Position numbers and translations under genes: made by a program. A DNA stretch of 64,000 nt from NCBI RefSeq assembly GCF_000143415.4, contig NW_003314268.1:511117-575116 (forward strand), given 5' to 3'. Positions within the stretch are counted from its first letter, which is position 1; every line of letters begins with the position of its first letter. This document shows positions 1 through 64,000 of the stretch, in pieces. The notes below the pieces were generated by a model. It had not been told where the DNA came from and searched no databases. It saw only the letters and a program-made list of their open reading frames with translations. This stretch comes from Selaginella moellendorffii. Taxonomy: Eukaryota > Plantae > Lycopodiophyta.

Positions 1-739
1 TAATTTAAGAAATGTTGACAATGCTAATATGTATAACCAACTTCATCACATATTTAATAGTAAATATCATAGCCAAGACCACATCCATATCCATGTTCTC
101 ATTTTTCATCTTTTACAAAAAGTGGAGTTAAAGTACATATAAGTACAAGTAGAAGAGGTAATGTTTTATAATGCTATGTTAGCAGAAGAGTATTGTTAAG
201 GGTGGGTGGGACAAGTGTATATATAAGACCTATAAAATTTTGATAAAGTGATGTTTACAACATGCCCAATTTGATATGCTCTGACATATTTAGCTTTATA
301 TAAAGCAAAAGGCTTTAGAAGAAAATATTAAATTACAAAATTAACTCAAATGGCCTTTGATAGAAATGATGTAATTGTTAGAAAGCATATTCATTATCGT
401 TAACATGTCTATACACAAGCATAAAAATCTTTAGGAAAAAGTTTCAATCTATATAAGTGGCTGCACTCAAACCATTATACCACTACAATTATATCCCTTA
501 AAAGTATTTGGGAAACTTATGTAGACACTAAGCATCATCCTAAAAATGAAAGATGGTAATCACAATAAAGTGATCGAACCAAATATATTAACATCAATTC
601 TACTAACTCAAAATGTAACCTTAAGTTTCTAATGTGCTTTATTTTTGAGCCTAAACATAAACTCAAACAAATGATATATCTCAATCCATATAATAAACCC
701 ATGAAACAACCAAAAAGAAAATAAAAAACAACAAAGAGA

Positions 740-741
<2 letters not shown>

Positions 742-797
<56 letters not shown>
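742..797. repeat. (AT)n microsatellite
   Basis: Uninterrupted AT dinucleotide run of ~28 units. Confidence 0.95.
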
Positions 798-799
<2 letters not shown>

Positions 800-2043
800 A
801 TTTCAAAGAAATTAATTAATTAATTAAAATTAATTAAAATTTTGAAAGTTATATAGCTAGAAAAGTGGACATCATAATTTTTGTAGTGGACTGTAGGTGA
901 AAATTGAGAAAAATAAGTAATATATATGAAAAATTACTATTATATTATCATGGAGCATATTTATTATATAGTTTATATGACAAGCAAGATTTTATATTAT
1001 TATTCATATACTTCATAGATCAAGTAGATTATTGATTTCTATTAATATATTAAAACATGCAAAGATGACTTTAAAACATGTATATATAAAAATAAACTTT
1101 CAGTTTTATTATTAATCTACTTGTTTAAATTTTGAAAATCATAATAGCTTCACATTATATCTTTAACAAAAACTAAATTCCCATTATTTTAAAATTCAGT
1201 TAAACAAGTTCTTAAAGAAATATGATGTGAATAAAACATTTTCGTTTTTTAAATTTTTTTTAAAAAAATTAATAAAAAATCTAAGCTCCTCCTTGAAATT
1301 TTATCTGTACTATCACATAATATTCTTTATGTTTTCTGCTCTACATTACTTCAGTAAGATTTAAAGCTTTTGAATATTTCAGTTCATTAATATTTGCATA
1401 TATAGTAATTTAATTATCAGAACAGTTTGATAACAACTGTGTAATTCAAGCAAAATCTGGACGCAAAAGGTTAAGCCAGCCAGATGGCTTATTTTAATAT
1501 TATCGATTTTAATTTTAAAGGCAATGTGCCACCAACCCAAGCCAATTGAAGCCAGCAGGCCCGAGTTTAAACAGAGTATTATTCGTGTAAAAGATACCCC
1601 GCTGATAATGACTCCGTTGTACTCATCTTCCACCTTTACGTGGAACACGGCTTCGTCGGATCGGACGGACCACAACAGCGACGTCTACGTAAGCAAAATG
1701 AATGCAATGGTGGCGATAGAGACGTGCAAGGAAAAAAGAAAACCAAAAGAGAATTAGGGGAGAGAACGAAAGAATTAAGTAGTGAGTGAGAGCCCATGAT
1801 TCACAAATTTATATGTGAAAGCTGTGTAGCAAAGCTTGGTTGTTTGATTCAATTGGGTGTCTCACACGATGTTTTGGATTTTCGCCCATCGACGGCTGCC
1901 AACCTTCTGGCCACCGACGGCTGCGATCGAGAAAAAAGAAGACTTTTGTTTTGCAAAACCGTTCGTTCTTTCTCCGAGTCATACGTGCCTTTGGCCCGGC
2001 TGTAAATTGAAGACCTCTTGGTCCGTTTCTCTCAATCCTGGCA

Positions 2044-3634
2044 ATGGCGAAGGGATGGAAGAAGAATCGCCGGAGCGCAAGAGTTGTCCTCTGTTTCGCG
2101 GCACTGGGGAGCTGGATAATCGTGGAATTGTTGAGCGTCATCCAGCACAGAGCAGCAATAGTTTGTAGGAATCGATGCGCCAGAGCTCAATTTCTCTGTG
2201 AATTTTCTTGATTGACAAGTTTTCTCGCAGATGATGTTCCAGAGCTGTTCATTCTTTTCAGGAGCAATCCCGGCAGGCGGATGAACTTGTTGTTGGGGAA
2301 ATTCAGCAATGGAAACCAGGATCGAGCCCAGCAACCGGCAGCTCAAGAAGAGAAAGCTCAAGGACTAGGTGCGATTCGATTTGTAGGAAATTTGCAAACC
2401 ATTTGTGAAGTTTCGTGCTCTTGGCTACGCAGGCTTGAATATGGAGAAAATCAAATCAAACATCACTTGCGATTTCTCTCACTTTCGAACCGACGTATGC
2501 GAATTGCGAGGCGACGTCCGAGTGAGCGGTGGAAGAGCCGGCAAAGTCGCGCTCCTGGACGCAGAATCACCCCAAGACTCACACCAAGTTGTGGCAAAGA
2601 TCAAGCCTTACACAAGAAAATGGGAGAAGAGCTGCATGGCCACAATTGGAGAGGTCTCGCTGGAAATCCTCCCTCTCAGCTCCTCGCCCAGCATGCCTTG
2701 CGACACAAACCATTCCGTCCCGGCGGTGATCCTCTCCACGGGCGGCTACACCGGCAACGTCTACCACGAGTTTAACGACGGCCTCATTCCCCTCTTCATC
2801 ACCTCCCACAAATTCCATGGCGAGGTTGTCTTCCTCGTCCTGGAGCTCCACAAATGGTGGATGATGAAATACGGTAGCATCGTGAGCAAGCTCTCAAACT
2901 ATCCCGTCCAGGATTTCGATCGCTCCAAGCGTATCCACTGCTTCCCGCAAGCAATCCTGGGGATGCAAATTCACGACGAGCTCGCCATCGCCAGCCAAGC
3001 ACCAGAAGCTTCAATGCGCGACTTCCAGCAGCTGCTCAAAGCCTCGCTCAACTCCCAGAAATCTCCACTCAAGCCCATGTCCCGCGTCGCAAAAGTTGGC
3101 AACAAAGTTGGCGGATCTTCGAGCCCAAAGTTGGTGCTGCTGGCCCGGAAGGGCAGCAGGGTCTTGCTCAACCAGAACGCACTCGTGAGGCTGGCCAAGA
3201 AGATCGGGTTCCGTGTCGTTGTGCTCGCACCAAACTCGCACTCGTCCCTGTTTGAGCTTCACGAGGAGCTGCACTCGGCCCATGTCATGGTTGGCGTGCA
3301 TGGGGCGGCACTCACGCACTTCCTGTTTATGAGGCCGGCTTCGGTTTTCATTCAGATTGTTCCTCTGGGGACGGAATGGGCTGCGCAGACTTACTATGGC
3401 CAGCCAGCCATGAAAGCAGGGCTTAGGTATTTGGAGTACAAGATCGTGGCGGAGGAGAGCAGCCTGGTGAAGAAGCTGGGGCGGGAGAGTGCAGCTGTTG
3501 CACATCCTGAGGAGATCACCTCCAAGGGCTGGTGGGAGATGAAGAAGATTTACTTGCAGAACCAGGATGTCATGCTGTCGCTGCACAGGTTTAGACCTCT
3601 CCTTGAGCAAGCATTCAAAGAGAGTGTTTTCTAG
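2044..3634 (+). CDS. Glycosyltransferase family 61 (xylan/beta-1,2-xylosyltransferase-like, DUF563), type II membrane protein
   Basis: Large exon 2433-3634 has GT61 motifs (STGGYTGNVYHEFNDG, HVMVGVHGAALTHFLF, FIQIVPLG, IYLQNQDV). ATG 2044 encodes a basic N-terminus plus TM helix (MAKGWKKNRRSARVVLCFAALGSWIIVELL). Predicted introns ~2165-2230 and 2369-2432. Confidence 0.88.
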
Positions 3635-3899
3635 GCATTTTTTGAACTGTAAAAAAAGGAAACAAAAATGTTTGTAAATCTTTTCCAGAACTGGAAAAAA
3701 ATATAAAAATGTTAAAACTATAAAATGGTTCTTCCGGTCAGAAAGAATGTCAAGCCCACTTTGCAAAATGGTAGGCTAGCAGCTCTCCTTTGAGCTCTTC
3801 AGCATCTGGAACAAGAGCAGGCAGAAAAAAGCCTGAAAATACAAATGGCTGAACAGAAACACGGGAAGTTTTTAGCCTGGTGGAGCGGATAGAGTTTTT

Positions 3900-4889
3900 T
3901 TAGCTTTCGTGTACCTGTGGCCAGCCGGATTTGTGGTGATAGACCAGTGGATTCAATCCATGCCGGAGTGAGCTGCTCTGGACTTTCATGCAAGGAATGC
4001 ACTGAGGATAGAACTTTTGGGTCAGTTTGAGCCGGCGTCGAGGCTTCCAGTGAAGAGCATTAGGCGGTATGTGATCTGCAATGCTAACAGAGATCATCAA
4101 TCGCTATCGAAGGCTTCCAAGCTAAGAGTTTTGAGATTTTACCTTTCTCCGATTGTCTTGCCGCAGTGGTGGCAACCAAACTCTCTGTACAAAAGCCTGA
4201 TGAGGAACTTTTCGTGCTTGGAGGCATAGCGCATTCCTGCTGTGAGATGATCTTTATGCGAGGAAACAAAATGGAAGAGTTGAGAACTTACAAGGAAGAT
4301 AAGCCAGTGCATAAACTCCAGGAAATCGCACATCACTTGGCAATAGATTCCGATACTTGCCACCTAAAGCCTGCACAAGATTTCCATTTGGTTTTAAGCA
4401 GCAAACATAAACTTGTACCCTTGACTATACCTTGAAGGATACGAGGCCCATCAACGCTGGTAAGAGCACAGGAAGAATTTGAGACGACGACGAGAAACCA
4501 GCATCAACATCTGGAAACTCGGCAGCAGCAATCCTTTCGATTTGATTCACAATCTATTCAATCTACTTTCAGTTTCTTCAAAGAAAGAAGAAAGAAGAAA
4601 AAGAACCTGCATTGAAGATGTCGAGCATAAAGCCACAAACGCCGCACCAAAAGCCCAGCTCGCAAGTGGAGTGGCACAGGAAATCCTGCAGAGCTTTCCT
4701 ACACGCTTCCAGCAAAAAGGGAGTGAAATTTCCCCGCCCAGAAGATCAAAATACCTGCGCAATCGGCAGCGATGCTCCAAACGCAACACCAGCAATAAGC
4801 GTTTTTGCAGGCAATGATAGAGAAGGTCGCTCCTCCATGGACGGCGCTTTCACTTCCACAGCCTCCTCGATCGAAGACGCTTGCCCCAT
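3900..4889 (-). CDS. Multi-exon uncharacterised protein with N-terminal hydrophobic segments and C-terminal HNH-like (CHHC...DHxPP...CxxC) domain
   Basis: Exons read MGQASSIEEAVEVKAP...FGASLPIAQ / RISCATPLASWAFG / YREFGCHHCGKT / IADHIPPN...QKFYPQCIPCMKVQ, separated by short GT-AG introns. The 3' end may extend to 3799. Confidence 0.6.
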
Positions 4890-5304
4890 GGATAGAACAA
4901 GAAACCCTAAGGTTTACTAGTAGGAAATTAGAATTAAGAGAACAAAATTATTAAAATTACTTTAATATATTGCAATTATGATTTTTACAATAAAAAATAA
5001 TTATTTTATTTTATGCATCCAACATGTTTGTAAGTATTTGTTGCCAACTAATCTTTATTTGATGCTGAAGTATTATAATTTACAAAATTACAATCATATT
5101 GAATAGTAATATATGTAAGATAAAAATATTTAACACAAAACTTATTAATTGACCATAAAGTTTTAAAATATTCATTATATAGAATAAGGTTGCCATTAGT
5201 TTGGAAACTAAGTATATAATTATCATTATATTCTTTATTGTCAGATTTCCATAATAAATTTTCTTCAGAACAAAGTTTAAGTATATAGTTTAAATTTAAA
5301 TAAA

Positions 5305-5904
5305 TTATATTTTTCCCATTAAAGGATTTAAAAACTTCACCCTTTTTAATGAATTTTTTGGGTATCCTGCATATAACATTGAGAAACTTATATCACAATT
5401 TTCTTGAAAATAAGTTATTCTAGAAAATTTTAGTATATATGTTAAATATGTTAGATTCATATTCCACCAATAATAAACAAAATAATCAATTTCAAAATTA
5501 GTAGCTATAATAGTGCATTCACTAGATTTTGTAATTCTCATAGTATTGTTATATTTTTTAACTAAATAAAGAATTCTATTTTTTATATTTAAACCAAAAA
5601 TAGAATTATTTGAAAGGTTGCCTACAAAACAATTTAGAGGATTACTTGCAAAACATTTAACACTTACGATTGCAGCACCCCGTCCAAAATCTATAGATAT
5701 CCAGTTATTATAGTTTGGTGAATAATTTGAATCACTAGTATCTATTTTTGAAATTAATATATCAAAACTATATGAAAGTATATTATTAATATTATCATTT
5801 GTCAAAATATCATTTATTCCCCATTTTATATTTTCTTTAGTAAGACATGACTTTGAATTTGTTAATAGAAGACATATGAGAATTAATAATTTTATAAAGA
5901 ACAT
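5305..5904 (-). CDS. Intronless AT-rich orphan ORF (~199 aa) with signal-peptide-like N-terminus
   Basis: Open for ~200 codons in very AT-rich DNA. Begins MFFIKLLILICLLLTNSKSC. No recognisable family. Confidence 0.35.
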   Translation of the reverse strand: MFFIKLLILICLLLTNSKSCLTKENIKWGINDILTNDNINNILSYSFDILISKIDTSDSNYSPNYNNWISIDFGRGAAIVSVKCFASNPLNCFVGNLSNNSIFGLNIKNRILYLVKKYNNTMRITKSSECTIIATNFEIDYFVYYWWNMNLTYLTYILKFSRITYFQENCDISFSMLYAGYPKNSLKRVKFLNPLMGKI

Positions 5905-6589
5905 TTTTATTAACAATTATAAAGCTATTATTTATTATTATAAAATTTTATCCTATTTTATTTACATTTTCTATGTTTTAACTCTCTTAATCTGTAACAA
6001 GTGTTGTAATGTTAAAAAATACATATATTAACTTTTTCTTCATAAAATCTTAAACCAGAAAAGATTCATATAGATATTTAAAAAATATTTTCATAGCCTT
6101 TAATATCAATATAAAGTTAAAGTTTTCCCTTTTTGAGGTTAAATGACTCAAGAAGCATCCATCCATCTCTGGATGATGTGACCATCTTTCATTCATTTGC
6201 TCCAACCATTAGATTATCCTCAGCTGAAGGTAGCTAATGGTTTTTTATTCAAGTGCTAAAGAGCATTAATTCACTAGACTTCTGTTAAAAACTTCAATGC
6301 CTTTTACAAGCTGTAATGATCTTAACTCCAGACGATTGCACCATACTCGAAAAGTTTGTAGAACTGTCACAGGTAGGACTCCTTATATTCATAATGTGCA
6401 AAGAAGAAAGCTTTACATGTTCCCAATGTAACATGGACTCCTAGAACATCAACAATTTCATGGACGAGAAGAAACATCCTCTCTTGGTCATGGTTCTGTC
6501 ACTTCATCAAAAGCTAAAAATATAACCAGCAAGCAAATTGAGTGATTGGAATATGCCTAGCACAGAATCTAAAGGGCTTCCACAACGTC

Positions 6590-6598
6590 GCCACGTGG
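6590..6598. promoter_or_regulatory. G-box (GCCACGTGG) upstream of Lhcb3
   Basis: Canonical light-responsive bZIP/bHLH site ~170 bp upstream of the Lhcb3 ATG. Confidence 0.6.
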
Positions 6599-6722
6599 AG
6601 ATTTGGCTACGCCACGAGGCAGCCTTCCATTGGACATGATTCATTCACCCTATCTCCTCCGTGGATTGTTGTGTGGTTTTAAAACAGTATAGACGCATTC
6701 GTTTTTTGTAAGTCGCTCGATC

Positions 6723-6728
6723 GAGAGA

Positions 6729-6759
<31 letters not shown>
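6723..6759. repeat. (GA)n microsatellite in Lhcb3 5' leader
   Basis: GA run immediately upstream of ATG 6766. Confidence 0.9.
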
Positions 6760-6763
<4 letters not shown>

Positions 6764-6765
6764 AG

Positions 6766-7745
6766 ATGGCAGCAGCGATGATTGCAGCATCCACCGCGGC
6801 TGCGTCAGGCAGCTCCTTCTTGCGGGGATCCGGGTCCAGGAAGAATGCTCTTCGCGATAGATCCGTCCAGTGCCAAGCAAAGGTTTCAATGGTAAGCTCT
6901 CGAAAGTTAATCTCCAGCACCTACATTGCTTCAAAATTCTAATAAATTTTTTGCTCTCCAGGATCTCTGGTATGGACCAGACCGTGTCAAGTTCCTGGGT
7001 CCTTTCTCCGCACAAACTCCATCCTACTTGAAGGGAGAGTTTCCTGGCGATTATGGCTGGGACACTGCCGGACTCTCCGCTGATCCAGAGGCCTTTGCTC
7101 GCAACCGCGCTCTCGAGGTACGCTCATTTAGTTCCAAGAACTTTGGAAGAACTTCCAAACTTCTTGGAACTCTTATCGTGTTCGTAAGTTTGGAAACCAA
7201 CTTGTTGTTTCTTTTCTTTTTGATAAACAAACCAGCTGATCCACGGACGCTGGGCGATGCTGGGAGCTCTTGGCTGCGTCTTCCCGGAGGTCCTCTCCAA
7301 ATGGGTCGGTGTGGAGTTCAAGGAGAAAGTGTGGTTCAAGGCCGGCTCCCAGATCTTCTCCGACGGAGGGCTCGACTATCTCGGCAATCCCAACTTGGTT
7401 CACGCTCAAAGCATCCTCGCCATCTGGGCTTGCCAAGTGATTCTCATGGGACTGGTCGAGGGTTACAGGATCAATGGACTTCCTGACGTTGGAGAAGGCG
7501 GTGACTTGTATCCCGGTGGCCAGTACTTTGATCCCCTGGGGTTTGCTGACGACCCCGAGACTCTGGCGGAGCTCAAGGTGAAGGAGATCAAGAATGGAAG
7601 GCTGGCGATGTTCTCCATGTTCGGTTTCTTCGTCCAAGCTATTGTCACCGGCAAGGGACCTTTGGAAAACTTGTTCGATCATCTCGACAACCCTGTGGTC
7701 AACAATGCTTGGGCCTATGCCACCAGATTTGTTCCTGGCAGCTAA
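6766..7745 (+). CDS. LHCB3: Light-harvesting chlorophyll a/b-binding protein of LHCII, type III
   Basis: Three exons (6766-6891, 6962-7117, 7236-7745). Transit peptide, then [63 protein letters not shown] and [14 protein letters not shown]. The [17 protein letters not shown] pattern is Lhcb3-type. Confidence 0.92.
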
Positions 7746-7940
7746 ACGGAAAAACCAAAAAAAAAAGAAAAAAAGCAGAGAATTTAATTCTTTTGTTTTG
7801 ATTGTAAAAAACACTTCTTAAGAAACACTCATGGTTTTTGCTCTTGAAGCTTATTTCCTGCTTGAACACAAAGAAATAGAAAGAACTTACTATAAAAACT
7901 GTGGCGAACAGGCTTAAAAGATGGTCTTTTAGCTTTAAGC

Positions 7941-9045
7941 TCACTGCGGGTGCCATTTGATACTGCAGCCAACACTGTATTTGTAGTAAAAAAATCGTGT
8001 GAGAAACAAGAGAGAAAAAGAAAGATATATTTCTGACCTTGCGAATTGTGTCCCAGAAATTGGCTTGCCAGAAAGAACACAGTCCAGTGCCTCGCGAATA
8101 TCACTGTAAACATCAACCAAAGCGAATTAGCTATAGCTTGGACTGGATATGGAAATTGGAGCATAGAGCCATGCCTTCCGGTTATGGGCTTGCCGCTGCG
8201 AGGGCGGGACTCGTCGAATCTGCCGTGGTATACGAGCTCGAAGCATTTTTCTTCTGACTGGTAGGAGAAAAGATGTTTTTTTTTTCCAACTGTTATGCGA
8301 GAAAACCAAGTTACCTTTTTGAACAAGAAAAACTCCGGAGTGCAAACAGCTCCATAAGCTTTAGCAACTTCCTGAGTCTGTGGAGACAAGGATTTAGACA
8401 AAATAAGAGAAAACACTCGAGAGAGAGAGAGAGAGAGAGCTCTAGAGAAAAGAAAATACATGCCTCGTCATAAAGATATGGGAAGTTGTAGCCAAATTTT
8501 TTAGCATCCTCTGCCATCATCTCAGGTCCATCCTACACATCAAACAAACTCTCAAAACTTCTGCAAACTAGAAAAAGAAAAAAGAAAGACAAGCAAGAAA
8601 AGCGAAAAACAAGCGAAATTTTCTCACTTCTGGATGTGTTGCCACCGAGTTTGAGGAGATTCCAACCACAGCAACACCCTTCTGTTGCACAAACGCTATT
8701 AAAACCCAAGAAGGAGAAAAAGGAAAGATTTCCCTTCCACCTGTGAATACTCTTGTGCAAGCTTGGCAATGCCTTCCTTCAGATGCACAACATATGGACA
8801 ATGGTTGCAGATAAACATCACCTGAAAAAGAAGTTTTAGAATCTCCTGGACGAAAAGAAGAAGCAAAGTCACCAAAAGTGCTGGAGATTGCTTGAAATCC
8901 TCGAGCTTCCATGTCTTTCCGCTCAAAGGCTCCGGGAGCTGAAACTTCCTAAGTGTTAGAGAAACAAATTAAATCGAAACAAGAAATGCTGCGAGCACAC
9001 CTCAAAGTTTGGGGCCGCTTCTCCCAATTCCAGCCTCTTCGCCAT
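7941..9045 (-). CDS. Thioredoxin-fold AhpC/TSA family protein (ICNHCPYV type), ~9 exons
   Basis: Spliced exons: MAKRLELGEAAPNFE / LPEPLSGKTWKLEDF / VMFICNHCPYVVHLK / GISSNSVATHPE / DGPEMMAEDAK..FPYLYDE / TQEVAKAYGAVCTPEFFLF / YHGRFDESRP / VGCSIKWHPQ*. True start may lie further upstream. Confidence 0.88.
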
Positions 9046-9094
9046 AGCCGCGTTCACGCTAACACCCAAAAAGAAAAATACAAGTTAAGAAGCA

Positions 9095-11635
9095 CTATAG
9101 AAAGAATCGATTTTTACCTTGGGCGTGCCTTTGCATGCTTGAGGCCATGACAAAAACCGCGGACCTCGAGCTCACCTCCGCCAACTTTCCAAGAACGCGC
9201 CCTCCAATCGCGAGTTCCTCGTCGGACGAGTGCAAATTCCTACACGAGCTCAGCAAGCTCGTCAATGCCACCGCGTCGGGCTCGAAAGGCATGCTCTCCA
9301 CGAGCTCCAGCGCTTCCTGGAGCCTCCCGGATCGTCCCAAGAGATCCACAACGCAGCCAAAGTGATCGCGGTCGGGCTCCACGAAGAAATCCCCCTTGAG
9401 AGTGACGAAGTAGTCTCGGGCGTAGCGGAGCTTCCCGGCGTGAGCGCAAGCTGTGAGAAGGCTCGTAAGCGTCGAGGCATCCGGGAGAGATCCATCCAGC
9501 GCCATGAGCTCCACGAGCTCGCTGGCTCGATCCGAGAGACCATTGTGAGCGTAAGCTCCGATCATCACATTCCATGACGAGGAGGAGATACCACCGAGCT
9601 TTGATCCATGGAAGATCTCCATGGCCTCGCGCAAGCACCCGGATTTGCCATAGAAGTTGATGAGCGTGTTGGTGATGATCTCCGAGTAGTGGCGGGAGTG
9701 GAATCGATCCACCAAGCTGGCGTGGATGATCCTCCCCTCGGTCAGCGCTGGAGCTCCCAGGCAAGCATCCAGGACTGCCAAGAACGTCACCTCGTCGCTC
9801 TCCACTCCGGAGAGATCCATCTCGCGGAAGCACTGGATGGCCCCGCGGTAGAGCTTGCAGTGGCAGTGGGCCGCGATGATCGCGTTCCAGATCGGGGTGG
9901 TCGGCTCGCCGATCGAATCAAAGAGGGCTTTTGATCGATCTATGGATCCTCCTTCGTGCCGTGCGAGCTCGGTGATGATCACCACCCATGCGATCTCGTC
10001 GCGCTGCGGCATTCGATCGATCGCGGCGGTAGCAATGGTCGGCTCCCCGAATCGAGCGCACGCCTCCACGATCGCGTTCCAGGAGGCCTGATCGCGCTGG
10101 GCGAGGCTGTGGAAGATCGCCAGTGCCTGGGAGAGGGATGATCCACCACTCCGGCCGAGAAGGCTGATCATCGATGTTCCTGGGAGGAGCTGGAGATCCG
10201 GGCGGGGGATTCGATCAAACACGGTCTTGGCGCCATCGATTCGATGCTCCGCCGCGAGCACCTGGATCATCGCGTTGCTAGCGCACGAATCGTGGGCGGG
10301 CATTCGATCGAAGAGCCTCTTCGCGTGGATGAGATGATCGCCGCTCAAAACGTTCTCAGCCAGCGCGACGAGGAGCGCGTTCCAGCAGTAGAGATCGCGG
10401 TGAGGGAGGCGATCGAAGAGATAGATCGCGTCGGCAGCGCCGCCATAGCGGCGGGCGTGGGCCGCCACGATCATCGTCCACGAGATGAGATCGCCGCCAC
10501 TACCACCGTCGCCTGGGATGGAATCCAGCACCGCCATCGCGCCGTGCACGTCCCCGCGATCGGTGTGGGCTTTGATCGCGGCGTTGAAGGAGACAATGCT
10601 GCGCGCTGGCATTCGATCGAAGAGCTCGCCCATCGTGGCTATTTGCTCCGCAAAGACCCCGAGAGCAGTGTTCCAGGACAAGAGGTTCCTGTGGCGCATC
10701 GATTGGAAGAGCTCGCGCGCGCGGTCGATCGACGGGCAGTGCTGGAGGATCGCGTTCCAGGGATTGACGCTGTGCTGGGGCATCCTCCGCAGCATCGACC
10801 ACGAATCGTGGATTCGCCCCGCTTTGGCATTTACCGCGATCATCGCGTTCCAAGAGATTGCGTTCCTCTCGGGCATACGATCGAAGATCTCTTGTGCTGA
10901 ATCGAGCTTGTGTGATTCAGCATAGGCCCCTAGAAATGCCGTCCAGGAGATCACATCATGGAGAGGAATCCGATCAAAGACATCGTCAATCCACTGCAAA
11001 TCCCCTGCTTGGGCAGATGCAGTGAGTAGACAATTCCAGGACGAGAGCTGCCGCGCGGGCATTCGATCAAAGATTTCTTTGGCATCACAGACTGAATGGT
11101 GCTGCGCGAAAGCTTGCATCAGTGTGTTCCAGGAGATGGAATCGGGCTCGGGCATGAAATCAAAGACATGCTTCGCTTGAGCACATTGCCCTGTTTGGGC
11201 AAATGCCGCGATAAGCACATTCCAGCAAGGGGAATCCCACTGGGGCGTCCGCAAGAACGTAGCTATCGCGGCTTCCATCTCGCCGCTCTTCGCGAATCCG
11301 GCTATAAGGACTGTCCACGCAACCAGATCCCGCGCGGGCATGGCGACGAACGCCGCGCGCGCTGCGTCGATGTGGCCATTCTCCGCGTAGGCGGCCAGGA
11401 TCATGTTCCAGGAGAAACGATTCTTGGGCTCGATGGCGTCGAAGACGCGGCAGGCATCGCCCACGCTGCCGCAGTTGCCATACATTCGAACAAGCATGTT
11501 GCTGAGCAGCACATCGCGATCCGCGAACCCAGCGGCCGCGATCCTGGCGTGGAGGGCTCGCCCCTCGACGAGGCTGGAGCATTGGCGCAAGAGGCGAGCG
11601 AGGGATTCCCTGCAAGAAGCACTCACGGCGGTCAT
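9095..11635 (-). CDS. PLS-class pentatricopeptide repeat protein with truncated E domain, no DYW
   Basis: Intronless ORF with many ~31-aa repeats (FDRMPERNAISWNAMI type) and terminal HFGCVVDLLGRSGRLQEA..MPFEPDAV. Start placed at MTAVSA (11635) because the longer in-frame extension overlaps IMP1 exon 1. Confidence 0.9.
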   Translation of the reverse strand: MTAVSASCRESLARLLRQCSSLVEGRALHARIAAAGFADRDVLLSNMLVRMYGNCGSVGDACRVFDAIEPKNRFSWNMILAAYAENGHIDAARAAFVAMPARDLVAWTVLIAGFAKSGEMEAAIATFLRTPQWDSPCWNVLIAAFAQTGQCAQAKHVFDFMPEPDSISWNTLMQAFAQHHSVCDAKEIFDRMPARQLSSWNCLLTASAQAGDLQWIDDVFDRIPLHDVISWTAFLGAYAESHKLDSAQEIFDRMPERNAISWNAMIAVNAKAGRIHDSWSMLRRMPQHSVNPWNAILQHCPSIDRARELFQSMRHRNLLSWNTALGVFAEQIATMGELFDRMPARSIVSFNAAIKAHTDRGDVHGAMAVLDSIPGDGGSGGDLISWTMIVAAHARRYGGAADAIYLFDRLPHRDLYCWNALLVALAENVLSGDHLIHAKRLFDRMPAHDSCASNAMIQVLAAEHRIDGAKTVFDRIPRPDLQLLPGTSMISLLGRSGGSSLSQALAIFHSLAQRDQASWNAIVEACARFGEPTIATAAIDRMPQRDEIAWVVIITELARHEGGSIDRSKALFDSIGEPTTPIWNAIIAAHCHCKLYRGAIQCFREMDLSGVESDEVTFLAVLDACLGAPALTEGRIIHASLVDRFHSRHYSEIITNTLINFYGKSGCLREAMEIFHGSKLGGISSSSWNVMIGAYAHNGLSDRASELVELMALDGSLPDASTLTSLLTACAHAGKLRYARDYFVTLKGDFFVEPDRDHFGCVVDLLGRSGRLQEALELVESMPFEPDAVALTSLLSSCRNLHSSDEELAIGGRVLGKLAEVSSRSAVFVMASSMQRHAQGKNRFFL

Positions 11636-11747
11636 TCGCCGCCGGCCATTGCTAGGAAGACGAAGACGGCATATGCTTTGCTCCCCAACAGAATATGTGG
11701 CAGACGGAATATGCAGGTAGGGCTTGACGGAAGATGCCAGGGCAACG

Positions 11748-12651
11748 ATGCTATGGAAGAGCTTGAGCGATGTGGCTGGGCGAGGCGCTGCGATCGTGCA
11801 ATGTGTGTGCTTCATGGATGTCTTCTCCAATCACGTCCTCCAGATTCAACAGGTGAGGCACTTCGATCGCGGCATTGCTTCTTTCTTCCGGTCCATCGCC
11901 TTTGCCGCATTGTTTTCTGGATTTTTCCCCTGCATTGTGGGATGTATTGGATTTCGCACATCAACTTACAATTTCTCCTGATTCATTGCATCGCGATGTT
12001 AGATTGTTCTTCAAAATATTTTCTATTTGGTTTCATCCTTTATATCTCTTTCTTCTAAAGCATGTTGTGCTTGCTTTTTGCTCCTACTTTCTTTTTGCTA
12101 TGCAAAGATCTTACAGCTCTAAACTTTTGTCCTAACACTGCCCGTTTGTTCTTCGCAGTGCATTGGACCCAGTATGCTTCCAACGTTTAATATACGAGGG
12201 GACATCCTGGTGACCGAGCGATTGTCAGTAAAGCTTGGGAAAATCAGAGTTGGGGACGTTGTCATGGCGAGATCACCATCCGATCCACGCATGGTAGTCT
12301 GCAAGAGAATCCTTGGCCTGGAGGGTGACACCATCACTGTGGCGAGTGATAAAGGAGGTTCGACGAAGGTTAAGGTGCTCACTCGAGTTTCTATACCTTT
12401 TGGTGTTTAGTTCTATCATTTGCAGATACCGAAGGGACATGTCTGGCTTCAAGGGGATAACTTCCACAAGTCGAGAGACTCGCGGGAGTATGGGCCAGTG
12501 CCTTCTGCATTGCTCCAGGGCAGGGTGTTTTACCGGGTGAGCAAGCCTTGCGTTGTCTTGTTAAAGTTGTAGCTAAGGTTTTATGAATTTCTAGATTTGG
12601 CCCCCTCAAGGTTGGGGTTTTGTGGGTAGGATACCATCGCAATCTGTGTAA
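11748..12651 (+). CDS. IMP1: Mitochondrial inner membrane protease subunit 1 (peptidase S26)
   Basis: Exons 11748-11852, 12159-12374, 12426-12536, 12595-12651. Catalytic GPSMLPT and CKRI motifs, plus [23 protein letters not shown] and IWPP. Confidence 0.88.
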
Positions 12652-14470
12652 GTTGGAGAGGGATTTAGACCGTCAGGAATGAAAATTGTGTTGTCATCAA
12701 GACTCTAGTATCTTATCCTCCAGCAGCTCCAGAGCAACTTTACATCTTTATCTCCTAATAGGGAGCTCTTGATCCATATCTGAAACAGTGATGGAAAGCT
12801 CAGGCTTGGAGAGTCTCTATGAAAATACTTGAATATTCTAGTATATGTTAAGAGGTATAAAGTTGTCTCCTGCTCCTGGTTTTGAGGGAAAGCATACCAA
12901 TATGCGAAGTTCCAGGCTGATAGGAGTGTCCACTGGTGCATCAGACAATTCCCCTAGTTTGCTAGTAAATATCAAATGCCATGTTTTGTGTAGATCGAGG
13001 TCCAGAAGTCAGAGCGTGAGTGGATGAAAAATTACTTTTGAGGATTAACTTGAAACACAAAAAATGGTGCTGGGAGATACAAAGACTTTGGCATAGAGAG
13101 AAAATTTTGAAGGCCTTCTTTGTGCATACTTAACATTTGTTCACAGTAGGAATATGCACTGTGAGAAAAATCTTCTAGAGACAAGCTTGAAAACAAAAGA
13201 AAATTAAAATTGTGAGGTCCAAGTGTACAATTATCATATTGGCATCGGGGGACAGATATTCTCTTACCCTTAGATTTTTAGGATGGATGGCTTAAATGTA
13301 ACACTCTCTTAAAACGGTTATGGCTTTTCATATATCTGAGGGTTTTATGTTTGACTCTCATATATCACTGTGCAGCATTGGGAACGAGATTGTGAGCCCC
13401 TTGAAAATACCATTTTCCTCAATTTGGTACACAAATTTTTTGTTTCAGATACACTATGGTGGCTTGATTATTCACTTATGATAAGTTTCTTTCTCGCAGT
13501 TGGACACATTTGTATGATCCTGGCGCTTACAAGACAAGTGTATAGTTATAATGCCGTATATTAATATTAGTGTAGTGGGATTTTGTATTAGTTTAAATCT
13601 AGACTACTTACTCTTATATATAAGCTAGGGTTAAATATGTATATTTTATATTCTATTTCTATATTTCTATACACTCACATTAGTAAAGATAAGAGTGGAT
13701 TTATGTATTTGATTTAAATTTAGTTTTTGCATTATCTAAATCTCTCTATTTTTGTAGTTTTAAAATTTCTTCTCTTTTGTTTTTCTGCTTTACATTCATC
13801 TCTATGGCAAAGTAGTAGCCTCCTCCTCTTTTGACTCTAGAGCAGCAATTGGCACACTTACTCGATGCTATATAGTTGCAGTTGAATAATCAAATTTAAT
13901 TGATAGTAGCATTTATGGTGTGTGGTATAGCTACTTTTACTGTTATTGCTAATCCTCACATCTGACCAAAGTTCTTTCATAGGGATCCTAGAATGATATG
14001 TACTATTAGTTCGATCACTTTACGGTGATTATTACCTATTATAGAATGATGCTTAGCATCTAAGCGAGTTTTCATCGTGTCTCTAAGAGACAGCATTATA
14101 GTGGTACAATGGTTTGAGCACACCCACTTGTGTGGATTGGAACCTTCTTTTGGATATCTTTAAACACACAATTAGACACGTTAACAATTGTGATAATACT
14201 TTCCAACAATTGCATTGTCTTTGTCAAAAGTTGTTTAAATTAGTGATGTAGTCTAGTGTTTGCTTTCAAAACTTCTTGCTTTGTGCAAAGCTAAATATGT
14301 CAAAATGAATCAAGTTGGGAATGCTCACTAACACCACCACTAGTCCACTAAATCCTATTACCTTTTGGGACTTCTTCACTATATAACTATACCTTTGGTT
14401 ATTAAGTAAGAGGACCACTCATTTTCCTTTTCACGGTCTAGGACTTTGGGATGTTATTTTGAAACACTAT

Positions 14471-17400
14471 TGTAGCGCACGTGGTTTTGACCCTTTATCC
14501 TATGGTGATTTACCATAGGATAACACCACGAAGCAGAACCTAAACCCTCTTTGTGCCACATGACAGATGCCACGTGTCCATGCCACGTGTCCATAGGAAC
14601 CCGAGGTTCAGGGCCTTGGGCCACTGAACGAAGGAACGGTGCCAAACTCCCAAGCGTGGAGCCAAGGAGTGATGGAACCGAACCACGGAGCAATTCCCGA
14701 GCATAAAGCCCCAAAGAGCGAAGGGACAGGAGCCCGGAGCGACTTGGAACAGTCCTGGAGCAACCAACATCCCAATGCCAGGACCAGCACGCAAAATGGA
14801 GCCAAACGGAGTCTGATGCTATTTCGGCATACCGGTGGCCTAACGCAAGGATATGGGTACCCCACCAACTAGCATGGAATGGAACTTGGGCTTAGACCCA
14901 AGCCGGACGCAGAACAAGGACAGGCACGCAAGCGGGAGCTAGACTATGCCTCAGGTTGGTCGGCCATGCCCGACCTACCCACTATCCCTACTATACATTT
15001 GGAACCCCCCATAGCCCCCCCCCCCCTTGAGGAACACCCGCTTTGGGCTTTCACCCCAAGCCTCCCTTAGTATCAGGAGTTAGTCTCTGGGACAAGCTCG
15101 AAACTTACTAAATATGGAATGTCCCTAGATTGTGAATTTGGACATGGGACGAACACCATTGTGTTTAGGACAATCTCTACATTCCGTAGATATGCCAAAT
15201 GAGCAAATCTGGACACTTTCCATAAATAGCATTTGGGACCGAAATGAGACCAACACAAAGGGTATGATAGCGAGGGTGTTTGGCAGACACGGTAAGCTAT
15301 CATCTAGCGATATTGAGGGACCAATCTCAATATCGCGGGGGTTCCCAACACTAGCAAGTGCAAGTCAACGAATGAGTTTCTCTAACCAGGTCAAGTATGC
15401 TTGACAAATAGCACGTAGGAATTCTGTCCTTATGCCCATCTGGTCAAGTGCACACGCGAAGACCAGTTTCTCAACTAGCTTAGGTGGAGACTGATAACGG
15501 GCCCAGCAATACCGACCTCCTGCCATCGTGGCAGTAAGGTAAGAGTGTCCGTAAGGACTAGCCGACAGGTAACTTTCGATACCCAAAATCACATTCGTGA
15601 CACTCTCCCCCCCTAGGGAAGATCGACGTCCTCGTCGATGCATACTCGAGTCTAGAATACCGCCAAGGAAACAACTCCAGAAAAAGTTCACGGTATTCAC
15701 ACTATGTGAGAAATGCACCAACTTAAATGAGTTAGGAGGCAACCTCTTTGTCTAACACGGATGCGCTACCAGCTCAGACACCTTCCGGCCGTCGCCGACA
15801 AGGAAATGACCAACGGAGTTAGCCACCCTTGCTGCTCTGGTTGTCATCCAGCTTACAAAAGTGTGATATGCGCTGCCCGTAGAGACATAGAGAGAGAAGC
15901 CAGAGGCCCCAACCCTCCTGAGCAAAGAAACCAAACCCGTCGGTAAGGTTTAGATAGACTACTGTAAACAGGCAGTTAGAGTTGTTTACACGGTCACGCC
16001 CTTTTAACGGAATAAGGAACATCGACAGAGAGGCGGGTTATGTGACCAGTCAATAGTAGCTACCCCATGACTAGAGATTTCAACATGCACACGAAGTGCC
16101 GAAGCCAGTCTGCCTATACTGGCCCAAGTTCAAAGATCAATAGATGGACAATATCAAAGTCATAGACAATGATATCTTAGAGACTTAATTATCAGTGAAT
16201 ATATCTTAGATTAGAATACAAAAGTATTCCAAGTAAGTTATCATCCGATAAACCAGTATTATAAGATAGGAACCACCAAGATCATCAAAATTGGTAAACA
16301 CAGAATGCACTATCCAACAAAATTTAATAGCTAGTATATCATCAAGGAAACTCAATGATGAAATCTAACTACCGAAGATAGCAGACAGTAAGCCAACAAC
16401 TTACTAGAGATAACTTAAAGAACACAAAATATCATTGACTGACAAGCACAATGCTCGCGAATGTATCACCCGAAGGAAATAACATCCCAATCGATTAGAA
16501 CTAACTCGAGCAATAATCAACAGAACAGAATGAATGCGGTAAGACCAACAAACCCTCAGTCATGCCAACTATCACATGAGTCAATCCGAATAGATCCCAG
16601 CCAAAAACTCTAAGGAACTCAAGTTGCCTAAGCAAGTGTCAACAACATCCTATGGATGCCTAAAACCCAAGAGACCAATCCAGAGCAAACCACAAAGAAC
16701 ATGTGGTATTGCAAAAAGCCAGAAGCCATCAAAGAAAATAACTAACTATCACGAAAGATCATTAATCATCCCATCAATAAAGAGATGCATAATCATCGTC
16801 TAAGAAAGAATCCACTACCCTGAAGAATAGCAAATCATTCTATACCAACAACAATTAAGCAAAACTTTTTGATAAGGATAATCAACTATCCTAGATGATA
16901 GTCAATCATCACCAATGATTGCCAAATGCAAAAGCCAACTTCAATATCGAAGCTAATGAGCCAAAATGCCTTCCCCAACAACTTCTAACAAATGGACCAT
17001 AAGTATTAAAACTCAAGGAACCAAAAGCTCGAAGAAGCCTATAGCCAAGTCTTGCCTAACAATGATCACAAGTCTTGCATTGAACTAACTTCAATGCTAA
17101 AGAAGAAATCATGGTGTAACCCACAATATCCTCCTCAACACATCCATAAGCTAAACTTCATAATACTAAAGCTAATGAAGAGCATGTCTGCATCAATCCA
17201 AAAGCTAAGCATAACGAAACTATGCTCAACAAGTGATCACAAAACGATCCTCCATGAATCCGTCTATAGCAAGACGTAACTCACTTCATAACAAGCACAA
17301 GAAGAATCACCAATGATCGATATATTCCAACTCAAACCCAATAAAGATTCAAACTTTCCAACATCGATCACTAACTCTTCCGCTTGTAGAGTTAGCATAG

Positions 17401-20400
17401 TCCACAACTGAATCACTTTTTCAAGGAAAAGCCAAAGCTCAACCCCTACTAAATAATCTTGTGTAGAATATAACTAACTCAACTTGCTACTCAGTTCATT
17501 TGAACGTCACATAGTTGCTAACTAGCAAATGTGCGAATGCTAATAACACAAAACTATAACCAAATCATCAACACTATCTCTATCAAGACTAATGAAACTC
17601 AATATCAATCGAGAGAGAGACATCTCATTTCACTTGAATCTCAACATCCATATTGTCAACGACAAAGCATCACTTCAATGTCATCAACACCATAACAAAG
17701 CTAAAAGAAAGCACGAGTGAATCACCACTCAAAACTCTTTAGCAACTAAGCTAACCAAAGTTGAAGATACTTTACTCAGTATCTGAGACTAATCCTTCAA
17801 CAATACTCAGCTACAGATAATACATCATCAAGGAGTGATTCACCACGTCCAAGACTCAATGAAATCCAACACTACGAACTAAACGCAACAAAATGATATC
17901 GACAGAGGTAGAGTTGACATGCCAACATGGAAAACCCATGTAAGCCTAACAACACGATCCTCCACAACATCACCTGGTAAAGTAAACCCACCACTGCTAA
18001 ATCTTTATCGAGCGAAGCAAGTGTCAAATAGTCCCCGACGAAATTTACAAGCAATCATTAGTCGCAAAGTAACTAACCATCACTTTTTCAACTTGCTTTC
18101 ACGAGACCCAAACACTAAACACACGTCATTTAGTCATACACTTGTCCAATATAAACGTAATACCCCAGGTATGAGATAAAGTTTCATGGACAAGCATAAA
18201 CTAAATAACCACTCAAATCCAACTCAACCATGATAAGCTCACCAACACATCTAGTCAATAGCTTTGAGCATGCTTTGAAGAGGCTAGCTATGCGTGATCA
18301 ACACTCAGCTGAAACTAAAGTGAAGACCATGAGATGGACTCATATTGGTATATAACCTCCTCATAGACAAAGCTATAGTATGGGTACCAACATCTTAACC
18401 TTAAACAACTAAGTTGGACATCACCATCCTTAGCCAAGGCGCAGAGCCACCAAGTCCAAGTCAAGATCAGTGAGAGCTCATTACTCTCATAGAGTCTTAG
18501 CGAAATGCAAGGTGCAACCTGCCACCAAGCAGAACACTATAAAAGAAAGGCACAAGGGTCACCTTTCTAGAAAAGTGCAACGGCCACTTTTCTACACTAA
18601 CTTCAGACTCTATCCAACTCAATTGCCTTAGCCCCAAAAGTCAGCATCCCTTTCGGGTTGCATCATACAGACTACTTACTAAGGTCTAAGTTAACCGAAG
18701 TCAACTCCAACCCCTTCACTAGTTTGTATTGGCTTTTGAAAACGGAATGGTTTTCGAGCAAAGTGATCAACAGATCAGCCATTGGATAAGTCTAAGAAAA
18801 TTTGTAAAAATTTCCATCATAGAGAAAGAATGACTCTTTGTCCAGGAATGCAAACTTTCAAAACTCAACCAACTTCCTCCTACCAACAACTTCACATAGG
18901 TTCACCTCAACACCAATTCTCAAGACCCATAGTATGCTTAAGCCTCGAACATCTTTTTGCCCATACTTTCGACATCCAACACTGACATCCGCCAAAATGC
19001 AAAGTGATCATCCAAAGTTTGATCATGGAGACTATATCTTCGGATATTCATATTGCACTAACACTCTTCTTCAACCACTTTCAAGATCCAATGTGAAGCC
19101 AAAACACTAACAAGAAAAATGACATGGAAAATCAAGCTCTAAGGAAAATTCCTCATTACTCAGAATAACAATGCCACTTTCACTAACACAAGTGCTAGCA
19201 ATGTCAATGCTTTAACTACACACCTTCTCCATCCAACAATCTACTCCAAGTGCTAATGGATCAACTGACAAGCCATAGCAAGTGAATGCTATAACCCTTT
19301 CCAACACCTTAGTGGGCAAACTCAAGGAAACAAGGAACCAACTTAAGCTTAGCATAATGGATCACTATCGAGAATCCCGTCAAAGCTACTACAATGCTAC
19401 TACTTGCAAGTAGACTAGCTTCTCTATCAACCACTTTGGGGTTAATCATCGTTTAACCAAGCAACTTCGTAAACACATTGCTCACTATCACATGGATATG
19501 ATATAAGTATCACAATGACTTGATCATCAATTGAGCAACACCACGAGCAATGCCAATGTCATTACTTCAAAGGTTTATGTGACTATCAAGTGCCAACTCG
19601 ATTCGACAAAATGCAACATAAATGCCACACTCCACCGATAGAGACTTACAACACCCAACACCACTAACTTTTGTTCACAACACGGACAAGCTCATGCCAC
19701 TCTCTATCTGACCACACTCAAAACTAATCCAACACCAAGCTACTCAAGGAGCAATAGCAAGGTTCCCTGGAAAAGAATTGAGCATTGCAACCCAAGTCTT
19801 CAATAGCAAGCCTAGACAAAATGGTATAACGCTTCACCGCTATTCATCCCACAACTCACCATTTGTAAGACCATCATCTCCAACATGCATCAAGGTAGGG
19901 ACTCTTGATTGCATAATATAAACACGAGCAATGAGTCACACCTCGTTGCAAATCATCTCTCCAAGAAGAGAAGATGATTTACGTGTTTGATCCTTCGTCC
20001 CCGATGACTCTCTTTTCGTTCTCAACTTTGACTAAACCTCAAGCTTATGCTTGCACTGCTTTCAGTCCAATCCAAGAAAAGTTTATGAGAGAGCACGGCA
20101 ATGATTACTTGAATCAATAAACTAATCCCTACAGTCTTGATTGATCCACTTGTAATCATGCCTAGGAAGGACCCACTAGTGCCATGCTAAACAGCTATGG
20201 ACTAGCCTATTTGCTACTCATAGCAAACCCAGGGAAAGTTTGCTTTCACCCACGGTACATGAAACAACTCATGGAACCACCGATAGGCTAACATTAATCC
20301 TGCCAACTCAAAGTGCAACCTTGAGTTGCTAATGTGCCTCACTCACGAGCCCAAGCGTAAACTCGTGCTAACGGAGCATCTCAATTCCATCCTATGAGCC

Positions 20401-21720
20401 CAAGAGCAAGCTCACATCATAAGGTACAACAAGGTAACCAAATCCATACCCAAGGAACAATTGTAAACCCTTTATACCAAACGTGTACCCACTCGGATCA
20501 TCGTTTTCATCTCTGCGTATGCAACAAGACTAGTTGCACAATCTCATTGAATAGTACTCGCTGAGACTCATCCTCTGATACCAAATGTAGCGCACGTGGT
20601 TTTGACCCTTTATCCTATGGTGATTTACCATAGGATAACACCACGAAGCGGAACCTAAACCCTCTTTGTGCCACGTGACAGATGCCACGTGTCACATGCC
20701 ACGTGTCCATAGGAACCCGAGGTTCAGGGCCTTGGGCCACTGAACGAAGGAACGGTGCCAAACTCCCAAGCGTGGAGCCAAGGAGTGATGGAACCGAACC
20801 ACGGAGCAACTCCCGAGCATAAAGCCCCAAAGAGCGAAGGGACAGGAGCCCGGAGCGACTTGGAACAGTCCTGGAGCAACCAACATCCCAATGCCAGGAC
20901 CAACATGCAAAACGGAGCCAAACGGAGTCTGACGCTATTTCGGCATACCGGTGGCCTAACGCAAGGATATGGGTACCCCACCAACTAGCATGGAATGGAA
21001 CTTGGGCTTAGACCCAAGCCGGACGCAGAACAAGGACAGGCATGCAAGCGGGAGCTAGACTATGCCTCAGGTTGGTCGGCCATGCCCGACCTACCCACTA
21101 TCCCTACTATACATTTGGAACCCCCCATAGCCCCCCCCCCCCCCTTGAGGAACACCCGCTTTGGGCTTTCACCCCAAGCCTCCCTTAGTATCAGGAGTTA
21201 GTCTCTGGGACAAGCTCGAAACTTACTAAATATGGAATGTCCCTAGATTGTGAATTTGGACATGGGACGAACACCATTGTGTTTAGGACAATCTCTACAT
21301 TCCGTAGATATGCCAAATGAGCAAATCTGGACACTTTCCATAAATAGCATTTGGGACCGAAATGAGACCAACACAAAGGGTATGATAGCGAGGGTGTTTG
21401 GCAGACACGGTAAGTTATCATCTAGCGATATTGAGAGACCAATCTCAATATCGCGGGGGTTCCCAACACTAGCAAGTGCAAGTTAACGAATGAGTTTCTC
21501 TAACCAGGTCAAGTATGCTTGACAAATAGCACGTAGGAATTCCGTCCTTATGCCCATCTGGTCAAGTGCACACGCGAAGACCAGTTTCTCAACTAGCTTA
21601 GGCGGAGACTCATAACGGGCCCAGCAATACCGACCTCTTGCCATCGTGGCAGTAAGGTAAGAGTGTTCGTAAGGACTAGCCAACCAGTAACTTTCGATAC
21701 CCAAAGTCACATTCGCGACA
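14471..21720 (-). mobile_element. LTR retroelement family A, copy 1; non-coding internal region (LARD-like)
   Basis: LTRs 14471-15602 and 20586-21720 with TG...CA ends. 5-bp TSD ACTAT (14466-70 / 21721-25). PBS complementary to tRNA-iMet at 20573-20583 (TGGTATCAGAG on minus). PPT at 15603-15615. No gag/pol ORF. Confidence 0.93.
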
Positions 21721-23462
21721 ACTATAGTTTAACATAAGTTTCATAAATACTCCCTCTACCTTTTGCCAGTAGGGTGCTTTATCCTAGAACAAGGTTCCAA
21801 TAAGCCATATAAGGTATTTAAGTAAGTAGTGCCACTCATATTTAGATTGGGAGCATCAACCATTCAATCTCATGAGGGAATTAAAGTTAGTTTTTTGTAA
21901 TGTATTTCATCTCTCTCCTCTTAAGTCAATTAAAAAATGGGCAATTGTTTAATGAGAAAACCCTTAATAGCTATTTTATCCCTATTTATCCCCTAAGGTT
22001 TCAATGGTTCACAATAATAGTATATTCAAATCTCATCCCATAATCACATCCATATGTCTTTTTGATCGTACTACACCATTATGAGCATTGTTGAAGTCAA
22101 TAACATCATTTTTCATTTGGTTTAAGGACTATAAATGGCCATTTACAAATTTCAAAGAGTTGTTAACAACTCCTTTAATTTTGGCATATCCAAATTACAT
22201 TTGATCTTTTATTTTATCCACTTCACTTTTAAGCCAACTTCCTGAGGTTCATGAGGCTCAAAAACCTAAGCCATGGATTTTAAGGCTTATAATATTGGTC
22301 TTAGAGGTGTATTGATGCAAGAGAGAATAAATATCAAGACCCCTAACAAGCCCTAACAAGATCAAGACTGAAAAATATAGAAGACAAAGAGAAAAGCTAG
22401 TGGAAACGAGGAAAAGGCCTTAGACTAGCATTGATTTAGATTGTGGAGAAATGGAACAAGACTAATGTAAGCGACTAATTTTTCCATTTTACTTTAATTA
22501 CTTAACCACACTTCCGACCACTGGGAGGAGTCTCATTCACAACCTCCTTAAGTCCAATTTAGGATTTGGGAATTATTAGCCCCAAAAATGGCATCTATGG
22601 CACTCATCCTTTGCACTTAGTCCAAGTGCTCCACGTGTCCGGTCCCATGACCGACACTCAAAGGTACCACTGGCATAGCAGCTTGTTATGCTAAGGCTAT
22701 GCCCAATCACCTTTGCCACACTAGTGGTCTAATACCATTTACATCACAGTCCTGCCTCTCCAAGACTGGGCCAACCATCCATGAGTGGTCATCACAGATC
22801 CACTCCTTAGCATCCTTCGGATGCCCACTGACAAGGAGAATAGCCTTCCCCACTATCCCTCTTTTAGTCCCAACCAAGTCCCGTCCTACCCATGGCCATG
22901 TTCACCAACACTGCCACTGGGTCAAGGCCCACAGGCCCGACCACTAAGTCCCAATGCCCTTTGGGACTTCCTCACCATGTGACTATGTCCTTAGTCACTA
23001 TGCCAAAGGTCGGCTCCTCTTCCTTTCCATAGTCTGGGACTTTGGGGCAACATTTCGGAACACCGTGGCCTTACGCGAGCCACTTGGGTACTCTTCCGGC
23101 CTTCCGCCCTTGGGTGCTTTAGCCATGGGCTTAGAGCGAGGTTCCGTTGAGCCACACTTGGTATCCAAGTAGGTAGTGCCACCCACACTTGGATTGGGAG
23201 CATCGGCCAGTCGATCTCCTGGAGGAACTAGAGTTGGCTCTTGAACACTTCACCAAGCTACCCCACTTGTCGGTCTATGTTCACTCTAGCCTTGTACTTC
23301 CCAGTGGGCAGCTCATCACCCAACACTGGGTACAGCTTTCCTAGGCTAAACTGGCCTTTCCTGGCCAAATTGGATCCACTATAGTCCTCCCCCTTACTAT
23401 ACTTTTGGAGCTCACCAAACCCCCCAGGGTTTGGAAGATGAATGCTTTGGGCTTTCACCCTC

Positions 23463-23830
23463 TCAGACTCGAACTCGGACTCGGACTTGGACTCGGACTC
23501 GGACTTAGGCTCGGGCTTGATCTTAGCCTTGGCCTCGGCCTCGGTCTTGGTCCCGGTCCTGGTCTCGGTCTCGGTTTCGGTCCCGGTCCCGGTCTTGGTC
23601 TCAGTCTCAGTCTCGGTCTCGACCTCGGACTCCATCTTGGATTCCATCTCGGGTCCATCTCGGACTCCATCTCGGACTCCATCTCGGACTCCATCTCAGG
23701 TCCATCTCGGACTCCATTTCGGGTCCATCTCGGATTCCATCTCGAACTCCATTTCGGACTCCATCTTGGGTCTATCTCGGACTCCATCTCGGTCCATCTC
23801 GGACTCCATCTTGGTCCATCTTGGGTCCTC
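23463..23830. repeat. Minisatellite in family B LTR (CTCGGH hexamers then GGACTCCATCTC 12-mers)
   Basis: Directly visible tandem units; source of the spurious ESEMESEM/GLGLGL ORFs. Confidence 0.9.
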
Positions 23831-26800
23831 TTGTGTCCCTTTTCTAGAGACTCTTTTATTGCTCTTCATGCTTGATCCTTGAGCACTCCATTGGGAGTTC
23901 CACCCTCGCTCTTGACCTTTCAAGTCGGAGCCTTTTAGTTCAAACGTGTTACGCTCGTTTGGCTTTCGCTTCGGCCACTACCACATGGCACCCTTTCGAC
24001 TCCACTTTGGGGCTTAGGGATTTGTGTCTCACAACTCCACCACCCATCGATAAAGTTCGATGTCCTCATCAAACAGTAAACCTTTTTATAAAGTAACACC
24101 CGTATGTATTACCATTTCCATTTTTGGCACCCAGCCAATGTTTGTCTATGGTTTGACACCGAAGGCTTGCCATGCCTTTTCTAACCTCTAAGGAGCCTAA
24201 TGTCTCCAACATAAAGACTCATTTGACCACCTCATGTGGTTCTCTCCCTTTTATTGGTTTAGCTCTCGCTAAACTCATTAAAGACACCTTCTCTAGCTCA
24301 ATCCCACTACTCATTCTTGAGTAGTCTCCACTTCTATTGACATAACCCATTCACCTTGAAACTTTTAATTTTGACTTTCTCAAAGTCAATTTCCTTAGTG
24401 TCTCTGATATCTTTCATTGCACATATCGTGCAACTTCACTTCCCATCCTAGGAAGTTTTCCACTTAAGGGCACCATCATCCTCCTTTCTATTTTATGCCA
24501 CATTTGGCATCAAGTTCCAACCATCGTAAGTTGTGCTAAAGCTGTCCACGGCCCTATTCTTTGGCTACTTCACCACTCCCTCCCTTAAAGCTTTCATCTT
24601 TGCTAACTTGGAGTATTTGGGAATCCATCCTTGGAAACACGCTTCCTTTCTCACAATCTGTTAGCATCCAACACATTAGTGTTCCATGTCTAACTTTGCT
24701 ATTTGGATTCCTTCCAATGAACTCCATGGCCCACACTTGGCCACTAGTCTTTTGCTTTTATCCATTGATTTTTGCACTAAGTAACATAGGATCATTACCT
24801 TCATTCTCAAGGTATCCTTTTGGTTCTATGGCAAAGGCTCTACCTTGCTAAGTCTAGAGGGTGCTCATCCCTAATACATCTCTTTAGCATTTTTTGCTAC
24901 GGGCCCGTTCATGGCCCAACTTTGCGACCCTCCCATAGGTCTCTCCCCGAGACTACTTTCTTGGACTTACTATACCATTGTATTGGCACAACTGATTTCT
25001 TTTTAGGTGTCTTTCCCACTTGGTCACCTTGACCAAGTCACATCATTATCAATAGTTTAAATTAACACTTTGAACTAAGAATCATATTCCTTAACCCAAA
25101 CAAAGACCTTGTCCTTGTTTAGCCCCAAGATCAAGTGATCTCATCTTGACCCCTTAATAGGTCTACCAATAGGAACTAGGTCTTCTAGACCCTTTTGTTG
25201 ACTATGACCTCGGGGGCATCCCCCACACTTGGCGGTGTGCCTAAGCTAGCTCTTCTGGCCAAGGATCCATAGCAACTGAGATTGGGTATCCCCATCTCAT
25301 TCACCACATCCTTGGTGCCCTTTACACCAAAGTGTTCAAGTTAAATATGCCGAGCTTTCACTCTAAGCAATCTAACCGTGTATCACGACTCCGGAGCATC
25401 CCCCGCTTGGCGGTGTGCCCAAGCCAGTCTCCTCACTGAGAGTCCATGATCACCAAAATATGAGTGTCCTCATATTCCAAACCATCACCACACCCTAGTG
25501 ATTTGGGACTTGAACCCAAGCACTTGAGGGTTGGGACTCGAACCCAACCTCCGTATATGCATCTACGGAAGGCATCATCCAAGATGCCTGGCATGACTCT
25601 CCACGCCGGTGCACCAACTTATAGTTAAAGCGTGCTATAGATCACAGCTTAGGAACCTAGTTCCTCCACATTGCCAAGTCCTCTCACTTGACAAATCTGT
25701 GATCATGTATGGACTCCTCCATGCTCGGCCCCATAGGCTACCCCTTTTGAAGTTAGCACCTTCAACTAGGGGATTTGTCCCCCTGACTTGCCAATCTCAC
25801 TTAGCAAGTCATCCGGCCATCGTGACATGGTTCATGCATAAGCGTGAAAGTCCTCAACCATCAACTTTTGTTCAAAGCCCTCTCTTTGAACACTCGGGAA
25901 TCACTTCCCCAACCTTGATAGCCTCGCCTCATGGCCAACTTCAAGACCATGTTTTTGCTGTGCCACTTTGATTTTGCGCGCTCTAGGAACCATTTACACT
26001 TAGCTTTCTAGGTACTAAGCTACCTAAAATTGTCTTTGAGAACTTCGAAGGAACTTTGTCCCTTAGCTTGCTAAGGCTTCCCTTTTCACAAGCTTTCTAA
26101 TTACCATATAGTTTAACATGGACAATTTCATATTTTAAACTCCCCATGACATCACAGTTGCTAGCAACAACACCCTCTAGCCCCCACTTGATTTTCCACT
26201 CCCAACTGGCATAACCACCCTTGGTTGTGCCCTTTGATTCCTATGGTTTGGTTCTATCCCCTTAGTACTTGCTTTTGGCTTCACATTTCCTTCGGTCATT
26301 CTCCTCCAAACTAAGAGGATAGCTTTGCACTCTCTATCATGCCTTAGCAAGTATTCTTAGGGATGAACCGACCCGATAGCCTAGGGAGTGGTTCCTCAAT
26401 CCAGGTATACTCACCTTATAATCCCACACACCAGGATTAACGTTGTTGCTTATAGGCCCTTATATACCCATCACTAGCCTTGCCAAAATTTCGTTTTTGG
26501 CTTTGTCCAATTCGGGTAGATAGTCTTCTCCCATCTCCACAACCTTGGATATTTAGATAGCATCTTCTATCCATCATTCGTTAGGGACTTAGTCCCTTGG
26601 GCCGTATCTATTGCCCTTGCGACATCAAACACCACCTCCTGGTGTTCTAGAGTGTTTGGGTGTCCTAAATGATGGCCTCTTTGACAATGAGCATTCCCTT
26701 TTACGACATTGACTTACTATATCGCAACATAAGTAATTTATTCCTCATAAGGGTATATTTAACTTCTTTATGCCATTAAGAAGTCTTGGGTAGTTAATTA

Positions 26801-29046
26801 TCTTGCACCTTTTGCTTAGTTGCCTCATAGTTGTCAAGTCCTACAACTCATCGCTGGTGCTTCCACATCTCCATCATTGTTTTGGTCACCACACTCTACC
26901 ATATGCCTTCCAGCTTAGGCTATGCTATTCCCATTTCTGTTGGGATTCCCTTGGCAAGGGGTTCTTATGAACCCATAAACATAACCTCAAGGTATCACAT
27001 CTTGGCACATTTGGTGTCTCCACACTATTGGCCCCACGAACGTATCCTTATGACACTACTTATTAGTGTCTAGGTCTTTGCCAAGACCAATATGGTTGTT
27101 TCTCATGCTAACTATCCATTAGCACCGCACCATAGTGTTTGCACCTAACTCTGGGCCAAAGTTGCTTTCTTTTGGGAACATCTTTCCCACAACTTTAGTA
27201 TGGCACATTCTACCATCAATGAGATACCTACAGTTCTCATACTTGGATCTTATAATCCTCCCCATACCTCATGGGGCACCATACACCTCAGTCCAAATGC
27301 TTCAACCTGACTCCACTTGAGTCATTCAGCATTTTGGACTTTGCTAATTCAACAACCTACGAGGTCTTAGTCTTTGAGGTGCTAACTCACTAGAATACAA
27401 CTTCTTGTATTCATGTCCTACTCACAAGGACCATTTTTGCAAGTGTTACTCCGACACTTGATGATTTTCTTGGGGTTAACCTTTGCCCCTTAGGACTACT
27501 TGTCCATGTGATGAGAATAACAACTCATCTTTAAGTACACCCCCAACTCCTTGGGTTGTTCTAGCATTTATTAAAGGTAGCCCCAACCACCATTTCAAGG
27601 ACTCATGTCCTCATCCGTATTTGACCTTTTACAGTCATTAATTCTGGTCTCAATTTCATGAGCACCAGCCTCACTATATGAGGTTAATCTTGTGACTCCT
27701 TTATTGTTTTGGAGTTTTTATCCTTCCCGTGATCCCAACTATAGTTGTTTACCACAACTACATTAGCTAGCTTGCTAAATCAAATGCTCATCTGGATCAA
27801 ATCCTCAACTCTCCGAGGAAAACCTTATACTATTCCTAAGATCCCAAAGTCGTTCCATTATTGGCCCCTTTCTATCCACCACCTCACCTACAAGTTCACA
27901 CTTGAATTGTAGTGGAGAGCTATGTCTTCCCGACTTGCTACTCCTCAAGGATAGGCCCACTTCTAGGACCTTCTGATGCCAACACTAGTGGTGATATACT
28001 TCAGCACCAATAAAAGTTAGACTAAGGAACAACTCTGATATCAAATTGTAACTGACTAATTTTTCCATTCTACTTTAGTCACTTAACCACACCTCCGACC
28101 ACTGGGAGGAGTCTCATTCATAACCTCCTTAAGTCCAATTTAGGACTTAGGACTTACTAGCCCCGAAAATGGCATCCATGCCACTCATCCTTTGCACTTG
28201 GTCCAAGTGCTCCATGTGTCTGGTCCCATGATCGACACTCAAAGGTACCACTGACATAGCAGCCTATTACGCTAAGGCCATGCCTAATCACCTTTGCCAC
28301 ACTGATGGTCCAATACCACTTGCATCACAGTCCTGCCTCTCCAAGACTGGGCCAACCATCCATGAGTGGTCATCACAGATCCACTCCTTAGCATCCTTCG
28401 GATGCCCACCAACAAGGAGAACAGCCTTCCCCACTATCCCTCTTTCAGTCCCAACCAAGTCCCGTCCTACCCATAGCCGTGTTCACCAACACTACCATTG
28501 GGTCAAGGCCCACAGGCCCGACCACTAAGTCCCAATGCCCTCTGGGACTTCCTCACCATGTGACTATGTCCTTAGTCACTATGCCAAAGGTCAACTCCTC
28601 TTCCTTTCCACAATCTGGGACTTTGGGGCAACATTTCAAAACACCATGGCCTTATGCGAGCCACCTAGGTACTCTCCCAGCCTTCCGCCCTTGGGTGCTC
28701 TAGCCATGGGCTTAGAGCGAGGTTCCGTTGAGCCACACCTGGTATCCAAGTAGGTAGTGCCACCCACACTTGGACTAGGAGCATCGGCCAGTTGATCTCC
28801 CTGGGGAACTAGAGCTGGCTCTTGAACACTTCACCAAGCTACCCTGCTTGTCAGTTCGTGTTCACTTTAGCCTTGTACTTCCCAGTGGGCAGCTCATCAC
28901 CCAACATTGGGTACAGCCTTCCTGGGCCAAACTGGCCTTTCCTGGCCAAACTGGCTCCACTACAATCCTCCCCCTTACTATACTTTTAGAGCTCACCAAA
29001 CCCCCCAGGGTTTGGGAGACGAACGCTTTGGGCTTTCACCCTATCA

Positions 29047-29460
29047 AACTCAAACTCGGACTCAAACTCGGACTCAGACTCGGACTCGGACTCAGACTCA
29101 GGCTCAGGCTCAGGCTCGGTCTCAGCCTCGGCCTCGGTCTCGGTCTCGGTCCCGGTCCCGGTCCTGGTCTCGATCTCCGTCTTGGTCTCGGTCCTGGTCT
29201 CAGTCTTGACCTCAGACTCCATCTCAGATTCCATCTCGGGTCCATCTTGGACTCCATCTTAGACTCCGTCTCGGTCCATCTTAGACTCCATCTCGGGTCC
29301 ATCTCGGACTCCATCTCGGGTCCATCTCAGACTCCATCTCGGGTTTATCTCGAACTCCATCTCGGACTCCATCTCAAACTCCATCTCGGACCCCATCTCA
29401 GGTCCATCTCGGACTCCATCTCGGACTCCATTTTGGACTCCATCTCGATCCATCTCGGGT
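29047..29460. repeat. Minisatellite in second family B LTR
   Basis: Same hexamer/12-mer array with different copy number. Confidence 0.9.
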
Positions 29461-29668
29461 CCTTTTGTGTCCCTTTTCTAGAGACTCTTTTATCTTCATG
29501 CTCAATCCTTGAGCACTCCATTGGGAGTTCCACTCTCGCTCTTGACCTTTCAAGTCGGAGCCTTTTAGTCCAAACGTGTTACGCTCGTTTGGCTTTCGCT
29601 TCGGCCACTACCACGTGGCACCCTTTCGGCTCCACTTTGGGGTTTAGGGATTTGTGTCTCACAACTAA

Positions 29669-30675
29669 CCTATATATATTATAAGTTGATGAAGCTCCAC
29701 CACTCTTGGATCGAGGATGGCTTAAATATAACTAAGGTCAAGGAGGTGCCACATCATCATCAAGAATGCGGTTCGAGACTCAAGAATCGTACAGGAAATC
29801 AGAGAGTAAGGAATAGGGAAGTGTCTCGAGAGTCAGGAATATGGTCTATGGGTCAAGAATTCGGCGAGAGTCAGAAATGTGGCAAGAATTGGGGGATTCC
29901 TGACAGTACCCCCTCCTCAAGAACGAGTGGAACGAGGACATGAATGAGAACAAAGAGGAGGATGAGATAGGCGGCGAGGGACGGGAGAGGGAGAATGAAA
30001 AGAATAATTGGGATGAGAAGGATAGCAGTGGTGGAAGTCCTGAATAAGGTCAGGAGAATGAATTAGGTTGTCCGCAAGTTCCCAAGTGCGTTCCTCAGGT
30101 TCATAACCCTTCTAGTCTACTAGATAGTAGAGTTTAGACCGTGAGATCTTGGAATCAAGGATGTCCTAAACTTCATATTTAGACCCATCCTTGAGTTGCA
30201 CTAGTGGAGGCAAAGGAATGACCCGATTTGGAATAGAACTGGGAATAAGGCTCAAGGAGAGAGGAGTGAAAAATAGGGTGAATTTGATATGAGGAGGGAA
30301 GTGCAAGGCAATAAGTGACAGCATTAATGATGATAGTGATAGGGCAAGGACCGAGGCGTTTGAAATCTTGTAAGGGGGACAATCCTGACGATGGACATTG
30401 GTGAATGTTTTGTGAGATTCCTAAGCACGATGGAGGTGGAAGGAGATGGAGTTGTGGATTTCCTGGAGGTTGGAGACAAATACCTCAGAGTGGGGACTTT
30501 AACGAGACGATTCGAATGGAGAAGGAAGTGAGAGATTGAATTGAGGATTTCGGCCAAAGTTTGCTAAGAAGGGGGAAACTCAAAGGGAGGAGTGAACAGA
30601 GTTGTTATAAAAGAACTCAGCAAGGGGAAGGATATCGAACCAATCATCCTGATGATAATTGATGAAGCACCTCAA
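29669..30675 (-). pseudogene. Ty3/gypsy chromovirus remnant: integrase C-terminus, GPY/F, chromodomain, PPT and start of 3' LTR
   Basis: Minus strand reads [55 protein letters not shown] and YEV*DILDSKISRSKLYYLVD*KGYEPEERTWE. PPT GAGGAGGGGG followed by TGTCA at ~29905. Confidence 0.8.
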
Positions 30676-31334
30676 AGCTCTATTTCGTTAAAGTGGGATT
30701 TATTCAGTAAAATGGGACTAGGTACAAATTTTCAAGTATTTGAAAATGACGTGAAATTATATGTTTTTTGTCCAGGGGCTAGACATATCTGGGGCATGGT
30801 GACTAGCGCGGTGACTTTGTGTCCAGACTGAGTCCATCTGGTTGTATAATAAATCTCATTGTCAAGGTGAACAAGCCGAATCTGAAGCTAAAGAAGAGCG
30901 ATGGCATGCGCGCACACACTATTTGTTTGTTCATTGAGCGTGTGGTGAGCTTTCCAAGATGAACGTCATTCCTATTAGCCAGACATATAACTTAATGGTG
31001 AGAACATTTAGATATTATTCAATGTTATCTTTTTCTAACGAATCTAATTGTGAAGGTGTAGCAAGAGGCATTGCTAGTCTGGAGAAGTCATTTAACTCAT
31101 TTGACCCTTAATGTACTTTCATGAAACTAAATAACATTCATATTATTAAGGAATTTCTCTAGTACCTTTTTTTTACGACATAGAGGCTTGCATTTCTTTC
31201 AAAGGTGATTTAGTAAAAGGCCTGAGGGCACATGCCATTCTATTTCTCAGACCGGTATTAAGATATACTAGTGCAAAGGGAAAAAGGTATTTGGTGATCA
31301 AGTAAATGGCATGAGGGCACACGCCATTATAAGC

Positions 31335-31592
31335 CTAAGCGCTAGTGGACACCTCCTTTTTGGTACTCTCAGCGGTACTATCATCCTTCTCCGGGTCAGT
31401 TGTTTTGCTTTGGATTGTTGTCTCTGACGTTACTGGGGCGTTCTCGATAGTTGTTAATGTTGCCGTTTGTTCAGAAAAATGATCACCTGGAGTATAGTAC
31501 GGGGAGTTTGGAAGACTTATATATTCTACATCTTCACCTATCTCCTTCTCCGTCTCCTTTTCTGCCTCACTTACAGATTTTGTGCTTGCCAT
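31335..31592 (-). CDS. Small acidic S/T-rich ORF (85 aa) inside transposon
   Basis: MASTKSVSEAEKETEKEIGEDVEYISLPNSPY... is open in both element copies. No recognisable domain. Confidence 0.3.
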   Translation of the reverse strand: MASTKSVSEAEKETEKEIGEDVEYISLPNSPYYTPGDHFSEQTATLTTIENAPVTSETTIQSKTTDPEKDDSTAESTKKEVSTSA

Positions 31593-31872
31593 GAGAACGC
31601 TCTTCACCCTAAAATATGGAGTTCGTTGTGTTATAAAAGGAAACCAACACACACGCTACAAGGGAATGATGGTACATAAAGCACGTAAGCCCACAATATG
31701 GGTTTATGTGCCATTAATATGGGCCACACGCCATATTATTAGATTTATGCACGTGTGATTGGTAAATGCATATGTCACATCATCTCAGGCCACATGCCAT
31801 CACGCCTCCTCTGATTCAGATTCGGATTGTTCACCTTGAAATAAAATACATTAGAAACTTAGTAAAGGAATA

Positions 31873-34800
31873 TTAATGAATCTCACCTTGAACCTGGGTT
31901 ATGAATGCTCTTGCTGCATCTCTTGCATGGTCTGGCAAGGTGATGGTGGCACTCTGCTTCCGCATCCAACCATGCACAACATTATCCACCGATATGCTCA
32001 TGCTGGGATCCCTTGGATTCAGCACCCATCTCTTTTCTAGGCAATCCTTCGTATATCCGGAACTTGGCTTGAACCACTCCACATTTACATTGAAGGAGTT
32101 AGTTTCCGCGTCCTCCTCTGCATCAGTGATGCAGCGCCCCACCCATATCATTTGTTTTTTATTACTGGGTCTGACAAGCACGACCATTCCTTTGCAGACC
32201 TGTACTGGATTGAATGCTGAATCCAGCTTCTTGTTCCTCGGCCCACAATAGTGATCCTCAACATCGTTATCTGTCACTGCATTTCCAGAGGACATTGTTC
32301 CGCTACTATCTGGTGCTCTGGGTTCTGGCCAAAAGGACTCTTCCAATTCTTCATATACAACCGGCCCATTTTGGATAGCAGATATAATCTTCTCCCAGTA
32401 TTCGAGCAAAGGCTTGCACCTCTGAAAATAGGATTCTCCACCAAACACCAACCCCCTCTTCCAGAAGGCAATATGCTGTCTAATCCCGGCCACTATACTT
32501 TCTTGGTCTTTGAGTCCATCCGGGTGCATCGGCCGTGGGGAACCCTGAGGAATCATAGGTTCCCCAGTTATGGGATCTCTCTTGAAGAGTTCAATGCCGT
32601 CCACTGGCAGCCACACTGTGTCCCATTCTCTCATCTTGTACCTCATCACTGGAGCACCGTCACACATGCTGAAATGAAACTGAAGAGGCTTGGAGTGGCC
32701 AATCAGCGTTTTGGATCCGTCCCTGATGTAGCCTCTTACAAACCCCTTAAAGTCTGGAACCTCTGTCAGAAGTGCAGCTTCAACAGTCCCTTTGATGCAA
32801 TTTTGGAATTCATCGTAGAGTTGTGGGAGGGTGAGGACATTGGATCGCCGGAGGGACTCTGCCAGGTGATTGAACATGGCATCGACGTCTTCATGAGTGT
32901 GCCCAACCATGAGAAAGCCAAGTGTAACCGTTTCAAATATGCCTTTGGCAACAAGCATCGCCAAGTACGCGAAGACGTACATGTTTTTGTTCTTACTGCC
33001 AGCATTGTCTGTTTGGAGCAGAAGATGGGGTGGAAGGCCACATCGGCCGCAAGAACTTCCTTGAGATTCTGCTTCGTTTGGATGAGGCTGTGCATTCACC
33101 GGGCGACCAGCCTCGTCGGAATGGCATGAGGCCTCACGTGATAACCCTACAATCTGACGGCCAACATATTCATTGGGATGGCATGGGGCCCCACGCGATA
33201 CTGCAAGCCTTTGCTCCTCCTCCAGCTGAACCCTGTATGGGGTTCGATCGACAAGGGCCTTATGCAAGGGTTGGCCATTCAGCTCAGTCTGCACACTTTG
33301 CAGAGACCTTAAGTGTTTTGCTAGGGACGCAATCATCATGTTTGCACCCCCGCCACCCCATAGAGGTACAAAGAAGTTCCCATAGTTCTGGGCACCATGC
33401 CCATGAGCGATTATGCCAAACAGAGACACAGGCAGCTGCATGGATGAAGAGATTGCCTTGGGGGCAGGATTGAGTCGAGGTAAGCACGTCTTTTTCTGGT
33501 CCATTTTGTCATGGATGATGCAGAGGTAAGAGTCAGGTCTCTCCATGGAGAGAATCCTGTTATGATAATATGCAGTCCTGCAGCTTCTCTGCTCGATGTT
33601 GTGGTCGAGCCGCCTTCTAACCAATGTCTCTCGCTCTTGAGCGCTGCAAGAATTCTTCGACAAAGCCATTTTGATAGCAGTGCACTCGTCACACTTTGAA
33701 AAGCTAAAGTACTTTCCTATACTCACATCCCTGAACCTGTTGCTCCACAATCTACTAAATCTAGATTGGCTCAGCTTCCTGTAGCCATTACTCTGGAGTT
33801 CCCAATTCACATCTTCCAATATGGCCCCCTTGGTATACATGGAAGGGAGAACTCGTTGGGTGTCTCGTGTTCCATCTTCCAAGAGGCGGGTTTTATGTGG
33901 TTGCTGCTCGCTACATGTCTCGACAAACCTCTTGAAGATTGCCTCTCCATATACAACATGACCCCTGGTTTTGTGTGTACCGTCGTTCCCATGGACTGCC
34001 TGTTGAACCCTTTGTTCCTCGAACTCAGTTTTGATTCTGTAGAATGTGGTTTGAGGGACTCCATAAATGATTCTCCATGCCTTCATGCAGACCAAACCCC
34101 TCTGGAAGACCATGCCCCCCACCTGATGTTCTGAAGCATCAACAGATGACCGTAATGCCTCATACACAAAATTGCGAGCTGCCTTCCAGGACAATGTCTT
34201 GTATTTTGCTCTCTCCTCTTCAATAGCATCCCAATCAGCATGTTGACAGCACCTCCTCTTGCAACAAGCAACTGTTGAGACCATTCGAACCTCCATCGCC
34301 ATTTTCTGCCTTTTCGGTTCGTTGCTCAGATCCCTTTGGCTGCGCTTTAGGAAGGTGTACTTTCTTTTCCCATGAAGAGATGTTCTGTCATCAGTTGTAG
34401 TGGTGTTTGATTGTGAATCCTTCACATTCTCAAACACTAAGTGCCTCAATTTCCACCGCACAATGCTTCCAATAGTCAGACTGTTTTCTTCTGTGTCAAC
34501 AACCTCTAAAATCGCAACTCCAATATCATCCCAGCCCAATTCTTGATTAGCAACCGCATCTCTTGGATCGACAACTGTGGCTAAGCCCTCAGCTACCACC
34601 TCCCCCTCGGGGTTGTTCAGAAACACCTTCGCCTGAATCCATGTAGCACGGTTCTTAAGATCCACGGAGGGAACATGCGTCGCACTTGCGCTGTCCCCAA
34701 CATCTGCTTTCTTCTGAAGATTTTTCAAGACAACAACAACATTTACCCCGACGACCATCTCTCCTCGTTCAATAGCGACCACATTCCCATCGAAGACAGT

Positions 34801-34941
34801 CTCTACTGATACAGCAGCATTGCCTTCCCCAAGCCTTTGACAGTGTATAACAAAGTTCCGATCCATAGACACAAGGGTCCCTTTTGCAACTCTCTTCCCA
34901 CCATTCAAAATGTAAACCTTTTCCCCAAATCTGAAGGCCAT
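31873..34941 (-). CDS. DD(D/E) transposase, Sola/DUF7869-like, 1022 aa, apparently intact
   Basis: RNase H-type motifs IIHDKMDQ, LQTDNAGSKNKN and GFLMVGHTHEDVDAMF. Cys motifs CCKRRCC, VCMKAW and FSKCDEC..H. Two N-terminal VAxG..DP..LG repeats. Splice acceptor immediately before the ATG. Confidence 0.8.
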   Translation of the reverse strand: MAFRFGEKVYILNGGKRVAKGTLVSMDRNFVIHCQRLGEGNAAVSVETVFDGNVVAIERGEMVVGVNVVVVLKNLQKKADVGDSASATHVPSVDLKNRATWIQAKVFLNNPEGEVVAEGLATVVDPRDAVANQELGWDDIGVAILEVVDTEENSLTIGSIVRWKLRHLVFENVKDSQSNTTTTDDRTSLHGKRKYTFLKRSQRDLSNEPKRQKMAMEVRMVSTVACCKRRCCQHADWDAIEEERAKYKTLSWKAARNFVYEALRSSVDASEHQVGGMVFQRGLVCMKAWRIIYGVPQTTFYRIKTEFEEQRVQQAVHGNDGTHKTRGHVVYGEAIFKRFVETCSEQQPHKTRLLEDGTRDTQRVLPSMYTKGAILEDVNWELQSNGYRKLSQSRFSRLWSNRFRDVSIGKYFSFSKCDECTAIKMALSKNSCSAQERETLVRRRLDHNIEQRSCRTAYYHNRILSMERPDSYLCIIHDKMDQKKTCLPRLNPAPKAISSSMQLPVSLFGIIAHGHGAQNYGNFFVPLWGGGGANMMIASLAKHLRSLQSVQTELNGQPLHKALVDRTPYRVQLEEEQRLAVSRGAPCHPNEYVGRQIVGLSREASCHSDEAGRPVNAQPHPNEAESQGSSCGRCGLPPHLLLQTDNAGSKNKNMYVFAYLAMLVAKGIFETVTLGFLMVGHTHEDVDAMFNHLAESLRRSNVLTLPQLYDEFQNCIKGTVEAALLTEVPDFKGFVRGYIRDGSKTLIGHSKPLQFHFSMCDGAPVMRYKMREWDTVWLPVDGIELFKRDPITGEPMIPQGSPRPMHPDGLKDQESIVAGIRQHIAFWKRGLVFGGESYFQRCKPLLEYWEKIISAIQNGPVVYEELEESFWPEPRAPDSSGTMSSGNAVTDNDVEDHYCGPRNKKLDSAFNPVQVCKGMVVLVRPSNKKQMIWVGRCITDAEEDAETNSFNVNVEWFKPSSGYTKDCLEKRWVLNPRDPSMSISVDNVVHGWMRKQSATITLPDHARDAARAFITQVQGEIH

Positions 34942-35307
34942 TCTGAAAGTGCAGAAAAGAAGTTAAGACCATACAAAAAATGATTGGAGAATGGCCTAAA
35001 TCATAACATACCAAACAACCTCAATAGCATGAGGCCACATGCCATTATTCAAACATGCTATTGACACCCACGTGAAATTTCGCATTCACAAAATTGGCAT
35101 GAGGCCTCATGCCATCTTGATATACACACAGCTGCAGGCAAATAAAAACATACATGACAATACGCTAGCCATGAAATTGCAAGGGCCCAAGATGGCATGT
35201 GGCCTCATGCCATTTCTAAATGTGGTCCTAAGCCATTCCATGGTGAACATACCAGGAAGCACAAGTGCCGAATATCAAGAGGAAGCGGTAGCCACACCAA
35301 AGACAGT

Positions 35308-35440
35308 GCCGCTCGCAACACCGCAACTACTCGTAGCGCCGCTCGCAACACCGCAACTGCTCGTAGCGCCGCTCGCACAAACTGCCACTTGCATAAATTG
35401 CCGCTCGCAATGGCGCTCGCAATGCCGCAACCGCTCGTAG
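35308..35440. repeat. 30-bp tandem repeat (GCCGCTCGCAACACCGCAACTRCTCGTAGC) and CGCTCGCA motifs in divergent promoter region
   Basis: Visible ~2.3 tandem units; present only in copy 1. Confidence 0.75.
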
Positions 35441-38400
35441 ACGCATAAACCACAGCCCACAACGCCGCTTACACAAGCAGCGCTCACTGCGCTTAGCGGA
35501 ACCAAGAACACGGCGCACAAAAATGATAGACCTAGGAATGAGTTTGAGAATTCAAAAATAACACACGCTTGAACGTCACATCAAATCCTCTGACAAACCA
35601 GATTTTATGATTCCTCTGACAAATTTCAAACTGAGTAGCTTCTAGACTTTGCTGTCGAAGGTTGAACTTTGTCACATCATGTCCTTGCCTCGATCCAGCT
35701 GTGCCATGTCAGTGATTCGAACTTCCAAAAACTCTCGCACGTGTTAGAATATTCTAGGAATATACTCCTATGTGCCCCTGAAAATGGCATGCGGCCCCAC
35801 ACCATTCAAGAGATAACGCCAGATGACGCTGAGCATTTTTTGGTGCATTTTTTGGGATCAAAATTGCATGAGCACAAAATTACATTGTATACCATTCTTT
35901 ATTTAGCTGAACATCTGGCATTTTTGGAAATACAAGATGCTTTGGAATATCCAATCATGCATGGTATAAATATAGCGAGGGTATTAAATGATATCCCAAT
36001 CATGATCTTTCTTTTGGATTTCGCGTGCATGTAGTCCGAGGAATGATGACGTTGCGGATTTCTTTTGGATTTCACGTGCATGCATGCGCGCGGCGACCCA
36101 GAAATTAATGGTGGCGCCCAAGTCCGAGGAATGATGACGTGGCGGGATTACCAACCGTCGTGACATTTCGCGCGTGTGAGGTTAGGTTTTGCATTTTGCT
36201 TCGTACTCGCGCTCACACACTCGCGCTCGCATCACGCTCCCACTCGCGATCATGCTCACATTCGCGCTCATCTACCTTCTCTACAGGTTTCTCGTGTGCA
36301 TCGGCGTCCACTCGCGCTTGCATCACACTCGCGCTCACATCGCGCTCGCATCGCGCTCGTGTGCATCGGCGTCCACTTCAAGACACACTCAGTTTGTAAC
36401 TTCGCCGCCAACTCCGCCGCCCACTCCGCCACCCACTCCGCCACCCACACGCAGCCCACTTGGCGTCCCGGGAGATTTCAGCGCCACTCTCCAACTGTAA
36501 GTGGTAGAGTAGCCTTGCTGCTACGATCCGCTGCACACACAGTGCACATTCGCCAGCGAGTCCGGCCTCGATTGTCACGGCCTCCATTCGACTTCAAATG
36601 GTAAGTCTTTTAGGCCAAGTAGAAAATGGCATGAGGCCACATGCCATTCAGTAGCAACATTGGCATGCACCGATTGGGCTCTCGAGTGCAGTCCGGTTAT
36701 AGATGGCGTGTAGCCTCACGCCATCTTAGGATGCAGCCTCAAGACATCTGATGCAGTGGTGAATGGCATGTGGCCTCACGTTATTTCCAGCTGCTAGCTT
36801 TTCATCTGTCAGCTCTAATTGTTGTGCATTTCTGAACAGGCGAGGAATTGCGTTCTTCTTCCAGCCACTATCAATGTGGATGCAGAGAAGGGGGAGGAGC
36901 TCACCAGTTGGACTTTCGGGATGGAAGGCGAGGATCTGAGGCTGTACAACACAGATGGTGGGAGAAAAGAATGCATGGGGATCCTCATCCAAGTGACAGA
37001 CACTCCATGCAGTTCCATGCAAGAATATGGACTGGCACTTGTGGTAGAGACAGCGTCCGCCTTCAAGATCCACCTTGCACATCCTAGCGGCTTCCCGGAG
37101 GGGGGCAGCAGCTATGAGGAATTCCTAGAGGGAGCTAGGGAGAGGTTGTCTAGGAGGCCCACAATTTCAAAGACGCTGCGGGTCTATGAAGATCACATGG
37201 AATCCACGGACCTCACCTACGGCGATGTTCAAAAACTATATTCCAACATTGAGCCGTTGAGAGTGCCTCCAGTTCACGAAGCGAAGGGGAAGGGGGTCGA
37301 TATGGAAACTACCCCGAAGCAGAAAAGGGTGGTCAAGCTCAAGCTGACGTCCGACTCTCCTGCAGCTCCAAAAAAGAAGCTACTCGGTGATGCCATTGCC
37401 TCGGGTTCGAACACTACACCCACCAAAAAGAAGAGCCGCAAAGAGCAGAAAGAGCAAGAAGAGGCAGCAAAAATCGTCGCAGATAATAGTACTTGTTACT
37501 ATTCCAACAAAGTATATACAATCGACGTGAGCCGTATCGAGATCCAAAGCAAATACAAACACAGGCTAGTATCTGATGAGTGGGTGGAGAAACTGAAGCA
37601 GAAGATGCTGGCAAGTCTAGTAACACCCGACATCGCAGACGTGATCCCCTACTACCGAACAATGAAGGGCGAGACGAGGTTTCCAGACTTGATCAATAGG
37701 AAGGTGTTGGACGATCAGAACATCCGGTTCTACGCCGTCTCCGGGCAGCATTCTAGCTTGGCGATGCAAGAGATAGTTGTGGATATTATGGTGGGCGAGG
37801 AGGTGAAGAAAGTCTTCAAGACAAGAGTTGTCCGCCTGATAAAAGGCAACTCGCCCCTCCGATCTATCATATCCATCTCCCACGCACAGAATGTCAAGCA
37901 AGAAACGTGCTACAAATCGGGTCTGCACGAGACATTGGCATGAACACGGAAGCTCTGGGTTCAACTGAAGAAGCCACAAAAACCAGGACAAGGACATGCA
38001 CTAGCAACTAGCGCCTGGCAGGTAAGCCTTGTTGCATGTGGCATAGCATGTGGCCTCACGCCATTTCCATTGCAGGAATTTTCGGGTCTTCTCTCGAAAA
38101 CACTGGGGGTCAATGACACACTCAGCATCCATAACATTCTACTCGCAACAAAAGTTGTTTTTGACAAATGGGTAGATGTGCTGAGGAGGTACCATGACGG
38201 GGAGTTGCTAAACTCAATGGGTGTGGAGGACGGTCGGAAGCCCAATGATTTGAAGCTCAACGCCTTGCGTTTCTCGCGGTCTCTAGACGACGACAACCTT
38301 CTGACAGTGGCTAATGCTCTTCTACGTGGTGAGGTAGTCTTCAACAAGACCAAAATGACTCCCGGCCATATTGTGACATACGAGGACTTGTGCACGACTC

Positions 38401-39069
38401 TGAGAGCTCGTGCGCTATTGAAGGATTGGATCTTCGAACAAGTGGCCGTGGAGAGGGTGAGCATCGACACCACACAAGAGATGATGGAAGAGCTGGAGCT
38501 GTCAAATGAAGACATCGACGACTACGTGAAAGGGGCCCCCAAGTTCATCGATCTGCTGCGGGATGCCACGGAAAGTAAAGCTGAGAAGTTGGATCAGTAT
38601 CCAAATTTCATTAAGAGGGATGTCGACCGCCGGCTTCAGAAACAGCTCGACCCCGCAGCAGAGGCCTATCGAGAACCTTACTAGGTATACATGAATTCGG
38701 ATGAGGATCAAAGGTGGAGGAGCATCGTTTCCCGCGGAGATGAGCAGGTCAAGAACATCTTTTGTGTGATGGACTTCACAAACGAGGAGATCACTCATGC
38801 AGACGAAGTCAGCTCCATCATTGACTTAATGGTGGGACTTGCGGAGGTGGAATCTTCAGTCCACTATATGATCTACGACTCCGAATCCTATCACAAGTTC
38901 TGGAAGGCCTTGAACGAGGTGAAGGCTCGGTTGAAAGGCAAGGAGATGCAAGAGATCCATGGGATAATGGCTAAGAAGAAGATACCGACGAATGTCCGCA
39001 TCTTCACACTCGCCCTTGTTATTGGTCCTGCAGCAGAGTGGGACTGGAGTGACTTCCCAGCTTCATTCG

Positions 39070-42000
39070 TGTCGCGCATGTGACTTCGGGTATCGAAAGT
39101 TACCTGTCGACTAGTCCTTACGGACACTCTTACCTTACTGCCACGATGGCAGGAGGTCGGTATTGCTGGGCCTGTTATCAGTCTCCGCCTAAGCTAGTTG
39201 AGAAACTGGTCTTCGCGTGTGCACTTGACCAGATGGGCATAAGGACGGAATTCCTACGTGCTATTTGTCAAGCATACTTGACCTGGTTAGAGAAACTCAT
39301 TCGTTGACTTGCACTTGCTAGTGTTGGGAACCCCCGTGATATTGAGCTTGGTCCCTCAATATTGCTAGATGATAGCTTACCGTGTCTGCCAAACACCCTC
39401 GCTATCATGCCCTTTGTGTTGGTCTCATTTCGGTCCCAAATGCTATTTATGGGAAGTGTCCAGATTTGCTCATTTGGCATATCTACGGAATGTAGAGATC
39501 GTCCTGAACACAATGGTGTTCGTCCCATGTCCAAATTCGCAATCTAGGGACATTCCATATTTAGTAAGTTTCGAGCTTGTCCCAGAGACTAACTCCTGAT
39601 ACTAAGGGAGGCTTGGGGTGAAAGCCCAAAGCATGTGTTCCTCAAGGGGGGGGGGGCTATAGGGGGTTCCAAATGTATAGTAGGGATAGTGGGTAGGTCG
39701 GGCATGGCCGACCAACCTGAGGCATAGTCTAGCTCCCGCTTGCGTGCCTGTCTTTGTTCTGCGTCCGGCTTGGGTCTAAGCCCAAGTTCCATTCCATGCT
39801 AGTTGGTGGAGTACCCATGTCCTCGCGTTAGGCCACCGGTATGCTGAAATAGCGCCAGACTCCGTTTGGCTCCGTTTTGCGTGCTGGTCCTGGCATTGGG
39901 ATGCTGGTTACTCTAGGACTGTTCCAAGTCGCTCCGGGCTCCTGTCCCTTCGCTCCTTGGGCTTCATGCTTGGGAGTGGCTCCGTGGTTCGGTTCCGTCA
40001 CTCCTTGGCTCCATGTTTGGGAGTTTGGCACCGTTCCTTCGTTCAGTGGCCCAAGGCCCTGAACCTCGGGTTCCTGTGGACACGTGGCATGGACACGTGG
40101 CATCTGTCACGTGGCACAAGGAGGGTTTAGGTTCCGCTTCGTGGTGTTATCCTATGGTAAATCACCATAGGATAAAGGGTCAAAACCACGTGCGCTACAT
40201 TTGGTATCAGAGGATGAGTCTCAGCGAGTACTATTCAATGAGATTGGGCAACTAGTCTCGTTGCATACGCAGAGATGAAAACGATGATCCGAGTGGGTAC
40301 ACGTTTGGTGCAAAGGGTTCGCAATTGTTCCTTGGGTATGGATTTGGTTACCTTTTGTACCTAATAATGTGAGCTTGCTCTTGGGCTCATAGGATGGATT
40401 TGAGATGCTCCGTTAGCACGAGTTTACGCTTGGGCTCGTGAGTGAAGCACATTAGCAACTCGAGATTAAACTTTGGGTTGGCAGGATTAATGTTAGGCTA
40501 TCAGTGGTTCCATGAGTTGTTCCGTGTACCGTTGGTAAAAGCAAACCTTCCCTGAGTTTGCTATGAGTGGCAAATAGGTTGGTCCGTAGCTGTTTAGCAC
40601 GGCACTAGTAGATCCTTCCTAGGCATGATTACAAGTGGATCAATCAAGACTGTAGGGATTAGTCTTTTGATTCAAGTAATCATTGCCGTGCTCTCTCATA
40701 AACTTTTCTTGGATTGGACTGAAAGCAGTGCGAACGCAAGTTTGAGGTTTAGTCAAAGATGAGACCGAAAAGAGAGTTATCAGGGACGAAGGATCAAACA
40801 CGTAAATCATCTTTTCTTCTTGGAGAGATGATTTGCAACGAGGTGTGACTCATTGCTCGTGTTCACATTATGCAATCAAGAGTCCCTATCTTAATGCATG
40901 TTGGAAATGATAGTCTTACAAATGGTGAGTTGTGGGATGGATAGCGGTGAAGCACTAAACCATTTTGTCTAGGCTTGCTATGGGAAGACTTGGGTTGCAA
41001 TGCTCAATTCTTTTTCGGGGAACCTAGCTATTGCTCCTTGAGTAGCTTGGTGTTGGGTTAAGTTTTGAGTTTGATCGGATAGCGAGTGGTATGGGCTTGT
41101 CTGTGTTGTGAACAAAAGTTAGTGGTGTTGGGTGTTATAGATCTCTATCGGTAGAGTGTGGCATTTATGTTGCATTTTGTCGAATCGAGTTGACACTTGA
41201 TACTCACATAAACCTTTGAAGTAATGACATTGGCATTGCTCGTGGTGTTGCTCAATTGGTGATCAAGTCATTGTGATTTCTATATCATATCCATGTGATA
41301 ATGAACAATGTGTTTACGAAGTTGCTTGGGTAAACGATGATCAACCCCAAAGTGGTTGATGGTGAAGCTAGTCTACTTGCACGAAGTAGCATTGTAGTAG
41401 CTTTGACTGGATTCTCAATGGTGGTCCATTATGCTAAGCTTGTTTCCTTGAGAGTTGCCCATAACGTGTTGGAAGAAGGTTATAGCATTCATTTGCTATA
41501 GCTCATCAGTTGATCCGTTAGCACTTGGAGTAGATTGCTGGATGGAGAAAGTGTGTAGTTGAAACATTGACATTGCTAACACTTGTGTTAGTGGAAGTGA
41601 CATTGTTGTTTCAAGTGATGAGGATTTTCCTTAGAGCTTGATTTTCCATGTCATTTTTCTTGTTAGTGTTTTAGCTTCACATTGGATCTTGAAGGTGGTT
41701 GAAGAAGAGTGTTAGTGCAATGTGGATATCCAAAGATGTGGTCTTCGTGATCAAGCCTTGGATGTTCCATTTGCATTTTATGGATGTCGGTGTTAGATGT
41801 CGAAAGTATGGGCAAAAAGAGATGTTCGATGCTTAAGCATACTATGGGTCATGAGAATTTGTGTTGAAGTGAACCTATGTGAAGTTGTTAGTAGGAGGAA
41901 GTTGGTTGAGTCTTGAAAGTTTGCATTCTTGGACTGAGAGTTATTCTTTCTCTAGGATTGGAAGATTTTCCACAAATTTTCTTAGACTTTTCTAATGGCT

Positions 42001-45000
42001 AATCTGTTATCACTTTGCTCGAAAATCATTCCGTTTTCATAAGCCAATACAAACTAGTGAAGGGGTTGGAGTTGACTTCGGTTAGCTTAGACCTTAGTAG
42101 ATAGTTTGTATGATGCAGCCCAAAAGGGATGCTAACTTTTGGGGCTAAGGCAATTGAATTGGATAGAGTCTGGAGTTAGTGTAGAAAAGTGGCCGTTGCG
42201 CTTTTCTAAGAAAAGTGACTTTTGTGCCTTTCTTCTGTAGCGTTATGCTTAGTGGCAAATTGCACTTGGCAATTTGTTAGACTCTATGAGAGTAGTGAGC
42301 TCTCACTGATCTTGACTTGGACTTGGTGGTCCTGCGCCTTGGCTGAGGATAGTGATGTCCAACTTAGTTGTTTGAGTTTGAGATGTTAGTACCCGTACTA
42401 TAGCTTTGTTTATAAGGAGGTTGTGTATTGATATGGATCCATCATATGGTCTTCACTTTAGTTTCGACTGAGTGTTGATTATGCATAGCTAGCCTCTTCA
42501 AGGCATGCTCAGAGCTAGTGACTAAATGCATTGGTGAGCTTATCGCGGTTGAGTTGGATTTGAGTGGTCATTTAGTTCGTGCTTGTCTATGAAACTTTAT
42601 CTCGTACCTGAGGTATCACGTTCATGTTGGACAAGTGTATGACTAAATGACGTGAGTTTAGTGTTTCGATCTCGTGAAAGCAAGTTGAAAAAGTGATGGT
42701 TAGTTGCTTTGCGACTAATGATTGCTTGTAGACTTCATCGAGGATTGTTTAACACTTGCTTCGCTCGATGAAGATTTAGCACTGATGGGTTTGCTTTACC
42801 GGATGGTGTTGCGGAGGATCGTATCGTTAGACTTACATGAGTTTACCATGTTGGTATGTTGATTCTACCTCTGTCGATATCAATTGGTTGCGTTTAGTTC
42901 ATAGTGTTGGATTTCATGGAGTCTTGGACATGGTGATTCACTCCTTGAGGAAGTGTTATCTATAACTGAGTTTTGCTAAAGGATTGGTCTCGGTTACTAA
43001 CTAAAGTATCTTCGACCTTGGTTAGCTTAGTTGCTAGAGAGCTTTGAGTGGTGATTCACTCGTGCTTTCTTCTAGCTTTGTTCTAGTGTTGATGGTATTG
43101 AAGTGATGCCTTATCGTTGACATTGTTGATGTTGAAATTTTAGTGAAATGAGATGTCTCTCTGCAAGATTGATGTCGAGCTTCATTAGTTTTGATAAAGA
43201 TAGTGTTGATGATTTGGCTATGGCTTTGTGTTATTAGCATTCGTGCATTTGCTAGTTAGCAACTGTGTTGACGTTCAAATGAACTGAGTGACAAGTTTGA
43301 GTTAGTTGTGTTCTAGACGAGATTATTTAGTAAGGGTTAAGCTTTGGCTTTTCCTTGAAAAGTGATTTAGTCATGGACTATGCTAACTCTACAAGATGAA
43401 GAGTTAGTGATTGATATTGAAGATGTTAGTCCCTTGTTGGGTTTGCATTGGGATATATCAATCATTGATGATTCTTTTTGTGCTTATTATGAAGTGAGCT
43501 ACGTCTTGCTATGGATGGATTCATGGAGGATCGTTTGGTGATCACTTGTCTAACATAGCTTCGTTATGTTTAGCTTTTGGATTGATGCAGACATGCTCTT
43601 CATTAGCTTTGCATTATGAAGTTTAGCTTATGGATGTGTTGAGGAGGATATTGTGGGTTGTACCATGATTTCTTTTTTAGCATTGAATTTAGTTCATGCG
43701 AGACTCGTGATCATTGTTAGGCAAAAACTTCGCTATAGACTTCTTCGAGCTTTTGGTTCCTTGAGTTTTCATGCTTGTGGTCCATTTGTTTGAAGTTGTT
43801 AGGGAAGGCATTTTTGGCTCTTTAGCTTCAATGTTGAAGTTAGTATTTGCATATGGCAATCATTGGTGATGATTAACTATCATCTAGGATAGTTGATTAT
43901 CCTTATCAAAAAGGCTTTGCTTGATTATTGTTGATATAGAATGATTTGCCATTCTTTGAGATGGTGGATTCTTTCTTCGATGATGATTATGCATTTCTCT
44001 ATTGATAGGATGATTGATGATCTTTTATGGTAGTTAGTTGTTCTCTTTGATGGCTTGTGGCTTTTCGCAAAATCACATGTTCTTTGTGATTTGCTCTGGA
44101 TTGGTTTCTTAGGTTTGAGACATCAGTAGGATGTTGCTGACACTTGCTTCGGCAACTTGAGTTCCTTGGTATTGTTGGCTGGGATCTATTCAGATTAGCT
44201 TTTGTGATAGTTGGCAGGAATGAGTGTTTGTTGGTCTTACCACATTCATTTTCTTCTATTGATTGTTGCTCAAGTTAGTTTTGATAGATTTGGATGTTAT
44301 TTCCTTTGGGTGATACATTCGTGAGCATTTTGCTTATCAGTCAATGATACTTTGTGTTCTTTGAGTTGTCTTTCGTAAGTTGTTTGGTATTTTATCTGCA
44401 ATCTTTGATAGTTACGTTTGGTCATTGAGTTTTCTTGATAATACACTTGCTATTGAATTTTGTTGGATGGTCATTCCTATGTTTACCAATTTTGATGATC
44501 TTGGTGGTTCCTATCTACTATAATACTGGTTTATCAGATGATAACTTACTTGGAATACTTTTGTGTTCTAATCAACTTCGGGTATCGAAAGTTACCTGTC
44601 GACTAGTCCTTACGGACACTCTTACCTTACTGCCACGATGGCAGGAGGTCGGTATTGCTGGGCCTGTTATCAGTCTCCGCCTAAGCTAGTTGAGAAACTG
44701 GTCTTCGCGTGTGCACTTGACCAGATGGGCATAAGGACGGAATTCCTACGTGCTATTTGTCAAGCATACTTGACCTGGTTAGAGAAACTCATTCGTTGAC
44801 TTGCACTTGCTAGTGTTGGGAACCCCCGTGATATTGAGCTTGGTCCCTCAATATTGCTAGATGATAGCTTACCGTGTCTGCCAAACACCCTCGCTATCAT
44901 GCCCTTTGTGTTGGTCTCATTTCGGTCCCAAATGCTATTTATGGGAAGTGTCCAGATTTGCTCATTTGGCATATCTACGGAATGTAGAGATCGTCCTGAA

Positions 45001-45705
45001 CACAATGGTGTTCGTCCCATGTCCAAATTCGCAATCTAGGGACATTCCATATTTAGTAAGTTTCGAGCTTGTCCCAGAGACTAACTCCTGATACTAAGGG
45101 AGGCTTGGGGTGAAAGCCCAAAGCGTGTGTTCCTCAAGGGGGGGGGGGCTATAGGGGGTTCCAAATGTATAGTAGGGATAGTGGGTAGGTCGGGCATGGC
45201 CGACCAACCTGAGGCATAGTCTAGCTCCCGCTTGCGTGCCTGTCCTTGTTCTGCGTCCGGCTTGGGTCTAAGCCCAAGTTCCATTCCATGCTAGTTGGTG
45301 GAGTACCCATGTCCTCGCGTTAGGCCACCGGTATGCTGAAATAGCGCCAGACTCCGTTTGGCTCCGTTTTGCGTGCTGGTCCTGGCATTGGGATGCTGGT
45401 TACTCTAGGACTGTTCCAAGTCGCTCCGGGCTCCTGTCCGTTCGCTCCTTGGGCTTCATGCTTGGGAGTGGCTCCGTGGTTCGGTTCCGTCACTCCTTGG
45501 CTCCATGTTTGGGAGTTTGGCACCGTTCCTTCGTTCAGTGGCCCAAGGCCCTGAACCTCGGGTTCCCGTGGACACGTGGCATGGACACGTGGCATGTGAC
45601 ACGTGGCATCTGTCACGTGGCACAAGGAGGGTTTAGGTTCCGCTTCGTGGTGTTATCCTATGGTAAATCACCATAGGATAAAGGGTCAAAACCACATGCG
45701 CTACA
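39070..45705 (+). mobile_element. LTR retroelement family A, copy 2, nested in the cargo gene
   Basis: TG at 39070, CA at 45705. TSD ATTCG (39065-69 / 45706-10); empty site visible in copy 2 at ~58313. 5' LTR 39070-40199, iMet PBS 40202-40212, 3' LTR ~44575-45705 lacking its first ~13 bp. LTRs near-identical. Confidence 0.95.
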
Positions 45706-47924
45706 ATTCGACAAGGCCGATCGAATTGATCTGAGGGAGGTCAATTTACCCGTGCCTGAGGAACTGAAGACGGCTATGGAGCTTTCGAATCCAGAGAAAG
45801 CTCCAGGTGCAGCATGGGAAATGCTCAGCTGGGTCTTCAACGCAATAGCACCTGCTTCTGACTCCAAGGGCAAATGCGTTGTCGAGTACAACTGCAGCGG
45901 ACTATTCTTTCGAGCCGCACTACTCAAGGGTGTCCCGTGTGTTGCGGTGACAAACTCCATTGAAGAGGTGACTTCAATGAAGCATATAATTACAGTTGCC
46001 AAAGAAAAACAGTATCTTCTCTGCGAACCTGGTGAGTACGCACTTTAAGTTTAAATGTTATCTCACAAGCTCTGTATGCAGGAGCGTGGCCACCGCCAGA
46101 TGCTGAAACAGCGTTAACAGCTACTATTGGGCCGAGCTCACAACCTGCACAAGGTAAGGTCACGTGAGGCCTCACGCCATTTTGATTATAGATCGTTGTG
46201 AATATTCAGACACGAGGACTGAAAAGCGCACTGGTGGCGCGTCGAAGAAGGACAAACAGACAAGCAATAGGAAAAAAGGAGGTACAAATTATATTTGCAA
46301 TGGCGTGTGGTCTCATGCCATTCCTTGCAGGAGACACTTCTTCAAATGCAAAACAGGCAAGCACCAGCCAAGCTCAAACTGACAGTGGTCATAAAAAGCG
46401 AAAGCACGTTGGACAGTCGTCGGGATCAAAGGCGTTTGATTCGAAAAGGAAGAAGGGCAATGAAAAGATGATATGTAATACCTCGCGGTCACCACCTCCT
46501 GACTCAAATTCCTATGGCGGACTCCCCTTCCCCAATCTCAATGGAGAGGTACAATGGATGAGGGATGCTTTTCAAGTCAGGGCCACGTTTTTCTCATCTC
46601 GTCGTCTTCAAAGGGTGCAAGAACGTGCAGAAACCATGTTAAGACAGTCGGGTGAGGATACGGTCCTAGGTCACGCACTAAAACAGGCTATGGATGTCTT
46701 GTATTTTGAGATGGAGACTCGACCAGATGATTTTCCCAAGATGGTCCTGGAAGAACAAGCCATCCAGCCTGAGCAGCCTATGGAAGAAATGCAGGAGGGG
46801 GATGAGGAGCCAGAGAAAGATAATGAGCAGGAAGAGTAGAAGGACGAAGAGGAGGACAAAGAAGAGGAGGACGAAGAAGAGGAGGACGAAGAGGACTTGG
46901 ATGGTCCTCACAATGGTGACGATCACAATAACAACGACGACGATGATGACGACGATGGCCAGCCTAAGGTGGCCAAAGAGCAGCGGAGGAAGGTCATACA
47001 AGACAAACCATCAGGTAAATAATAGTACATCCATTCCTAACCTTTTACCATTTCTAACATTGTCCATGTAGGTTGCAAAGCAAATGGTAAGTAGAGATTA
47101 TTCAGTTGAATTAAGATACAAACTCTAGCCTTTAGTGTCGAGGAAGGATAGTGCCAAGCAAGGTCGAAACGTATGTCCAATCCTTCAGAATCAGCAGTGC
47201 GCCCAAGTGATATCGGTCCTAGTTCCTTAATAACAGTTGATGGTAAATACAGTATAGTCGATTCAATGTGCTAATGAGTTTGTTTTTAGTAGCCAGTAGG
47301 GAGGATACCATCTCAATCGAAGGGAGATATTTGGACATGCATATGGATCCGCCAGTGGACTCTACTTGCCTGCAAGAGTCATCAGAGCTGGTGGAGGCTA
47401 CTATCCATATCAATGCCAAGCAAGCTGACCACGCTCCACTTGATGCTGCCCATACCACTGAGTCAATCTTGTCCACGTATCCAACTGACGGTGACCAGGC
47501 GCCATTGGACCCGCATGAGGCCGCCCCAGCCGCCGAGCCGGTCGTATCCTCATTTCCAACGGACTCAACGTGTGCCCAATCGTCTGACTACGCGCCGTTG
47601 GAACCTCCCTACACCGCCCCTGCTGCCTGTTCAGTCATGTCCACTTTGCCAACGGAGGCACCAGCTGAAATGGCGTGTGATCACACGCCATCGGAACCAC
47701 CCCATGCCACTGTTGAGCCAGTTGTACCAGAGTCTACAGCTGAAATGGCATGTGCCCACACGCCATCGGATGCGATTGACCCCACATTGCAGAGGAGAGT
47801 ATTTCCGCCCTTCACGTTTCCTCGACCAAAACCCTCTGAACGACCATCGGGAGCACCATTCGCTAATATTGTAGATGGTAAAATTGACTTGTACCATTTT
47901 TTATGCTGACGCATTTCATTTCAG

Positions 47925-48787
47925 AGTCACGGCGAAAGTACTGTATCGTTTTTGATCTGAACGGTGTCCTTTTCTCCCATGAGCGTGGCTCGTCCTCGAA
48001 TGTCACTGCACCCTCCAAAGCCTGCGGTCGCAAGTTGGTCAAAAGAGACAGATTCACATTAATCACACGGGAGAAACTACGGGATCTAATAATGACCATG
48101 CGACACTTAAAACAGAGGGCCGGGTTCAATTTGCAATTGGGAGTTTGGACATCCATGATGCGCCACAATGCATTAACGTTGCTACAGATGATGCACGATC
48201 AGACGCGAGTAATATTACCATTTAACTTTCTCCTAACGCAGGAGGATTGCTTGACTATGGTCCATGTGAGGGGTAGCAAGCCCATCTTCGTCAAGCCAGA
48301 GGCTGTAGTGATGAACCGGACTGCTAGGTCAAGTGAAATCCTCATCATCGATGACTCGCCGATTAAAACTGCAGCGAACACGCACACATATGCAGTGCAC
48401 CCCATCTCTTGCAGTATGGAAACTAGGGAGAAGAAACCGTATGTTCTGGGGGACCTTGCAAAACGGCTTGGAGCGATGGTGATAGAGAACCGGCCAGTCC
48501 AGGAGGTGGCTGCAGAAATCAACCAAATGGCAGATGGAACGGTATATCAGAAGCCATTTGATCGGACAGACACCAGTCATCATTTATGGCATGTATATTG
48601 TCTAGCCAAGCACTATCCGCATCTCCATAATCTGCTCAACCGGATGGGTTCTTCGACCACTGAATATGAGCGTGGACGTATTAGAGAAGAGATGGCATTA
48701 CTATTGGGTTTAAATCCTGATAGTGTGGAGAGTGATGAAATTCCAAGATTATTGTATAGGCGTTGGAGGCAAAAAATAACAGTTTGA
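47925..48787 (+). CDS. Terminal exon encoding FCP1/NIF-like HAD phosphatase domain (DLNGV variant)
   Basis: CIVFDLNGVLF (motif I), GVWTSM (motif II), FVKPE (motif III), LIIDDSPIK (motif IV). Open in both copies. Confidence 0.75.
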
Positions 48788-49238
48788 GATGGCATGTATT
48801 TATTTAAAAATGTAACTTATTATGGCATGGGGTTCCATGCCATTGTATTAATATTAAAAGACAATTCTTTGAGAGGATTTGCATTATACTAGAAGTGTTA
48901 CAACATGTTACAACATGTTATTGGAAGTCTACGAAGTTGTTTTATTAATAAGGGGAAAGTAAATATTGAATGGGGACTTGGGCTCCACCTAGACTCGGAG
49001 CAACTGAGCCAATATTAAAAGGATGGAAAGAAATTGGACAACGATGACAAGGAGAAGAGAGAGGTGAAGCAGTGGCAGGGGGAGGAGAAGTGATTGAGTA
49101 GACATTTCCTTGTTTAAAATAAAATGGTATGTGCCTCAATGCAGTTGAATTTTGTTATATTTATATACTATATAAAGGTTTGGAAACCTTATTTTACAAG
49201 TGGGATAATGACAATTCCCACTTTAACGAAATAGAGCT

Positions 49239-49884
49239 TCCATTAAGATTCTAGCTCAAGAATTTATAATCAAGCACAAGACTTCAACACCGTACTACCC
49301 TCAAAGCAATGGTCAAACAGAGTTTACAAATAAGACATTTAAGAATATCCTTAAGAAAATCGTGAAGATAAATAAAAAAGACTGGGATGATCACATCCAC
49401 AACACTCTATAGCATATCAAACCATATATAGGGTTTCAACAAATTCGACATAAGTCGCCTAAAGCATAAAAGCTTTGACACCACTCAAGTACATCATCAC
49501 TGCAAATGGCAATATATTATGAGATCAACTAAGAAAAATCAATCAAGAGAAAACTACCAACACTAGAAAAGCTTGACAAAGAAGACTATAAATAATTTAG
49601 ACACTTGATGCCATTCAATCTTGAAAAAAAACCAACCATGATAGAAAAAAAAGACTAAAGAAAAATAAAGAAAATGATCAAGTACTCTAGTTTGGAGGAA
49701 ACATTGAGAAAATTGACTCTAAAGTAAAGTCAAGATGGGAAGGACCATTCCTCATCCAAAAATTCAAAGCTTCGGGAACAGTAGCAATCACAACACTCGA
49801 TGGCAAGCATCTCTAAATTGTTAACCTCAACAAGCTCAAGAAATACTAATTGTATGACTCAAATATCATCAACAACAACCTTGA
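49239..49884 (+). pseudogene. 646-bp spacer: degenerate Ty3/gypsy integrase fragment
   Basis: Reads HKTSTPYYPQSNGQTEFTNKTFKNILKKIV..KKDWDDHIHNTL* and SRWEGPFLIQK (GPY/F). Confidence 0.8.
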
Positions 49885-50529
49885 AGCTCTATTTCGTTAA
49901 AGTGGGATTTATTCAGTAAAATGGGACTAGGTACAAATTTTCAAGTATTTGAAAATGACGTGAAATTATATGTTTTTTGTCCAGGGGCTAGACATATCTG
50001 GGGCATGGTGACTAGCGCGGTGACTTTGTGTCCAGACTGAGTCCATCTGGTTGTATAATAAATCTCATTGTCAAGGTGAACAAGCCGAATCTAAAGCTAA
50101 AGAAGAGCGATGGCATGCGCACACACACTATTTGTTTGTTCATTGAGCGTGTGGTGAGCTTTCCAAGATGAACGTCATTCCTATTAGCCAGACATATAAC
50201 TTAATGGTGAGAACATTTAGATATTATTCAATGTTATCTTTTTCTAACGAATCTAATTGTGAAGGTGTAGCAAGAGGCATTGCTAGTCTGGAGAAGTCAT
50301 TTAACTCATTTGACCCTTAGTGTATTTTCATGAAACTATATTAAGGAATTTCTCTAGTACCTTTTTTTTACGACATAGAGGCTTGCATTTCTTTCAAAGG
50401 TGATTTAGTAAAAGGCCTGAGGGCACATGCCATTCTATTTCTCAGACCGGTATTAAGATATACTAGTGCAAAGGGAAAAAGGTATTTGGTGATCAAGTAA
50501 ATGGCATGAGGGCACACGCCATTATAAGC

Positions 50530-50787
50530 CTAAGTGCTAGTGGACACCTCCTTTTTGGTATTCTCAGCGGTACTATCATCCTTCTCCGGGTCAGTTGTTT
50601 TGCTTTGGATTGTTGTCTCTGACGTTACTGGGGCGTTCTCGATAGTTGTTAATATTGCCGTTTGTTCAGAAAAATGATCACCTGGAGTATAGTACGGGGA
50701 GTTTGGAAGACTTATATATTCTACATCTTCACCTATCTCCTTCTCCGTCTCCTTTTCTGCCTCACTTACAGATTTTGTGCTTGCCAT
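50530..50787 (-). CDS. Small acidic ORF, copy 2
   Basis: Near-identical to 31335-31592. Confidence 0.3.
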   Translation of the reverse strand: MASTKSVSEAEKETEKEIGEDVEYISLPNSPYYTPGDHFSEQTAILTTIENAPVTSETTIQSKTTDPEKDDSTAENTKKEVSTST

Positions 50788-51485
50788 GAGAACGCTCTTC
50801 ACCCTAAAATATGGAGTTCGTTGTGTTATAAAAGGAAACCAACACACACGCTGCAAGGGAATGATGGTACATAAAGCACGTAAGCCCACAATATGGGTTT
50901 ATGTGCCATTAATATGGGCCACACGCCATATTATTAGATTTATGCACGTGTGATTGGTAAATGCATATGTTACATCATCTTTGTTTTACCTCACACACTA
51001 TATCAGGCCTAATGAACCATATCACATGTGTGCACATGCTATATATATGGAGAAGTATTATGCAAGGATAGAAAAATTCAATGCATGATTGTGGAGAGCA
51101 ATGGCATGAAGCCACATGCTAAATAACATTTTAGAGAAAGAATTAAAATAAAAACATGCAAACAGTACTTAGAAGTGCACAATTGAATGAGGTATTTCTA
51201 ATAAATATTTCACTCACCTCATATAAGAATGGCTACCACTCTCAAATGGCGTATCGCCTCATGCCATCACCTCGCAATTTATTATAACAATCCGATGAAT
51301 TCATATTCGGCTTGTTCACCTTGAACTTTAAGTAAGATTTGCTAGAACAACTAAGAATTTATACTTGTTATTTGTATCATCTCACCTAGGAATGGCGTAA
51401 GGCCACATGCCATCACGCCTCCTCTGATTCAGATTCGGATTGTTCACCTTGAAATAAAATACATTAGAAACTTAGTAAAGGAATA

Positions 51486-54400
51486 TTAATGAATCTCACC
51501 TTGAACCCGGGTTATGAATGCTTTTGCTGCATCTCTTGCATGGTCTGGCAAGGTGATGGTGGCACTCTGCTTCCGCATCCAACCATGCACAACATTATCC
51601 ACCAATATGCTCATGCTGGGATCCCTTGGATTCAGCACCCATCTCTTTTCTAGGCAATCCTTCGTATATCCGGAACTTGGCTTGAACCACTCCACAGTTA
51701 CATTGAAGGAGTTAGTTTCCGCGTCCTCCTTTGCATCAGTGATGCAACGCCCCACGCATATCATTTGTTTTTTATTACTGGGTCTAACAAGCACGACCAT
51801 TCCTTTGCAGACCTGTACTGGATTGAATGCTGAATCCAGCTTCTTGTTCCTCGGCCCACAATAGTGATCCTCAACATCGTTATCTGTCACTGCATTTCCA
51901 GAGGACATTGTTCCGCTACTATCTGGTGCTCTGGGTTCTGGCCAAAAGGACTCTTCCAATTCTTCATATACAACCGGCCCATTTTGGATAGCAGATATAA
52001 TCTTCTCCCAGTATTCGAGCAAATGCTTGCACCTCTGAAAATAGGATTCTCCACCAAACACCAACCCCCTCTTCCAGAAGGCAATATGCTGTCTAATCCC
52101 GGCCACTATACTTTCCTGGTCTTTGAGTCCATCCGGGTGCATCGGCCGTGGGGAACCCTGAGGAATCATAGGTTCCCCAGTTATGGGATCTCTCTTGAAG
52201 AGTTCAATGCCGTCCACTGGCAGCCACACTGTGTCCCATTCACTCATCTTGTACCTCATCACTGGAGCACCGTCACGCATGCTGAAATGAAACTGAAGAG
52301 GCTTGGAGTGGCCAATCAGCGTTTTGGATCCGTCCCTGATGTAGCCTCTTACAAACCCCTTAAAGTCTGGAACCTCTGTCACAAGTGCAGCTTCAACAGT
52401 GCCTTTGATGCAATTTTGGAATTCATCGTAGAGTTGTGGGAGGGTGAGGACATTGGATCGCCGGAGGGACTCTGCCAGGTGATTGAACATGGCATCGACG
52501 TCTTCATGAGTGTGCCCAACCATGAGAAAGCCAAGTGTAACCGTTTCAAATATGCCTTTGGCAACAAGCATCGCCAAGTACGCGAAGACGTACATATTTT
52601 TGTTCTCACTGCCAGCATTGTCTGTTTGGAGCAGAAGATGGGGTGGAAGGCCACATCGGCCGCAAGAACTTCCTTGAGATTCTGCTTCGTTTGGATGAGG
52701 CTGTGCATTCACCGGGCGACCAGCCTCGTCGGAATGGCATGAGGCCTCACGTGATAACCCTACAATCTGACGGCCAACATATTCACTGGGATGGCATGGG
52801 GCCCCACGCGATACTGCAAGCCTTTGCTCCTCCTCCAGCTGAACCCTGTATGGGGTTCGATCGACAAGGGCCTTATGCAAGGGTTGGCCGTTCAGCTCAG
52901 TCTGCACACTTTGTAGAGACCTTAAGTGTTTTGCTAGGGACGCAATCATCATGTTTGCACCCCCGCCACCCCATAGAGGTACAAAGAAGTTCCCATAGTT
53001 CTGGGCACCATGCCCATGAGCGATTATGCCAAACAGAGACACAGGCAGCTGCATGGATGAAGAGATTGCCTTGGGGGCAGGATTGAGTCGAGGTAAGCAC
53101 ATCTTTTTCTGGTCCATTTTGTCGTGGATGATGCAGAGGTAAGAGTCAGGTCTCTCCATGGAGAGAATCCTGTTATGATAATATGCAGTCCTGCAGCTTC
53201 TCTGCTCGATGTTGTGGTCGAGCCGCCTTCTAACCAATGTCTCTCGCTCTTGAGCGCTGCAAGAATTCTTCGACAAAGCCATTTTGATAGCAATGCACTC
53301 GTCACACTTTGAAAAGCTGAAGTACTTTCCTATACTCACATCTCTGAACCTGTTGCTCCACAATCTACTAAATCTAGATTGGCTCAGCTTCCTGTAGCCA
53401 TTACTCTGGAGTTCCCGATTCACATCTTCCAATATGGCCCCCTTGGTATACATGGAAGGGAGAACTCGTTGGGTGTCTCGTGTTCCATCTTCCAAGAGGC
53501 GGGTTTTATGTGGTTGCTGCTCGCTACATGTCTCGACAAACCTCTTGAAGATTGCCTCTCCATATACAACATGACCCCTGGTTTTGTGCGTACCGTCGTT
53601 CCCATGGACTGCCTGTTGAACCCTTTGTTCCTCGAACTCAGTTTTGATTCTGTAGAATGTGGTTCGAGGGACTCCATAAATGATTCTCCATGCCTTCATG
53701 CAGACCAAACCCCTCTAGAAGACCATGCCCCCCACCTGATGTTCTGAAGCATCAACAGATGACCGTAATGCCTCATACACAAAATTGCGAGCTGCCTTCC
53801 AGGACAATGTCTTGTATTTTGCTCTCTCCTCTTCAATAGCATCCCAATCAGCATGTTGACAGCACCTCCTCTTGCAACAAGCAACTGTTGAGACCATTCG
53901 AACCTCTATCGCCATTTTCTGCCTTTTCGGTTTGTTGCTCAGATCCCTTTGGCTGCACTTTAGGAAGGTGTACTTTCTTTTCCCATGAAGAGATGTTCTG
54001 TCATCAGTTGTAGTGGTGTTTGATTGTGAATCCTTCACATTCTCAAACACTAAGTGCCTCAATTTCCACCGCACAATGCTTCCAATAGTCAGACTGTTTT
54101 CTTCTGTGTCAACAACCTCTAAAATCGCAACTCCAATATCATCCCAGCCCAATTCTTGATTAGCAACCGCATCTCTTGGATCGACAACTGTGGCTAAGCC
54201 CTCAGCTACCACCTCCCCCTCGGGGTTGTTTAGAAACACCTTTGCCTGAATCCATGTAGCATGGTTCTTAAGATCCACGAAGGGAACATGCGTCGCACTT
54301 GCGCTGTCCCCAACATCTGCTTTCTTCTGAAGATTTTTCAAGGCAACAACAACATTTACCCCGACGACCATCTCTCCTCGTTCAATAGCGACCACATTCC

Positions 54401-54554
54401 CATCGAAGAAAGTCTCTACTGATACAGTAGCATTGCCTTCCCCAAGCCCTTGACAGTGTATAACAAAGTTCCAATCCATAGACACAAGGGTCCCTTTTGC
54501 AACTCTCTTCCCACCATTCAAAATGTAAACCTTTTCCCCAACCCTGAAGGCCAT
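51486..54554 (-). pseudogene. Transposase copy 2 with one premature stop
   Basis: Collinear with 31873-34941; CAG>TAG at 53715-53717 splits the ORF. Confidence 0.85.
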
Positions 54555-55866
54555 TCTGAAAGTGCAGAAAAAAAGTTAAGACCATACAAAAAATGATTGG
54601 AGAATGGCCTAAATCATAACATACCAAACAACCTCAATAGCATTGATATGTCACAATGCCCCTAGGACCATAAACACATTTCAATAGAGAGGGTCCTTTC
54701 ATTTCATAACTCCTTACGTAGATCTTGGTGAAACCAAAGTTAGTGAAGTTAGTTTCTTGTGATCCTGCATCTGATTGTGATGTCCCTTTGCAGTGTCGAT
54801 GGAAAGGTCAATGCACACCAAACTGTAAAATCTTGGAGCAAAATAACGGTCGGATCTATGGCAAATGCCCCTGAAACATTGTAAGGCTCGTGTGGTCTCA
54901 TGTGGTGTCTGATCGAGATGCTTCTTTGCAGGGTCATCAAGAAAGACATTGTATACCATTCTGTAAAATCTAGTTGTGATCTAACGGTTGGATCTCCAGA
55001 AAACTCCAAAAAATCTCGCGCGTGTTAGAATATTCTAGGAATATACTCCTATGTGCCCCTGAAAATGGCATGCGGCCCCACGCCATTCAAGAGATAACGC
55101 CAGATGACGCCGAGCATTTTTTGGTGCATTTTTTGGGATCAAAATTGCATGAGCACAAAATTACATTGTATACCATTCTTTATTTAGCTGAACATCTGGC
55201 ATTTTTGGAAATACAAGATGCTTTGGAATATCCAATCATGCATGGTATAAATATAGCGAGGGTATTAAATGATATCCCAATCATGATCTTTCTTTTGGAT
55301 TTCGCGTGCATGCAGTCTGAGGAATGATGACGTTGTGGATTTCTTTTGGATTTCACGTGCATGCATGCGCGCGGCGACCCAGAAATTAATGGTGGCGCCC
55401 AAGTCCGAGGAATGATGACGTGGCGGGATTACCAACCGTCGTGACATTTCGCGCGTGTGAGGTTAGGTTTTGCATTTTGCTTCGTACTCGCGCTCGCACA
55501 CTCGCGCTCGCATCGCGCTCCCACTTGCAATCACGCTCACATTCGCGTTCATCTACCTTCTCTACAGGTTTCTCGTGTGCATCGGCGTCCACTCGCGCTT
55601 GCATCACACTCGCGCTCACATCGCACTCGCATCGCGCTCGTGTGCATCGGCGTCCACTTCAAGACACACCCAGTTTGTAACTTCGCCGCCAACTCCGCCG
55701 CCCACTCCGCCACCCACACGCAGCCCACTTGGCGTCCCGGGAGATTTCAGCGCCACTCTCCAACTGTAAGTGGCAGAGTAGCCTTGCTGCTACGATCCGC
55801 TACACACACAGTGCACATTCGCCAGCGAGTCCGGCCTCGATTGTCACGGCCTCCATTCGGCTTCAA

Positions 55867-58800
55867 ATGGTAAGTCTTTTAGGCCAAGTAGAAAATGGCA
55901 TGAGGCCACATGCCATTCAGTAGCAACATTGGCATGCACCGATTGGGCTCTCGAGTGCAGTCCGGTTATAGATGGCGTGTAGCCTCACGCCATCTTAGGA
56001 TGCAGCCTCAAGACATCTGATGCAGTGGTGAATGGCATGTGGCCTCACGTTATTTCCAGCTGCTAGCTTTTCATCTGTCAGCTCTAATTGTTGTGCATTT
56101 CTGAACAGGCGAGGAATTGCGTTCTTCTTCCAGCCACTATCAATGTGGATGCAGAGAAGGGGGAGGAGCTCACCAGTTGGACTTTCGGGATGGAAGGCGA
56201 GGATCTGAGGCTGTACAACACAGATGGTGGGAGAAAAGAATGCATGGGGATCCTCATCCAAGTGACAGACACTCCATGCAGTTCCATGCAAGAATATGGA
56301 CTGGCACTTGTGGTAGAGACAGCGTCCGCCTTCAAGATCCACCTTGCACATCCTAGCGGCTTCCCGGAGGGGGGCAGCAGCTATGAGGAATTCCTAGAGG
56401 GAGCTAGGGAGAGGTTGTCCAGGAGGCCCATAATTTCAAAGACGCTGCGGGTCTATGAAGATCACATGGAATCCACGGACCTCACCTATGGCGATGTTCA
56501 AAAACTATATTCCAACATTGAGCCGTTGAGAGTGCCTCCAGTTCACGAAGCGAAGGGGAAGGGGGTCGATCTGGAAACTACCCCGAAGCAGAAAAGGGTG
56601 GTCAAGCTCAAGCCGACGTCCGACTCTCCTGCAGCTCCAAAAAAGAAGCTACTCGGTGATGCCATTGCCTCGGGTTCGAACACTACACCCACCAAAAAGA
56701 AGAGCCGCAAAGAGCAGAAAGAGCAAGAAGAGGCAGCAAAAATCGTCGCAGATAATAGTACTTGTTACTATTCCAACAAAGTATATACAATCGACGTGAG
56801 CCGTATCGAGATCCAAAGCAAATACAACCACAGGCTAGTATCTGATGAGTGGGTGGAGAAACTGAAGTAGAAGATGCTGGCAAGTCTAGTAACACCCGAC
56901 ATCGCAGACGTGATCCCCTACTACCGAACAATGAAGGGCGAGACAAGGTTTCCAGACTTGATCAATAGGAAGGTGTTGGACGATCAGAACATCCGGTTCT
57001 ATGCCGTCTCCGGGCTTGGCGATGCAAAAGATAGTTGTGGATATTATGGTGGGCGAGGAGGTGAAGAAAGTCTTCAAGACAAGAGTTGTCCGCCTGATAA
57101 AAGGCAACTCGCCCCTCCGATCTATCATATCCATCTCCCACGCGCAGAATGTTAAGCAAGAAACGTGCTACAAATTGGGTCTGCATGAGACATTGGCACG
57201 AACACGGAAGCTCTGGGTTCAACTGAAGAAGCCACAAAAACCAGGACAAGGACGTGCACTAGCAACTAGCGCCTGGCAGGTAAGCCTCGTTGCATGTGGC
57301 ATAGCATGTGGCCTCACGCCATTTCCATTGCAGGAATTCTCGAGTCTTCTCTCGAAAACACTGGGGGTCAATGACACACTCAACATCCATAACATTCTAC
57401 TCGCGACAAAAGTTGTTTTTGACAAATGGGTAGATGTGCTGAGGAGGTACCATGACGGGGAGTTGCTAAACTCAATGGGTGTGGAGGACGGCCGGAAGCC
57501 CAATGATTTGAAGCTCAACGCCTTGCGTTTCTCGCGGTCTCTAGACGACGACAACCTTCTGACAGTGGCTAATGCTCTTCTACATGGTGAGGTAGTCTTC
57601 AACAAGACCAAAATGACTCCCGGCCATATTGTGACATACGAGGACTTGTGCACGACTCTGAGAGCTCGTGCGCTATTGAAGGATTGGATCTTCGAGCAAG
57701 TGGAGTGAGCATCGACACCACGCAAGAGATGATGGAAGAGCTGGAGTTGTCAAATGAAGACATCGACGACTACGTGAAGGGGGCCCCCAAGTTCATCGAT
57801 CTGCTGCGGGATGCCATGAAAAGTAAAGCTGAGAAGTTGGATCAGTATCCAAATTTCATTAAGAGGGATGTCGACCGCCGGCTTCAGAAACAACTCAACC
57901 CCGCAGCAGAGGCCTATCGAGAACCTTACCGGGTATACGTGAATTCAGATGAGGATCAAAGGTGGAGGAGCATCGTTTCCCGCGGAGATGAGCAGGTCAA
58001 GAACATCTTTTGTGTGATGGACTTCACAAACGAGGAGATCACTCATGCAGATGAAGTCAGCTCCATCATTGACTTAATGGTGGGACTTGCGGAGGTGGAA
58101 TCTTCAGTCCACTATATGATCTACGACTCCGAATCCTATCACAAGTTCTAGAAGGCCTTGAACGAGGTGAAGGCTCGGTTGAAAGGCAAGGAGATGCAGG
58201 AGATCCATGGGATAATGGCTAAGAAGAAGATACCGATGAATGTCCGCATCTTCACACTCGCCCTTGTTATTGGTCCTGCAGCAGAGTGGGACTGGAGTGA
58301 CTTCCCAGCTTCGTTCGACAAGGCCGATCGAATTGATCTGAGGGAGGTCAATTTACCCGTGCCTGAGGAACTGAAGACGGCTATGGAGCTTTCGAATCCA
58401 GAGAAAGCTCCAGGTGCAGCATGGGAAATGCTCAACTGGGTCTTCAACGCAATAGCACCTGCTTCCGACTCCAAGGGCAAATGCGTTGTCGAGTACAACT
58501 GCGGTGGACTATTCTTTCGAGCTGCACTACTCAAGGGTGTCCTGTGTGTTGCGGTGACAAACTCCATTGAAGAGGTGACTTCAATGAAGCATATAATTAC
58601 AGTTGCCAAAGAAAAACAGTATCTTCTCTGCGAACCTGGTGAGTACGCACTTTAAGTTTAAATGTTATCTCACAAGCTCTGTATGCAGGAGCGTGGCCAC
58701 CGCCAGATGCTGAAACAGCGTTAACAGCTACTATTGGGCCGAGCTCACAACCTGCACAAGGTAAGGTCACGTGAGGCCTCACGCCATTTTGATTATAGAT

Positions 58801-61379
58801 CGTTGTGAATATTCAGACACGAGGACTGAAAAGCGCACTGGTGGCGTGTCGAAGAAGGACAAACAGACAAGCAATAGGAAAAAAGGAGGTACAAATTATA
58901 TTTGCAATGGCGTGTGGTCTCATGCCATTCCTTGCAGGAGACACTTCTTCAAAGGCAAAACAGGCAAGCACCAGCCAAGCTCAAACTGACAGTGGTCATA
59001 AAAAGCGAAAGCACGTTGGACAGTCGTCGGGATCAGAGGTGTTTGATTCGAAAAGGAAGAAGGGCAACGAAAAGATGATAGGTAATACCTCGCGGTCACC
59101 ACCTCCTGACTCAAATTCCTATGGCGGACTCCCCTTCCCCAATCTCAATGGAGAGGTACAATGGATGAGGGATGCTTTTCAAGTCAGGGCCACGTTTTTC
59201 TCATCTCGTCGTCTTTAAAGGGTGCAAGAACGTGCAGAAACCATGTTAAGACAGTCGGGTGAGGATACGGTCCTAGGTCACGCACTAAAACAGGCTATGG
59301 ATGTCTTGTATTTTGAGATGGAGACTCGACCAGATGATTTTCCCAAGATGGTCCTGGAAGAACAAGCCATCCAACCTGAGCAGCCTATGGAAGAAATGCA
59401 GGAGGGGGATGAGGAGCCAGAGAAAGATAATGAGCAGGAAGAGCAGAAGGACGAAGAGGAGGACGAAGAAGAGGAGGACGAAGAGGACTTGGATGGTCCT
59501 CACAATGGTGACGATCACAATAACAACGACGACGATGATGACGACGATGGCCAGCCTAAGGTGGCCAAAGAGCAGCGGAGGAAGGTCATACAAGACAAAC
59601 CATCAGGTAAATAATAGTACATCCATTCCTAACCTTTTACCATTTCTAACATTGTCCATGTAGGTTGCAAAGCAAATGGTAAGTAGAGATTATTCAGTTG
59701 AATTAAGATACAAACTCTAGCCTTTAGTGTCGAGGAAGGATAGTGCCAAGCAAGGTCGAAACGTATGTCCAATCCTTCAGAATCAGCAGTGCGCCCAAGT
59801 GATATCGGTCCTAGTTCCTTAATAACAGTTGATGGTAAATACAGTATAGTCGATTCAATGTGCTAATGAGTTTGTTTTTAGTAGCCAGTAGGGAGGATAC
59901 CATCTCAATCGAAGGGAGATATTTGGACATGCATATGGATCCGCCAGTGGACTCTACTTGCCTGCAAGAGTCATCAGAGCTGGTGGAGGCTACTATCCAT
60001 ATCAATGCCAAGCAAGCTGACCACGCTCCACTTGATGCTGCCCATACCACTGAGTCAATCTTGTCTACGTATCCAACTGACGGTGACCAGGCGCCATTGG
60101 ACCCGCATGAGGCCGCCCCAGCCGCCGAGCCGGTCGTATCCTCATTTCCAACGGACTCAACGTGTGCCCAATCGTCTGACTACGCGCCGTTGGAACCTCC
60201 CTACACCGCCCCTGCTGCCTGTTCAGTCATGTCCACTTTGCCAACGGAGGCACCAGCTGAAATGGCGTGTGATCACACGCCATCGGAACCACCCCATGCC
60301 ACTGTTGAGCCAGTTGTACCAGAGTCTACAGCTGAAATGGCATGTGCCCACACGCCATTGGATGCGATTGACCCCACATTGCAGAGGAGAGTATTTCCGC
60401 CCTTCACGTTTCCTCGACCAAAACCCTCTGAACGACCATCGGGAGCACCATTCGCTAATATTGTAGATGGTAAAATTGACTTGTACCATTTTTTATGCTG
60501 ACGCATTTCATTTCAGAGTCACGGCGAAAGTACTGTATCGTTTTTGATCTGAACGGTGTCCTTTTCTCCCATGAGCGTGGCTCGTCCTCGAATGTCACTG
60601 CACCCTCCAAAGCCTGCGGTCGCAAGTTGGTCAAAAGAGACAGATTCACATTAATCACACGGGAGAAACTACGGGATCTAATAATGACCATGCGACACTT
60701 AAAACAGAGGGCCGGGTTCAATTTGCAATTGGGAGTTTGGACATCCATGATGCGCCACAATGCATTAACGTTGCTACAGATGATGCACGATCAGACGCGA
60801 GTAATATTACCATTTGACTTTCTCCTAACGCAGGAGGATTGCTTGACTATGGTCCATGTGAGGGGTAGCAAGCCCATCTTCGTCAAGCCAGAGGCTGTAG
60901 TGATGAACCGGACTGCTAGGTCAAGTGAAATCCTCATCATCGATGACTCGCCGATTAAAACTGCAGCGAACACGCACACATATGCAGTGCACCCCATCTC
61001 TTGCAGTATGGAAACTAGGGAGAAGAAACCGTATGTTCTGGGGGACCTTGCAAAACGGCTTGGAGCGATGGTGATAGAGAACCAGCCAGTCCAGGAGGTG
61101 GCTGCAGAAATCAACCAAATGGCAGATGGAACGGTATATCAGAAGCCATTTGATCGGACAGACACCAGTCATCATTTATGGCATGTATATTGTCTAGCCA
61201 AGCACTATCCGCATCTCCATAATCTGCTCAACCGGATGGGTTCTTCGACCACTGAACATGAGCGTGGACGTATTAGAGAAGAGATGGCATTACTATTGGG
61301 TTTAAATCCTGATAGTGTGGAGAGTGATGAAATTCCAAGATTATTGTATAGGCGTTGGAGGCAAAAAATAACAGTTTGA
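55867..61379 (+). pseudogene. Transposon cargo gene copy 2 (ParB-like / MTase-like / HAD phosphatase), disrupted
   Basis: Same exon structure. Stops at 56868, 58149 and 59216, plus the TAG shared with copy 1. An 11-bp deletion at ~57013 removes the GQHS motif; ~10 bp deleted near 57704. Confidence 0.75.
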
Positions 61380-61830
61380 GATGGCATGTATTTATTTAAA
61401 AATGTAACTTATTATGGCATGGGGTTCCATGCCATTGTATTAATATTAAAAGACAATTCTTTGAGAGGATTTGCATTATACTAGAAGTGTTACAACATGT
61501 TACAACATGTTATTGGAAGTCTACGAAGTTGTTTTATTAATAAGGGGAAAGTAAATATTGAATGGGGACTTGGGCTCCACCTAGACTCGGAGCAACTGAG
61601 CCAATATTAAAAGGATGGAAAGAAATTGGACAACGATGACAAGGAGAAGAGAGAGGTGAAGCAGTGGCAGGGGGAGGAGAAGTGATTGAGTAGACATTTC
61701 CTTGTTTAAAATAAAATGGTATGTGCCTCAATGCAGTTGAATTTTGTTATATTTATATACTATATAAAGGTTTGGAAACCTTATTTTACAAGTGGGATAA
61801 TGACAATTCCCACTTTAACGAAATAGAGCT

Positions 61831-62476
61831 TCCATTAAGATTCTAGCTCAAGAATTTATAATCAAGCACAAGACTTCAACACCGTACTACCCTCAAAGCA
61901 ATGGTCAAACAGAGTTTACAAATAAGACATTTAAGAATATCCTTAAGAAAATCGTGAAGATAAATAAAAAAGACTGGGATGATCACATCCACAACACTCT
62001 ATAGCATATCAAACCATATATAGGGTTTCAACAAATTCGACATAAGTCGCCTAAAGCATAAAAGCTTTGACACCACTCAAGTACATCATCACTGCAAATG
62101 GCAATATATTATGAGATCAACTAAGAAAAATCAATCAAGAGAAAACTACCAACACTAGAAAAGCTTGACAAAGAAGACTATAAATAATTTAGACACTTGA
62201 TGCCATTCAATCTTGAAAAAAAACCAACCATGATAGAAAAAAAAGACTAAAGAAAAATAAAGAAAATGATCAAGTACTCTAGTTTGGAGGAAACATTGAG
62301 AAAATTGACTCTAAAGTAAAGTCAAGATGGGAAGGACCATTCCTCATCCAAAAATTCAAAGCTTCGGGAACAGTAGCAATCACAACACTCGATGGCAAGC
62401 ATCTCTAAATTGTTAACCTCAACAAGCTCAAGAAATACTAATTGTATGACTCAAATATCATCAACAACAACCTTGA
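61831..62476 (+). repeat. Second copy of the 646-bp integrase-derived spacer
   Basis: Appears identical to 49239-49884. Confidence 0.92.
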
Positions 62477-62643
62477 AGCTCTATTTCGTTAAAGTGGGAT
62501 TTATTCAGTAAAATGGGACTAGGTACAAATTTTTAAGTATTTGAAAATGACGTGAAATTATATGTTTTTTGTCCAGGGGCTAGACATATCTGGGGCATGG
62601 TGACTAGCGCGGTGACTTTGTGTCCAGACTGAGTCCATCTGGT
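62477..62643. mobile_element. Truncated third copy of the TIR transposon (left end only)
   Basis: Left TIR plus ~145 bp; similarity stops after GAGTCCATCTGGT. Confidence 0.9.
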
Positions 62644-63129
62644 AGTCAAGATTATGACTTTGACACTCAAGATTACAATCTTGACAATCAGGATTCAAGA
62701 AGAAGTGGTAGTTGCCACTATGTAGAAGTAGTTAAGAGTGAGAGTTAACACTTGATCTTTATCCCTTATCTCTATTGTACTCTTGCCTATCACCAATGCA
62801 CATCCATTTACTCAAGATTTAGAGTATTTTAGTGATGTCAAGTCTATCTTTACTTATGACCTCTTGCATAAGCCTTCTTGGGAATTGAAGTTCTCAGATT
62901 AGTTTCTAATTAACTTGTGTGTTTCAATAGTTTTTTTTAGAGAAAGAAATACAGTATTAACACAAAAACAATTACATCAAAAGCCCTCTAGTTTTTCTGC
63001 AATCATAGCAGTAAACCATCGCAACTAGTTCTTCACCAAACTCTCTCTCACATCTACAGCAAAATCATAGCAACCTGACTTCACTAGAATCTTTTAGTTT
63101 TCAATGCCACACCCCATCAATAAAGATTT

Positions 63130-63905
63130 GCGATACTTAACACTACTAACTTTGTTCACAATATAGACAAGCTCATGCCACTCTCTATCCAACCAAAAAA
63201 ACTAATCTAATACCAAGCTACTCAAGGAGTAATAACAAGGTTCCCCAAAAAAGAATTAAGCATTATAACCCAAGTCTTCAATAACAAACTTAAACAAAAA
63301 TTGTTTAGCACTTCACTACTATCCATCCCATGACTCACCATTTATAAAACTATCATATTTAATATGCATCAAATCAAGGACTCTTGATTGCATGATGTGA
63401 ATATAAATAATGAGTTCACACCTTGTTGCAAATTATCTCTCTAAAAAAAATTTGATTTACATGTTTGATCCTTCGTTTCTGACAACTCTCTTTTCGGACT
63501 TAATTTGATTAAACCTCAAGCTTGCATTAGCATTGCCTTCAATCCAGTCTAAAAAAAGTTTATGAGAGAGCACATAATGACTACTTAAACCAATCTCTAT
63601 AGTCTTAATTGATCCACTTATAATTATGCATAGGAAGGATTCATTAGTGACGTATTAAATAGCTATGGATTAGCCTATTCACCACTTATAGCAAATCTAA
63701 GGAAGGTTTACTTTTACCCATAATACATGGAACAACTCATGGAACCACTGATTAGCCAACATTAATCTTGCCAACTAAAGTGTAACTTTAAGTTGCTAAT
63801 GTACCTCACTCACAAGCCCAAGTGCAAACTCGTACAAATGGAACATTTCATATACATCTTATGAGCCCAAGCGCAAGTTTATACAATCTAGTATGAAAAA
63901 GTAAC
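63130..63905 (-). mobile_element. Diverged family A internal-region remnant
   Basis: Aligns by eye to ~19650-20440 (e.g. TTTGTTCACAA..GACAAGCTCATGCCACTCTCTATC; CAACTCATGGAACCAC). Confidence 0.75.
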
Positions 63906-63910
63906 TAAAA

Positions 63911-64000
63911 TGTAAGTGATTAAATTTTCTATTTTACTTTAGTCACCTAACCACACCTTCGACCACTTGGAGGAGTTTCACTCACAACTTCCATAAGTCT
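63911..64000. mobile_element. Start of another family B LTR (runs off window)
   Basis: TGTAAGTGATT..TTTTACTTTAGTCACCTAACCACAC matches the LTR starts at 22466 and 28047. Confidence 0.8.

Follow-up and report, generated by a model that had tools for sequence, protein, structure and literature searches.

The 64,000-nucleotide stretch of Selaginella moellendorffii DNA analyzed here (the window) harbors a transposon in which a 22-bp palindrome recurs at dispersed positions, and the question raised by this locus is what these sites are for and what reads them.

The transposon and its palindromes

Judged from its sequence, the element is a Sola1-like TIR transposon of about 12 kb, found as two tandem decayed copies. 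Copy 1 has about 12.6 kb of sequence belonging to the transposon itself, with an LTR retrotransposon nested in it, and is bounded by a 24-bp TIR with the ends AAGCT...AGCTT. Self-BLAST analysis revealed 99.1% identity between positions 45707-50054 and 58314-62646. The DNA separating the two copies looks, by eye, like the decayed integrase end of a gypsy element. Flanking sequences do not match as a 4-bp target site duplication in the window or in the related loci L048, L059, and L065, the window junctions being rearranged and the metagenome repeat contigs possibly chimeric. The main features are the following.

30675..49239, no strand assigned: transposon copy 1 (TIR matches at 30675 and 49239; self-BLAST)
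30691..30717, plus strand: terminal motif AARTGGGA, with two copies at the left end (30691, 30710) and two inverted copies at the right end (49198, 49216)
31873..34962, minus strand: transposase ORF, Sola1-like, 1029 aa stop to stop, DUF7869 (Pfam E 3e-40)
36598..48787, plus strand: predicted gene 2 with 8 introns, coding for about 1609 aa and split by the gypsy insertion (splice signals and frame continuity)
37494..37940, plus strand: ParB/Srx-like domain of gene 2 (HMM, atlas, structure model of a relative)
39070..45705, minus strand: LTR retrotransposon nested inside gene 2 of copy 1 (5-bp target duplication; no palindrome)
47925..48787, plus strand: last exon of gene 2, NIF/FCP1-like HAD phosphatase domain (Pfam NIF E 6e-6, 26.4 bits, cut-off 21.8)
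49240..49883, plus strand: spacer between the copies, repeated at 61832-62475
49884..61831, no strand assigned: transposon copy 2, with 19 palindrome sites (self-BLAST, PWM; DNA contigs from other copies end at 49884 and 61831)
62476..62646, no strand assigned: remnant of a third copy, reduced to its left end

The consensus of the palindrome is ATGGCRTG-W-GGCC-W-CAYGCCAT, a full 22-bp dyad present in about 22 copies per ~12-kb element. The whole window includes 16 exact matches to ATGGCRTG-N6-CAYGCCAT and 34 matches with two mismatches or fewer, while 100 dinucleotide shuffles yielded none. A spacer of 6 is the only one used: 15 other spacers within the range 0-15 gave no exact match and a maximum of 4 with up to two mismatches. 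The earlier note had described the spacer as fixed in length and variable in sequence; the first part was borne out and the second was not, as the inner positions are G in 38 of 42 and 33 of 42 symmetrised sites, and only positions 9 and 14 are loose (A or T). Its argument for a dimeric-protein operator from conserved arms and a free spacer thus fails in detail, given the conservation of the GGCC in the center, but the operator reading itself is supported by the fixed length, the dyad, the lack of signs of RNA pairing, the confinement to the element within the window, and the clade-specific palindromes of relatives discussed below.

A palindromic PWM built from 21 sites scored 19 sites of copy 2 above 15 bits and none in 200 Markov-2 simulations, and the leave-one-out scores ranged from 18.6 to 37.2 bits. 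Across ~38 kb outside the element, comprising host genes, LTR elements, and the inserted gypsy, the top score was 4.4 bits. All 59 exact half-sites of the window are inside the element, 53 of them in full sites and 6 isolated, so that the proposed confinement to the transposon holds within the window. The flanks of different sites are mostly unrelated (median identity 15/50), as had been claimed, with the exception of the pairs 47670/47745 (27/50) and 30901/51392 (25/50), which look like local duplicates.

The sites are distributed as listed here.

30901..31800, no strand assigned: palindromes 30901, 31217, 31306, and truncated 31779; left subterminal, 3' of the transposase
35024..35805, no strand assigned: palindromes 35024, 35094, 35192, and 35784, between the two divergent genes
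36626..36784, no strand assigned: palindromes 36626, 36703, and 36763, all three inside the predicted first intron of gene 2 (intron 1, 36601-36839)
38043..38064, no strand assigned: palindrome in a predicted 54-bp intron (38022-38075)
46159..46321, no strand assigned: palindromes 46159 and 46300, both within one predicted intron (46154-46330); 46300 is coding in an alternative splice model
47670..47766, no strand assigned: palindromes 47670 and 47745, both in frame where gene 2 encodes a Pro/Ala-rich stretch
48822..48843, no strand assigned: palindrome directly 3' of gene 2
51021, 51101, 51246, 51392: four further palindromes in the same left region of copy 2

Two more, 33121 and 33178, are in frame in a hypervariable linker of the transposase (columns ~700-810 of alignment A1). 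All copy 1 positions in the earlier note could be recovered, 49124 as a doubtful site (4 mismatches, below the 6-bit listing), and that list had missed 31779, a site cut by a deletion; for copy 2 it was right about 51101, 51246, and 51392 and overlooked 51021. In copy 1, non-coding DNA holds 15 of the 19 sites (binomial p 7e-5), with 6 of them in predicted introns. Divergence between copies 1 and 2 is 2/358 inside the motif and 129/10810 outside, which is uninformative. In intron 1, family variants occur at 12 places and never within the three palindromes (p ~0.04). This count omits two positions at which the window departs from almost every contig, one of which lies in a palindrome; the variants are clustered, and the result is weak.

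Gene 2 and its ParB-like domain

Gene 2 is predicted on the strand opposite to that of the transposase gene and diverges from it; in copy 1 it has 3 in-frame stops and one frameshift. One presumed RNA run, X20, showed no splice joints, a result that bears on the predicted introns in neither direction. The predicted product of gene 2 includes, in this order, a ParB-like domain, a helical domain, a probable dead amino-methyltransferase region, an acidic/low-complexity linker, and the NIF/FCP1-like phosphatase domain. An HMM built without the window rows detected the ParB-like domain (E 2e-6 to 4e-6), which scored 0.95-0.96 to DUF3723-type clusters in the atlas, and exon 2 aligns with divergent genes adjoining related transposases, with R, G-x-H-S, and N invariant. 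The structure that was modeled is that of the L059 relative (pLDDT 82), ~17% identical to the window protein, and its top Foldseek matches were bacterial ParB, Noc, and KorB (E 2.6e-5). VIA comparisons gave Z 10.5 and rmsd 2.6 over 99 aligned residues with PadC, Z 8.6 and rmsd 4.5 over 208 with pNOB8 ParB (residues 16-323), and Z 5.0 and rmsd 4.2 over 107 between residues 154-323 and the operator-bound DNA-binding domain of KorB. The helical part of this model gave collinear matches to the DNA-binding domains of KorB, SopB, and ParB at weak Z scores (3.8-5.0) in a range that is common for helical bundles. According to this model the ParB N-terminal fold is present in the L059 relative, and the HMM ties it to the window gene. 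In place of GxxR, which we take to be the arginine patch of CTP-binding ParBs, the window has G-Q-H-S and the relatives G-S-H-S.

Other searches added little. A word-based search of exon 2 against longer proteins retained 0 of 4275 candidates, and tblastn of the window gene 2 exons against 80 related loci found nothing at E<0.01. A representative search returned 3 matches, one of which, P0015, is a repeat protein and was judged spurious, as was a ribosomal match, the sole result of a PDB sequence search with A2.

The region collinear with the methyltransferase of relatives is probably a dead pseudo-enzyme in the window. Relatives keep D-I-P-Y-like and F-S-G-T-G motifs, and Pfam N6_N4_Mtase was found in L057 and P0094, whereas both window copies are without these motifs. 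Similarity is weak (hhalign E 0.08), the pairwise z of 3.1 is equaled by another stretch of the same protein, an HMM search gave no match, and an atlas search with the putative N-half gave no usable match.

The transposase includes DUF7869, presumably the Sola transposase domain, and three acidic motifs in alignment A1; its structure model is poor (pLDDT 50) and gave no match at E<=0.001.

Candidate readers of the palindromes

Related transposase clades bear differing palindromes that track the transposase tree. The window's own motif is absent from the 80 related loci, apart from a lone 13.6-bit site in L020/L021, and was not found in the viral contigs searched. Among the 21 loci of the clade whose ParB gene is visible, 16 have a TCGAT-type palindrome, which is always upstream of the transposase and lies between the transposase and the ParB gene wherever both are visible. 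Complete ParB-like plus N6_N4_Mtase fusions were found in Ginkgo records, and ParB-like homologues also in a fern and a lycophyte. A large moss-type clade has a palindrome resembling that of the window (15/22 positions by eye), but in as much as 10 kb of flanking DNA no ParB gene could be detected (best E 0.2). The decay of these copies, with 2-9 stops per 220-325 aa, keeps this absence from being conclusive, although it is unfavorable to a ParB protein as the reader. All-against-all translated comparison of the moss-type flanks gave DNA-level repeat matches, with no clear second gene among the matches listed, and Pfam on 14 flank ORFs gave a lone weak NIF match in L026 (E 0.0096). In the closest transposase relatives, L001-L012, a second gene is invisible because the contigs reach 2 kb or less upstream. 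Recurrent palindromes more than 5 kb from the transposase are present in 2 of 9 long loci, which also counts against a ParB reader.

We lean towards the view that the predicted ParB-like protein of gene 2 docks on the palindromes much as ParB does on parS, and so likely marks copies of its own family for regulation. The dyad symmetry, the fixed length, and the self-complementary conserved center all favor it, and among possible binders, of which the earlier note had named none, the element's own ParB-like product appears to be the best candidate; that it binds the palindromes seems rather likely. ParB-family proteins load onto DNA at defined sequences, parS and OB among them (PMC11790492), and the Bostrychia preprint describes their binding to inverted repeats and proposes self-binding for PAG3 (bioRxiv 10.1101/2025.02.11.637652), although some phage ParBs have no DNA-binding domain (PMC13229309). 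The protein would likely sit on the palindromes as a dimer, the half-sites being read by the helical domain that follows the ParB domain. Sites may multiply by local duplication and be retained where coding tolerates them, i.e., in introns, intergenic DNA, and flexible linkers, and many sites spread along the element would let the protein coat all 12 kb and not the ends alone. The regulation would most likely be protection from silencing, an outcome that is fairly probable once binding is granted. With a methyltransferase part that is probably inactive, the Selaginella protein would act by occupying the sites, or else through its phosphatase-like domain together with host factors that it recruits, whereas relatives whose motifs are intact could deposit 4mC or 6mA.

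The transposase itself could bind the palindromes as internal enhancer-like or self-activating sites, which we consider unlikely. It is present in every palindrome-bearing locus while the ParB gene was detected in 10 of 80, and the palindromes follow its tree; moreover, plant transposases can be sequence-specific activators, and that of AtMu1 binds and activates its own copies (bioRxiv 10.64898/2026.08.24.746577). However, AtMu1 binding is strongest at the TIRs (same preprint), and the TIR of the Selaginella element lacks the palindrome, the first site being 226 bp inside the left end. In three clades checked the TIR does not resemble the palindrome (best 5-6 matches to a 10-11-nt half-site), both ends repeat a different motif, AARTGGGA, a likely signal for transposase binding, and the arrays in L042, L049, L051, and L059 are nearer the 5' end of the ParB gene than that of the transposase.

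It is improbable that the palindromes are recognition sequences of the methyltransferase, carrying 4mC/6mA self-marks with ParB as helper. Self-modification was proposed for the Ectocarpus homologue (PMC12477816) and relatives retain the catalytic-type motifs mentioned above, but the window copies lack them and their similarity to the enzyme is weak.

RNA hairpins, e.g., in the splicing of small introns, or inert micro-repeats spread by repair are likewise an improbable account. Site density does peak in predicted introns (8.3 per kb compared to 0.5 per kb of CDS), but mismatches on the sense strand are about as often A-C (10) as G-U (13), positions 6/17 do not covary (9/21 complementary), positions 9/14 are mostly A-A or T-T (12/21), the conserved GGCC would be an unpairable loop, the length never varies, and Rfam has no match. 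Each of the two large internal deletions that distinguish the copies ends on one side within a palindrome, which suggested break hot spots, but among 15 of the 87 joints in family contigs, the 14 judged genuine-looking place 1 of 28 ends at a palindrome, as expected by chance, and do not support the palindromes as such hot spots. A host transcription factor or chromatin protein exploited by the element is about as improbable: the bias to non-coding DNA and introns would suit it and expression of the element would need host factors, but ~30 bits is long for the site of a plant factor, the ~38 kb of host genes and LTR elements have neither sites nor exact half-sites, and related elements carry different palindromes.

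Self-binding by a transposon ParB-like protein has already been proposed for algae (PMC12477816; bioRxiv 10.1101/2025.02.11.637652), and the available text of neither source reports a binding test. The Bostrychia preprint singles out VANDAL as the sole transposon for which both self-binding and self-modification are known (bioRxiv 10.1101/2025.02.11.637652). We found no report of such palindromes in land-plant transposons; Iyer 2011 and the original Sola work may bear on novelty. What this locus adds is a defined 22-bp candidate site, a putative cognate gene, and several clades with different sites, and therefore the algal proposal is open to a direct experiment comparing cognate and non-cognate binding. 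If true, the docking of gene 2's protein would be a further, bacterially derived route of self-recognition for plant transposons and a possible source of orthogonal protein-site pairs for epigenome targeting. A broader and doubtful possibility is that land-plant transposons have retained a module of the bacterial ParB/parS type that serves them as a private address system, loading at palindromes along the whole element, sliding or spreading between them, and delivering a 4mC/6mA writer in intact relatives or a CTD-phosphatase-like domain here, while protein and site co-diverge by clade and would form a natural library of orthogonal DNA-targeting pairs.

Comparison with known systems

The closest system is Sola1-1_Ec32 of Ectocarpus, a large Sola-1 element which, like the Sola1-like element of Selaginella, has an opposite-strand accessory gene with a ParB-like domain, there joined to N4C/N6A methyltransferase domains; self-binding and self-modification were proposed for it (PMC12477816). 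Termini begin with AA in both (AACCG there, PMC12477816; AAGCT in the Selaginella element) and in relatives (AACAC). The Ectocarpus element comes from a brown alga and has 21.5 kb, a 282-bp TIR, and a 4-bp TSD (PMC12477816), whereas the Selaginella element comes from a land plant; its TIR measures 24 bp, its defined 22-bp site recurs ~22 times, its methyltransferase is probably dead, and it has a NIF-like domain in addition. For Sola1-1_Ec32, the main text of PMC12477816 describes no palindromic site ("palindrom" does not occur there), and the one mention in the supplement concerns another family. PAG3 of the Bostrychia Plavaka element shares the ParB-like accessory protein, the inverted-repeat arrays in the element, and self-binding as a proposal, but has an EnSpm/Plavaka transposase, a 2OG-oxygenase effector, and tandem arrays beside the gene (bioRxiv 10.1101/2025.02.11.637652); the Selaginella sites are scattered along the entire element, some of them in introns and in two coding linkers.

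VANC/VANDAL and TnpA/Spm also combine an element-encoded sequence-specific protein with family-specific, mainly non-coding motifs that diverge with the family (PMC5735166; bioRxiv 10.64898/2026.08.24.746577). Unlike here, their motifs are 8-10 bp and non-palindromic, the proteins are unrelated, and the transposases are of the MULE or EnSpm type; binding and demethylation have been demonstrated for them (same sources). The transposase of the Selaginella element has DUF7869 and its gene 2 is ParB-like, not VANC-type. Finally, ParB/parS, Noc/NBS, and KorB/OB share the ParB N-terminal fold followed by a helical domain and the repeated specific sites on their own replicon, KorB being a long-range regulator (PMC11790492). 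The Selaginella system differs from bacterial ParB/parS in residing in a eukaryotic transposon in which no ParA was seen, with G-x-H-S in place of the arginine patch, a 22-bp site, and fused effector domains.

The palindrome and its distribution in the transposon

The 22-bp palindrome was found at the coordinates listed in the earlier note except for the site at 49124, which is doubtful, and two further sites, 31779 and 51021, were absent from that list. With a spacer of 6 the window includes 16 exact matches and 34 matches at up to two mismatches, while 15 other spacer lengths yielded no exact match, so the proposed fixed spacer length holds. The accompanying claim that the spacer is free in sequence was refuted: the consensus is ATGGCRTG-W-GGCC-W-CAYGCCAT, in which only positions 9 and 14 are loose. 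Matches occurred in 0 of 100 dinucleotide shuffles. With a symmetrised PWM trained on 21 sites, copy 2 has 19 sites scoring above 15 bits, whereas 200 Markov simulations contained no such site. Within the window the motif is indeed confined to the transposon, the top score outside the element being 4.4 bits.

Features of the transposon region
30675-49239: transposon copy 1, bounded by a 24-bp TIR
36598-48787, + strand: predicted gene 2, 8 GT-AG introns, about 1609 aa (splice signals, frame continuity)
39070-45705: 6.6-kb LTR element nested in copy 1
47925-48787, + strand: NIF/FCP1-like phosphatase domain, C-terminal end of the gene 2 protein
49884-61831: transposon copy 2, bounded by a 24-bp TIR
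62476-62646: transposon stub, 24-bp TIR

Under the predicted gene model 15 of the 19 copy-1 palindromes are non-coding (p 7e-5), with six in introns (8.3 per kb) and nine in the remaining non-coding DNA (2.7 per kb). The four in CDS (0.5 per kb) are located in the hypervariable linker of the transposase and in a Pro/Ala-rich stretch. Gene 2 in copy 1 has three stops and one frameshift.

The two copies are 99.1% identical in the right part plus spacer and 97-99% in the left parts; we infer from their sequences that two neighbouring copies underwent unequal crossover. DNA-run contigs span the whole element and end at both TIRs, with a depth far above that of the flank that gives no copy number. 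As the differences between these contigs and the window copy are mostly A>G and T>C, the latter appears to have decayed by cytosine deamination. Two large copy-to-copy indels (31785-31787 / 50981-51399 and 35031-35723 / 54644-55004, the second filled by 361 bp of another high-copy repeat) each have one end inside a palindrome; family-wide joints showed no enrichment of ends at palindromes. One family contig has plant telomere-like repeats in place of 56242-56329.

The window is land-plant DNA, with host genes for a glycosyltransferase 61, a chlorophyll a/b-binding protein and a PPR protein (open frame of 911 aa) within 2387-11830. Two further LTR features lie at 14471-21720 and 22466-29666: an element that shares about 90% identity with the nested one, and a second LTR pair that includes 12-bp tandem repeats.

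The DUF7869 transposase, encoded on the minus strand of the element, has 14 relatives at 30-41% identity, except for one near-identical record. Its low-confidence model (31873-34962, -) weakly matches tandem Tudor/Agenet/KOW folds and the BAH domains of EBS, SHL and AIPP3 (E 0.001-0.03); the transposase may carry histone readers. Downstream, with palindromes on either side, a 106-aa acidic, Thr/Ser-rich open frame (31335-31655, -) that has no Pfam match is kept in both copies and could be an exon of a third transcript.

Palindromes of related transposase clades

Eighty loci outside the window carrying related transposases were grouped into 31 clusters, and in 8 of these a blind detector found a palindrome repeated at least 6 times no further than 3 kb from the transposase. 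The count never exceeded 3 in shuffles or in five window controls; two of nine far flanks reached 7 and 8. The motifs track a transposase tree of 34 rows, from which L031 and L080 were omitted as too short. A GCTCAAACT-type dyad is common to L003, L005, L006 and L007, and L001, L011 and L012 each have a separate one. A TCGAT-type dyad occurs in 16 of the 21 loci of a distant clade, upstream of the transposase every time. In the clade that we call moss-type, a 22-bp GGCC-centred dyad has at least 4 sites in 24 of 33 loci, which are not independent and 13 of which trained the scoring PWM; it forms 46-49-bp tandem arrays upstream and is scattered downstream. By eye, about 15 of its 22 positions agree with the window motif, itself present in 0 of the 80 loci. 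Copies in this clade are decayed; L026, L072 and L017 have NIF-like remnants on the opposite strand, 7-10 kb upstream, which weakly hint that the clade once had a gene 2. L017 also has 17 palindromes of 26 bp in an array of their own (20515-21495), which lies downstream of the transposase at a distance of about 9 kb and probably belongs to another element.

Candidate binding proteins

The large exon of gene 2 aligns with divergently transcribed genes adjoining the transposase in the distant clade, and an HMM lacking the window rows detects it (E 2e-6 to 4e-6). Homologues exist in Ceratopteris, Diphasiastrum and Ginkgo records, those of Ginkgo being fused to N6_N4_Mtase. The modelled ParB-like protein of the relative L059 (pLDDT 82), about 17% identical to the window protein, matches bacterial ParB, Noc and KorB; the ParB N-terminal fold is matched firmly (Z 10.5), the DNA-binding domain collinearly yet weakly (Z 3.8-5.0). 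The canonical ParB motif is an arginine patch, in whose place G-x-H-S is found. NIF/FCP1-like phosphatases usually have DxDx(T/V), where the predicted gene 2 domain has D-L-N-G-V.

We lean slightly towards a reading in which the gene 2 protein binds the dyads and would thereby recognise its own transposon family; through the dispersed sites it could occupy the entire element, which would likely stay expressed, in a VANC-like manner with unrelated parts. That the transposase is the binder is unlikely, though transposases can act as self-activators (bioRxiv 10.64898/2026.08.24.746577), and two observations count against gene 2: a ParB gene is visible in 10 of the 80 loci, and the moss-type clade has palindromes with no detectable ParB gene. 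However, a separate motif is repeated at the element's ends, and in the three clades checked the TIRs are unlike the palindrome, so the transposase likely has its own site elsewhere.

Binding by the gene 2 protein is also preferred to the palindromes being methyltransferase targets, an improbable role since the methyltransferase region in the window is weakly similar, lacks catalytic motifs and is probably a pseudo-methyltransferase. Amino-methyltransferase motifs (Pfam N6_N4_Mtase E 1e-10) are apparently intact in L057 (1648-2939, -) and L059 (1257-2152, -), the latter having a complete-looking 7.6-kb element (98-7691) with a 33-bp TIR, a candidate 4mC/6mA writer. Sites for a host factor are marginally less probable still, and equally little weight falls on an RNA element or inert repeat, the hairpin being opposed by the pairing statistics and by an Rfam search with no match.

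Comparison with known systems

The palindrome is a real feature, and the system it would serve is of a kind recently proposed. In the literature searched, whose coverage leaves out most subscription journals, no land-plant transposon was reported to carry such palindromes. New here are the land plant host, the element-wide dispersed 22-bp sites, the clade-specific motifs, and the probable pseudo-methyltransferase plus phosphatase-like domain. Ectocarpus Sola1-1_Ec32 shares the opposite-strand ParB-like accessory gene, there combined with a methyltransferase (PMC12477816), and PAG3, an accessory protein of Bostrychia Plavaka transposons, has a ParB-like domain adjoining inverted repeats that are tandem, whereas those of Selaginella are dispersed (bioRxiv 10.1101/2025.02.11.637652); self-binding was proposed for both. 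VANC keeps its own element expressed (PMC5735166), the role suggested for gene 2, although the proteins are unrelated.
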